Position numbers and translations under genes: made by a program. Below the pieces are notes generated by a model. The model was not told where the DNA came from. It worked only from the letters and a program-made list of their open reading frames with translations, and searched no databases. Below are positions 1 through 64,000 of a stretch of 64,000 nt of DNA, piece by piece. This DNA is from Euglena gracilis (taxonomy: Eukaryota), in assembly GCA_039621445.1 (NCBI GenBank), contig CP154954.1, positions 40,851,572 to 40,915,571 on the forward strand, given 5' to 3'. The number at the start of each line of letters is the position of its first letter. Within the stretch, counting starts at the first letter, position 1.

Positions 1-880
1 GGGGGTGTGTGGGGGGGGGTGTGGGGGGGGGGGGTAGTGTGGGGGGGGGTGTGGGGGGGGTGTTTTGTGGGGGGGTGTTGTGGAGGGTGTGGGGGGGGGG
101 GGTTTGTGGGGGGGGTGTTGTGGGTTGTGTGGGAGGGGTGTGGGGGGGGGGGGGTGAGGGGGTGCCAAATCTGAGGAAAGTGGATTTTCTTTCTCTTGCC
201 TTGCACACACAAGGGATGATGTTATTTTGGTTCTGGGGGGGGGTCCGGGGGGGCGCCACCCCCCCCCGGGCCGCGGCCGAAGTCCGCGGCGCGACGAGGC
301 CGAAGGCCGAGTAAGTAAAAAAAAATGACACCCGAACAGTTGGTCACATTCAACTTGGGTTTAAAAAAGAATCAGGCTGTTGCTCACCCATGGTACTGTA
401 AACCAACAAAGTGGATTTTCTTTCCCTTGCCTTGCCCACACAAGGGGATGATGTTATTTGGTTCTGGGGGGGGGTCCGGGGTGGGGCGCCCCCCCCCCCC
501 CGGGCCGCGGCCGAAGGCCGCGGCGCGACGAGGCCGAAGGCCGAGTAAGTCAAAAAAATGACACCCGAACAGTTGCGCACAGTCAACATGAGTGTGGGGG
601 GGAGTGTGGGGGGGTGTGGGGGGGTGTATGGGGTGTGTGGGGGGGTGTGGGTGTGTTTGGGGGTGTGTGGGGGTGTGGGGGTGTGTGTGGGGGGGTGGGT
701 GGGGGGGTGTGGGGGGGGGTGGGGGTGTGTGTGGGGGTGTGTGTGGGTGGGGGGTGGGGGGGTGTGTGGGGGGGGTGTGTGGGGGGGGTGTGGGGGGGTG
801 TGTGGGGTGTGTGTGGGGGGGTGTGTGGGGGGGTGTGTGGGGTTCTGTGGGGTACTGTGGGGTACTGTGGGGTACTGTGG
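1..880. repeat. G/GT-rich low-complexity tract with an internal ~235-bp tandem duplication (~175-345 vs ~410-575)
   Basis: Runs of GGGG/GTGT; the segment gtggatttt...gccgaaggccgagtaagt..aaaaaatgacacccgaacagttg occurs twice. Confidence 0.85.
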
Positions 881-1006
881 GGGCTCCGCTTTATGCCATG
901 TCTCCTCGCACGAGATTGATCATGCCACCTGGCTTTTGCGTTTGTCTTTGTGTGGGGCTGGGTATACAAGCCCGTGGCGGCTCCCGCCCCCAACGGTCCA
1001 CCCCGG

Positions 1007-3600
1007 CTATCCTAGCATCGGTTTCCTTTCCCCCTTCCTTTGCCTATGCCTTTTCCACCATCCTGGCCCTTTCCTCCTAGACCAGTCATTTCCATTGTTT
1101 CCTTTCCCGCAAGAATTGTTTCCTTTGCCCTTTCCTTTGCCTTTGCCTTTGCCACCACCAGATTGTGAATCGAAATTCTGTTTATTTGACTGCCACCAGT
1201 CACTTCCCTGTGAATTGGCATTGGCATTGGAATTCCACCCAGAATCGTTTCTCCATCGCCCCCGATTGCCAATTTCAGATTGTTGGGGGGGTGGCAACGA
1301 CTGTGATCGAACCACTGGCACTGGATTTTGTGCTGGGGGGTTCACGTTCGTATTGGTCATTGGAGCTGCCACCTGTGAAGAATCTGATTTTTCAACGGAC
1401 GGTTTTGCCATCGTTTCGCCCCCCTTTGCTGACCGTGTTTGGGAGGGTGTCCGGGACCCCTTGGCCCGATCTACCTTTGCAAACCTGGTCCTCTGGTTTC
1501 CAACCCCATTTGGCTCTTTGGAACTGTGTATCATGTCTTGATTGTCCCTGGATGACAATTTTCGCTCAACAAAACGGCAAATTTCCTCAGCTCCCATTTT
1601 TGGCTGTTCCTCCACGATTTTGATCCTTTTGTCCGTGCCTGTGATTGGTTTCCCACTGAGCTCTTTCAGTTTGTCGCAAATCGTAGTGTTGGGCAAAAAG
1701 ACTTCGAACTCCATCGGTGAAACTTTCAAAACCTTGCAGGGCTTTTCCCCAGTGACACGTTCCACGGCACAAATAATGTTTTCCTCGGTTGCAGGCACTC
1801 CAGGGTACATTTTGACTTTCGGTCCACACGTTGATTTCCTTTCCTCCTCATCGGCGACCCAATGCAAAATGAAATTTGGCAGTTCTCCCTTGACCAGCCT
1901 TTCTTGCTCATCGTCGGTGGCACTTTTCACCTGTCTCCAGGCCATTCTGAAATTTATCGCAAAGTCTGGCCATTGCCGTACGGTAATTTTCCCTTTGGTT
2001 CACAAGGTTAACATCATACCATTTTTTTCGTGCACAGTCGGACTGAGTTCCAGCATATTTCCGTCAATCCTGTCAAATTCCTCCTCGAAAGATGTTTTTC
2101 TGTTCAATTCCATTCGGAATTGCAATTCCTTTTTATTTGTGTCGTCCTGCGTCATTGCAAAAAGCCGAAGTTTGAGTGGATCAAACACATTTCCATTCTG
2201 TAAAGTAACCAACGTCATGAAATATTGCTCCCAATCACGAACAAAGGACGACCAGTCTTTTGGCGGTCCAGAAAAAATTGGAGTTACCAGGGTTTTCATC
2301 AATTGATGTGTTGCCACTGGATTTGATGAAACCAGCCCTGCACCTGCAGGCACTGCCGCCACAGGTCGTGCACAAACCTGCCTGACATGTGTCGCATGTA
2401 TCCCTGGCTTAGCGTATTCATATCCTTCAATTTCAAACTGAATTTTCCTCAATCACAGGTAAATCGTTGTAACCAAACAGATCAAAATCCTCGATTTCTG
2501 GATTTCTAGCTGATTTTCCTCGCGTTTACTTTGCCAGATCCACTGCCGCAGATTTGGCAGATTCAACTTGCTGATTTTTCATCACCAAAACCTCAGCCTG
2601 AAATAAATCCAGCCTTTGCTCTAATTTTTTCCGCTCCTGCTGTTCCATTCGAAGTTTAACGCACTGGTTTTGCAGTAAAACTCCAACATGCTTTTTCATT
2701 GAGTTTTCCACGTCGGCCCGAACTTTATCAAACTGCCCCTTCCTTTCACTCAGCCTCAACCTTTCCTGCAACATTTCACTGATAATCACCTCCAAATTCT
2801 TTCTCGTTTGCAGCCCCAACTCCCTTTGCACCTCCAACCGAATTGTTTCCTCGCTCTTGTTAACCAGGTAACAGACTTTCTCAATCGGAAAATCTTCCGA
2901 CCAAGAAAATTCTCCAACCTCCCCAAACGATCATTCAGAGCTTTGCTCTCTCGCTCCAGGGCTTTGAAAATTTATTCAATTTCTCAGCCTGTGCCTGAAA
3001 TTTGGCACACTCAGTCTCCTCCAAACTTTTACATTGCTGAAAGATGATCCCAAAGCGTCCCTCCAGTCCAGAGGTTAGCAACAACAATGGTTCAACAACA
3101 ATGCTTCTGGCTTGGCTGTTAAACAAAACAAATTTTGTTCTGGCCCTGTGCTGCTGTCTCGTGACGACACAGAAATTTGCTGAAAACCTGAAAAATCTAC
3201 TGGCCACATGCAAGCAGCTTTCATTCTTTAAATAACCATTTGCTGAATAATTGCGTTTTCAGCCTGTTTTTCTTCCTCGGTTTCGCTTTCGTATGTTAGG
3301 GGGTCTGATTCGTCGTCACTGCCATGCAGCGGAACCAGTTGAAAATTTTCCGGCCCTGCCACTGTGACAGGCCTGATGCATGTAATTAACCCCCTCTCCG
3401 AATCAGAATCAGATTCTGATTCCTGCGTGCTTTCTGAAAATTCTGAAGACGATAAAAATTCTGCAGCCTGAAAGTTGTTTTCTGTCACAAATTCCGTCAC
3501 GATTTGCAATGATGCCACAGGTTCTAAAAACTGGGCTGCAGAAAAATTAGTTTCCTTTTCGTTCTGAAAAGGGATTTCTGTCACAGATCTCAGAAAAGTT
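1007..3600 (-). pseudogene. Degenerate gag-like region of an LTR retroelement related to the Gypsy element at 19093-32213
   Basis: ORF 2000..2452 (LKLRLFAMTQDDTNKKELQFRME) resembles ORF 22343..22717 (MKLTILEGSLDDTGQMELQRRQE). ORF 1007..1945 (ATDDEQERLV...KMGAEEICRFVERKLSSRDNQD, GKGKG) resembles ORF 22862..23866 (STDDAYALV...KLSLEEMFARLETELRCQEQSD, GKGKG). Coiled-coil-like ORF 2526..2837. Confidence 0.7.
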
Positions 3601-3874
3601 TCACCGCAATCTGAAATTCAGACCGATTGGCCGGGAAACCAGCAGATTTATGCAGATTCTTACGAAAATTCGCAGACCACAGGGTTGGTGAAACTATCCT
3701 CATGTACCATTCCGCTGGCACAGGCACCAGAACAAACCTCTGCAACGAAGTTCACCGAATATTAAAAAACCTCACTGACGAAGTCAGTGAGCCGACCTCT
3801 GCTAACCATGTTTACCGGCGGGCTGTGACTTTCAAGCTTTCTAAAAATTCTGCTGGCAGAGCCAGCAGAACCAA

Positions 3875-3886
3875 CCTCTGCGACCA
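3875..3886 (-). promoter_or_regulatory. Primer-binding-site-like motif (initiator Met tRNA type)
   Basis: Minus strand reads ...AAACA|TGGTCGCAGAGG, 11/12 identical to the PBS TGGTAGCAGAGG at 19803, upstream of the gag remnant. Confidence 0.55.
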
Positions 3887-4708
3887 TGTTTACCGGTCAC
3901 ACCCCCTGTGCGCCGCCGGTCGCCCCCGCGACCGGCGAGTCCCGGCGGGGTGAGGGCCCGGGGGGGTCCCCGCCGTCGTGGATGACCACCGACAGCCGGG
4001 GGGTGGGTGTTTCCGGGGCGGGGCCTGTGCTTTTTCTGGGGGTTGGTGGGCTCAGGCCATCTCGCATTTTTTCACCCAGGTGTTTTCCCCTACCACAGCC
4101 GGCGCGTAGGATCGTTTTTTTTGGCGGTTTCCGAAAATTTGGTGAAAAGCGAAAAATCTGCCATTTTGAATGAAAACTCACTTTTCTCTCTTACACTCTC
4201 TCACACTCTCTTGCACACCTTGAGGATAAAAACCAACCCACAGAACAACCCACTGCATCCCGAAACTCTGGAAGTGAGAAACTGAAAGTAACTTAATTGT
4301 GAACAATTGAAAATGAACTGTGAAACGTGAATGTATGAAAATGTGCAAACCTGCGGCAAGGAGGAGGGGTATAGGTAAGGTGGTGGTGGCGGTGTTGTAG
4401 GCTCCCTCAGTCCAATCCTCCAAAAAATCCAGCCAACAATGTAATGACCAACAATGTAACTGCCAACTCCAATTCAAAGTTCCAACAATGTGATTGATCA
4501 AATACAATTCAATGTATTTCTTCTTTGCCAAATAGTGGGGAAAACCCCTCAAGTTCTGTAAAAAAAAACAGAATTTGAAAGTGCAAAATAATTTGACCCG
4601 CTTCCAATTTGTGTCGCGGGTTTTTTTAACTGATTGGCTGTTACCCGCGACTTTGTAATTTGCGCTTTCTGGAAATTTTTGACTACCGGCGAAAGCTGGA
4701 GGCCGGCA
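3887..4708 (-). mobile_element. Candidate 5' LTR of the minus-strand gag-bearing element
   Basis: Ends in CA directly before the PBS-like motif; TG at 4708 lies where similarity to the DIRS fragment starts; no partner LTR in the window. Confidence 0.4.
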
Positions 4709-4709
4709 A

Positions 4710-6180
4710 GCCCCCTGCCTGAAAATCGCCCCTTACAAGGGTATGTTCACCAATTGAAGTGGGGGGGGGGAAATGCCACCCTGCGGGTGGGCCCTGCTTT
4801 TCATGTTTTTCTCAGGAAAATTCTGGAGGGAAAACAAGTACAAAATTCAACCATTAACGATTCCCTGGGAATAAACCCCAGTTTAAAGCGTTATCAAAGC
4901 GCTCTTGCGCTTTTATGAGATATTTTGGACAAAATGGGCGTCCCTCCCCCTGGAGCCACCACCGACCTGGTTGACGCTTTAATTACAACTGTTTCAATTT
5001 TCAAAGGCCAAAGCACGCAATGCATACAGTGCCATGCTTTTGATCCCTGGCTTTGGAGGCCCGTGGTTCCATGCCATGTTGGCACCTTATAACAGGCCTT
5101 GGAACCAAAATTTGGAGAAATATAGTGCATTCTGGGATCCCCTCGAAATCCTCTTGGGGCTGGCACAGTCCCCCCTGCCCTCTGATATATGTACATTGCG
5201 TACACGATTCATCTTATGTTCACGAATCCTCTGTTTATACAGAACCTCTGACTTGGCACAGGTGCAAAGAACCACCAGTGTGTGGGTGGGGGGGCACCCT
5301 ACATAAAAAGTAAACGTAAATGTCAAAAACTCCACAAGTGGGAAAGAGTTGTCTCCATTCCCCAGTGCCCCCACATCAGTCCCTTTTAGTTAACGATGGC
5401 TTATGTGGCAGCAACACGTTTCTTTGTGAAACCTGGGGGTCCCCTTTTAATTACGTTAAAACCCCCCTATAAAGCCATTAAGGCAGAAACCATTGCTTCT
5501 TTCACAAAATAATTTTTGACCAAACAGGGGACCCCACTCCACCAGAGGGGCAGGGGTTGGTTTACTCAAACAAATAGGCTTTTCTGCCCAAGAAGTTTGT
5601 GAAATTGGTCAGTGGAAGGGGGTGGAGGCTTTTACCGCCCACTATCACAGACTTGGTGCCCAGGGTGCTTTGAAAGGTGCCATGGCCCCCCTTTTTTTCT
5701 GTGCAAAATCTGGCCTCACAATGGCAAAGTGCGGAGCCCGAGGTGTCTCGTACTCCCTCGAGGCAATCCGACCAGGGAGGAAGGGACACCGAGGGCGAAG
5801 CACAAATACATTGTGAGCCTGACCCCCCCCCACCCATGTCCGAAAATTTGTCTTCAAACGCCCTCGGCCAGAAGATGGTGGCCAGGGGGAGGGGGGCGGG
5901 GAAGAGGAGGGTGACCCCCCCAGAGAAAGAGACAGCGCCATGGTCGCCACGTCGGAGACAATGCAGCCAACTCCGGCGAGGCGGCACTAAGCAGGGACTC
6001 CTAACCCAGCACACCAGAACAATCACAACAAACAACCGGCGTGCAATGCATGGCCTCACAATGTCTTTGTGCTTCGCCCTCGGTGTCCCTTCCTCCTTGG
6101 TCGACTTGCTCCGAGGCAGTACGAGAGAGCCACAGGCTGTGTGTAGGGATTTTGTGGGGGGGATCGTTGCCTGCGTCCAT
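4710..6180 (+). mobile_element. 3' fragment of a DIRS-type retrotransposon (end of Dam MTase, tyrosine recombinase pseudogene, terminal inverted structure)
   Basis: Reverse-complement homolog of ~59960-60845 and ~56915-57443; YR motifs ILCLYRTSDL, PHSTRGAG, GQWKG and TAHY. Confidence 0.8.
5743..6131. repeat. Inverted repeat pair of ~80 bp (5743-5819 / 6052-6131), DIRS ICR/terminal-repeat-like
   Basis: gggacaccgagggcgaagcacaaatacattgtgag vs ctcacaatgtctttgtgcttcgccctcggtgtccc. Confidence 0.8.
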
Positions 6181-9029
6181 GTTGCTCATGAGGCAATTTC
6201 CTGAGAGCGGCCAATTGGAGGGGGAGGCCAGAAAACTGACTGTCCACTGAGGGAGAGAGACACCTTTCACTGATAAAAAACAAACACTTTTTGAACAACT
6301 CCCAAAAAAATTTCCTTTGGTGCATATTCCATTGTACAACACTGACTTTTGGGGGGGAGATGGTGAAACGATGCTTTCAATCATTCCGGTTTTGATTTCA
6401 GACTGGTGGACACACTTCAGCCTGGTCAATGCTAATTCCTCCCCTTCGCATCAAATGCAAAAAAAAAATTTGATTTTCTTTTTTAAAGAAAATCTGCCTT
6501 ATTCTCCCTCCCACCCCCCCCCGGCAGAACCCCACCCTTCTTGGATGCGAAAACCCACTGTTGATAAAAAGAACGCCAAAATAAGGCGAAGTGATCCAAC
6601 CATCATTTACGGTGAAAATATGGACCCCCGCTTCTATTTGATGGAGAAAATTGTGCTAATGTGTACCTGTGGCGACAAATTCGCAGCGCGAACAGCTTTT
6701 CGTTGGACAACCCCCGGTGTCCACCTGAAACTGCAAATTTTGCAAGAGTATCAAAAGTTGCTGGCAATCACCCAAAGCTTTCCAGTTGTAGCTTTCAATT
6801 ACAGACTGTAGAAGGAGGGATCGAGCCCACGCCTTTCCTAAGAACCCAGAACCCTCCTGGTTGCCGCCGTTCAGGAATTCATTCATCAGAGGTCCAGGTC
6901 CGTTGTCGTTGTCGCTGCATTGATGCAGCTGACACCGCACGCATTTTCTTGTTTTTGACAATATTAACAAAAGTGAAAGGAAATAATATTCACTGAAAAT
7001 TACATTAATGTGAGAAACACCCCAATATCCCAAACTTTGATAAGGGCAAGTGCCATTGAATCCTGTGTCCAAGTGCGTGGAAGAATTGTAATATTTGTTT
7101 GGATGAATTCAAGCAACCCAGGAGAAGGCGGGTCCCAGCCGTGGACAAAAAAAAGTCCAGAAATGGGCTTTTCCTGGATTCTGGCAGGCCCACCCACCAT
7201 CCAACAAGGCACCGCCCAAAGAAAAACTCCTTCCGAAGGCGCCGAAAGAAAACTCTGACCTAAATTATTGGCGCCTCCAAAAACACAGTAAGTGGTGGTG
7301 GGCTGGGTCGACCCCCACCCACCACTCATGCGGTTGCGGGGAATACCACACAACCCTGACTTCCGGTGCCTTGGGCACCGGAAATGCCTTTGCCGAGTAC
7401 CCAAGCACTTTTGGCCATGTGCCCCTCGCCCCCCCATGTCAGAAAACCACAGAGGACATAAAAACGTTACCCGTCTCTGAAAAATTACTTTCACTTTGCA
7501 CAAGTTTTGTTTGCAGTGCATGTTTTGGAGAATTGTTGGATGAACAAAAATCTCTTACCCAAAAATGCCACATCAAAACAAAGGTCCACATTTGCAAAAT
7601 GCCATGTTTGGTTCACCCAGTTGTCAAAATCTTTATATCAGTATTCAACACCGTAATTGTGAATTTGGTTCAAAAATGTGTTGTATGCACATGTATGTCC
7701 AAAAACACTCCAAGGAAAATGTAAGGGGTAAATGTCCAAAAAAGCTATATTTTGGGGGTAAACCGGTTGACATGAGGGGGTAAAATGATTTCTGGTTTTG
7801 TTGCACCATCGTGAAAACCGCCAAACCTTCAAAAAATGAGTTCTGCAAATACGACCCCATTTGAAACCGAATTCAGCCTTATGCCAACCCTTGGGCATGT
7901 GAGAGATCCCAGAGCAGAGTTTCTTGACAAAAAAACCAAAAATCCAACCCCCTCTGAACAACCGAATCCCACCGTATTCCTTTTCAAATTATGAACCAGA
8001 GTGCACTACCAACACATAATTCGGGGTTCACATTCCAGTAGACCACCGCTCCAAAGACGGCATTGCAATACCTTCAACACAACCGTCCTTCGGTTGCAGA
8101 TGCTGTACCTTCTTGTTGGGGAACAGCTGGAAGACCTTCCCAATTCCCAGGGACTTGGCACCCAGGGCTTGGACAGCTCCTCGCCGGCGAAAGAAGAGCA
8201 TGTCCTGTCCCCACGGCAGAACGGGAAAGCGTGGTGTGGATGGTGGTCGACCCCGTCCACCCGGGAGGTGGGGGGGGGTCGATCCCCCCCACCACAGCAT
8301 TTTCTCCGATTTCGGATGGCCAGAAAGTGTTTGAATTTTTTTTTGAAAATTAACCCAAAACACATGATTGTTTGATGGAAAACCACATTTTTTTATCACA
8401 AAAAAAATCCCAAGAAATTATGGGTGAAAAAGGTAGTTTTTGGCGTGGGGGGGTGAAAAAAACGAAGGTCAAAAAAAGTAGACCAAATTTTGGCACAGTC
8501 AAATTTTACTGACATTTTTTCAGTTTTTTTCATCTTTTAATGGCACTTTTTTGCTTCAAAAACCACTCAAAATAAACATTTTGAAAAAATGTTGAATTTG
8601 TGGAAGGTGTGAAAAAAATGGGGTTTTGGGTGGTTTTTGTGGGGACCCTATACGTGTCCCAAAATGGGTCAAATAAACACCTTCGGTTCCTTTGAGGGCC
8701 TTGCCCAAGGGGGTTGGATGCCATTTTTGAACAGCTGGCAGGTTGAAGGGGGGCATTCTTCTGCCACCATCTTAGACTTTTTTCAAGGCTGTTGGTGTTG
8801 GGGGGTGTCTCTGTTGCTTTTGAGTGTCTTTGCACCCACTGGGGGTTCCAACTTGAAAACGTCAAATTTCACCAAACTCTCAATCTTCCCACTTCCCAGC
8901 AGTACAAATCCAGTCAAAAGGCCACAGCTGGAGTCAAAGAAGTTCAGGCATGTGCTACCTGAAATACATAAAAACACACCCACTAAATTGCCCAGCGCCG
9001 GTAACATCTCCCGATTTTTCCTCCGTTTC

Positions 9030-10850
9030 AGGCTGCCGGCGCCAACGCTTCCGCTTGAGCGGCCCTCCCGCCCCCAGCGGCCCGAGGGGTGGCAGGGCCA
9101 CGACGGGCGGGAGGGGGCGGGCGGGGGGCGGGGCCCCCGCCGACGCCCCGGCGCCGGGCCCCCGCCCCCCCACTGGGACGGCGCGGGCAGGCGAGGCATA
9201 CGGGCTCTCCCCCAGGCGCGGGGTGCTGATGGGGGACAGCGTGGCGGCGAAGCAGTCGAGCTCGTCGTCGCTGGGGGTGGGGCTGCCCGCCCGCTTGGGC
9301 TGGCGGCCGGCGGCGATGCGGCCAGGGACCCTCCCCACACACAGGGGGTGGGGTGGGGATTAGGGATGGCCCCATATGGGGGGGGGGGGACGCTGGCAGG
9401 GGGGCATGCACGTCATGCTTGTGAACGCGTGACACTTACACACACCACCCACCACCCACCCAGAGGTACGAGATGCACGATGAGCTCCGCTGCACCGCAC
9501 GGAGGGCGGGACACAGCGTCGGAGGGCCCTGGGGTGGGCTGGCCTCTCTCCAGCAGGGCGAGGGTGTCCGTTGTGAGGCACATGGTCAGATCCAGTGGGT
9601 TTGGCGGCACGCCGGCTGTCTGGACGGGGACAGCTCGGGGATTCCGCCGGAGCGGAAGCCCCCCTGGCACAGGGGTTTGGCCGAATGCCTGCGTGCTTTC
9701 GAAGTCGTTTCGAAGTACACCCACAATCAACAACCGCTTTTCCATTTCATTCAAATGATGGCTTCCGGCTCCTCGCACGTAACAAAACACAATGCAATTT
9801 GAGAACGGGTAAGGGCCGCCGACCACCGGCAGCCATGACCAGTTCCCAAGTTGCCCCGAAAAGCATCCGAAAGGCAAAGACCGATGCCCCAACAGTGCGG
9901 GCCCCTCCTCCTGCCCCACCTCCACGCCGGCCTGGGCATAATGGGGGCTGGGGGTTTCAAAGGGGCGAGCGGCTGGGCCCCACTGGCCGTGGGGGCAGCA
10001 GCCCATGGGCGACGTTGCGGCGGAGTGGGGGGGGGTGGACCCGCCCCCGTAAGGGCCATTTTCAAATGCCTGCGTCGTCAGTTTGGATCCCGCCAGGACC
10101 CAAACTGACCCCGGGGGACACCCGCTGTGGGCGTGGCGGCGGGCCACGCCCACAAGCCCCGCCGCGGCACAAGGACGCCGCGGCACAAGGGACCCCCGGC
10201 GTTGTTGAGCAGAAGGTCGGCACCGCGTGTCAGTGATTACCAGGGCTGCCCGAGGGAAGAACGATTCCCTCCCCACCACTGCTCCGACCCGGGGTTGGTT
10301 CCACTTTCCTTGAAAAAAAGCAGCCTGTGCGGTGTGGGGGGTGTGTGCCGGGGAAAGGGTGGGCAGCCCGAAGTCCGCCCGGGACAGCCCATCGCTGGCG
10401 GGAGGGGCGGGGGGCTGCGGCCAGGCGTGCCTCACGAGGCGAGGACGATTCTGAATCGGCGGCATCGGGGGCAGACGGCAGCCACCAGCCATCGTTTGTG
10501 TTGGTCCCCCACAGCGCTGGGGGGACGAAGGGGCCGAGAACCGGGCAGCGCGGAGACACGGAACAGCCCGCCGAGAACCCCGGGGGTGGGCCCCGAAGGC
10601 TGCCGCCTGGCGAGAGTCGAACTCGCACACTTCTGTACAGGGGCTGAAGCTGACGGACTTCGGCCCGAGGCGGGAGCCGGTCCCGTAGGGGCAGCGGGGG
10701 GAGAGGGGGAGGGCCAGCGGGGGCACGACGAGGGTTACGGCCGCCGCCGCCGCCTCCGCCGCCGCGGGTGGGGGGTGGGGGGTGCGTGGGGACAGGCAAG
10801 ACTTCCGCGGGGTCCACCGCGCGAGGGTCTCCTGTGACGGCGGTGTGATG
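9030..10850 (-). other. GC-rich possible host exon fragments (Pro/Ser-rich protein)
   Basis: Protein-like stretches SPTPSDDELDCFAATLSPISTPRLGESPYASP...LKRKRWRR, PDAADSESSSPRE and KSVSFSPCTEVCEFD lie in different frames; no homology assigned. Confidence 0.3.
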
Positions 10851-11149
10851 GATGGGGAGCATCGAGTCCAGGGCGGTCCTTACGCCAAAAAAAAAATCCT
10901 GTCCCGATACACTTCAACCGAAAAATAAGGATTTTGGCCGGGGAAATTTTTTGAAAGTTACTTTGAAAAATGAACCCAAAATACATGATTTTTTTGATGG
11001 AAAACCACATTTTCCACAAAAAAAATATCCAGAATTTAGGGTTGAAAATTGTTAGATTTTAGGAGGGGGTCAAAAAAATGCAGGTCCAAAAAATGGGACA
11101 CTCAAATTTCTCCGAAAGAAATTAATTTTTCAAATCGGGTGATTTTCTG

Positions 11150-11545
11150 GCGGCTGGTGTCGGCTGCCGCTGGCGGCTTCAGCCAAAAATGCACCCCAAA
11201 AATTCCTGAAGTCCTCCCGACAGGAACCACCAAGAACCAGTCAACCAACCCGCGCAAGGAATTTGAACCCCAGAGGATCCCAGAAGGACAGTCATTTCAG
11301 AATTGTGGAAAGTTTTGAAGAAAGACATAAAGAATTGGGAATTTCAAAGCATTGACAATTGCAAAGAAACCAAGACATTGCTTTCCACCTTTTTTTTCCA
11401 ACCCACAAACAGCTAACCTGAACCAAATGTACTCGCCCACCGCGTAGCAGGTTTGTTTGTGCTCTGCTGTTTGCTACCAAATAGGTGGGTTGGTTTTGTA
11501 TTTGTCCACCTATTTGATCTGGAAGTTGGGAAATTGGAAAAAAAA
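11150..11545. repeat. Dispersed repeat, copy 1 (copy 2 at ~16925-17315)
   Basis: Colinear similarity from ggtgtcggctgccgctggcggc to tatttgtccacctatttg..ctggaagttgg. Confidence 0.85.
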
Positions 11546-11736
11546 TGGTGACAAAAAAAAGATCCTACGCGGGGCAACTAGGGACCCCGGGTCGGGGGGG
11601 GGGCACTCCTCACCCCCACCTGTTGTTTAAAACGGAGCCCAATTTCAGAAAGGCCCTGGCCTGAGCCCACCAGGGGCGGAAAACAGTGGTTGCAGCCCCG
11701 GAGGCCCCCGCAGGCAAGAGTCCCGAACCACCAACA

Positions 11737-12950
11737 TGGTAAGCAGAGGTGTATTTGCCAACTACGTTGGCAAAGAAATTTTCAGCTCAGCATCCCAATC
11801 CTTGGGAATTTAAATCTGTGAGGGCCAAACTGAGGAACAAAGAAAAATGGAGGCTGAAATCCTAGCTTATCGGATGGATTTTTAAAGGAACGATGTGAAA
11901 AAGCCATTGGGCATTCTCGTGGCCCCGAATCAACTTGTCCATATCAATCTCGTGGGGATAACTGTTTTTTTCTTCTTTAAAAACTTCAGGGGAAAGCCTA
12001 ACTAGTTCACTGCCAGACCAGGGGAAAAGGGAGGCCACCCATGCAATGGTTGAATCCTCCCACTAGTGTCAAATTGACTGTGAAACGGAAAGGGAGGTGG
12101 ATCCTGCCAAGTTATGCGAAACGGAGGATTGTTTAATCGAATCACGGTGGGTACCAACCAGAAAGCAGAATTTTGGGGACAATCGAGAACCTGAAGTTAA
12201 ATCAGAATGTTTTGAACCCTGTCCAAATGTTTTGCACTTGAAAGGTGTGGCTTGTTTGACCCCTGGATGTCGTTTCAATCCCCAATCTTCTTCTGTGTGG
12301 TATGCATCTGAATCTTGGGAGGTCGGCGCAAAATCAGCACAAGGTCACGAAAGTGCAGATATTTCAGAAGTCACAGAATCTAAAACTTCTTATGACCCTT
12401 GGGATGAGTGTTTGAAGGAGGTATCACAGAATTATTTTCGAACACTTCTTCTCAGCATGAGAGACTGACGAAACTGGTGGATCTTCCCAGCCAAAGCCAC
12501 AGTGAGTCCAGCCACTTGGAGGGACGGATTGCTCAAACTGAAACCCGTCTGAGAATTTTGGCAGATGTATTTCATGAACTTTTCGCAGGAACTTGCAGTG
12601 AAATTGAAAACCTTTTTTCTGAAAGCATCCAGTCCTTGTGCCAGAAAGGCGAGGCTCCGTCAAAACGGCAGGACAGTGAAGAAAAGATTTCGGAAGAAAT
12701 TTTTCGTGATGAATTGCAGACACAGTTGAAAACTTTTGAATTGCAAATCCCTAAAATGTTGCAAGTCAGTGAAAAAAAAATGTCAAGTGCAGAAAATGTT
12801 GTCTCTAAAAACCTCAGATCTGAACATCATGCAAATTTGCAACCATGTGAAGTTTCCCTTGCAAAATCTTCTTCCGACTTGAGTGTGAGGCAAAGAAAAT
12901 GGATTTGTGCGAAAAAATAAGGAGGTACGGAAAAAACCGTTGGAATAAAT
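11737..12950 (+). pseudogene. Truncated 5' part (PBS-like motif plus gag start) of a third LTR element of the same lineage
   Basis: AACA|TGGTAAGCAGAGG; CEGQTEEQRKMEAEILAY resembles YESETEEEKQAENAIIQQ of ORF 3228..3584; coiled-coil-like ORF 12408..12920. Confidence 0.45.
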
Positions 12951-14440
12951 TCTCTTGGAGACCTTCGTGGCCCAGCAATAATTTCTGGTTTCCTGATTGG
13001 TAGGGTTGGGACTGGCCTGTGAATACTTGAAATGGATGGGGATGGTTTTCCCCATACCAGTGGTGGTGCCCTTCTTTAACTTCATTTTGCACAGCACAGG
13101 TTTTAACCAATCACACACGCAAATCAGCACAATCACAGAGGTTCGTGAGTCACAGTGTGTTTGTATCATGTTTTGTGCAAATCTGCTGTGTTTCTTTGTG
13201 CCAAAGATTCCGAGTTGGATTTTAATCTTGAACAAGATGTGGGATAATTCCTTTGCGACATCATATCCGCTGATGCAAAGAATCTGCAGCAGATTGACGG
13301 CATTTTCCTGCAGACTTTTCCTGGTTATTTGCCTGGCCCATCAACATTTTGTCCAGGAGTGGAAATCGCAGTTTACTGTTGGTTGTGAAACTTACTTTTA
13401 AGGGGGGGGGTGAATTTTCCACGAAATGTCAGAATCTAATACCCAAGAGACGTTCTTATGGACATACATGTTTGTGGCCCAGTGCATCATTCGGTTCCAC
13501 CACGAGTCTTGATGGTTTGAATCTTCAGGCTGGGACTGCTACGTACATTTCTCACAAAGTTTTTGTGTTTGATTCATTCATTTTTTGTGTTTGTTTTCAG
13601 TGTGGCTTCAGGTGGGCAGCCCAGTGTTTTTGGTGACTGAAAAATTTGAGGAAGAGAACCTCAACTTTACCACCGGTTGCCAAGTTGTGTCTTTTTGAGA
13701 GGCGCCAAGGAGGGGTACCGAGAGTGTTGTGTATTCTGGTAGGAATGAACACTCCTGTAGAAGCACGCTCAGAAGGGCCCAGGGTTCCGAATTTGTGTTA
13801 CGGTCGACCTGGGGATTTTTTTGTGACCAACCCACAGTTTTCAATTGATCAGTGACGAGGGGGAGAACATACACAGGGGTTGCTGTGTCCGCAACATCTC
13901 TTGTATAACCCCCAAGAAATGAAATCTCCTGGGAACAAAGTTGGGTGGTTGTGTTACTGAGTGCCCCAAAGAAATGACTCAGTTTTCAGTTTTCGGTTGT
14001 TTCTTGTCTCATACAGAGCTTTCAATACAGCCAAAAGGAAAGTTCCCAAAGGGGGAAAACCCAGGACTTGAGAAAGCACAGAAAACACGCGGAAAAGGTC
14101 AGTTGAACCCTTTTATTGTGCATTGGAGTGCGGTGCTGAATTTTTTATGAATCTGCGAGTCCTCACTGTTTATGACCAAAGACTGTGTTTTGTCGCTGAA
14201 CGTGTCTTTCTTGTTTTTGTTCTATGCTGTGCAGGTTTCACAAGTGCCAAGGAGTTCAAATGGAGGCATCAAACACGCCTGGGGTTCAAGATGACAACGT
14301 TGACATTGAACAACAACGAGACAACATTGAGCAGACATCTTTAACATTTTTTGAGTGCAGACATCGCTGTGGATTATCTGTGGATACATTATTTACAGTG
14401 GATACATTTTACACAAGTGCTGTGGAGTGAAGCTTAATGG

Positions 14441-14650
14441 CTGACCACACCCATGGGCAGATAGGGCGGCCTGGGACCAGAAATTTCGACCCTGATGACC
14501 AGGATGATCAAGCGCACAACCTCTTGGGACCAGGACGACATCCGCTCCACGCTCCAGGCCGAGTGCTACCAGCTGTTGGCGCTGGCTCTCGTCTGGCAGA
14601 TGGCGCAAATGCTGCGCCCGAAGAACATCGTGCGCTTAAACTGCTCAGCC
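14441..14650 (+). pseudogene. Possible C-terminal remnant of an RLE-type (CRE-like) non-LTR retrotransposon
   Basis: TPMGR*GGLGPEISTLMTRM...YQLLALALVWQMAQML loosely fits the GGLGxEA...QxLSxALxRxNA pattern of such C-termini. Confidence 0.3.
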
Positions 14651-16924
14651 TCCCCAGTCAACAACCAGACGAGGCACTCTCCCCACAGCCTCACCGGTGG
14701 ACCATGGTAACAGCTGCTGAAAGTCAAACCCGGAGTCTCGGACCGCTGCTGCATTTCCCCGATACCGATATTGTGATCAGCATTGATCACAATAAAACAT
14801 CCCCACCACTCGGTTACCCTGCCCGAGGGCAGCCATGCGCTCGGCCCATCTGTACTTTGCCACCCACCTCTCACGCGCGCTTCTCTGCACCTTGGGCCCC
14901 GGCCCTGCTGTACTTCTCTCCCTTGCCCGAGACACTCAAATCCAGTAGGCTGTGCCACTGGTCAGTGGATTCGGTTCGCCCACCACCGTTCCCATCGATC
15001 CCCGCTGACCACACCCAGCCTTGGGCAATGGCCCAATGCATGGTCAAGGCCAACGTGCCAGGCCCACAGGTTCGGCACAGAAACTGTGCTTTCCGCTTTC
15101 AGGTTTGGGTTGTTCAAAGCTGTGGTTTGCTGTTCTCTCTTCCTCGTGCAGTTAGTTGGGGCGGGGGGAGGATGTGCAAGCCATGGTTATTGTTGGTGAC
15201 TGACTGGTGGAATCAAAAATAACACAGTTGGAATTTTTTGACAGAATTTGGATACCCTGTGAGACGTTTGGGTAGGAGCTGGACTTCATCATTTAGTGAC
15301 TGTGACTGTTTTGGTCATACCCTGAAATGGATGAATTTTTAAACAGTTTTGATGAATTTTCCACTTTCCCTTTTCTTTTCGTGGAATCGGGATTCCGGTT
15401 TTGTAGCCAGGAGTTTTTAACCTGTGATCCTCCGGCACTGGATGACGTTCGGGATGGGGGTCAGTGTGAAGCCCATCCTTTGTGTATGGTGGTAGATTTC
15501 AGTTTCATTTCAGGGGATTTGGAAATTACGGCCCAGGTTTGTTTGTTTTTTTTTTGTTTGGAGGCCAAAGCCAGGTTTATGCCCCCCTGCCCTTTGCTGG
15601 GGGGGGGAATAACCTGGGCTGGAAAAATTGGATTTGAATTTTCGGCATTTTTAAGTTTGCCATGTTGTTCGACCCTCATGGCCCCGTGTGACTGGTGGGG
15701 GGCAGTTAATTTAAATTGGCCAGCCGGACTGGTTGATTTTTTTTGGCATCGGTGTTCGGTTGAGCCCAGGGTTGGGCTTGGATGACCTGGCCCATATGCA
15801 ACGGTATGCTGCTGGATTTTGTTTTTGTTGGTTTGATTGTTCTCGGTTGGACTTTGTTTGTTGGATGTGGCAGGTTGGAATTCTCGATTGGATTTTGTCG
15901 AGGGCTTTTGTGGGCCCTGGACTTGTTGGCTGGATTGTGAATTTTTGAGGATTTTTGTTGCTGGATAATTTTTATTCAAAGAGTTGCAAAAAACCTGGGA
16001 TTTTTATAATTTCCAAGGGGATGGAAAAAGCTTTGGATTTTGGATTCTCTGTTTTTTTAGATTCGGTTTGGATTGTGACTGTTTATCAAAGGCATTTCTT
16101 TCCCATGGAACACAGCTTAGAGACATCCGAACTCAGGGGGGAGGGGGCTGCACTGGATATGACCCCTCCTCCGTCCACAGGCCCTCGTGGGCACTGAAGA
16201 CCTGTGATATGGTTGCCGCGGGCCAATGTGAAGCCCTGTTTTCTTTGGGAATAAAAAATCCACCAGGCATGACAAGGAAGTGAGTGTGCATACGGATAAA
16301 ACACACCTGCACATGCACACGAACCCCTACACCCACTGTACACTATTCCATATAACCGCCTTACCCTCGCACCCTCACAGTCTTCGCCGTGTGCCTTTAT
16401 TCTCACCGAACTGCCCCAAATTGGGAAGGAATGCCTCGGTTTCCATTTTTCCACAAGAAATCTCTTTCTGAGGCACTGTTTGTCAAAGTCCCTGATTTTT
16501 TTGAAAACATCGAAATCGAATGAAGTCTCACACATGAATGCTGCCGAAAAAAAGAAAGCATTTTCACCAAGGGGTAGCGTGGGACTTAGGCCGTGTGGTT
16601 GAGTGCCCAGAGGTGGTTTTTTTCAGATTTTTTTTCAGACTTTGTGTTCAAAGACCCGTTCCCCATGGTGTCAGAGGACTGGGGGGGGGGGGGGGGCTGT
16701 TCCCGTGGACCTGATTTTTCAGAGTCCCTCCAGGTTCCGGATCTTATGGAAGGGGGGGGGAGTGTCTGACTCATAACACCGAAAGAAAAAAAATGCGACA
16801 AGACCCGTTTCAAAAAAAAATCAGAATTTTCGCCCCAACAAAAAACAACAACAAATTTTCTCTCGCAATTTTATTCGGGGACGGGGGGGGGCAGAAAAAC
16901 GTGTCCGACAAAAAGTCTCAAGGA

Positions 16925-17315
16925 AGGGGGTGTCGGCTGCCGCTGGCGGCGGCAGCCAAAAATGAACAAAAAAATACTGAAATCCCCCCGGTAGGAACCA
17001 GCAAGAACCAGTCAAAAAACCCGCACAAGGAATTTGAACCCCAGGGAATCCCAGACGGACAGTCATTCGAGAATTGTGGAAAGATTTGAAGAAAGACATA
17101 AGGAATTGGGAATTTAAAAGAATTGACAATTGCAAAGAAACCAAGGCATTGCTTTCCACCTTTTTTTCCAACAAACAAACAGCTAACCTGAACCAAATGT
17201 ACTCGCCCACCGCATAGCAGGTTTGTTTGTGCCTTGCTGTTTGCTACGAAGTAGGTTGGTTGGTTTTGTATTTGTCCACCTATTTGCTCTGGAAGTTGGT
17301 AAATGGAAAAACACA
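16925..17315. repeat. Dispersed repeat, copy 2
   Basis: Homologous to 11150-11545. Confidence 0.85.
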
Positions 17316-17319
17316 AAAA

Positions 17320-19090
17320 AGGTGGCAAGAAAATGTTTTGCCTCCTCTGGGTGGATTTGCCTGGTTGCCCCGGCACACTCGTATTCCCTCAGAATGTTCT
17401 GGGCAGTCCTTATTTCTTGGGGAGTTTTGAAGGGAATTTTTAAGTACATCTGAGGGGTAGGGGAAGGTCTGCCATAACCCCCTCCCTTATCAGGTTTAAT
17501 ACCTCTCTGCTGGCTCCTGCTTTGACCCAATAGGAAATGCTGGCCTGCAGGGCCTTGTAAGCGGGCACCCCTGGGTGTAATGTGTCTGTGGATTACATAG
17601 GCCCCATCACTGGGGTCCTTCACCTGGTTGCCCCAACACTGGGGCCACCTCTGGCTGCCCCATCACTGGGGCTACAGCTGGCCCTCCCATATGGCTTCCC
17701 AAAGACAGGCTTTCCCCCTGTTTTCGAATGATGGGGGAAGGTCTGTGTCTGCAGTGGGGAGGTACATAAAATGCTGGGCTGATTATCTTCTGGGGGGAGG
17801 GCTGTCTGAGCCAATCTTGGGCCTCCCCCCCCCAAGGGCTGTGTGGATGGTCTTGAATGTATTGGTATGTATTGGCCTTTTGGGCCATATGGCCTCCACT
17901 GGCCCTCAGGACTGCCTGGTCTCCATTGGCATTCTCCCCAGGACTTCTCTTGTCTCTTCTCTGTCCCCTGTCCTGGCATGGGCTTGCTGCCCCTGGGGAG
18001 TTTGTTTTTGACGGTGCTGGAGGGAAAGTTGGACAAACCTTTCCCGAATGGGATCTTTCAAGATTGGGATACTGGCTGTCATAGCCTTGTCCCTGGGCCC
18101 ACTGCCCTCTTAAAAGATGGCTGCCATAGCCTTGCCCCTGGGCCCACTGCCCTCTTGAATGATGCCTGCCATAGCCTTGAATCTGGGCCACAGGCCCTGT
18201 TGAATAATGGCTTCCATAGCCTTGATTTTGACTTGAATCCCTTGAATTTTTGATTTTTCTTGAAAGGCTGCCATAGCCCTTGCTTTGTCCCGTGGAAGGA
18301 GGGGAGCAGAGAAAAGGGGGTGGAGTCTGTTGGACCTGTGGTGAAACTCCCTTTCTGTCTTCTTGCCTTCCTGACCACATTTTTCCATGGTCCATGTCTA
18401 TCATCATGTTGAGTGGGGGTATTTCGAAGTATTTGATGTGGCGGTTGGTGGGGGGGTTGCGATGGCCACGGACTGATGTGCTGCTGCCGCCTCTCCAGCT
18501 TCTTCAGCTGCTGCTGTGTCACCACCTTCCCCAGATTCTGCTGCCCTCTGGGAAGTTCTTCGAAGTTCTTCTGGGCAGTCTGAAGTTCTTTGAAATTCAT
18601 TATTCATGGAAGTCCAGATGTTGGTATTTGTCTTAGGAATTGCAATACTTCTGGGAATAATTCCATTTGAACTCGAAGAGGTGAATTCTTCGTCCAAGAA
18701 GTTGAAGGTCAGACAAAAGTTCGGTCCACCAGTTGACGAAAGTGATGGTCTTCGTGAACGGAAATACTCGCAAAATAATTCCAGTTGAACCGCTAGAAGT
18801 AAAATTATTTCTCCTTGAGGTCGAAGGGCAGAATTAGGAATCAGCCAACTCCGGCAACAAAAAGCAGTAAGAAGCACATCCCGCGCACGCACAAACACAC
18901 CAGAACAGAGCAGCCGGCAACGAAAGCAGGACCCCGCCATCCAGCAGTGTGGAGCCCGAATGGTCAGCAGAACAAGGCGGTGCGCGGAACAGCACGGTCT
19001 TGTTCGTCTTCATCGCCATCTTCGCCTTGCGCTTGGAGCGGCGCAAATACTCCCGAAAGGCACTCGGGGCCGTCGAGATCATGCCTGAAG
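17320..19090 (-). mobile_element. 5' fragment of a DIRS-like element (terminal motif, gag-like region, start of RT)
   Basis: Terminal motif gtcctgctt..tgccggctg..ggtgtg..ttcttact..ttgttgccggagttgg shared with ~33285 and ~56750; AQNILREYECAGATRQIHPEEAKHFLATFFV resembles a DIRS RT N-terminus; 45-bp tandem units at ~18075-18285. Confidence 0.5.
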
Positions 19091-19092
19091 GC

Positions 19093-19800
19093 CGTGAGTC
19101 AGGGGTGCTGAGTGCCCTTGTTAGTTAGCTAACCACACGCGCTAACCTTAAAAGTAAACCCAGGCGCCAACAGAACTAACCAGGTGACGTGACCCAACCA
19201 GGGGCCTACAGTTTCTATGATGAAACAATTAGGAAAATACCCTCCTAACGGAATATTAACCTCTGGCCACATTTTAACCACTGACTTTGCAACCCGTTCC
19301 ACAGGGATCTGTCACTACCCTGTCATTACTCAATCTGATTATCCATTTGCCATTGGCATATTTGGTTGAAGTTTCAAGTCAATTCAAGTTTGTCACGAAT
19401 TCATTGAAGTGGAAGTTGATTATCTGTTCAAGTATTGGTCTTGTAGTCTGAAGTGACGTCTGAAGCAGGAATTGTTGCTGCCGGTGTGCCTAAGAAGTTT
19501 CCCCTGTTCGCTGGCATCGAAGACTGCTCACTGACCACGACCTGCAATTTGAAGGCATTTCGCTGCTTTGAGCAATACCTACAGGTGTCTCCTACCCGAT
19601 TCGTGACCCTCCAAGGACCCACCACACCAACCCCAAAAAGGAAAAAGGTCTTTTCAAACCACAGGAAATGAAACAATTTTTAACAAGGGCCGCGCGGGGA
19701 ATTGAAATTCAACTGGGCAGGGTGATCGATCCTACGCTGGGACAGGGAAACCCCATGGACCTGGAACAAGCGGAGCAGCAAAAGGGGGTTATCCCGTACA
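19093..19800 (+). repeat. 5' LTR
   Basis: (C)GTGAGTC...CCCGTACA; about 26 substitutions and 1 indel versus the 3' LTR by manual count (~96% identity). Confidence 0.95.
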
Positions 19801-19802
19801 AA

Positions 19803-19814
19803 TGGTAGCAGAGG
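19803..19814 (+). promoter_or_regulatory. Primer binding site complementary to the 3' end of initiator tRNA-Met
   Basis: TGGTAGCAGAGG 2 nt after the LTR-terminal CA; complement of CCUCUGCUACCA. Confidence 0.9.
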
Positions 19815-19899
19815 GTTTTTGCCCATTTTCAGTTCCCCCGAAGGCGGCTGGACTGAACAACAGGAAAATACCACAGAACCACAGGCATCTGTCTCATCA

Positions 19900-22800
19900 G
19901 CCGTCGCTAGGTCGGCTGGTTCAGAGGCAGATGTCCATTTCAATGACCCAGCAACAGGAATCACAATGACAGAATTCACAATGACCGCCCCACAAAACTT
20001 GCAATGGAACCAGGAACCTGAACAATGGAAATACGACACAGAAACGACCACAGACATGGCCAGGACCCTGGGGTGCGACATCGACATTGCACAATTGTCG
20101 CAGATGACAATTGCAATGGTCGAAATGGAACAGGGTGGGGAACAGAACCCCAGGACACAGATTCAAGAGGAAACAGGACAACACAGTTCACGGACACCTA
20201 AGACGACGAACTGGGAGACATCTATCAAGACACACAGCCGCTGCAGCTGACATACCACCCAGAACCCAGAACGGACACTCATAACCAACTGTTGAGTCTG
20301 GAAGAGGCAAGGCAGAGCCCGAACGAAGACCGCTTCCAGGTCAACGGTGCAGGGGTGGATGAACCTGAGGCGGAATCAGAACATTACGACTGGTTCGCCG
20401 ACACAAACTGGTGGTCCAGTTTCGTACAAAACATGACGGAATTCCAGCATGATTTCCAAACTTTCAGGCGCGCCACTGAGTTTGTGAACCAGAAAACCAC
20501 AGAGGTGATTCAACGACTTCAAAACACCACGGAACTGCAGTAAAACGCTTGGAACAGCAGCTGATTACTCAGGGGGAACGGACAGAAGGGTTGGTGTGGC
20601 GAACAGAAGGCGGGTATGAAGAGCTGTCACAAACCTGGCCACGGTAACTGAAAACTTGGAGGTGATGGTGACAAATCAAAACAGACTGTACTGGGACACT
20701 TTGAGAACCTGGGAAAACAGATTCGGGACATGAAGGGGATGGCTGGGCTGCTGGACGAAAAAATAAACGGGTTCCAGGGTTTGCTGTAAGTGGCAGGGGG
20801 AAGCACACAGACCCAGGGGCAACACCTCATAGGGTTACTCGGCCAGCAGAAACGAAACGAGCAGGTGCTACAAGAACTGCAGATGCGGATGCAGGGGGTC
20901 GAGCAGACAATGGCTGGGTTGGCTGAAAGTCAACGGGAGGTGAAAATCACGGGGGACAGAAACAGAACGTCAGGTTGGGACTTTGGCAGGCAACTGTGAC
21001 GAGACGCTGAAAGAACTGAACCACAGGGTTCAACAAACACAAGAACATTTTAACAAGGCAGTTAAAGGCCTGAACGCAAGGGTAGAACAACTGTCCGAGG
21101 GAAAACACGACCAAACATTGGATCAGCGGATGATCACACTTTCACAGGAAATGACCACTTTGACAAGACGTTTGGACACCCTGGCCTCAAACGACGAAAA
21201 CAAAAGAAGATTTGACCGCCTGAACCAGGAAATGACTGGGCTGGGACACAAAGTGGAGGAATCGGCCCAGACCTTCAGGAGGGTACTGGGGTAATTCCAA
21301 AAGTGGGTTTTCAAGACTGGGTCGCAGGAAGCCAGTGACCCGGCCAGGAGGATCGACATGTCATCCACACTGGGACAGAGGGTAAACAAGGTGGGACGGT
21401 TGGAGGCACAGCTGACAGACCTGGCCACACGAACAACACTGAAAGAAATGCAAGACTCTGGAATTTGGCAGCAGCAGTGTATATCGCTGACTGCCGAGTT
21501 CCACAGTCAGAACCAACTGTGGCAAACGAAATGGAAGACCACTGAAAAAAGATTAAATGAAGTGACTGAAATGACGCAAAAAGCAAAAGAAAAATTTGAA
21601 AAACAGTCACATTCATTCTCAGCAGCCTCTGGCCTTCCCAGCGACCAGCGCCAACAGGGGACGGGGAAAACCCCAGAAACCCCAGCCCCTGGGCCAGTGG
21701 GCCAGATGTCCAGACGGATAACGGAACCACCAAACGGGAAGGGGCAAACCCAAGAACCCCAGCCAGCTGCTGCAGCAAGGCAGAGAAGCCCAGGCCCAGC
21801 CACAGCCACCACGGGGCAGGGGCTGGCATCTGGGCCCCATCCGGAGGCTTGGGCAGAACTGATGGGGTTGGGGGGACCCCAGCCAGCGGCCCCAGCCCCA
21901 CAGCCAGCTGCCTCGGCCCCACAGCCAGTGACCCCAACGTCTGGGTCCGAGGGAGGGGACCCGAGGACCCCATGGACAGCTCCGGGGGGGGCCCCGAGGA
22001 CCCCAAGGACCCGTGCCAGGTGTGAGTTTGGACCTCCCCGACCTAAAAACCCTAATGGTGCAAACGGTGCAAGAAGAATTAAAAAAACTTTGAATCCGAC
22101 AGCCCCCCCCCCCCCATCTCAAAGACCCAACCCCCCAAGTCCCCACATGTGTTTGAACTTTCAGCCGACGCCCAACCTTTTCAACCCCGACCTAAACCGA
22201 CAGACCCAATGCTGGAACACCAGCAGCGATTGGAGAGGGAACTGTTGGAAATCAAAACGGTGATGCAACATCAGAGTCAGCAACGGGAAAACACAGGTCC
22301 AGCCAAATATCACAGCCGCGAACGCGGCATCTGTTCACATGGGTGACAGAAGAAAACCCAGGGCCAGAAAACACAGCAGGTCCCCAAATCGGCAGCACAT
22401 ACACACCCATTTTTCATGTGGGGGCAGAAACGGTTGTCGCCCCAGTGGCAGCACAGGCCGCCCCCTCCATTGGGCTGCTGATGGGACCAGCGGGTGCAGC
22501 CATGACAAAAGACCTGGTCAGACAACTCGTACAAGGAAATTTTGCGGATTTTTCTGTGAAATTTCCCATCTACCTAAACCGTTTGTCCGCCGGGCAGGGA
22601 CCCCTCACAGATCACATGAAATTAACAATTTTGGAGGGAAGCCTTGACGACACGGGCCAGATGGAGCTCCAGCGACGACAGGAACGGGGAGAAAAAATCA
22701 GGTATCAAGAATTTTGAAATTGGCTCTGTCAAAAGTACGAAGGGTACACCCAGCTCGCAATAAAGGAGGAGCTGAAAAACCTGAAACCCAGGTGTGATTG

Positions 22801-23866
22801 AAAACTGACTCTGGGTGCATGGAGGGAGTTTGAAGCACGCTTCAAACTGCTCTACAGTCGGTTGGAACACCCCTCCACAGACGATGCATATGCATTGGTC
22901 GCTGAACGGATGCCTGAAATGTTGCGCAGAAACTGCATTCGTGAACTAGACAGGAGGAACCAAGACAGACCCACCCTGAAAATGAAGGGGCTGACAGACG
23001 TACCTGGGATCCCAGACGCAACCAGGGAAGACGTAACAAGACTGGTGGCAGCCACACTTGGAGCTGACGAAAGGTTCCTCGTGACAGCCGACGGAACTGA
23101 TTTCATCATCACCCTGAACGGCAGCAGGGCGTCCCAGCTGCTGATGATGAAAAACGGCACAGCCCTGGCTTCAGGACACCAACCCAGATTCACAGTGGTA
23201 CAAAGAAAGCTGTCCCTGGAAGAGATGTTTGCAAGGTTGGAAACAGAACTGAGGTGTCAGGAACAATCTGACACGTTCGCAAAGAATTTCAGGGGATGGC
23301 AGAACCGGCCACTGGAACATCGATCAAGATCCAAGGACAAAAGGGGGTATGTCCGGGAGGTGAAAGTAAACAATTATTCTCGACCCAGAAGTAAAACGCC
23401 CCCACCTGCCCTTTCCCGTTCGAATTCACCAAAACCCAGACCACCCACTCCGGAAAAGGAGAGGCAGCCTTCGGGTGCCCCACAACCCCAGCCCCCAGCC
23501 CCCTACAATCAGGGACAGAGTCAAAATCAGGGCCAAAATTGGGCAGGCTGGACCACTGTGGATTACAGCAAGGAGAAAGGAAAAAGCAAGGGACAGGGTT
23601 CGTATCCTGACCAAGGCAAGGGAAAAGGGTCTGGGAAGGGGAGCGGGAAGGGAAATTCAGGAAAAGGTCAACCGTCCTGGCAGTCGACACAGAACTCTGG
23701 GACAGCCGGACATCCCAGATACGTACCACCTCCAGATGAAGGACGGTTTTACAACTGTGAACAGCCGGGACATTTCAAATGGGAGTGTCCACAGCCACCG
23801 CGGTGGACACAGAAAACGGCAGCACCACAGACTGGACAGAAGGTTGCTGCCCAGGGGCAGAAGTGA
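19900..23866 (+). pseudogene. gag: gag (long coiled-coil N-terminus, capsid-like region, degenerate CCHC zinc knuckle), broken by stops and frameshifts
   Basis: ORFs 20983, 21358, 22343 and 22862; FYNCEQPGHFKWEC fits CX2CX4HX4C with the first Cys lost. Confidence 0.8.
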
Positions 23867-24079
23867 AGTAGCGGAAGGAGGGAGGGGACGAGAGGGGCGA
23901 CTCTCTGGGTAAACAAACCGAACACAGGGACAGAAAGGATCCATTACCGGAGCAGAAACAGCGAACGGAGGGAGGTAAGGGATCCAGGGGTTCATACCAG
24001 AAAACACAAAACAGACAAGGACAAAACACAAAGACTCTGGTGCCACGGGAGGAGGCTAGCTGCAGGTTTGCGCGGGCAG

Positions 24080-24510
24080 CCTCCCGTTGGATCACCAACC
24101 AGTACTAAGTGCAGACCAGTTTTGTGAAAAAATCATCTCACATTTCGGTTTGCAACCACAGGTGGATGCTTTCGCCACAGAACAGGACAAGCGGTTCCCG
24201 CGTTCGTGGGCACCAGACATCCCACAGAACACAGATGCCTTCCAAAAAGATTGGCAGGGCTGCCTCCTGTGGTTCAACCCACCGTTCGACAAAATACCAG
24301 AGGTGATCAAAAAAATTCAGACAGACCAGGCCCACGCGGTTTTGGTGGTACCTCAGTGAAAACACCCAGTTTGGTACCCACAGGCCAGAAAGCTGGCCCT
24401 CATGTTCATGACTTTTCCGGCAAAAATCAAATTTTTTTGGCAGGGTCGGCAAGGGTTGCAGGGAAACACAGTGGCCAGTGGAGGTGCTGCTGGTGTGTGG
24501 GCACACGGAA
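24080..24510 (+). pseudogene. Dam-like DNA N6-adenine methyltransferase domain
   Basis: VDAFAT, DAFQKDW, LWFNPPF, VLVVPQ*KHPVWYP and QWPVEVLLV; same motif series as the DIRS MTase at 60740-61190. Confidence 0.85.
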
Positions 24511-24699
24511 CGCTGTGATTACCTGAAGGGCTTCCACCAGCACATGACCCCCCCACACCCAACGTCCAAGGTCAACTTCGGGTCAGTGCAATATGTTCCA
24601 CCTTTGGAGACAGGGGAGGGGTGTGATGAACACCAGCCACTGGGGAAAACAGACCTGCCGGGGAAAAACGTTTTGGACCGTTCGGCAGAACTGAAACTG

Positions 24700-25290
24700 A
24701 AAATGCTGGACCTTTTCTGCGGAACCAAGTCGGTCAGCCGAACATATTAAAAAATGGGGTTTCAGGTGGTGACGGTGGACCTGGACCTCAAGTGGCAGGC
24801 AGATTTTCAGGTGGATGTCTTGACGCTGGACTACAAATAAGTTCCAAAACCTGATGAATTCCACACGGTGGTCTGTGGAGTTCCCCACACGGAATTCAGC
24901 CTGGCACTCACAACCAGACCATGACAAATGGAGAAATGGGACGCATTGGCCAAAAAGGCGCTGGAGATCGTGAAGTTTCTGGACCGCAGAAATGGTGGCT
25001 GGGAAATCCCAGACATGGGTACCTCAGACACAGGTAGTACATGAAATCATATCCATTTGTGGATGTGGATTATTGTCAATACTCCGACTGGTGGTACAAA
25101 AAGCCAACACGAATCTGGGGCAGCCCAGATATCCTGCAAGTGCAGGGAAAGCTGTGTGACGGGAGAACGTGTCCCAACCTGATCCCAGGACAGAAGGGTC
25201 ACCGGGTGAAAATCTCCAACACGACGAGTATTTCCAGAAACAAAAAGTATCGAATTCCAGAAAAACTGATCCCAGATTTGGCTGGTTGGA
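24700..25290 (+). pseudogene. C5-cytosine DNA methyltransferase domain (compact type)
   Basis: MLDLFCGTKSV (motif I), VVTVDLD, VDVLTLDY, GVPHTEFS (decayed PPCTEYS, motif IV), WWLGNP (decayed ENP, motif VI), VDYCQY..YKKPTRIW (motif VIII); four stops and one frameshift. Confidence 0.8.
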
Positions 25291-25479
25291 AAGATGAACA
25301 AACCAAACGGGAGCCTGCGGCACAGCCAAAAATCCCACGGAGGCACCATGAAAACGTTCACCTGCCAAAACCGTTGTTTGGGCCAGAATCGGAACGACGG
25401 TTGGGAGAGGTTATGAAACGGGGGAAGTCCAAGCAACTTCTGACTGGCATTCGTGCGGTCTGCCCGAATGGTGAAACGG

Positions 25480-25790
25480 TGGACATGAAAGCCCTCGTGG
25501 ACACAGGGGCCCAACCCAACCTGATCAGAAAAGACCTTCTACCCCCAGGAGCCTTCACGGTGTAAAACCACCACTTGGCCCTCGTCACTGCCGACGGCAC
25601 ACGGATGGGGGGAAGGTTGCATGAAACGACACTGACACTGAAATTCACGGCCCAGATTTTCAACCAGGACAAAACAAGGGAATGGACAACCACAGGGACC
25701 TTCCACGACGCGTCAATCCAAGTGGATGCCATTTTGGGGTATCCCCGGATGGAGCAACACCACTTAGGGGTTTTTCCACACCTACATTAA
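25480..25790 (+). pseudogene. Aspartic protease
   Basis: MKALVDTGAQPNLI and VDAILGYP. Confidence 0.85.
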
Positions 25791-26199
25791 TGGCCCTGAT
25801 AGGGAAACCGTTGCTCCTGCTGACAAGTTGGAAGGGAGTCGAGGGACGGGAACAGTATGACAGAAAATTTGGAAGAAAATCAGCAAGGTGCGGGCTATGA
25901 ACCTGCAGGTGCCTGCGGAAGCAGGTGAAACGGAAGAAATTTCGTTTGAATACGAAACAGTTTTGAAAAATCTGGAAACCAGAAAACGCAAAGCCCGACA
26001 GGGGGTCCAGGGGGTGATAGCCGTGCCTGAAGGGCAGGCTGTGGACGGAGACGGGGTGACAGATTTGGTCGCAAAGCTGCGCAAAGACTGCGAGGGAGTG
26101 GTGTTGAGGGACAAGATCTACCCAAACCCCCCTGAACGTGGTCCACTAGGCTTCGGGAAAAAAGAACTCAAGCCTGGGACTGTGGCAAAAAACAAAGAC

Positions 26200-26830
26200 C
26201 CATCCACATGACCGGAGAACGCCGACAGGCACTCCTGGACATGGTCGACGAGTGGGTCAGGGATGAAAAAGTGGAGGATGGGAGAAGTGAGTGGTCCAGC
26301 CCCACGTTCGTGGTGGCCAAGAAAGGGGGAAAGTGGAGGGGGGTGGTGGATTTCAGGGCCCTGAACGAGGCCACGGTGACAGACGCACACCACCTCCCCC
26401 TATCGAAGACATCCTGGTCCAACAGTGTCAACGGGCAATGTACAGTGTGTTGGAGCTAAAGGATGCTTTCCATCAGGTACACATGAGAAAAGAATCCCGA
26501 CCCTACACCCGATGTAGTACACCAAGAGGAACAAAGCAGTGGAAAGTAGTGGTGATGGGGATGAAAAACGGAGTCCCAATTTTCCAGAGGGTCATTGAAT
26601 ACAGCCTGGAGGAGGTCGCAGACAATGCCAACCCCTACTTGGATGACATCACCGTAGGCACAGTTTGGCAGGGAACGGAAGAGGCCACAATCCTCCAACA
26701 CGACAAGGACATCCGCAGAGTCATGGAGGCACTCAAGAAACAGCTGCTCGTAGCCGACATAAAAAAGTGTAAGTTTTTTGTTCATGAAGTGGAATTCTGC
26801 GGACACATCCAGGGGGGAGGACAACGGAGA
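26200..26830 (+). pseudogene. pol: Reverse transcriptase (Gypsy type)
   Basis: WSSPTFVVAKKGGKWRGVVDFRALN, LELKDAFHQV, VMGMKNG, YLDD and KKCKF..EVEFCGH. Confidence 0.95.
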
Positions 26831-27109
26831 CCAGCCCCAGGAAAACGGATGCCTGGAAAAGTGGGAAGAACCGAAAACCATCACAGCCCGCCGCGCATTC
26901 CTGGGTTTCACCAACTACTACTCCTCCTACATCCCAGGATACGCGGAGCTGGCAGCGGATCTGATGGAAAAACTCAAGGTGAAGAAGGGATTGGGGAAAA
27001 AGGGGAGCCAGATGCCTGTGTTTTTCGGGGAGAAGGAACGCAAGGTGTTCCAGGCCATCAGGGACAAACTGTTGGGCAGCCTCAAACTGCAAACGATCAA
27101 CCCCGACAA

Positions 27110-27530
27110 GCCATTCACCCTCCGAGTGGATGCCAGTGGCAGGGCTGTGGGGGCTGCCTTGGAGCAGTTTGTGGAGGATGGATTGGGGAAACCGGACACC
27201 ACAACGGCACAGACCAAGAAAACTGCCCCAGTGGCCCTTTGTTCACGGAAATTGGCACCGGGACAGGTCAGGACTTGGACAGCACGGGACAAGGAAAGAT
27301 ACGCGGTGATACTGGCCCTTCAGAAATGTGCCTCATGGATCGGTATGCAACCGGTGGTCCTGACCGATCACAAAGCAATCGAGTCCTGGGCCACAGAAAA
27401 CCTGGAAACAGCCACAGGGTTGTCGGGACGTAGGGCCAGATGGCACGAACTCCTTTCAAAATTTGATATCACGGTGGCCTACGTACCTGGGAAGGACAAC
27501 GTGGTGGCTGACGCCTTGAGCAGGTGGGCC
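27110..27530 (+). pseudogene. RNase H
   Basis: LRVDASGRAVGAAL, DKERYAV, LTDHKAI, RRARW and GKDNVVADALSR. Confidence 0.93.
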
Positions 27531-28199
27531 TATCCCGCCTCACAGGCGTTTGCCGACGTCAGTGTGCACGGCAGTGAGTAGGATGACCGTCTCATGCAAG
27601 AAATAATCGAACAGGAAGGAGGAAAGCGGCTGCTCAGTGGTTTCAATGAGGGAATTGCTACGGGCACTGAAAAAAATTGGGAGACGCACCCCTCGTTGTG
27701 GCCGTCACAACAAGGGGAGGGGCCAAGACTGGTGAGGATTCGGCCAAAACGAGTAAAGTCACACCAGGGGAGGAGACCCCCGCAGAAAAAACTTCGAGAA
27801 CTTCAAAACCCAAGGACAGGGACACCGAAGGCACACAAGAAGAGGGAACCCCAGAAAAAAAAATGGCCAAGAGGACAGCCACAGAGGAAGACCCCCCTAG
27901 GCGAAGAACCTTGGAAGAGGACCCTGTGGACCCTGCAAAAACAGCAAGTCCAGGGGAGGACGGACTTGAGGACGCGCAGCGTCCCTCATCTTCGACGAGC
28001 CTGCCTGTGGGACCTCCATCAAGGGGAGTGCATGCCCCGGAGCTTCCACCGACAGGGTCGCAGTCGGTGATGGACGAGGACTGGAGGAGCGGGTACAGCG
28101 GGTGCCCCAAGTGGGGCCCTGTGCTCAAGGGGTTGGAGGATTTGGGGTTCAAAGAATGGCCTGAGGGCTTCCGATTTGAAAACGGAATGCTCTTCAAAC

Positions 28200-29280
28200 A
28201 CACACTCTTGTGTGTACCAAGGGATGTCACGGGGAGGGTCGTCAGGGAACACCACGAAGCGGCGGGACACCCAGGGGCTGAACGGCTGTGGGATCAGATG
28301 GGTCGGTGGTTTCTCTTCGCCGACCACCAACACGCAAAAAGGCTGACCAGCAAACTGATGGGGATGTGTGAAACGTGTCAGGTCACTGAACCGAACCATC
28401 AACCCTTCAAGTGTCCGACACAACCAACACCGGTCCTGCCTCACCTGATGGACAGCGTGGCAGTCGACCTCTTTGCACTACCGGAAACCACTTTTGAAGG
28501 GAAACGGTACGACACTTTGGCACTTTGTGTGGACCGATTGAGTGGGTGGATGGTTGCTACCCCCCATCTTAACAAGGGTCTCGCAGCAGAAAAGGTGGCC
28601 AATAAATGTTTCGACAGTGGGATCTGTTCGGAATGCCCTCGGTGGTGAGTTCTGACAGGGGTCCACAGTTCACAGCATCCTAGTGGAAAACTCTGTGCGC
28701 GGCACACGGTGTAAGGGTTGCTTATGGACAGGCTTACCACCATCAGGCGAACGGAAGGGCAGAGGTACCGGGCAGCAGGTGATGCGGAAACTTGCAAAGC
28801 TGGCTGCAGAAAACGGTGTCCCGTGTGTGGAACTCCTCCCACGGGCAATGAGAGCCATTCACGACGTGCCTGGGGAGGCTGGACTGTCCCCCTACGAGAT
28901 TGTTTTTGGGCGAAACCGACCGTTGTGTGGGATTCCGCACAAACCACAGCAGGAGGCCGAATGTACGACAGAATTCCTCAAACGAATGAAGGAACAAGAC
29001 AGGTGGGTGGCACAAACGCTCAATGAAAAACTGGAGGCTCGGAAAGAGGCTGTGAACCAGAAACGACGTGAACCCCCAGCCCTGAAAATTGGTTCCAAGG
29101 TTTGGTACCAACCTGAACGACAGCCTGGAACCGACAAGTTGGAAACCAGGTGGAAAGGGCCAGCGGTGGTTTTGGAAAGAGTGGGAGACCACTCGTACGT
29201 GGTGGAGCTTAAACCAGGGAAACGGCAGCCGGCCCACCGTTCCCAACTGAAACAACACGTGGAAGACCTTTACTCAACTA
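28200..29280 (+). pseudogene. Integrase (HHCC zinc finger, DDE core, GPY-like module)
   Basis: HHEAAGHPG...CETCQ, VAVDLF, CVDRLSG, SDRGPQF, QANGRAE, GLSPYEIVFGR and KLETRWKGP. Confidence 0.92.
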
Positions 29281-29344
29281 CCCCCGTGCCCTTGTATTTT
29301 TGGTGTGGAAAGGCTCAAGAACTGAAAAACTGGAGGTTGGACCT

Positions 29345-29500
29345 GACGAGTGGGAGGTGGAAAGGGTGCTCAACCACCGACACCAAAACAGGAAGACGGA
29401 ATTTTTGGTGCGGTGGAAAGGATTTGGGCCAGAAGACGACCAATGGGAACCACTGGGGATTTTTTTCTTTAGAACCAATAAGGACGTGGTTGCCTATTGT
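29345..29500 (+). pseudogene. Chromodomain at the integrase C-terminus
   Basis: EWEVERVLNHRHQNRKTEFLVRWKGFGPEDDQWEP. Confidence 0.9.
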
Positions 29501-31495
29501 GTGGAGAACGGGGTGGAATTGGACGCAAAGGAATTGTTGAAAATGATGAAGTGACAAGGTTCCTTGTCTTCTTCATCCACACATTCCATCACAGATGACC
29601 CGACATCGACGTCAACAACGCCAACACCAACCTCAACAACAGCAACATCACCACCCCTACTTTCGACCTCAGCCCCCTCGATGGCCATCCCCTCCCCCAT
29701 ACCAACCACCCCCAACCACTGACTTCATCATCCCCACCATTCTACCCCCACCCCTACGCAAGGCCCTCGTGGCCGAGCTCCCCCCCGCCAGCTGCTGTAG
29801 AACGCCCACACCCACCCCTACCCAGCCTACAAGCTACCCTCCACCCCCAGCCATACACATACCCACCCCAATACCACCCCAGCCCACCCCAACAACGACA
29901 CCCCCCCCCGGAGGGATGGCGGGCGCTCCATCTGCAGCAGCCCCCGCAGCCCCCGCTCCCTCAGCCCCCCCCTCTACCTCGGGACCCCGGACCGGAGCCC
30001 GTCGCCCCGGCGTCGCCGACCTCCCCCTCCTCCTCCGACAACGACTCGCCCCCGCGACGCCCCACCCCCTGGTGCCTCCGGGACCTCTGGGGCTAGCTCC
30101 CCCCTGGAGGCTCCCCCCCCCTAATATTGGTTCGGGCTGCCCCCCCCCCCCCCCGCAGCCCCCTTTACCTGTCCAGAGCCCTCGGACCGTTTCTTCAACC
30201 GCAGTGGGAAGGGAAGCTGTCCCACACTGAACCTGGGGCGCCCCCCCCCCCACACCGGGTGCTCCCCCCAACACCGAACCTAGGGTGCCCCCCCCCCCCT
30301 CAGCGAACCAGGGTACCCCCCGCAGGACCTGGGTTCCCCCCCAACGGGCAGCGCAAGGTCGGGGCAGAAAATTTTTATTAAAAAAAAAGAGGGGAGCGGC
30401 CCTTGGCGCCTGCCGTTTTCCCCCCCGACAAGGGACCTGGGATGGGTCCAGCCACCACACCAAAAAAGCAAAAAAAACCAAAAAAAAACGAAAAAAGACG
30501 AAAAAGGAAAAGCAGAGGGGCCCAGCCAACTGCCCCCCCACCAAAAACAGGGACCGTGGGCAGCGCTTGGCGCCTGCCCCCCCCCCGTCGACGAAGGGCC
30601 CAGAAGGGGGGGCAACCCCGGACCTGCAAAAAACAAAAACCAGATCCTGGGTTGGCCACACCTGGTCTGACCCAAAGCGTAGAGGGCTCAACTGAAACCC
30701 AGCAGCCCTCTGCTTAATTTGTGCATTTTTCAACTCGGCAGACGCTTGACGAAAGAGAGGGGGTTGAACGGAAGTCGGGCATTAATGAACCTGCTGCCCC
30801 TCCCACGCCTGACAGAGCTGGGGGCACCAGGACACACCCCTGGGAGCATTCAAAAAAAAATTGAAAACAAATTTTTGGCTGAGGTGGGCAGCGCTTGCCA
30901 GCCCTCCCCCCCCCCCGGTACAGCTGGACCTGGGGGGGGGGGGTGCGCCACCGAGACTGAAAAAAAAACACACAAAAAAAAGAAAACCACCGGGGGTCCA
31001 GCCAACTGCCCCCCCATAAAAAACAAAAAAAAATATTTTTTTTTGGCTGGGGACGGTGCTGGACGCCTGCCCCCCCCCCTATGGGGGGAACCAGCCACCT
31101 GACCTCCCCTGAAAAAAAAACTGGCCCTGCCCCAGTCTCATTTTGACCGAAAGACCCCGACTCAGCCTTCGCTTGATTTTTGTGTAAATTCGCCCCTGGC
31201 CTGCTACTGACCGCTTGGTAGGCGGAGGCGGAACCGCCCGAACGGGAGCTGCCCCCTTCTCAAAAAAAACGGGGGCTGTGGTAGGCGCCTGGCGCCTGCC
31301 CCCCCCCCCCACACGACAAGGGACCTGCGGGGGACACCCACCTGAAGAAAAAAAACAAACAACCAGGCCAACCCCTCCCCGAGGGATCGTTTGACCAGCC
31401 TGTGACCAAAAACATGAATGGCCCAGCCCCGTTGCAACAAACGCGACTCCGCACCCCTGCCTAAGTGAGTCGAGAAGAGTTGTAAACAACTCGTT

Positions 31496-31506
31496 GGGAA
31501 GGGGAG
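31496..31506 (+). promoter_or_regulatory. Polypurine tract
   Basis: GGGAAGGGGAG directly before the 3' LTR. Confidence 0.85.
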
Positions 31507-32213
31507 TGTGAGTCAGGGGTGCTGAGTGCCCTTGTTAGTTAGCTGACCACACGCGCTAACCTTCAAAGCAAACCCAGGCGCCAACAGAACTAACCAGGGG
31601 ACTTGACCCAACCAGGGGCCTACAGTTTCTATGATGAAACAATTTGGAAAATACCCTCCTAACTGAATTTTAACCTCTGACCACATTTTAACCACTGACT
31701 TTGCAACCCGTTCCACAGGGATCTGTCACTACTCTGTCATTACTCAATCTGATTATCCATTTGCCATTGGCATATTTGGTTGAAGTTTCAAGTCAATTCA
31801 AGTTTGTCAGGAATTCATTGAAGTGGAAGTTGATTATCTGTTCAAGTATTGGTCTTGTAGTCTGAAGTGAAGTCTGAAGCAGGAGTTGTTGCTGCCGGTG
31901 TGCCTAAGAAGTTTCCCCTGTTCGCGGGCATCGAAGACTGCTCACTGACCACGACCTGCAATTTGAAAACATTTCGCTGCTTTGAGCAAGACCTACAGGT
32001 GTCTCCTACCCGATTTGTGACCCTCCAAGGACCTACCACACCAACCCCAAAAAGGAGAACGGTCTTTTCAAACCACAGGAAATGAAACAATTTTTAACAA
32101 AGGCCGCGCGGGGAATTGAAATTCAACTGGGCAGGGTGATCGATCCAATGCGGGGACAGGGAAACCCCATGGACCTGGAACAAGCGGAGCAGCAAAGGGG
32201 GTTATCCCGTACA
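31507..32213 (+). repeat. 3' LTR
   Basis: TGTGAGTC...CCCGTACA, direct repeat of 19093-19800. Confidence 0.95.
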
Positions 32214-32789
32214 AAAGGCAAATATAAAAAGCATCACCATTGAACAAAAAAAATTGCAACCAAATGCTTGAAATGCTGCCATTTTTGTGGAATTGGAACT
32301 TGAACAATCACGGAAGCATGCAACAAAAACGATTGTATTTCCCACCCTTGTGTGCTTGTGGTGGACATTTTCTGAAGAGAGAAATTCGAGCGGGCCGTGC
32401 GTGCAGGGGGGGTGCTATAGCACTACCAACCCCAAATCCCGACCCCCCCCCTCGGGAGGTTGAAAGTGCCTTACCACCCTAACTGCCCAAAACACCCCAC
32501 CCAGGGGGGGTGTGACTTTCCCTAAAAACAACCCTGTTTCCCGCACGGAAACCCCCATCAGAAAAGAATTTTTGCACCCCCGCCCAGGCTCAGGTGGATT
32601 TTTTCTATTTTTGGTCTTCTTGCTCAGTGAAAATATTGGGGTAAATGGGCAAGAAGTTTTGGCATTGCTCAGCAAGAGCAGGTCGACGCCAGGAAAAAAA
32701 AATTGATTCCTGGCACCCTCGGACCAGCTTCCATCCACCCAAATCATCACAACCGTGCTTTTCGACTGTTCAATTTTTTTTGCCCTCAT

Positions 32790-34262
32790 TCAAGTCCCAG
32801 TCTGGCCCTTAGCCGGCCGACAGGGGGTGGCGGTCCTTGACGAAATTAAAAAACAGCTTTCCTGTCCCTTAAGGACCGCCCAGCCATAGGGGCGAGAGGT
32901 CACGTCGTAACGTCGGAGCAGGATCGTCGGCTGACTCCGGCGGGGCGGAAATAAGCAGTGACTCCTGCTCCAAAGCGCCGCAGCCCAAACAGCGCCGCCG
33001 TCGCGCAAGGTCTTTGTGTGTCGCTCTGGCTCGAGAGAGTGCGATCCCTGCTCGGGTTTTCTTTTCCTCGCGGGAGTAAGAGGGCTGGCCCGAGCATGCT
33101 TGGGCTTACCAACCGGGGGGTGGCTGCTGTAGAGTGCCTTCTCCTAGCCGGTCCACCCCACCCTCCAAAGGGGAATAGGGGTCCACGTTTTTTTCGTTGA
33201 ACATGGCCTTTTCCGCGCCCCCGGCTCCGGGGTCGAGGGGGGTGCCTGCTAGACCACTCGGGCTTCGCACTTCGGTTGGGTGAGATCCTGCTTGTTTGTG
33301 CCGGCTGTTTGTTCATGGTGTGTTCTTTGGCGCGGTTCTTCTTACTAATTTTTGTTGCCGGAGTTGGTGGACCCTAATCGCCCTTTGGACCACAAGCAAT
33401 CATGTCGACATTAATCACATCCGAGAGTTTGTCGTCTACAGACGAGAGCGTCTACAACGACGCCTGGGGACGTCTGTTCTTGGCCCCCGGTGAAGTACGC
33501 GCCTTGCTGAAGACAAAATAAATGGAGAAGCTTCAAGGTGTGCTGCAAGCCGGACAAGCGTGGAATGGTGGAGGATGGACTTCGATAAAATGCGCCAGAG
33601 CCATACGAAGACTCACGGGGATAGCATTAGTCAGCGAAAACTTCGTGGACTACCTGAACAGCTTCTTGTACAGCCTCGTCTTGGTGGCCAACGTGGACAT
33701 GGCCCTGTTGGAGTTATCGGACAAGTTTGCGGATGTTGTGTTCCATCTCTCCGACGTCTGGGCTGGGCGCATGAACTCAACGGAGAAGCTGCGTCGGGAA
33801 CGCGCCCCGCCGCGAAGAGCGGCGGCGCGGGCGACGCCATGGACACAGAGTAAGAAGGGACAGGCGGAAGATGAGGAGCGGTTGCCCTGGGAGGCACCGT
33901 CTCTGCAGCTGCCAGGAGACCTGGCGCTCTTTGTAAAAAAGGCACAACGAGGAGAGAGACTAGACATGAGGCATGCCTAGCAAGACGTACCAGTGTCTTC
34001 TGGAATGAAACATAGGGCAGAAGACAACAATCACCAAGCCGATGGCCGTTCAATCGTTGACAAATTTACGAAGGGAGTGCAACAACGTATGCTGAACGCC
34101 ATGAGGCCGCTGGCAACATTACACCCCATTGTGCTGCAGCAGGAGGACACGTCTTATCACCAGCTGTGTCAACAACTGTTTTACTATTTGGCTGAAACAG
34201 AAGCGCAACTCCTGCGGGAGAGAAAGCGCAGGAGCATCCTTGGAGCTGTGATGGAGTCCAGG
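32790..34262 (+). mobile_element. 5' fragment of a DIRS-like element with gag-like ORF remnants
   Basis: Shared terminal motif at ~33250-33370 followed by ORFs 33522..33980 and 33993..34268 (same frame, one stop between them). Confidence 0.45.
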
Positions 34263-34629
34263 GGGTGACTGACTGGTTTTTTTCAGAGTTACTGACTGGT
34301 TTTTTGGCCAAGAGCCCCCCCCCCCCCGGGTGGGTAGGCCAGAAAATGAAAAAGTGGCTGGCCTGGCGCCAAACGCGCCGGAAAAATTTTGGACTTTTTG
34401 AGATTTTTAGGCAAATTTTCATTGTTTCATGATGAGTGGCCGATCCCCCCCAGGGGGGGGGGTAAAGTGACTGACTGGTTTTTTTCGGAAAAAGTGATTG
34501 ACTGGTTTTTTCAGAGTGGAAAGTGACCCCCCCCCCCTCCCCCCTGGGGGTCGCTAAGCAATGGTATGGTGGGGACTAGCTGACCTCGTCCCGGGGGCAC
34601 CCCCCCCCCCCAGTTCCTGACATTGACAC

Positions 34630-35014
34630 CAGGGTTTGATATAAGGAGGGCGTACATGGTTTAGGTGGGGGGGGTGTCCCCCCACCCCCCCCCCCCTCCT
34701 GGCCCGCAGGGGGGGTCTGGACCACCCCCCCCCCCACGTGCCAGGGGGGTCCGGACCGACCCTGGGGGGCATCCGAGACCCCCCCAAAATGGTCAATTTT
34801 TTTCCTCCGGCGCTTCGCACCGAAAATTTTTTGCATTTTTGGCATCTTTTTGCCCAAAAAATGCCCAAAATGGCACTTTTGGTCGTTTTTGGGGGGTCAA
34901 AAATTTTCGGTCACCCAGACCGCGCCACTGTTTAGGTGGGGGGGTGTCCCCCCCCCCCTCCTGGCCCGCAGGGGGGGTCCGGACCCCCCCCACCTGTGCT
35001 TATATCGAACCCTG
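34630..35014. mobile_element. hAT-type MITE
   Basis: TIR CAGGGTTTGATATAAG / CTTATATCGAACCCTG; 8-bp TSD ATTGACAC / ATTGGCAC. Confidence 0.85.
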
Positions 35015-35335
35015 ATTGGCACTCTATTCTCCATCTTTGCCAATTTTCTTTTTTTCCTTGAAATGAATAATGCTTGCTTTCGGGGGGGCAGTTATGCTAA
35101 ATGTGCAAAATAAAAAAAAACATGAAGAAAATGTGTTATTTTTTTTCGAAACCGACCATTTTTTCCAGAGCGACTGTTTGATTTTTTTTTGGCCCGACCC
35201 CTGCCCCCCCCCCCCCCCGGTATGAGTAATTTGGTTTTCTCTGATCGACAAATGTCTTTGTGAGGGTGAACTTTATGGAAGTGGCACATGGGTGTGGTTG
35301 TGGGTGTGGGGGTGAGTGGGTGGCTGTGCATGCAT

Positions 35336-35546
35336 CAGGGGGTTTTTTTTTCACCTTTGGACCCCCAGGGAAGATGGGGAGGTTTAAAAAAGTTTCGGGG
35401 CTGAAGGTGCGGAAAATTTTTGAAAAAAGCATATCCCGCCCGGGGGGGTAGACCAGACCAGACCACTCGGCCAGACCCACCCACCTTATCCCCCCCCCAG
35501 GGGGGTCGGTGGGTGGGAGACACCCCCGGTCACAAAAAAACCGCTG
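35336..35546. mobile_element. MITE inserted in a diverged copy of the 1.18-kb unit
   Basis: CAGGGGGTTTTTTTT / AAAAAAACCGCTG; absent from the homologous position at ~46330; TSD poorly conserved. Confidence 0.55.
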
Positions 35547-35559
35547 GTTAGCGTGGTGC

Positions 35560-36262
35560 CCCCCACTGTTCATCTCCCCATTCTCAGGTGATGAAACGGC
35601 AGACAGAGAAGGGGGCAGGATGTATCTTTATTTCCCCACAAGGAGCAGTTATTGGACCTGGGAGGCTGCAGCAGGATGGCTTTCAAGTCCCGTATTGAGA
35701 ATTTCCAGACGTTGTGGGTGTGCGCCAACTAGGAGGTGCAGTACCCGCACCCCAGGGATGTATGGGAAGCCCTTTGGGTTTGGGGTAGATGGTGCGGTGG
35801 GAGGGGGTCCCAACCCCCGCCCCCCAATGGGGTACGGTGGTTGGGTCCAGGCCCCCCTTGGTTCCGAAAACGTGGAGAGTTGTGGGCAGTCAATGGGCTG
35901 GATGCCAAGCCAAGGTTGTTCAAAAAATAACTGCTTTTTTCTCTCTCAAAAAAACTCCCAAAAAATGCTCATTTTGGCCATTTTTTTTTGCATGCGGAAA
36001 ACACCAAAACATCAAAAATGTTCAATACGCTTCATAATGAGGGGGCAATTTTCTTGCTTTTCTGGGATGCAGCAGTGGCAGAAAGTGATGGAAAATTTTG
36101 TGAGCGCTTGATGTTTCGAGGTTGGAGGCGGGGTCCGACCCTCCCCCTCCCGTGTTGGGAGGGTCAGACACCCCCTCCCCCTCAGGGCTTCCCATACGCC
36201 CCTGCCGCACCCGGAGGACAGTTCTTCCCGAGAAGGTGTGGCACTGCTGTTATGCGGTCAAG
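35560..36262. repeat. Diverged dispersed copy of part of the 1.18-kb tandem unit
   Basis: ttctcaggtgatgaaacggcaga...cagggatgtatgggaagcc...ctgttatgcggtcaag matches 46370-47058. Confidence 0.85.
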
Positions 36263-36279
36263 CAGTGCAAGTCTGACCT

Positions 36280-36696
36280 CACATAACCCCCCCCCAAAAA
36301 AATAAGACCCGGGTCTTATTTTTGGGTCCGTTGCTGGAAGCCTCCAGGGGGGTCTTATTTTTGAGGGGAGTTTTATTTTTGGATTTTTTCTTGACCGACC
36401 CGGGCCCGAAAAAAACACCATTTTTCAGGTTCCCGAGAGTGCTAATTTTTTTTCCTTCGGCGCTTCACGCGAGGTGTAAATTGGTGTAATTTGACATTTA
36501 CCCTTTTTTTTCCACTTCAAAAATCTGAAATTTTTTGAAATTTCATCATTTTTATGCATGAAATTGGGGTTTTTGGTAATTTTTCAGGGAAAAAATTCAC
36601 CGTCCCCAGCGCTTCGCGCCGTCAAGGGGGGTCTTATTTTTGGATTTTTGCTCGATCAGCCCAGGGGGGGTCTTATTTTTTTGGGGGGGTTTATGG
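36280..36696. mobile_element. TIR-bounded non-autonomous element
   Basis: cataa-C-run-A-run-taagaccc at the left end and its reverse complement gggtcttatttttttgggggggtttatg at the right end; internal gggtcttattt repeats. Confidence 0.6.
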
Positions 36697-37119
36697 CAGG
36701 CGTTTTCCTCTTGACGCCAGTTGTGTGTTGCCCTGCTTGTTGTTGGCCAAAGGAGCGGTAGGGCCGTCCAGGGCTCTAACAGGTGGGGTGTTGACCAGCA
36801 GCGCCATGGGATGCATGGTGGTTGTTGGGGGGGGGGAATGGGTTGATGGAGAAGCACAGTGGCTCGTGCACCAACAGGCCACCCACCTGACAATTTTGGA
36901 GGAGGACCAAGGTAATCAGTGACACAGCAACACACCAACCCCCCCCCAAAATGGAACTCAAGTTCAGTCAAGGTTCAACCTGTTGTTGCAAAGTCCTGTG
37001 GGTGGTTGTGTTTGAGTTGTTGGACACCACACCGTTGCTTCGCCGCTTTGTTTGTTTTTCTGGCACGACAAGCATTCACTGCACCTCCCTGTCCCACATT
37101 TTGCAGGCTGCATCTGGGG

Positions 37120-37389
37120 CAGGCTGTATTTTAGTCGGGTGTTGACCACACCCCGGGGGGGGGGTGCCTGCCTGGGCAGGCACTCCAAGGCACGCCCAAT
37201 CCGCCCCCCGGGGGGGGGGGGGGGCAGGGCACACGCCAAAAGTGCCCTAACCCCGGTGGCGAAGGCGCCAGGGAGCCAAAAATAGCCTATTTTCAAAGGA
37301 ATGTGCCTGGGGCCCGACCCTGGGGGGGGGTGCCTGCCTGGGCAGGCACTTCGGACCCCACCCCCCCGGGGTTGGTGAAAAACAGCCTG
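37120..37389. mobile_element. hAT-type MITE
   Basis: TIR CAGGCTGTATTT / AAAAACAGCCTG; perfect 8-bp TSD ATCTGGGG. Confidence 0.9.
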
Positions 37390-38255
37390 ATCTGGGGCAA
37401 ATATGTGAGAATTTGACGGTTTGCACAAGGGGGTGTTCCTGCTTCTGTACACCAGAGAACCAATGCCCCCCTCACTCCCCCCTTGGTGTTGTGCAGGGCG
37501 AGGATGTCGCTGGCGGCCCACACCACCTCCCCCCCACCGCCGCCGCAGCACCGGGACGGCGTGGTGGGCCGGCAGGGCAGCATAGGGCAGAACCGGAATC
37601 GGCCAAACAGCCAGTGTGGTGGGTGGGGGGGTCGACCCCCCCCGCCACGTCTTCCCATATTTCAAGGAGCACCAATTTCTGGACCCAAAATTTTTTCTTA
37701 AGAAAAAAAATATCAGTAAAATTTGATTGTGCCAGGATTCTGTCAAGTTTTTTTAAGCTTCGTTTCTTTCACCCCCTTGAAAAGTACCGATTTCTGGATT
37801 ATTTTCAGTTTTTTTTGTGAAAAAAGTGTGTTTGGCATAAAAATGAATGTATTTTTTTCCCAAAAAGAATTTCAAAAATTTTCCCCGGCCAAAATCCCCG
37901 TTTTCCCAAAATTGGTGAAAATGCTGTGGTGGGGGGGGTCGACTCCCCCCACCAGGTTTTCTCGTTCTGCGGTGGGGAAGGAGGACAGCGCTGCCGCAGC
38001 AGTTGGCCTGGCCTCCCCTTTGGTGGTGCAAAGGGTTTGGCCATCCAACCCCCCCCCCCCCCACCGCCGCCATGGAGGTCCCCCCACCACTGCTCCCTTC
38101 CCCCCCCCCAGATCAACGTGGGTGAATGGCGCCGAGCGATCAGGTGGATCTTGACAGCCAAATGCGGCCCGCAGCAACAGGCAGCTTTCCTGTTCATTTT
38201 CTGAGGTCGGGGTTGGAGGAAAAAATGGCAATGACCAAAAGTGGGGTGGAATGCA

Positions 38256-41200
38256 TGGCCAAAGCAGGCAAATGGCCAGCGTGGCCGAAGCAAGCAAATG
38301 GCTGCAATCGCGGCCGAAGCAAGCAAATGGCTGCAATCGCGGCCGAAGCAAGCAAATGGCTGCAATCGCGGCCGAAGCAAGCAAACGGCTGCAATCGCGG
38401 CCGAAGCAAGCAAACGGCTGCAATCGCGGCCGAAGCAAGCAAATGGCTGCAAAAGTGGCCGAAGCAAGAAAACGGCTGCAATCGTGGCCGAAGCAAGCAA
38501 ACGACTGCAATCGCAGCCGAAGCAAGTAAATGACCGCCAGTGCGGCCGAAGCAAGCAAATGGCTGCAATTGCGGCCGAAGCAAGCAAATGGCTGCAATCG
38601 CGGCCGAAGCAAGTAAATGACCGCCAGCGCGGCCGAAGCAAGCAAATGGCTGCAATCGCGACCGAAGCAAGCAAATGGCCGGCACGGCTGAAGCAAGCAA
38701 ATGGCTGCAAAGCGTGGCCGGATCAAGCAAATGGCCGGCACGGCTGAAGCAAGCAAATGGGTGCAAAGCGCGGCCGAAGCAAGCAAACGGCCCCCAGCGC
38801 CGGCGGTGCAAGCAAACGGCTGCAAAGTGCGGCCGAAGCAAGCACATGGCTGCAGTCGCGGCCAAAGCAAGCACATGGCTGCAATCGTGGCCAAAGCAAG
38901 CAAATGGCGGCAAACGCGGGAGAAGCAAGCAAATGGCCGGCACGGCCGAAGCAAGCAAATGGCTGCAATCGCGGCCGAAGCAAGCAAACGGATTCCGGCG
39001 TCGCCGAAGCAAGCAAAAGCAAATCGGCCACGCCAGCGCGTGGCCGAATCAAGCAAATGGTCGTCAGCGCGGCCGAAGTAAGCAAACAGCCGCCAGCGGG
39101 CCAAAGCAAGCCAACGGCTGAAAGCAAGCCAACGGCTGCAATTGCGGCCGAAGCAAGCAAATGGCTGGCACTGCCGAATCAAGCAAATGGCCGTCAGCGC
39201 GGCCGAAGCAAGCAAATGGCTGCTGGCATTGCCGAATAAGCAAACGGCTGCTGGCGTGGCCGAATCAAGCAAACGGCTGCAAAGCAAAGCGTGGCCGAAG
39301 CAAGCAAATGGCTGCAAAGCGCGGCCGAAGCAAGCAAATGGCTGCAATCACAGCCGAAGCAAGTAAATGACTGCCAGCGCGGCCGAAGCAAGTAAATGAC
39401 CACCAGCGCGGCCGATGCAAGCAAATGGCCGGCACGATGGCTGACGCAAGCAAATGGCTGCAAAGCTCGGCTGAAGCAAGCAAATGGCTGCAAAGCGCGG
39501 CTGAAGCAAGCAAATGGCTGCAAAGCTCGGCTGAAGCAAGCAAACGGCTGCAATCACGGCTGAAGCAAGCAAACGGCTGCCGGCGTGGCCGAAGAAAGCA
39601 AATGGCTGCAATCGTGTCCGAATCAAGCAAATGGCCGCCGGCGGGTCAAAGCAAGCAAACGGCTGCAATTGCGGCCGAAGCAAGCAAACGGCTGCAGTTG
39701 CGGCCGAAGCAAGCAACATATCTTGACAGCCAAATGCGGCCCGCAGCAACAGGCAGCTTTCCTGTTCATTTTCTGAGGTCGGGGTTGGAGGAAAAAATGG
39801 CAATGACCAAAAGTGGGGTGGAATGCATGGCCAAAGCAGGCAAATGGCCAGCGTGGCCGAAGCAAGCAAATGGCTGCAATCGCGGCCGAAGCAAGCAAAT
39901 GGCTGCAATCGCGGCCGAAGCAAGCAAATGGCTGCAATCGCGGCCGAAGCAAGCAAACGGCTGCAATCGCGGCCGAAGCAAGCAAACGGCTGCAATCGCG
40001 GCCGAAGCAAGCAAACGACTGCAATCGCAGCCGAAGCAAGTAAATGACCGCCAGTGCGGCCGAAGCAAGCAAATGGCTGCAATTGCGGCCGAAGCAAGCA
40101 AATGGCTGCAATCGCGGCCGAAGCAAGTAAATGACCGCCAGCGCGGCCGAAGCAAGCAAATGGCTGCAATCGCGACCGAAGCAAGCAAATGGCTGCAAAG
40201 CTCGGCTGAAGCAAGCAAACGGCTGCAATCACGGCTGAAGCAAGCAAACGGCTGCCGGCGTGGCCGAAGAAAGCAAATGGCTGCAATCGTGTCCGAATCA
40301 AGCAAATGGCCGCCGGCGGGTCAAAGCAAGCAAACGGCTGCAATTGCGGCCGAAGCAAGCAAACGGCTGCAGTTGCGGCCGAAGCAAGCAACATATCTTG
40401 ACAGCCAAATGCGGCCCGCAGCAACAGGCAGCTTTCCTGTTCATTTTCTGAGGTCGGGGTTGGAGGAAAAAATGGCAATGACCAAAAGTGGGGTGGAATG
40501 CATGGCCAAAGCAGGCAAATGGCCAGCGTGGCCGAAGCAAGCAAATGGCTGCAATCGCGGCCGAAGCAAGCAAATGGCTGCAAAAGTGGCCGAAGCAAGC
40601 AAACGGCTGCAATCGTGGCCGAAGCAAGCAAACGACTGCAATCGCAGCCGAAGCAAGTAAATGACCGCCAGTGCGGCCGAAGCAAGCAAATGGCTGCAAT
40701 TGCGGCCGAAGCAAGCAAATGGCTGCAATCGCGGCCGAAGCAAGTAAATGACCGCCAGCGCGGCCGAAGCAAGCAAATGGCTGCAATCGCGACCGAAGCA
40801 AGCAAATGGCCGGCACGGCTGAAGCAAGCAAATGGCTGCAAAGCGTGGCCGGATCAAGCAAATGGCCGGCACGGCTGAAGCAAGCAAATGGGTGCAAAGC
40901 GCGGCCGAAGCAAGCAAACGGCCCCCAGCGCCGGCGGTGCAAGCAAACGGCTGCAAAGTGCGGCCGAAGCAAGCACATGGCTGCAGTCGCGGCCAAAGCA
41001 AGCACATGGCTGCAATCGTGGCCAAAGCAAGCAAATGGCTGCAAACGCGGGAGAAGCAAGCAAATGGCCGGCACGGCCGAAGCAAGCAAATGGCTGCAAT
41101 CGCGGCCGAAGCAAGCAAACGGATTCCGGCGTCGCCGAAGCAAGCAAAAGCAAATCGGCCACGCCAGCGCGTGGCCGAATCAAGCAAATGGTCGTCAGCG

Positions 41201-42100
41201 CGGCCGAAGTAAGCAAACAGCCGCCAGCGGGCCAAAGCAAGCCAACGGCTGAAAGCAAGCCAACGGCTGCAATTGCGGCCGAAGCAAGCAAATGGCTGGC
41301 ACTGCCGAATCAAGCAAATGGCCGTCAGCGCGGCCGAAGCAAGCAAATGGCTGCTGGCATTGCCGAATAAGCAAACGGCTGCTGGCGTGGCCGAATCAAG
41401 CAAACGGCTGCAAAGCAAAGCGTGGCCGAAGCAAGCAAATGGCTGCAAAGCGCGGCCGAAGCAAGCAAATGGCTGCAATCACAGCCGAAGCAAGTAAATG
41501 ACTGCCAGCGCGGCCGAAGCAAGTAAATGACCACCAGCGCGGCCGATGCAAGCAAATGGCCGGCACGATGGCTGACGCAAGCAAATGGCTGCAAAGCTCG
41601 GCTGAAGCAAGCAAATGGCTGCAAAGCGCGGCTGAAGCAAGCAAATGGCTGCAAAGCTCGGCTGAAGCAAGCAAACGGCTGCAATCGCGGCTGAAGCAAG
41701 CAAACGGCTGCCGGCGTGGCCGAAGAAAGCAAATGGCTGCAATCGTGTCCGAATCAAGCAAATGGCCGCCGGCGGGTCAAAGCAAGCAAACGGCTGCAAT
41801 TGCGGCCGAAGCAAGCAAACGGCTGCAGTTGCGGCCGAAGCAAGCAAATGGCCGCAATTGCAGCCGAAGCAAGCAAACGGCCCCCAGCGCCGGCGGTGCA
41901 AGCAAACGGCTGCAAAGTGCGGCCGAAGCAAGCAAATGGCCGCCAGCGCGGCCGAAGCAAGCAAACGGCTGCAATCGCGGCCGAAGCAAGCAAACGGCTG
42001 CAATCGCGGTCGAAGCAAGCAAACGGCCGCCAGCGCGGTTGAAGCAAGCAGATGGCTGCCGGCGTGGCCGAATCAAGCAAATGGCCGCCAGCGCGGTCGA
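38256..42100. repeat. Satellite array, 29-bp unit (GCGGCCGAAGCAAGCAAATGGCTGCAATC), roughly 120 units with higher-order duplications
   Basis: Unit directly visible; ORF-track offsets of 2131 bp (38675/40806) and 675 bp (39585/40260); non-satellite spacer at ~38150, ~39722 and ~40397. Confidence 0.95.
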
Positions 42101-42502
42101 CGTGAAATGGTGGTGAGAGATGGCCTCCGGTGGGCAAAGCACAGGCAGAAGCCACAAAACCAAAGCAAGTGCCCTGCTTGGTGATTACCGTGAAACGGGC
42201 GGTGCCCAAATTTAGGGGCGGGTTATAAGTGCCTGGCGAGCAGTTTCATCGTGTGACGGAACCGACCCATCTTGATAACCATGTTGATGTTTGGCGGTGG
42301 TCATCATTGGGCCACCCACCAGCTGCGTGGCGGTTTTGTGCATTTTTCGATTTTGTTGTTTTTGGAGCAACCCATTCCGGTGGCAGGGTTGTCGCACGGC
42401 ATTTTCTCCATTTTTTGCGCTTTTTGTGCGGGTTTCATTGGGGGGGGTGGCCAGGCGGCAGCAGCGCCACTGCCGGCTGCCGGCGCGGCTGAAGCCCCCG
42501 AC

Positions 42503-43332
42503 AATACCATTGCTTAACACCTGTCCTACCCCCCCCCCCCGGGGGGGTGACTGTTTTTTGGCCCAGAGTCCCGGGGGGGGGGGGGGCTCTGGGTTCTGGG
42601 CTCTGGGGTGGGCCCGAAAATCAAAAAGTAGCTGGCCTGGCGCCAAAGGCGCCGGAATTTTTTTGGATTTTGTGAGATGTTTTGGCAAATTTTCATTGCC
42701 TCCTGAAGAGTGGCTGATCCCCCCGGGGGGCAGGGCAGCATGGGAATCGGCCGAACAGCCAGGGTGGTGGGTGTGGGGGGGGGTCGACCCCCCCCCCCAT
42801 CACCTCTTCCCGTATTTCCGGGAGCACCAATTTTTGGACCCGAAAAAATTTTTCCGGCGCCTGGTGTTTTTTTTTTGACCCACTTTGGGACCCATATGTG
42901 GGGTCCCCCCCAAAACCACCCAAAATCCCATTTTTTTTCACACCTTCCAAAAATTCAACATTTTCTCAAAATGTTGATTTTGAGAGGTTTTTGAAGCAAA
43001 AAATGCCGCTGAAAGTCCAAAAAAGTTCAACAAGAGAAAATGTCAGTAAAATTTGATCTTGCCAAAATTTCGTCCACTTTTTTTGACCTTCGTTTTTTTT
43101 CACCCCCCCCCCTAAAAAGTACCAATTTTTGACCCTGATATTTTTGAGATTTTTTGTGATAAAAATGTGGTTTTCCATAAAAAATTCATGTGTTTTGGGT
43201 TCATTTTTCTGGCCCAAATCCCCGTTTTCCCGAAATCGGTGAAAATGCTGTTGGGGGGTTGACCCCCCCCCACCTGCCGGGTGGGGAGTGGACCACCCCC
43301 CCCCCCCCCGGGGGTTGCTAAGCAATGGTATG
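42503..43332. mobile_element. Composite TIR element
   Basis: ATACCATTGCTTA / TAAGCAATGGTAT; flanks CCCCCGAC / GCCCAGAC (6/8). Confidence 0.55.
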
Positions 43333-43617
43333 GCCCAGACGCCATGGCTCGAGGCCGCCGTGCACTGGGACGTCGCCGGCCTGCAGGCCAGCGCCGCCCG
43401 CAGCGGGCGAAGGAGCCGACGTGCTGCTGCGGTGCCCATGGCGGTGCCTGAAGACCTGAAGGTGTGGCGCTGCCCCGTGTCGATGCATTTCCCCCATCCT
43501 GCCAACCCTCGTCCCCCAACTTTTCTTTGGGTGGAGGTATTTGTCTGTTGCACCCAAACAAAATTTCGCACACAGCCCCACCCCACCTCCCCGTCCGACC
43601 CCCCCCCCACACCAGGC

Positions 43618-44077
43618 CATACAATCACTAAGTCACTGTCCCCCCCCCCCCGGGGGTGGGTGACCGCCAGGCTCCGGCCACCTCCACGCACACAGACAAA
43701 AAAGGGCCAGAGGCGGACAACAGCGGCAACAGGACAACAGAAGAAGGGATAAAAGGCACCAAAAAAAACAGCCACAGTGCACACAGGGGGGTGGGTGACT
43801 GGTTTTTTCAGAGTGACTGACTGGTTTTTGGCCCGGACCCCCCCCCCCCCGGGGGGGTCGGCAAAAACCACAAAGGTCACCCGGCGCTGAAGGCGCGGGA
43901 ATTTTTTTTGGCTTTTTTTTCATGTTTGGGTCCAAATTTCCTTTGGATTTTAGAGTGGCCGACCCCCCCCCCCCCGGGGGCAGTGACTGACTGGCTTCCC
44001 GAAAAAAAAAGTGATTGACTGGTTTAGTGGAGTGACCCCCCCTTCCCCCCCCGGGGGGGTCGGTAAAAAATTGCATG
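43618..44077. mobile_element. hAT-type MITE (GTGACTGACTGG subterminal family, also at ~34262-34568)
   Basis: CATACAAT / ATTGCATG termini; TSD CACCAGGC / CCCCAGGC. Confidence 0.6.
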
Positions 44078-45073
44078 CCCCAGGCCCGTACAGCCCAGGG
44101 TTTTGGGCCCATTTTGTTTTTCCCCCCACCCCCACCCAGGTTGCTACGTTTGAAAACACGGCGATCTGGCACGTGGCGCACACAATTAAATGTGCGAAAA
44201 GCAGGCAGCTGAGCCCGGTGGGGAACCCAGCTGACCTGTTCCCGGGGACACATTGGTTGCATTTGGGCACACCCCATTTCCTGGCATTGTGGAAATCGCT
44301 TAAAATCACGCCCGATTAATTGCTGGAAACTGCCAAAACTTTGCTACCCGGGTGTGGTGTTAATGGGGTTTTGGGGGTCCCCACCCCCCAAAGCTCCCAT
44401 TAACACCAGAACCACTGTTTCATTTCACCCCCAAAAAGCAAAGGCAGTCTTTTGGTGTGAATTGGAACCCCCCAGTTTTTGCTTTCCCTTGGACCCGTTG
44501 TCTGCCGACCACCCGCTTGTAAGGGGACACCTTTTTGGTCACAGTCTCGTGACCGGCAACCATCCTCCCGCAGTCGGAGGGCAGAGGTCACCAGTTGTTG
44601 GACATTGCGAGGGGGGATGTATTTTAAGATTTTTTAATGTTAAGAAGTTTTTAAGGGCGTTCCAAGGGCCGTCCCGGCGTCGAACAGGGTCCAAAATAAA
44701 AAAAGTCCAAAAATGGGTGCTTGACCCCCGCAAGGAGGTCGTGGGTGAGTTTGAGCCAAGGAAATAAGTGCCCCCTGGGGGGTGTTTCCAAGTGAATCCA
44801 TGGTCCAGACCTCCTCTCTCCCCACCTTGGGTGCTTAAAAAAAACCTCTGGCCGGGGCAAAGGTCCACTGGGAGTGGCCATGGTGTCAACAGATCAATCC
44901 GATTTTGCTTGATACTGTAAAAAAAACGCGAATCACATCGAAAATTTTGTGTATCACATGTGTATCAAAGTTTTTTTTGGATTTGTTTGCTGATCGACCT
45001 CCATTTTTTTTACAAGTCGGTTGCCCTGAGCCCTGGGAGCAGGATTTGTGGCGTCATTGGAAGGTTTAGTGTT

Positions 45074-45420
45074 AGGGTTAGGTTTGCCCAGCCTAAAATT
45101 TGGCTAAATTTGGCCAAAACAGACAGGGTCATTTTCTGTCCTGTCTTTGGGACCTGTCTCAGCTTTTTTTCGTTGGGGTTTTGACAGGGCCTGGCCGTTC
45201 CTTGCACACGCGGGGAAACCCAAAGTTGAGCAGGGAAAAAGGAAGATAAAGCCCCCCGACGCTTTGATGAGACACAGGGAGATGTGTCTGAGTTTGGCCT
45301 GATTCGAAGAAAAGCTCTCCACCCCCACAATGGCGCCTCGGTTGCTCGCCCTGTGAATTGGCATTGGGTGGCGTTTGGCGGGCTTTGAGTTTTCGGCGGG
45401 GCGAGTCAAACCCTAACCCT
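45074..45420. mobile_element. Candidate MITE with telomere-repeat-like inverted ends
   Basis: AGGGTTAGGTTTG ... CAAACCCTAACCCT. Confidence 0.4.
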
Positions 45421-45541
45421 GTTCTTTTATACAACCACATAAAACCTCGTTTCTGGACTCATGGCTACCGATTTTGTGAAGAAAAGTGCCTTTTTTTGTG
45501 CGTTGTGTGTGTATCACCAAAAAACTGTTGTGCATCACCAT

Positions 45542-45970
45542 CAGACTTTGTTTAGTACCCCCCCCCCCGGGGGGGCTGGACTGCAGCTAGTCCAAATTTG
45601 GCTAGTGGGATTTCTAGCAGACCCCCCCCCCCCTTGCTAGCAGGGCTAGCTAGTGGAAAAAAATTTTCCAGTGACCGGCGCGAAGCACCGAAAATTTTTT
45701 TGGGACCCCCCAATGGCCAAAAATGCCCGTTTTTGGCCATTTTTGGGAATTTTTGGAACAAAACCAGCCAAAAACCTATTAAAAACCTCGTTTTTCCTCC
45801 GGCGCGCAACGCTGGAGGAAATTTTTTTTCCAGTCCGGGAAACCGCCGGACCCTCTCCCCGGCTAGCTAAACCCCCCCCCCCCGGGGGGGTTTAGCTAGT
45901 CCACTTTTTCCAGTGTCTAGCCGATTGGCTGGCCAGTACCCCCCCCCCCGGGTCCTTAAGCAAAAGCCTG
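45542..45970. mobile_element. hAT-type MITE
   Basis: CAGACTTTGTTTAG / CTTAAGCAAAAGCCTG; perfect 8-bp TSD ATCACCAT; internal GCTAGT repeats. Confidence 0.85.
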
Positions 45971-46299
45971 ATCACCATGAATGTTTGCAATGAAGGCCAG
46001 TGATTGCAAGGGCAGTGTTGTCTTTTTCTTTGTCTTGTTTCCTGTTTTGAGGGGATTGTCGGTGCAAAGTGTTGAAATGTTCTGCCCAAAGGTGTGCCCC
46101 ATTGCGGGCGAGAAATGGCGGAAGTCAGTCACACGGGCCGACCCAGCCACTGATGGGCGTGACTGACGTCTTGGTTCGGCTGGCTCCCACGGCCAGAATG
46201 ATTTGCAAATAAAAAGTGGCAGATTGTTTATCTTTGAAATTTGAAAGCGTTGGTTGGCACCAGTGTGGTCGTGGCACGTGGGGGTGGGGGTGGGGGTGG

Positions 46300-49200
46300 G
46301 GGTTGGTGGGGGTGGGTGGGTGGGTGGTTGTGCATGTGTTTTTGATTGTCTCATACCGTTCACCTCCGCATTCTCAGGTGATGAAACGGCAGATGGAGGA
46401 GGGGCAGGATGTGCATTTTCGTTCCCCCACAAGAAGCAGTTACTGGACCTTGGTGGCTGCAGCAGGATGGCTTTCAAGCCCCGTTTTGAGATATTCCGGA
46501 TGCTTTGGGTGTTCGCCAACAAGGAGGTGCAGTACCCGCACCCCAGGGATGTATGGGAAGCCCTTTGGGTTTTGGGGCAGATGGTGCGGTGGAAGGGGGT
46601 CCCAACCCCCCCCCCCCCGCCCCCCAGCGGGGTGAGGTGGTTGGGTCCAGACCCCCCTTGGTTCCAAAAATATCGAACAGTTTTCTGCCAGCGCTGCATT
46701 TCAGAAAATGCAAAAATTTGCTCCCCCCCTCATTTTTCAGGACATTGCACATTGTCAATGCTTTGATGTTTTCCGCATGAAAAAAAAATGGATTCAAATT
46801 AGCATTTTTTTGTGTTTATTTTAAAGAATAACCAAACACTTTTTTTTGAACAGTTTTGGTTTGTCATCCAACCATGACAGTCCATATGATGGAAAATTTT
46901 CCGAGCATTTACATTTCGCAGTCGCAGGCGGGGTACAACCCTCCCCCTCCCGTGTTCGGAGGGGGGGGGGTTGGACTCCCCCTCGGCTTCCCATACACCC
47001 CTGCCGCACCCAAAGGACAGTTCTTCCCCGAGGTGTGGCAATGCTGTTATGCTGTCAAGGGCTCTAGGGGGGGGGGGGGCACTTTTGCTGTCGGAGGACT
47101 GACTGGTTTTTTTTTCCAGAGTGACTCTTTGTTGTTTTGCCCAGTTCTTTTAGTCTTGGACCCCTGGGGGGGTAGGGTAGGTCGGTGGGTCCAGCCGAGC
47201 CCCCCCCCCCCCCACCGCGCTGGGGGATATACTTTTCGGCGCCACAGGCGCTGAAAATTTTTGAAACAGGAGCTTTCGTGATTTTTTTGGCCATTTTCGC
47301 GGAAAAGTGTGTGGGTCCCAGTGTGTGGAGTGGGGTGGAGGACCCCTCCTCCCCACGGTCTTAAAAAAAAAACCCTGTGTCCAGTCCCCCGCCCCCCCCA
47401 GGGTTTTTGGAAGAGAGGAAGTGACCATACGTATGGGGTGGGGGAGGGAGGCTGTGTGTGTGTGCATGTGTTTTTTATGGTGTCCACCACTGTACATCTT
47501 TTCATTCTCAGGTGAAGAAACGGCAGATGGAGGAGGGGCAGAAAGTGCATTTTCGTTCCCCCACAAGAAGCAGTTACTGGACCTTGGTGGCTGCAGCAGG
47601 ATGGCTTTCAAGTCCCGTATTGAGATATTCCGGACGTTCTGAGTGTTCCCCAACAAGGAGGTGCAGTACACGCACCCCAGGGATGTATGGGAAGCCTTTC
47701 GGTTTTGGGGCAGATGGTGGGTGGGGGGGTCCCAACCCAGCGCCAGGCCAGAAGAAGGGATAAAAGGCACCAAAAAAAAACAGCCACAGTGCACACAGGG
47801 GGTCCCAACCCCCACCCCCCAGCGGGGTGAGGTGGTTGGGTCCAGACCCCCCTTGGTTCCAAAAATATCGAACAGTTTTCTGCCAGCGCTGCATTTCAGA
47901 AAATGCAAAAATTTGCTTCCCACCCTCATTTTTCAGGAATGCTTTGATGTTTTCCGCATGAAAAAAAAATGGATTCAAATTAGCATTTTTTTGTGTTTAT
48001 TTTAAAGAAGAACCAAACACTTTTTTTTGAACAGTTTTGGTTTGTCATCCAACCATGACAGTCCATATGATGGAAAATTTTCCGAGCATTTACATTTCGC
48101 AGTCGCAGGCGGGGTACAACCCTCCCCCTCCCGTGTTCGGAGGGGGGGGGGGTTGGACTCCCCCTCGGCTTCCCATACACCCCTGCCGCACCCAAAGGAC
48201 AGTTCTTCCCCGAGGTGTGGCAATGCTGTTATGCTGTCAAGGGCTCTAGGGGGGGGGGGCACTTTTGCTGTTGGAGGACTGACTGGTTTTTTTTTCCAGA
48301 GTGACTCTTTGTTGTTTTGCCCAGTTCTTTTAGTCTTGGACCCCTGGGGGGGTAGGGTAGGTCGGTGGGTCCAGCCGAGCCCCCCCCCCCCACCGCGCTG
48401 GGGGATATACTTTTCGGCGCCACAGGCGCTGAAAATTTTTGAAACAGGAGCTTTCGTGATTTTTTTGGCCATTTTCGCGGAAAAGTGTGTGGGTCCCAGT
48501 GTGTGGAGTGGGGTGGAGGACCCCTCCTCCCCACGGTCTTAAAAAAAAAACCCTGTGTCCAGTCCCCCTCCCCCCCCCAGGGTTTTTGGAAGAGAGGAAG
48601 TGACCATACGTATGTGGGGGTGGGGGTGGGTGGCTGTGTGTGTGTGCATGTGTTTTTTATGGTGTCCACCACTGTACATCTTTTCATTCTCAGGTGAAGA
48701 AACGGCAGATGGAGGAGGGGCAGAAAGTGCATTTTCGTTCCCCCACAAGAAGCAGTTACTGGACCTTGGTGGCTGCAGCAGGATGGCTTTCAAGTCCCGT
48801 ATTGAGATATTCCGGACGTTCTGAGTGTTCCCCAACAAGGAGGTGCAGTACACGCACCCCAGGGATGTATGGGAAGCCTTTCGGTTTTGGGGCAGATGGT
48901 GGGTGGGGGGGTCCCAACCCAGCGCCAGGCCAGAAGAAGGGATAAAAGGCACCAAAAAAAAACAGCCACAGTGCACACAGGGGGTCCCAACCCCCACCCC
49001 CCAGCGGGGTGAGGTGGTTGGGTCCAGACCCCCCTTGGTTCCAAAAATATCGAACAGTTTTCTGCCAGCGCTGCATTTCAGAAAATGCAAAAATTTGCTT
49101 CCCACCCTCATTTTTCAGGAATGCTTTGATGTTTTCCGCATGAAAAAAAAATGGATTCAAATTAGCATTTTTTTGTGTTTATTTTAAAGAAGAACCAAAC

Positions 49201-50613
49201 ACTTTTTTTTGAACAGTTTTGGTTTGTCATCCAACCATGACAGTCCATATGATGGAAAATTTTCCGAGCATTTACATTTCGCAGTCGCAGGCGGGGTACA
49301 ACCCTCCCCCTCCCGTGTTCGGAGGGGGGGGGGGTTGGACTCCCCCTCGGCTTCCCATACACCCCTGCCGCACCCAAAGGACAGTTCTTCCCCGAGGTGT
49401 GGCAATGCTGTTATGCTGTCAAGGGCTCTAGGGGGGGGGGGGGCACTTTTGCTGTTGGAGGACTGACTGGTTTTTTTTTCCAGAGTGACTCTTTGTTGTT
49501 TTGCCCAGTTCTTTTAGTCTTGGACCCCTGGGGGGGTAGGGTAGGTCGGTGGGTCCAGCCGAGCCCCCCCCCCCCCACCGCGCTGGGGGATATACTTTTC
49601 GGCGCCACAGGCGCTGAAAATTTTTGAAACAGGAGCTTTCGTGATTTTTTTGGCCATTTTCGCGGAAAAGTGTGTGGGTCCCAGTGTGTGGAGTGGGGTG
49701 GAGGACCCCTCCTCCCCACGGTCTTAAAAAAAAAACCCTGTGTCCAGTCCCCCTCCCCCCCCAGGGTTTTTGGAAGAGAGGAAGTGACCATACGTATGTG
49801 GGGGTGGGGGTGGGTGGCTGTGTGTGTGTGCATGTGTTTTTTATGGTGTCCACCACTGTACATCTTTTCATTCTCAGGTGAAGAAACGGCAGATGGAGGA
49901 GGGGCAGAAAGTGCATTTTCGTTCCCCCACAAGAAGCAGTTACTGGACCTTGGTGGCTGCAGCAGGATGGCTTTCAAGTCCCGTATTGAGATATTCCGGA
50001 CGTTCTGAGTGTTCCCCAACAAGGAGGTGCAGTACACGCACCCCAGGGATGTATGGGAAGCCTTTCGATTTTGGGGCAGATGGTGGGTGGGGGGGTCCCA
50101 ACCCAGCGCCAGGCCAGAAGAAGGGATAAAAGGCACCAAAAAAAAACAGCCACAGTGCACACAGGGGGTCCCAACCCCCACCCCCCAGCGGGGTGAGGTG
50201 GTTGGGTCCAGACCCCCCTTGGTTCCAAAAATATCGAACAGTTTTCTGCCAGCGCTGCATTTCAGAAAATGCAAAAATTTGCTTCCCACCCTCATTTTTC
50301 AGGAATGCTTTGATGTTTTCCGCATGAAAAAAAAAATGGATTCAAATGAGCATTTTTTGTGTTTATTTTAAAGAAGAACCAAACACTTTTTTTGAACAGT
50401 TTTGGTTTGTCATCCAGCCAATGACAGTCCATACGATGGAAAATTTTCCGAGCATTTACATTTCGCAGTCGCAGGTGGGGTACAACCCTCCCCCTCCCGT
50501 GTTCGGAGGGGGGGGGGGTTGGACTCCCCCTCGGCTTCCCATACATCCCTGCCGCACCCAAAGGACGGTTCTTCTCCGAGGTGTGGCAATGCTGTTATGC
50601 TGTCAAGGGCTCT
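46300..50613. repeat. Tandem array of a ~1182-bp unit (three near-identical copies plus one diverged partial copy)
   Basis: Matching ORFs at 47458, 48640 and 49824; junction tgtcaagggctct at ~47053, ~48235, ~49417 and ~50601. Confidence 0.95.
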
Positions 50614-53600
50614 GATTTCATTAGGGGGGCGGGGGGGGGGAATTCCGGTTAGCCAGCCCCATTGCTGGGTTCACTTTTTTGCTGTCGGAGGACTGGCTGG
50701 TTTTTTATCTCCAGAGTGCCTCTTTGTTGTTTTGCCCTGTCAGGAGTTCTTTTAGTCTTGGACCCCAGGGGGCGTGATTTTCGGGGCAAGATTGCCCCGA
50801 TGCCAGGAAAAGGGGGTGCCAAAAAAGTTGGGAGTCAGTTGGGTTTCCCCAAACCCAAAAACCCCATCAGCACCACCCTTACACTGCTGAAAATTCTGAC
50901 ACCGAATGCAGCCCATATTTTAGCCCACAACCAGGCAGGCAGCAAACCTCCCTGGGGGCATAGTGCCTGCTGGGCCAGGCACTGCAGGGCAAGGGCCCCA
51001 CCCGGAATTATGCCCAAAAATGCCAAAATTTTGTTATTCGGGTACCCCAAATTGAGTGGTGGTTGTTCTGGTGTTGATGGGGTTTTTCGGGGGTGGGGAA
51101 CCCCACTGACCTGGTCCCGGGGGCTGGTTCCACTTTTTTGGCACCCCCCAGTTCCTGGCATCGAGGCAATCTGGCCCCGAAACCCCCCCCCCCCAGTTTA
51201 TTCCTGAAGATTACCAAAATTTTGTTATTCGGGGGGGGGCAACCAGTGGTTGGGGAAGTAATAGGGTTTTGGGGGGGGTCCCGGGGCATTTCCTCATGGG
51301 GAAAATCTTGGGTCGAAATGGCAAAATTCCAAGCGAGGGCTTTCGAGAGGGGTTCTGTTTCACTATCCCGCTGACACTGAATTTTTTCTCAGTCGTCGTT
51401 GAAGGAGTAGGGTTAGGGTTAGGGTCAGATAGCGAAATAGCACCTTGAGAGCTGCCTGAGAGGTGCCTGGTTTCACATCCGAACCAGGGTATGGGACCCA
51501 GTTGTTGGGTATTAGGGTATTAGGGGCCCCGGCTTCATGGCTTTTCGGTACAAACCGGGGCGGGCTGGGGCGCAATGATGTGGGTTTGCCTTGAGAAGTT
51601 TGGTTAATCAATCTGGGACCCCCAGTGCTTGGTCCCCGCTTTGGCGGTTAATTGATCATCCCTGCCACCCCCTGGGGGGGGGGGGGAGGGGGTCCAGGCA
51701 GCACCATTTCCCCAGCCGGTTCCTAATTCGGTGTCAAAACCGAATTTCAGCAGCGGGTATTTCTAATTTATGGAAATCATTTTCCCATACCTTGGGTTCA
51801 GTGAATTGGGCAACCGAAAATGTGGTGTTCCCCCCCCCCCCCGTGACCCGAACCACCCCCTGTGCATGTGACGCTCTTTCCGCACCTTCTGCAGATTCAT
51901 AGCAACTGCTCAACTGCTCACCAACCTCAGAATGGCGAAATTTTGGCAATTTTATCAGTAAAAATCGGGGCGCGGGGCATGATTTTCGGGGCGAGGTTGC
52001 CTCAATGCCAGGAAACGGGGGGGGGGGCAAAAATGTGCCACCAACTCCCGGGACCAGGTCAGTTGGGTATACCTAAAATTTGCCAAATTTTGCTATTCGA
52101 GGGTGTTGAGCGGTGGTTGTTCTGGTGTAAATGGAGTTTTTGGGGGTGGGGAACCCACTGACCTGGTCCCGGGGGCTGGTTGCGTTGTTGTTTTTTTGGC
52201 ACCCCCCCCTTTTCCTGGCATTGAGGCAATTTGGCCATCCCCCCCCCTCCCCCCACAGTCAAATTCAGCCCAGAGTTTTTTTTGAGTTTCGTGACCCAGG
52301 GGGATCATGTATGGCCGGACTTGGACTCTCGCTGGGGCCTTGGATTCGCGGATGCCCATCTCCCCTGCGTCACGGTGAGAGCTTTTTTTTAAGAATTTTG
52401 TTTTGTTTTTTCCTCCCTCGGTGCATTCAGGCCGGCCTGGCACTCAGCAACCACCTCCAGTCCACCTCGGAGCCATGGTGCTGCTGCGGCTGCCATCGCC
52501 GACCGAGGACCCGTTCCTCACCCGCCAATTCAGTGCCCCCTGCTCCCCCCCCCCCTCCCCCCGGCAGCTCACCGTTTCTGGGTTTCCGTGCGCACCCCCA
52601 GGAGTGTGCACTGAACGCGTGCGATGGACACGTGTGTGGGGGGCATATGATGGTGGAATGGGAGCACATTTTACCCCCACCTCAACCCCAGCGTGGCGTG
52701 AGCAGGGGTCACTGAAGAGTCATTGTTTGTGTTGTTGCCTCCCTCAGGTGGCCATACAATCCACAGACATGCAGATGTGCACGTTTTCGGAGAACGCTCG
52801 CACACTCACACACACGCACTCACGCACAATGAAGGTTCAACGTCCAACGCATGACACATGCAGTCCACCAGGGTTGGCGGTTTTCCCCAGTGGGGTATGT
52901 TGCCAAGGGGTACTGAAGGCAGGCGGCGGCAGCAGCAGCAGCAACAGGAGCGCAGGAGCAACAGTGCCTCCCGCTTGCTTCGCACCTGGCGTCCCCATCG
53001 TTGTAGGATTGGTTTGATTTTGCTGAGGTGTGGTGAGGGCCACGGTGGGTCGGGCGGTTAATTTGTCACCAAGGTGCAGGAGGGGGGGGGGCACACCGAT
53101 CCCTCAGTTTGTCCCATCCCACCGATACCCTCCGGGCAGGTGCCCCCAATAAAGGCTCAGGCTTGGTGGAGTGTTCATGGAGAAGCTGTGTGGTTATCTT
53201 GTTGTCAATTTTTTGTAAAATTTCTCCAAACACAACACTGGGGGTGCATTCAGTTCTGTCAAGTTTTGAGAAGATCTTTGATTTTTCCCCATATGGGCGG
53301 GGTTGCAGCCTGCCCATATGCCGCCCCACCACCAGACACATGATGTCCCGGCGAGACATTTATAATCCCAAGCCAGACAATGGGGGAAAGGTGGTTAGTG
53401 GTTGCCACTGGTTAACTGCTTCTGGCCGTGTTCATGGCCTGCTTTCCACCGGCCGCTTTGCTCTTTCTGCCCTTCTTCTTTTTGGTCACTCTGGTCCTTT
53501 TGACGCGGTCTTGCGTCGTTCTGCAGCGCTTCAGCCGCTTTGAAGCAGTTTTGCCACCTTGGACCTATCTTGAGGACTTTGGCTTTGCACTTGCCGTGGT

Positions 53601-56600
53601 TCAGCTTTGGCTGCTTTGGACCTCGTTCCGCTCCGCAGCGGCCACCTTGGCCACATTGGGCCCTGCTCACCATACTTTGGCTGCAAAGGCAGCCAAATGT
53701 GTGTTTCGGCCAGCTTCGGTGTTCCACCGATGCTTTATCTGCTCCTCACATCTTGTGCCTGTTCTTTTGGCCACCCTGTTTGTTTCTTGGGTCGTGCCAG
53801 AAACAAGGCCATTGTATGAGGTTTAGGTTCAGGCATTGGATGACAAGTGCCTCGCCATGCCATGCATTTGATTTGATCCACTGACCAATGTTGATGTGTC
53901 TCCTGATGTTTGGTGGTGGGTGGCATTGGGCCTGGGCAGACAATATCGGCTGCATTGACGGTCGCCGCATATTTTTTATCTTTTTTTGCGGCAATGCGTT
54001 TCCACAACAAAAAAAAGTTCGTTCCATCAGAACCCAGTCCCCAGTGGGAAAAGAGCTCTCAGTGGTGGCTGTGTGTTTAGTCTGGGTGGGCCTTTTTTCA
54101 GACGGCCAACCAAAGGTTTGACCGTCAATTTGGTGGGGGCAGCATGGGTTGAAAGGAGGTCCGAAGCCGTTCACAGAGAAACAGGCACCAATGCGTTCCA
54201 CTCTGGGATGGGCAACACCGGGGTCGCCAGAAGGCAACCCCGCCGCAGCCGCCGGCAGAGTGGCGGAGGTGGGTGGGCCGGAGCAGCATGTGCCCAGACG
54301 CGACGGTGAAGATGAGGTGCGCGTGTGGGTGGGTTTTTGGGCGTGTGGGTTTTTTTGTGTTCTTTGTTTGCTTTCATTTGTGGGATTTTTTTTAGATTTT
54401 TTTTGCGTCGCATTTTTTGAGGGTCCAGATTGCGTTCCCCTCTCCCCCCTGCTGGGAGGGGGGTCCTACCCCTGGGGTCGGTCATTTTGGCCACTTGGTT
54501 TGGCAAAGTTTGCCCTTTTTGCGCCTTTTTCCCCCAGCAATTTTGCACTTTTTGCTGGGAAAAATTTTTGATTGTCAAAATTCCTCGTTTTCTTGGCCCC
54601 CATTTCCCCAATGCAGAAAATTTGATACCAAAATTTTTTGTCTATTTTTTGCTTAAAAATAAGCATTCTCTTGACCCAAAAAAGCAAAATTGACAAAATT
54701 TTTCGCATCGGGGGATGATCGGGGGCAAACCGAGGAGTTTCGCATTGTCAAAAAATTCCCAGCAAAAATCGACAGGAAACAAGCACAAAAAAAACAAATT
54801 TTACCAAAATCGAAAAATGTCGAAAATGGCAAAAGTGTATTAAATTTTGTTTTTCATCGACCCAGCCCAGCCCAGCCCCCTCCAGCCCCGGACTCCCCCC
54901 CCCCTTTGCCCCCCCCCCCCCCCGGGGCCAGCAGCCTTTTTGCCAGCCGGAGGCTGGACCCCCCCCCCCCCCGGGCCCTTAAGAAAACCCCTGCCCCCAA
55001 TCCTGGTGGGGGTCCTTCCTCTCCACCTATTTCAGGTGGGGAACCAAGCTCCCCCCCCCCCGCCCACCAACTGGATTCCCACAATCCCCAACCAGGGGCA
55101 GTCACACAGGGGTGGTTGGTGGGCAAGGTGCACAAGCACAAGGAAATTTCTTTTGCAAAGGGTTAGGGTTAGAGTTCGGGTTTCCACGAATGAACGTTTT
55201 TGCACAGTTTTCCCTGCATTCAGCAACTGAGCATTTTTGAGCAGTAAAATCAGTAACATAAACCAGCGATTCTCCAACAAATTTGGTGTGTGTGTGCCAC
55301 GATGTATGTGACCAGCCAAATGACCCCTCACCGGTCCATCCATCCATCCCCCCATTCTCTCAGGTCGTTCCAAGTGTTCCCCGGTGGGAGGTGGGTGTTT
55401 ATGGACACCCCTGTGCTTGCCATTGTGTTGCCTGCCATTCACTAGCTTGCTTGCTGAGGCCTGCCCACCCCCACCCAAGGCAGTACGGGAATCGGCAAAA
55501 CAGCCAGGGTCGACCCCCCCACAACCCCTGGGTTCCCACCACCACCTGTGTTCCCAGGAGCACCAATTTTCGACCCCCAATTGGGGGAATTTTCCCGGCT
55601 GCTATGGCGCCGGGCGGATTTGTTAAAAAAAATCTGTGAGAATGCTGTGGTGGGTGGGGCCCACCATGCCTTCCCGTACAGCCCTGTCCCAGCATTGCCG
55701 TCCGCACACGTTGCGTTGCGTTGCGCTCTTGTATCATAGAATGTTAAAAATTAACCAATAACCTGAGAATAAAATAGAAATGTCACCCATAATTTGAAGG
55801 ACAAGTTGATTAATTCCGCCCGCATCGGCTGTTTCAAAAAGCAAATTGTGGATGGTCTGACCCCCACCTTCCTGCAGTCAATTTTGAATTTGGCGGGGGA
55901 GGTGGTTCCAGGTTTCTGTGAAAACCAAAACTCTAATTCAAATTTTTTCTTCGCTGTTGGCATTTGAAGCAAAATGATCCACAAAGTTTTTTTGATTCGT
56001 GTGCAGAATTCTAGAAATCATTTGGCGTTCTCCCTCCAGTCAATCAACCAAATTGATTCACCAAGTGCATCATTTTGTGAATCCATCTCTCACTTTTATT
56101 GAACCCACAACACCCCTCAACCAACCACCCACCCACCTAAAATCCAGCCAAAATCGGCTGTTCGCGCTTTTGTGAGATCATCCTCCCAGAAAAACTGGAG
56201 GCGACATGGGGGTTGCACTGGGAGGAATTTTATTGCGCAAAAAAAATGCGCTGGCGAGGGCGAGAATAAATCCTCCCCCATTTCAACATAAACAAAAATT
56301 AACGGAGAGAGAAAAAGCCCCACACTCCACTCCACATTTTTTTTAAAAAAAGCCAAGTGTGCTGGTTGGGTGGCTTCCGGAATACTGAAGCAGGTAATCA
56401 GGGTGGAGCCCTAAATACATTGCATAATTAAATTGAAAGATAGTTTTTTTTTAAAAAAATATTCCCGAATTCAGGGAAATATCTTGATGTTTTCGGGCCC
56501 ACACCTCCTCTCAGGAAAGAAGGAATTTCCCCCCCAAGAAACGACAGCACTAAAACATAAAAGTATGGGAGAGCCTGATGGGGGGTGAAAAACTCGTTTT

Positions 56601-56914
56601 TTTTGATGGGGAGATATTTTCCCCTCGGGCCAAGACTTGTGCTTAGTCGGGTTCCTACCCCCCCCCATAGCACCCGATCCGACCCTCTCCGGGGACAGGG
56701 TTTTGGGGGTGCCATGCACTCCAGGAGGGTGAAGCACAAGGGCGGGGCGAGATCCCGCTTGTTTGTGCCGGCTGTGTTCATGGTGTGCTCTTTGGGTGGT
56801 GCTTCTTACTGCATGTTTGTTGCCGGAGGTGGCGGTCCTACTCCCCCCCCCCCCCGGAGTCTGGTGCGGCTTTTTGACGTCGAATCATTTTTTCCCCTCG
56901 GGCGGGCTGCATGC

Positions 56915-57280
56915 TCCCTCGAGGAAAGCCGAAAAGGGAGGACGGGACACCGAGGGCGAAGCACAAAGACATTGTGAGGCCATGCCTTGCTCGCCGGCGG
57001 TTTGCTGTGCGAGTGTTCGCTACGCTGGGTTAGGGGGTCCTGCTTAGTGCCGCCTCGCCGGAGCTGGCTGCATCGTCTCCGACGTGGCGACCATGGCGCT
57101 GTCTTTTTCCCTGGGGGGTGCCCCCCCCACCTCCCCCCCCTCGCCCCCATCTTCTGACCGAGGGCGTTTGAAGACAAATTTTCTTAAATGGGCGGGGGGG
57201 TCGGGCTCACAATGTCTTTGTGCTTCCCCCTCGGTGTCCCGTCCTCCCTTTTCGGCTTGCCTCGAGGGAGCACGAGACAC
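56915..57280. repeat. Inverted repeat pair (~56915-56980 / ~57204-57270) at the DIRS 3' end
   Basis: gggacaccgagggcgaagcacaaagacattgtgag vs ctcacaatgtctttgtgcttccccctcggtgtccc; same structure as 5743-6131. Confidence 0.8.
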
Positions 57281-57329
57281 CTTGGGCTCCGCACTTTGCC
57301 ATTGTGAGGCCAGATTGTGCACTGAAAAA

Positions 57330-57443
57330 AGGGGGGCCAGGGCACCTTCCAAAGCACCTTGGGCACCAAGTCTTTGATAGTGGGCTGTGAAAGCCTCCAC
57401 CCCCTTCCACTGACCAATTTCACAAACTTCTTGGGCAGAAAGG
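57330..57443 (-). pseudogene. C-terminal piece of the DIRS tyrosine recombinase
   Basis: SAQEVCEIGQWKGVEAFTAHYQRLG, matching the uninterrupted copy at ~5583-5660. Confidence 0.8.
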
Positions 57444-57750
57444 TGTTGGCGGCGGCCCCTGGGGTGCGGCGCCGGGCGGGACCAAAAAAAGACCAACCGC
57501 GGAATCTTCCGCTTTGCGGAAGTTCTTAATTCAAGGTCTATCTGACCGCCTCTCTGTAGGTGGGTCCAAGCCTGAACACTTCACCCCAAGAAAATGACCA
57601 GTTTTGATGCATTGCTGGCAAACTGAAGGCGCCGGAAAGACCCAGAAAACTGAAGTGTTCATGGACTACCAGAACGCCAGAATGCCAGAATACCAGAATG
57701 CCAAGGGGATGAATGTCAGTTGGACAGCGGAAGAATAATACCACTCGAAA

Positions 57751-58626
57751 GTGCCGGAAGTGACAGATTGGAGCTGGAGCAGATGGAGTGTTCGACTTCC
57801 AGAAGAAGGATGGAGATCTGCAGTGACAGTGTGGGATGGCCAAGAGGAAGAAGAAGACGAATCAAGGAGTCCAGCTCCAAGCTATGAAGGCGCAGCTGAA
57901 GAACCGGAAGAACCATTGCAGCCATTCAGGAGGAGAAACGTGGTGATGGAGACCAGATCAGAACCAGGAGAACCAGAATCAGGACCAGCTGCAGATGAGG
58001 AGTACTACGAGGTGGACGAGCCAGAGACTCAGCCAAGACCCAGTGGAAGAGGAAGAAGGATCAAGAGGCAGTACATCTCCGACGAGTACGCCGCGCGCTG
58101 GGAATTCATCGACCTGATCCTGAACAAGTTCAACATTCAGCAAGAAGGTGTGCAAGAAGCATTTGCATCATGGGAAAATGCAAGATTCCACAAGTTTCGG
58201 ACAAGAGAAGATAATGCATTTGCGAGGACATGGACAAGAGAAAGGATATGGGCCAATCCACCGTGGACGCTGATGAATCAAGTCATCCTCAAGATCATCG
58301 CGGACCAGGTGCAGGAAATGGTGCTGATTGCACCAGAGTGGCGAACAACAACATGGTGGCCAGTGCTACAGAAGATGACAGTGAAGTTCATCATCTTCGA
58401 GGAAGGAACCCGATTCTTCGAGATCTGGGAGCAGCAGGCGGGCCAGATGCAGCCGACTGGGCCATTGCGTTGGCCAGTCCGGGCGTGCTTGGTCCGGTAC
58501 CGAAGATTCCAGGAGGAGACCCTGAAGGACATGCCCCCAGGAGGTGAAGGAGTAACGTCCCGAGCCCGCAGGAGAAGTGGAGATGAACGTGGATTCTCCG
58601 AGGCGAGCAAGAGGAGGTACCGTTGA
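57751..58626 (+). CDS. Dam-like DNA N6-adenine methyltransferase with acidic N-terminal extension
   Basis: Open 291-codon frame: DEYA, QEAFASWENARF, DNAFARTW, IWANPPW, MVLIAPEWRTTTWWP and PLRWPV. First in-frame ATG is 57946; ATG 57661 is in frame but separated by one TAA at 57736. Confidence 0.85.
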   Translation: MPEVTDWSWSRWSVRLPEEGWRSAVTVWDGQEEEEDESRSPAPSYEGAAEEPEEPLQPFRRRNVVMETRSEPGEPESGPAADEEYYEVDEPETQPRPSGRGRRIKRQYISDEYAARWEFIDLILNKFNIQQEGVQEAFASWENARFHKFRTREDNAFARTWTRERIWANPPWTLMNQVILKIIADQVQEMVLIAPEWRTTTWWPVLQKMTVKFIIFEEGTRFFEIWEQQAGQMQPTGPLRWPVRACLVRYRRFQEETLKDMPPGGEGVTSRARRRSGDERGFSEASKRRYR

Positions 58627-59039
58627 CAGCGGTACCAGTGGTTCGCGGAGACGTGGGAATGAGGCGGTGTGGACCGAGTGTTGCCTGCCCTCCCCCTCCC
58701 AGCCTAATCCCCCTCCTCTGTGAGACCAGTGTCCAAGATCCCCAATCAGGAATTGAAGGATTTCAGCATGTTTTTTCAATGGTGCACGTACTGGCCTGCG
58801 TCAGCACAAAAAGAATGACTGAAAAATTCCAGGTGTTGGATGTCGATTGCCGTAGGATGCTCTGGGTGGACCGACGGCCCGTCACTCCTGGTGGGGGGGG
58901 TGCTCAGGGCGGTTCGGCTGCCCGTCGCCGAAGATGAATCGTTGGGTTGGTTGGAGTGTGGTGGTGTGGACCCGAGGATTGCCTGCCCCCCAATTTCAAT
59001 TCAGTGGAATTGGATCAGATCTGCAGAATTTTTGGCATA

Positions 59040-59630
59040 GTGATGGCGGTGTAGACCTGCAGGTTGCCTGCCCCGTGTTGTTCTGTTCGATGTGAATTGG
59101 AAGCAGATTTGTATGAATCACAGGTGTGTGTGGCGGTGTGAACGTCATGTTACCTGCCCCCTCCTCGATGAAGGAATTGTGACCCTGGGATCTTGATTCG
59201 AGAGTGGCGGTGTGAACTTCCTATGTTACCTGCCACCGTTCACCGTTCGCTACCTGGACATTGATGGAAGTGCAGACCCTGGACCACGGTTTTAATGTCA
59301 GATTCAGAATTTGCTGTACGTTACTTCCCCCCCCCCCCCAAAAAAAAACCCGCCGGCCACACCCCAGCAAAAGAAAAAAGAGGGCCGAGGCCGAAGGCCT
59401 CGCCCCCCCCCCCCCCAGGGGTAACCCCCCCAGGGGGGCCCAACAAACCCCAGGCCTCGGGCCCACGGGGACCGAGGCCCCCCCTCCAGGGGGTAACCCC
59501 CCCAGGGGAGCCCAAAAAACCCCAGGCCTCGGGCCCACGGGGGCCGAGGCCCCCCCCCAGGGGTAATCCTCCCCAGGGGGGCCCGAAAAATCCCAGGCCT
59601 CGGGCCCACGGGGGCCGAGCCCCCCCCCCC
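59040..59630. repeat. Short tandem repeats in the 3' internal region of the small LTR element
   Basis: ggcggtgt...ctgcc three times; ~70-bp cccaggcctcgggcccacggg unit three times. Confidence 0.75.
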
Positions 59631-59959
59631 CCGACGCCGAAGGCGTCGGGGACAAAAAACCCCAAAGGGCCCGAACACTTCGCAGGGGCCTCCTCAAAAA
59701 TTGCCAAAGGCGGTACGCAAGCGGTCTGGGAGGGGAGTGTTGGCGGCGGCCCCTGGGGTGCGGCGCCGGGCGAGACCAAAAAAAGACCAACCGCGGAATC
59801 TTCCGCTTTGCGGAAGTTCCTAATTTAAGATTTATCTGACCGCCTCTCTGTAGGTGGGTCCAAGCCTGAACACTTCACCCCAAGAAAATGACAAGTCTTG
59901 ATGCATTGCTGGCAAACTGAAGGCGCTGGAAAGACCCAGAAAACTGAAGTGTTCAAAGG

Positions 59960-60700
59960 CCCAATTTTTTGAGTAAACCAACCCTTGCCCCTCTGGTGGA
60001 GTGGGGTCCTCAAACCTGGGGGGGTACCCCCTGTTTGGTCAAAAATTCTTTGGCGATAGAAGCAATGATATCTGCCTTAATGGCTTCATAGGGGGGTTTT
60101 AACGTAATTAAAAGGGGACCCCCAGGGTTCATACAGAAACGTGTTGCTGCCACATAAGCCATCATTAAATGAAAGGGACTGATTTGGGGGCATTGGGGAA
60201 TGGAGACAACTCGCTCCCACTTGTGGCGTTTTTGACATTTACGTTTACTTTTTATGTAGGGTCCCCCCCCCCCCAACACACTGGTGGTTCTTTGGACCTG
60301 TGCCAAGTCAGAACTTCTGTATAAACAGAGGATTCGTGGACAGAAGATAAGTTGTGTACGCAATGTACATATATCAGAGGGCAGGGGGGACTGTGCCATC
60401 CCCAAGAGGATTGGGAGGGGATCCCAGAATGCGCCATATTTCTCTAAATTTTGGTTCCAAAGCCTTTTATAAGGTGCCAACACGGCATGGAACCTCAGGC
60501 CTCCAAAGCCAGGGATCAATAGCATAGCACTGTATGCATTGCGTGTATTGGCCTTTGAAAATTGAAACAGTTGAATTAAAGCGTCAACCACTTGGCCAGT
60601 TGTGGCTTCAGGGGGGGGTACCCCCATTTTGTCCAAAATTACCCAAAAAAGCGTAAAAGCGCTTTGATAACGCTTTAAGCTGGGGTTTCTGCCCAGGAAA
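59960..60700 (-). pseudogene. DIRS tyrosine recombinase, N-terminal and central part
   Basis: ORF 60010..60636 (ILCLYRSSDL), then PHSTRGA (HxxR motif) next to the insertion site. Confidence 0.8.
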
Positions 60701-60739
60701 TCGTTAATGGTTGAATTTTGTACTTGTTTCCCCTCCAGA

Positions 60740-61190
60740 AGTTGCTGAGCAAATCATGCAAAGCAGCGGCCACCTGGGGGGTGGCATTTTTTCCCCCTTG
60801 CAATTGGTGAATATACCCATGTAGGGGGTGATTTTTAGGCAGGGGGTCCCTGGAACTTTCATTTTTATTAACTGGGGCCACCATGTTGCTGAAACCCGGT
60901 AGGGGGTGACTATCAAAACTTTGGTCTGGGGAAATATTTTCAACCTGGGCAGAAATTGTTCGATTTTTGACCAGGGGGGGTTGCATAAAGATCCCCCATG
61001 TTGTCCAGTGGACATTGTAATGCATCTACTGCTGTGGCTCCCCAGTGGGGCCACCTGGCCACAAATTGTGGCAGTTTTTTGTTGCCTGGTGAGGCAAAAA
61101 GGTCTGATTTTAGGCTGATGTAATTTTTTAGCTGCTGTATCGGCCATTTAAAAAGTTGGGGGTCCAGGGAATAATCCCCCCTGTCCATTT
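60740..61190 (-). pseudogene. DIRS Dam-like N6-adenine methyltransferase domain
   Basis: DYSLD, SDLFASPGNKKL, VDAL, LY/NPPW, LIVTPY..TWWP and PPRWPL; one frameshift. Confidence 0.85.
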
Positions 61191-61820
61191 CCCACCTGCT
61201 TATGGGGTCTGCCAGGCATTCCTTGGAGGGGACCCACTTTACTTGCAGGTTTATGTTGTGCTCCACGCACCGTTTGAAGAAGGTCTTAGCATGGAATTGA
61301 AAGGGCCCTTTCTGCCCCCCCCCCCTTTTGTTAAATAAAGTTCCAGGGCTGTTGCCTGGGGCGTAGGATCGAATTCTCTTTCTCTCCGGTCGGGCCTTTC
61401 TTTTTACCCCCGTGGGGGTACCCGCCGGGACTCAAACCGGTATCTTTGGGACCACAACCGAGTGCCAGATCCACTCGGGTACCGGTGGCGATACTAAGGC
61501 GTGCCGCCTGCAGGGCCTTCTCCGGTCTCGACCCTGGGCTGTCGCCCGATTACCGCCAGGTGGTCCGCCCGTGTTCGCTTGGGGTAGTTGGCCGGCCTCG
61601 AACCGGCCACAGTAATAGTAAATTACTTGATGGTCCACGGATAGGGACACAGCTTCCACTGGCTGGCTGAGGCTTTGAACTGTGCTTATTGCTGCACTTA
61701 ATTCTTTGACATTTATGCGCAAAATGGAGCTTTCCCTCCAAAATTCTTGCGCGATTTTGCCTGTTCGAATGTCCAGCCCCCCCCAGGCACGGGTACTGCT
61801 GTCTGAGTGCAACTCCCTGG
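61190..61820 (-). pseudogene. DIRS RNase H, split by a ~276-bp insertion
   Basis: LHSDSSTRAWGG, INVKELSAAI, VDHQV, then KWVPSKECLADPISR. Confidence 0.8.
61338..61613. mobile_element. GC-rich insertion within the DIRS RNase H
   Basis: Removing it and one AATA copy joins QVIYY to LTKGG. Confidence 0.55.
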
Positions 61821-61929
61821 TTGCACTTTGGGGGAAGTGTCTGCCCCCCCAGGTGTCCAGAATTTTTATTTGTCTTAATTGGTCCTTTATTCTTTGGATG
61901 TTTTGAGTCCCAGGGGGCTGTGGAATTTT

Positions 61930-62700
61930 CCACCCAAAAAATTGCCAGGGCATCCGTAAAGGCCCTTGGAAAGGGCAAGGCCATTAGGTTGCATCTGATT
62001 TGGCCCAAAATGGCAGCCAGTTGCCTTTTTGACATGTAATCTTTTTTCACTATTTTTCCCATCTCCTTTTGTACTGTTTTTATTTTCTGGGGGGGCACCT
62101 GTAATTTTCCCTCTTGGAAGTTTAGCTGAAATCCAAGATGATTTACGATTTGGGTGGGCTGCAGGGAGGACTTTTTGACATTGATTTTGAATCCTGATTT
62201 GATTAAATATCTGACCACTGTGTTCAGGTGATTTTGTAAGATGTTTTGTGCTGGGGCCACCAGTAAAATGTCGTCCAGGTAAATAAATACCTGGATGCCC
62301 TTTTTCCTCCACAGCTTTTCCAATGTCTTCATTACTGACATAAAAATTTGGGGCATTACATTTAGGCCAAAACAGCCTGCCTGGAATTCCCAGGCCTGCC
62401 CCCCCACCTGATGTCTTAGAAAGGGCCTTAGGGCCTGGCTCAATGGGATGTGGAAGTAAGCATCGTTTAGGTCTATTTTTGCTGCCCAGTGGCCTTTTTC
62501 TAACACTGGAAAAATGTGCTGGATGTGAACCAGCTTGAAAGGTTTAACTTGGATTCGTTGATTTATTTCCCTGCAATTGCTTATTAGTCTCCATTTTGTC
62601 TGCTCCCCCTCTGGTTTTGAAATCAGAAACCAGGGGATTAGGTGCTGGGTGGTTGAATCACTCACCCTCTTTACGGATCAAGATTTTTCGTAATCCAGCA
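61930..62700 (-). pseudogene. DIRS-type reverse transcriptase
   Basis: WFLISK..KWRLISNCREIN, KIDLNDAYFHIPL, CFGLN, YLDDILL, GFKINVKKS and HLGF. Confidence 0.93.
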
Positions 62701-64000
62701 GTATTTTTTCTGCTTGGTGCAGGTTCAAGTTTGCACTGGGTTTTGGGTGGGTGGACAATTTGGTGGGTTTACCCAAGGGGGTTGAATGACATCACTGATT
62801 AGTTAACTTGTTGTTGGGGGGGGGTCATTTTTTGTCCACCATTTCAGGCTTTTTTGCAGCCTTTGATGGAGGGGGGTGTCTCCCCATTTTTCCTCCATGC
62901 AATTGATTTCTTGGATAAGATGATTTTGGGGGGGCTGGGCTGGAGATGTTGGACATTTTAGGCTTTTTTGCAGCCTTTGATGGAGGGTGGTGTCTCCCCA
63001 TTTTTCCTCCGTTGAATTTATTTTCTGGATAAGATGATTCTGGGGGGGGCTGCGTTGGGGGTGTTGGTCATTGCACCCCTAGGTCCCCTAGGGCTTGGGC
63101 TCTTGGAAAAAGAAATTTTTTCTGGGGGGATGTGCATGCGCTCTCTCCCTGTCTGCTCACCTCTCTGCATGAGCTTGTTGTTGGGAGACATACCACAGGG
63201 CTTAAGGCCCCTGTTTGGCCTATCTGGTCTTCTCCATGTTGATGCGGTTGGTTGACATACCATAGGGGGGCCTCTGTGGGCCCCCCCTTGATTGATTGAT
63301 CGGGAATTGAGAAATAAATGTAGGAGGGGTTCCTGCCCCTCCCTACAAAAGGGCCACTGTGGGTCCCTTGTCCTCCTGAGGCTGGGTCATTAAAGGGGCC
63401 ACTGTGGGTCCCCTTTTCTCCCTTTTTTGGCAGAGGGCCTCTGTGGGTCCCTCGGGGGATTTCTCCAGCAGCTGTCTTAGCTTCTTGGTTGCCACTGTGG
63501 GTCCACCCTGCTGGTTGGGTATGATGTCCCTTAGCTTCTTGGTGGCCACTGTGGGTCCACCCTGCTGGTCTCCAAGGTCTCTATGTGTAAATTATTTTCC
63601 ATAATCCTTCTGTAGGTCTTCCAGGCCTTGATTTGGCCTCCAACGCCACTTGAAATCTGGCGGGGGCTGCTGTGGCCACCCCCTTTTCCCCTTGAGAGGG
63701 GCTGTTGTGATAGATGAATTGGGGGGGTTTGACGGACCTTTTCTGCCCCTTCCTGAGGGGATTTGCTTGTAAAACTGGCCCCCATGGCCCCTGTAATGTT
63801 GTCCTCCTTGGCCTTCATTCCATCTCCCCATCCTTTGGCCAATTTGTGTATAGGCGACAGGGCGCCTTTGGGGGATATGACCCACATGCGTGGGCTGTGG
63901 TTGTTCAATTGTGGAGCAATTTGGGCCCCCCTGGCCCAACCTTTGCCCATCAAGGGCTGGGGCAGACTTTTGTCTTCTGGGCCTTCTGGCCACAGTGGTC

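Follow-up and report, generated by a model that had tools for sequence, protein, structure and literature searches.

A decayed chromovirus-like LTR retrotransposon with predicted Dam-like and compact C5 methyltransferase modules at the start of pol

Can an LTR retrotransposon carry, within its own polyprotein, predicted writers of two DNA marks together with a chromodomain? This question is raised by a locus in the window, the whole 64-kb stretch of DNA that was analyzed, for which a preliminary description had proposed a Gypsy chromovirus with both an adenine and a cytosine methyltransferase ahead of its protease. An LTR retrotransposon of 13.1 kb was found at 19093–32214, in the order gag, Dam-like methyltransferase, C5 methyltransferase, protease, reverse transcriptase (RT), RNase H, integrase and chromodomain. 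Its features are as follows, with P numbers denoting proteins of relatives.

19088–19092, + strand: 5′ target-site duplication AAGGC (same 5 bases at 32215–32219)
19093–19801, + strand: 5′ LTR, 709 bp, ending in CAA (blastn, with the ends read from the sequence)
19803–19814, + strand: primer-binding-site candidate TGGTAGCAGAGG, one base past the 5′ LTR (sequence reading)
20200–23866, + strand: gag region of coiled-coil and low-complexity ORFs, with a CCHC knuckle at its end (ORF 22802–23866)
23872–24108, + strand: pol leader upstream of Dam, in a frame that differs from that of Dam in this copy
24105–24560, + strand: Dam-like N6-adenine methyltransferase domain, interrupted by a TGA (24357) and by a change of frame (24424–24446) (Pfam PF05869, tblastn)
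24697–25290, + strand: compact C5 cytosine methyltransferase domain (motifs; tblastn with P0004, P0005, P0023, P0035 and P0159)
25440–25790, + strand: aspartic protease, VDTGA at 25497–25511, stop at 25563 (weak Pfam matches, tblastn)
26190–26845, + strand: RT, over two frames (RVT_1, 70.1 bits; tblastn with P0035 and P0159)
26835–27677, + strand: RNase H (RT_RNaseH, 61.3 bits; RT_RNaseH_2, 53.9 bits; tblastn)
27875–29303, + strand: integrase (zinc-binding part, core and SH3-like part), over two frames (tblastn with P0159 residues 1282–1763)
29345–29542, + strand: chromodomain, at the C-terminal end of pol after the integrase (Pfam Chromo, 41.7 bits, E 1.1e-10)
29550–31495, no strand assigned: stretch of about 2 kb, proline-coding and rich in C/G runs, between pol and the 3′ LTR (ORF list)
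31496–31506, + strand: polypurine tract GGGAAGGGGAG, adjoining the 3′ LTR (sequence reading)
31507–32214, + strand: 3′ LTR (blastn pairing with the 5′ LTR)
32215–32219, + strand: 3′ target-site duplication AAGGC, copy of 19088–19092

The LTRs lie in direct orientation between the two copies of the 5-bp target duplication. They were paired by blastn (19094–19802 with 31508–32215, 96.3% over 709 columns), and their first base is C in the 5′ LTR and T in the 3′ LTR. The primer-binding-site candidate is presumably fitted by the 3′ end of initiator tRNA. The pol order of protease, RT, RNase H and integrase was recovered by Pfam and tblastn along the window. The element is a chromodomain-bearing, chromovirus-like Ty3/Gypsy LTR retrotransposon, and the chromodomain-bearing Gypsy identity proposed earlier is borne out by the RVT_1, RT_RNaseH and Chromo matches, the LTRs and the target duplication. 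Several parts were recognized less strongly. The gag zf-CCHC match (18.6 bits, E 0.0019) is under the 20.8 cut-off, and nothing further was recognized by Pfam in the 20944–22717 part of the gag region. The protease matches are weak (gag-asp_proteas, E 0.024; RVP, E 0.065), and Integrase_H2C2 (22.8 bits) and SH3_Tf2-1 (20.8 bits) are both under their cut-offs. The integrase core was recognized solely by tblastn of P0159, the Pfam rve model giving no match in the window copy. A DIRS identity was ruled out by the zinc-binding and SH3-like parts of the integrase, the P0159 integrase match, and the plain LTRs with their target duplication. The stretch at 29550–31495 has ORFs open on both strands and a 66-nt repeat present in two copies (30484 and 30960), and was found by tblastn to match no relative's protein.

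Outside the element, Pfam searches of 20 ORFs identified an RT (61550–62677) and a Dam domain (57739–58623), with three further sub-threshold matches that are probably chance; no host gene was found among these ORFs. No rRNA, tRNA or other Rfam family was detected within the 64-kb window. Searches for two spliced-leader motifs, one of dinoflagellate and one of euglenid type, gave 0 matches each at up to 3 mismatches, which carries little weight because a stretch of 64 kb may well have none.

The Dam-like module of the window copy, read with its TGA as X, scores 30.2 bits (E 4.3e-7) against PF05869, above the cut-off of 28.1, whereas the first ORF piece by itself reaches 24.5 bits, under that cut-off. 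The match spans profile positions 22–110 of 169. Its motifs are DAFA (24165–24176), DAF (24234–24245) and the catalytic NPPF (24276–24287), and tblastn support comes from P0004 residues 7–119 and 112–322. The presence of a Dam-like methyltransferase, as described earlier, was in this way reproduced by profile score and by motif position. The Dam-like part showed no sequence match among solved structures. A model built from the broken copy (8 aligned sequences, mean pLDDT 65.1) is weak, and 0 of its 418 listed matches to PDB folds reached E ≤ 0.001. The pol leader before this module has no Pfam match, and its end resembles by eye the stretch preceding Dam in P0005 and P0023.

The C5 module begins with motif I, LDLFCGTKS (24706–24732), whose SAM-binding loop reads FCGTKS in the window copy and P0004 and F(S/C)GTGS in other relatives. 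The catalytic-Cys site is GVPHTEFS (24877–24900), with PH instead of PC, and the ENP site is LGNP (24999–25019), with GNP instead of ENP, so that the Glu is replaced. The C-terminal motifs are DYCQYS (25068–25085) and KKPTRIW (25098–25118). The domain is broken by stops at 24748, 24838, 24922 and 25035 and by a frame change near 24981. The broken pieces alone gave no Pfam match and no PDB sequence match; 0 matches among PDB sequences were obtained for P0002, a broken C5 piece, and for P0005. Weak matches of P0003, another such piece, to a solute-binding protein and unrelated PDB chains were taken as chance. Against proteins, the 120-residue C-terminal C5 piece had 606 matches at E ≤ 0.001, of which 252 reached E ≤ 1e-10. 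The window C5 domain is 73% identical to that of P0004 over 185 columns and is sister to it in the tree. By tblastn, P0004 aligns to 24105–25544 at 48–56% identity with E down to 4e-93, and P0005 residues 417–716 align to the C5/protease stretch at 24942–25784. Chance motifs were rejected: the Dam and C5 motifs go beyond chance, given the PF05869 score, the relatives of the C5 piece and the P0004 alignment.

Are these modules parts of the polyprotein or later arrivals? Two stop-to-stop ORFs of the window copy each join neighboring domains in one frame, as the preliminary description had noted. ORF 24412–24750 covers the tail of Dam together with C5 motif I, and in ORF 25038–25565 the C-terminal half of C5 shares a frame with the protease DTGA; the starts given earlier, 24478 and 25041, correspond to the first start codon within each frame. 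Intact metagenome relatives complete this picture. In each of P0004 (544 aa), P0005 (840 aa) and P0023 (891 aa), which represent different 90%-identity clusters, one uninterrupted ORF spans Dam, C5 and protease. P0004 matches both Dam (31.9 bits, cut-off 28.1) and DNA_methylase PF00145 (22.6 bits, cut-off 22), and the Dam of all three keeps NPPF or NPPY. Judging from these frames, both methyltransferase domains are parts of the polyprotein rather than later insertions, in agreement with the earlier proposal. All 10 relatives that were looked up by cluster come from ENA or JGI metagenome assemblies, and none carries an informative name. The predicted position of the C5 module varies among related polyproteins: the order is C5-Dam in P0029 and P0129, and RT-RNaseH-C5-integrase-chromodomain, without a detected Dam, in P0159. 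A search of the ESM Atlas with P0004 gave no usable match. A metagenome contig scan with P0004 gave only two distant loci (32–33% identity), which are not the P0004 or P0005 contigs and where Pfam named 0 of 8 ORFs.

The window copy is dead, as had been stated before, given its stops, frameshifts and replaced C5 Cys and ENP Glu. Within 23872–25790, stops occur at 24106, 24357, 24748, 24838, 24922, 25035, 25563 and 25788, and the frame changes near 24105 and 24981 as well as between 24424 and 24446; every motif named in the preliminary description was found in its place. In DNA run X1, 2012 contig pieces fall on 22800–29560, with 30 of 30 bins covered and 497 of the pieces at least 99% alike. 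The depth of the methyltransferase bins (6,161–25,215) lies almost wholly within that of the pol bins (8,530–96,622), only bin 24156–24381 falling below. The element family is very abundant in its host, and the methyltransferases are integral to it, their stretch being as deep as pol in this run. The lesions are private to the window copy, because other X1 copies differ from it at two of the stops (24748 and 25563) and at both indels (24432 and 24981). RNA of the same species label gave 14 of 12,895,792 reads (X23) and 3 of 12,895,792 (X24) at 90% likeness, with about 5% of each run read. Among the indexed runs, no RNA run is listed for the window.

What kind of enzyme is the C5 module? It is of a compact type of roughly 200 residues, and its family is a real C5 methyltransferase family on the basis of PF00145, the motifs, a DNMT1 profile match and the P0007 model. 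PF00145 is matched by 16 of the 17 aligned C5 relatives (best E 5.9e-8), and all 17 keep both the PC dipeptide and ENP unchanged. The family profile reaches DNMT1 at E 1.2e-6; in this alignment PPC..S is paired with PPCQGFS, and ENP with ENV. The PF00145 match covers at most positions 2–136 of 324, about the first third. The C-terminal half, which includes the DNA-reading part, appears to be of a different type with its own conserved signature, DYCQ(Y/F)..WGYKK.TR.W, which is common to viral compact C5 methyltransferases and the element module. An AlphaFold model of the relative P0007 (mean pLDDT 82.4) was matched by Foldseek to DNMT3B, DNMT3A, DNMT1 and DIM2 in the PDB (E from 1.8e-8, TM 0.39–0.54, about 0.47, probability 1.00). 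Among viral models, it matched the putative cytosine methyltransferase of Tetraselmis virus 1 (E 5.8e-21, with a target TM of 0.84 and 32% identity across all 218 residues of the viral protein), the nearest named relative of the module. An iridovirus DNA methyltransferase fragment is also among the viral-model fold matches, at rank 48.

The compact C5 genes on viral IMG/VR contigs (loci L003–L082) are free-standing, about 210–240 residues long, and lie on contigs of median GC 31.5%; none of the 82 viral-contig loci holds RT, integrase, protease or Dam. The fold is shared full-length with these viral enzymes, as seen for that of Tetraselmis virus 1, but they are single free-standing genes on AT-rich contigs. 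A tree of C5 domains places 61 of the 62 from retroelements together on one side, against 58 from viral contigs.

The preliminary description knew of no chromodomain element with two methyltransferases, a position now superseded by a preprint (10.64898/2026.05.21.726589, 22 May 2026). According to its accessible text, EpiLTRs are LTR elements with DAM, DNMT and chromodomain from Euglena gracilis and Cymbomonas tetramitiformis, and are called an epigenetic toolkit. The same text derives the LTR-borne DAMs from DIRS, places the EpiLTR DNMT as sister to DNMT4 with the Euglena and Cymbomonas DNMTs in one clade, and reports CG methylation as the default of the Euglena genome, with low LTR expression. 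With DAM, DNMT and chromodomain all present, the window element is, on its predicted domains, a dual-methyltransferase LTR element of the EpiLTR kind. It likely belongs to the published Euglena EpiLTR family, for which the available preprint text gives no domain order. Like those elements as described there, it is a Ty3/Gypsy-like LTR element with the three domains, it lies in CpG-depleted DNA with almost no RNA, and it is adjoined by DIRS-like Dam elements, as in the mixed DIRS and LTR picture of Euglena. The placement of the DNMT differs, beside DNMT4 in the preprint and with a giant-virus enzyme as the nearest named relative here, a difference that may depend on whether viral sequences entered the preprint tree. 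The Cymbomonas elements are likewise chromovirus-like with DAM, DNMT and chromodomain, but in the accessible account their DNMT forms a 3′-terminal addition to pol, whereas the window C5 lies between Dam and protease; no C5-like sequence was found by tblastn after the window chromodomain.

Earlier examples resemble the element in part, and the background given in the preliminary description on DIRS Dam domains and on Symbiodinium and Klebsormidium C5 methyltransferases agrees with the literature, as far as the consulted sources extend. KnitGypsy-Dnmt3 of Klebsormidium nitens and SymbioDIRS-Dnmt3 and SymbioLINE-Dnmt of Symbiodinium also hold a C5 methyltransferase with kept catalytic residues inside the retrotransposon coding region, and self-methylation of cDNA was proposed by their authors; unlike the window element, they have a Dnmt3-type or orphan DNMT and, in the available part of that report, no Dam (PMC5890265). 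Ka/Ks of the Klebsormidium element is below 0.2. The window element instead pairs a compact virus-like C5 module with a Dam-like module and a chromodomain. DIRS elements share with it a Dam-like methyltransferase of the PF05869 family with the NPP motif, but they have a tyrosine recombinase and another repeat layout, in contrast to the DDE-type integrase region, plain LTRs and 5-bp target duplication seen here.

What would such modules do? The locus is probably best explained as a decayed chromovirus-like insertion with a pol that starts with a Dam-like and a compact C5 methyltransferase, together with a mechanism that would operate in intact relatives. In those relatives, both methyltransferases form the N-terminal portion of Pol and share the frame of the protease; they would then travel into the particle within Gag-Pol and be released by the protease. 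The C5 enzyme may then methylate new cDNA or a fresh insertion, probably at CG, and the new copy would thereby carry the host default mark from the start. As a weaker step, the Dam-like module may add or attract 6mA. The integrase chromodomain, by analogy with known chromovirus behavior, would steer insertion into marked chromatin. Enzyme activity of both modules is predicted from sequence, and the pre-methylation of cDNA on A and C put forward in the preliminary description is likewise putative. The window copy itself is incapable of this mechanism, with disrupted frames and substitutions at the C5 catalytic residues. The CpG observed/expected ratio is 0.58 and that of TpG+CpA 1.23, and neither differs between the element and its surroundings; a methylated host would fit this depletion, from which the putative methylation pattern is read. 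Some retrotransposon-borne DNMTs were found to methylate CG de novo in yeast, according to the accessible part of PMC5890265.

The modules may instead be kept without methylating anything, serving in DNA or chromatin binding, in tethering (recruitment of host AMT1 or DNMT) or as SAM-binding scaffolds, a reading that we consider unlikely overall. The Dam-like part is truncated, matching positions 22–110 of its 169-position profile. Eukaryotic DAMs are described as without N-terminal catalytic and target-recognition parts and gave no rise in 6mA when expressed in E. coli, and AMT1 recruitment is offered as an alternative, in the available text of 10.64898/2026.05.21.726589. In the 2018 yeast assay, Gypsy-borne DNMT3 and LINE-borne DNMTs gave no methylation (PMC5890265, as seen in part). 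Yet the NPPF/NPPY motif is retained in the three one-frame relatives, as are PC and ENP throughout the C5 relatives, which are only 37–54% identical to the first sequence; retention at such divergence is the pattern expected of selection on catalysis. A substrate of RNA rather than DNA, such as the tRNA primer or the genomic RNA of the element, was also considered for the compact C5 module. Dnmt2 acts on tRNA, and the module, with PF00145 covering just its first third, is without the usual large target-recognition part. Its nearest relatives, however, are free-standing genes on DNA-virus contigs, with the iridovirus fragment among the fold matches, and iridoviruses methylate their own DNA; such a Dnmt2-like role is highly improbable. 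Least credible is a chimera, in which one Gypsy copy received a DIRS fragment plus a C5 gene of viral or host origin, or an assembly error joined the pieces, and the domains would belong to no working polyprotein. DIRS-like sequences with Dam domains do occur in the window (57739–58623 and about 60–62.7 kb), and for Euglena the preprint cautions about artefacts of assembly and nested insertions (10.64898/2026.05.21.726589, accessible text). However, three separate relatives have the same order in one ORF, coverage of the methyltransferase stretch matches that of pol in run X1, and one insertion is framed by LTRs and target duplication. Nested insertion and single-copy gene capture were rejected by these same observations.

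Beyond the preprint text, as far as it is accessible, the C5 module resembles a compact enzyme of viral type and is found in many uncharacterized environmental eukaryotes in several arrangements. A broader reading can be put forward tentatively, its parts taken jointly and on balance doubtful. Dual-methyltransferase chromoviruses would be a large, environment-wide radiation and not two isolated cases, with a compact C5 module of common ancestry with enzymes of giant viruses or small DNA viruses and with a host outside the two species of the preprint. The module would have been exchanged once between DNA viruses and retroelements, in one direction or the other, and then moved among at least three pol positions. 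Counted for this reading are the 606 clusters at 50% identity that hold the module in the search with the C-terminal piece, the tree split and the orders of P0029, P0129 and P0159.

If the host is Euglena gracilis, the window element itself is already described. To that description the window adds a delimited example, with LTRs, a target-site duplication, a primer-binding-site candidate, a polypurine tract and both methyltransferases ahead of the protease. Retrotransposons that carry predicted writers of two DNA marks and a reader of a histone mark suggest that mobile elements can shape how they are seen by host silencing, a question that has been testable since the 2026 preprint.

That the element is an LTR retrotransposon carrying two methyltransferases is all but certain. 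It is a single element of 13.1 kb on the + strand (19093-32214), with an identical 5-base flank (AAGGC) at both ends, a purine tract that directly adjoins the 3' LTR and, beginning one base past the 5' LTR, a candidate primer-binding site (TGGTAGCAGAGG).

Layout of the element.
19093-19801, + strand: 5' LTR, 96.3% identical to the 3' LTR over 709 columns
up to 23866, + strand: gag, with a CCHC knuckle at its end (zf-CCHC 18.6 bits, below the cut-off)
24105-24560, + strand: Dam-like domain (Pfam PF05869)
24697-25290, + strand: C5 cytosine methyltransferase domain (tblastn of relatives)
25440-25790, + strand: aspartic protease (weak Pfam matches and tblastn)
26190-26845, + strand: reverse transcriptase (RVT_1 70.1 bits)
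26835-27677, + strand: RNase H (Pfam 61.3 bits)
27875-29303, + strand: integrase parts (Pfam, tblastn)
29345-29542, + strand: chromodomain (Pfam 41.7 bits)
31507-32214, + strand: 3' LTR, pair of the 5' LTR

Intact relatives used as tblastn queries gave the same domain order along the element. The roughly 2-kb stretch separating the chromodomain from the 3' LTR (29550-31495) codes on both strands for proline-rich low-complexity peptides and gave no tblastn match to the relatives' proteins; it could be another, inserted repeat or a 3' region specific to the family.

Every motif named in the preliminary description was recovered at its position. The two reading-frame arguments made there also held, the Dam tail sharing a frame with C5 motif I (24412-24750) and the C-terminal C5 half sharing one with the protease DTGA (25038-25565); P0004, a metagenome relative, spans both domain junctions in tblastn without a frame change. 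The Dam identification is based on the PF05869 score: the first ORF piece alone reaches 24.5 bits, and reading an in-frame TGA as X raises this to 30.2 bits (E 4.3e-7; cut-off 28.1). The C5 pieces of this copy have no match in Pfam or among PDB sequences, and for this reason the C5 identification rests on relatives. As had been supposed from its stops and the decayed PC and ENP, the copy is broken: in 23872-25790 the frame is interrupted by eight stops and shifts three times, the motif IV catalytic Cys and the motif VI Glu are both replaced, and the reverse transcriptase and integrase are each split across two frames.

Both methyltransferases belong to Pol, upstream of the protease, as parts of the polyprotein: P0004 (544 aa), P0005 (840 aa) and P0023, all metagenome proteins, run from Dam through a linker and the C5 domain to the protease DTGA within a single open frame. 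The former two were the only ones among 439 candidates to reach E<=0.001 in a word-indexed search of longer proteins. P0004 lies above the Pfam threshold for Dam (31.9 against 28.1) and for DNA_methylase (22.6 against 22), and P0005 under both (21.5 and 14.2). An exhaustive HMMER scan, queried with the window copy's C-terminal C5 piece of 120 residues, matched 606 cluster representatives at E<=0.001, of which 252 reach 1e-10 and 5 reach 1e-30. DNA_methylase was matched at E<=0.001 in six of ten scanned long relatives (above the cut-off in four), the others showing Dam only (one; 27.0 bits, just under the cut-off), protease only (one) or nothing (two). Among 17 domain-sized relatives, 16 match DNA_methylase, and an alignment of these 17 shows no variation in the PC dipeptide, in ENP or in the D.DYC...GY.KPTR.W block. 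The catalytic motifs are retained even in distant relatives.

The C5 family profile matched DNMT1 (E 1.2e-6), with PPC..S aligned to PPCQGFS and ENP to ENV. The AlphaFold model of the relative P0007 (mean pLDDT 82.4; last ~40 residues disordered) retrieved DNMT3B, DNMT3A, DNMT1 and DIM2 from the PDB with E from 1.8e-8, at TM scores of only 0.39-0.54, and among viral models a putative cytosine methyltransferase of Tetraselmis virus 1 (E 5.8e-21, TM 0.84; 32% identity over the whole 218 residues). These profile, alignment and fold matches identify the module as a genuine C5 methyltransferase of compact type. Its C-terminal half is unlike textbook enzymes.

The position of the C5 module varies between polyproteins.

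Arrangements of the C5 module.
Dam-C5-protease: window element, P0004, P0005, P0023
C5 then RT-RNaseH, no Dam in the ORF: P0035
Protease-RT-RNaseH-C5-integrase-chromodomain, Dam not detected: P0159 (1848 aa)
C5 then Dam: P0029 (both domains above Pfam cut-offs), P0129

Our own Dam model found the domain in 10 of 158 collected proteins; three of the ten are its seeds, and most of the 158 are fragments. A 64-row tree pairs the window copy with P0004 as its sister (SH-aLRT 97). Of its six Dam-upstream rows, all but P0022 form one clade (support 93, not starred), and its three Dam-downstream rows fall elsewhere.

Viral contigs frequently carry free-standing relatives of the C5 module: of 151 stretches taken as candidates in IMG/VR, 100 code for such a protein, and 80 loci were retained, two contig names denoting giant-virus bins. 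These homologues have 210-240 residues and lie on AT-rich contigs; with two metagenome loci added, every locus has the C5 gene, median GC is 31.5%, and reverse transcriptase, integrase, protease and Dam were found in none of the 82. Ten scanned neighbouring ORFs comprised two D5-type primase-helicases (adjoining the C5 gene in viral loci L003 and L033), one N6/N4 methyltransferase (L007) and seven unnamed. The metagenome locus L002 has V-C in place of the motif IV proline-cysteine. A quick, unrooted C5 tree was built from 62 retroelement and 58 viral-contig domains, leaving out rows under 80% of the model, near-duplicates, P0108 and P0160. Two changes between retroelement and viral labels suffice, P0106 being the sole retroelement row among viral ones; as the tree is unrooted, no direction of transfer follows.

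In the DNA run X1, 2012 contig pieces matched 22800-29560 at >=90% likeness, 497 of them at >=99%. All 30 depth bins were covered, depth not being a copy number, and the methyltransferase bins had roughly the depth of the pol bins; the methyltransferase stretch therefore belongs to the whole family. Other copies differ from the window at two stops and at both indel places of this stretch, so those lesions are private to the window copy. The element is almost absent from raw RNA data under the same species label, with 14 of 12,895,792 reads examined in run X23 and 3 in X24. CpG observed/expected is 0.58 and TpG+CpA 1.23, values that do not differ between the element and the rest of the window; such depletion and excess are the usual mark of germ-line CG methylation.

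Nothing in the 64-kb window could be recognised as a host gene, a tRNA or a member of an Rfam family. A second, better preserved Dam-like ORF (57739-58623, + strand; PF05869 41.2 bits, E 1.9e-10; NPPW) shares just 24-29% identity with the Dam domains of P0004, P0005 and P0023, and is probably part of another retroelement. At ~60013-62677 (- strand), a reverse transcriptase ORF (61550-62677; RVT_1 82.3 bits) is followed by ORFs without a Pfam match that by eye resemble a Dam-like part, with an NPPW motif, and a tyrosine recombinase; this may be a DIRS-like element. A 3.8-kb satellite (38257-42100; 29-bp unit, ~131 copies at 73% matches) accounts for a strong A-over-T skew and ORFs open on both strands at that place. 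At ~47050-50341 (- strand), three near-identical sets of ORF translations (e.g., 47153-47932, 48542-49114, 49414-50298) recur every ~1.2-1.4 kb, indicating a tandemly repeated unit; G and C runs are plentiful there and throughout the window.

In the mechanism considered here, both methyltransferases would be packaged along with Gag-Pol, freed by the protease and then act on the cDNA or new insertion, while the chromodomain would steer integration. Such self-methylation is put at an even chance. For the C5 step there is a precedent in yeast, where two DNMT3 domains from DIRS elements methylate CG (PMC5890265); a Gypsy-borne DNMT domain was negative in the same assay. The Dam step is the weakest part, because the domain is short, its structure model found no fold match, and other eukaryotic DAMs were negative in E. 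coli assays in the accessible text of a preprint (10.64898/2026.05.21.726589).

That preprint, dated 22 May 2026 and the only paper that a search for the word EpiLTR retrieved, describes in its accessible text DAM-bearing LTR elements in several lineages, with EpiLTRs as the subset having DAM, DNMT and a chromodomain, a combination claimed there as previously undescribed; the earlier retrotransposon cases, in the part of PMC5890265 available (2018), have DNMT only. The preliminary idea of a dual-methyltransferase LTR element with a chromodomain was thus right, its novelty already lost to print. In the Cymbomonas tetramitiformis EpiLTR the DNMT lies at the pol 3' end, whereas here C5 precedes the protease; the window element does not have the Cymbomonas layout, tblastn giving no C5 match 3' of the chromodomain. 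The Euglena gracilis configuration is termed 'structurally distinct', and the window agrees with the account of Euglena in four respects: DIRS-like neighbours that bear Dam, a depletion of CpG, little RNA and a high copy number. We consider it fairly probable that the window element is this Euglena type. The viral C5 homologues, the C5 tree and the varied module positions go beyond the accessible text of the preprint.
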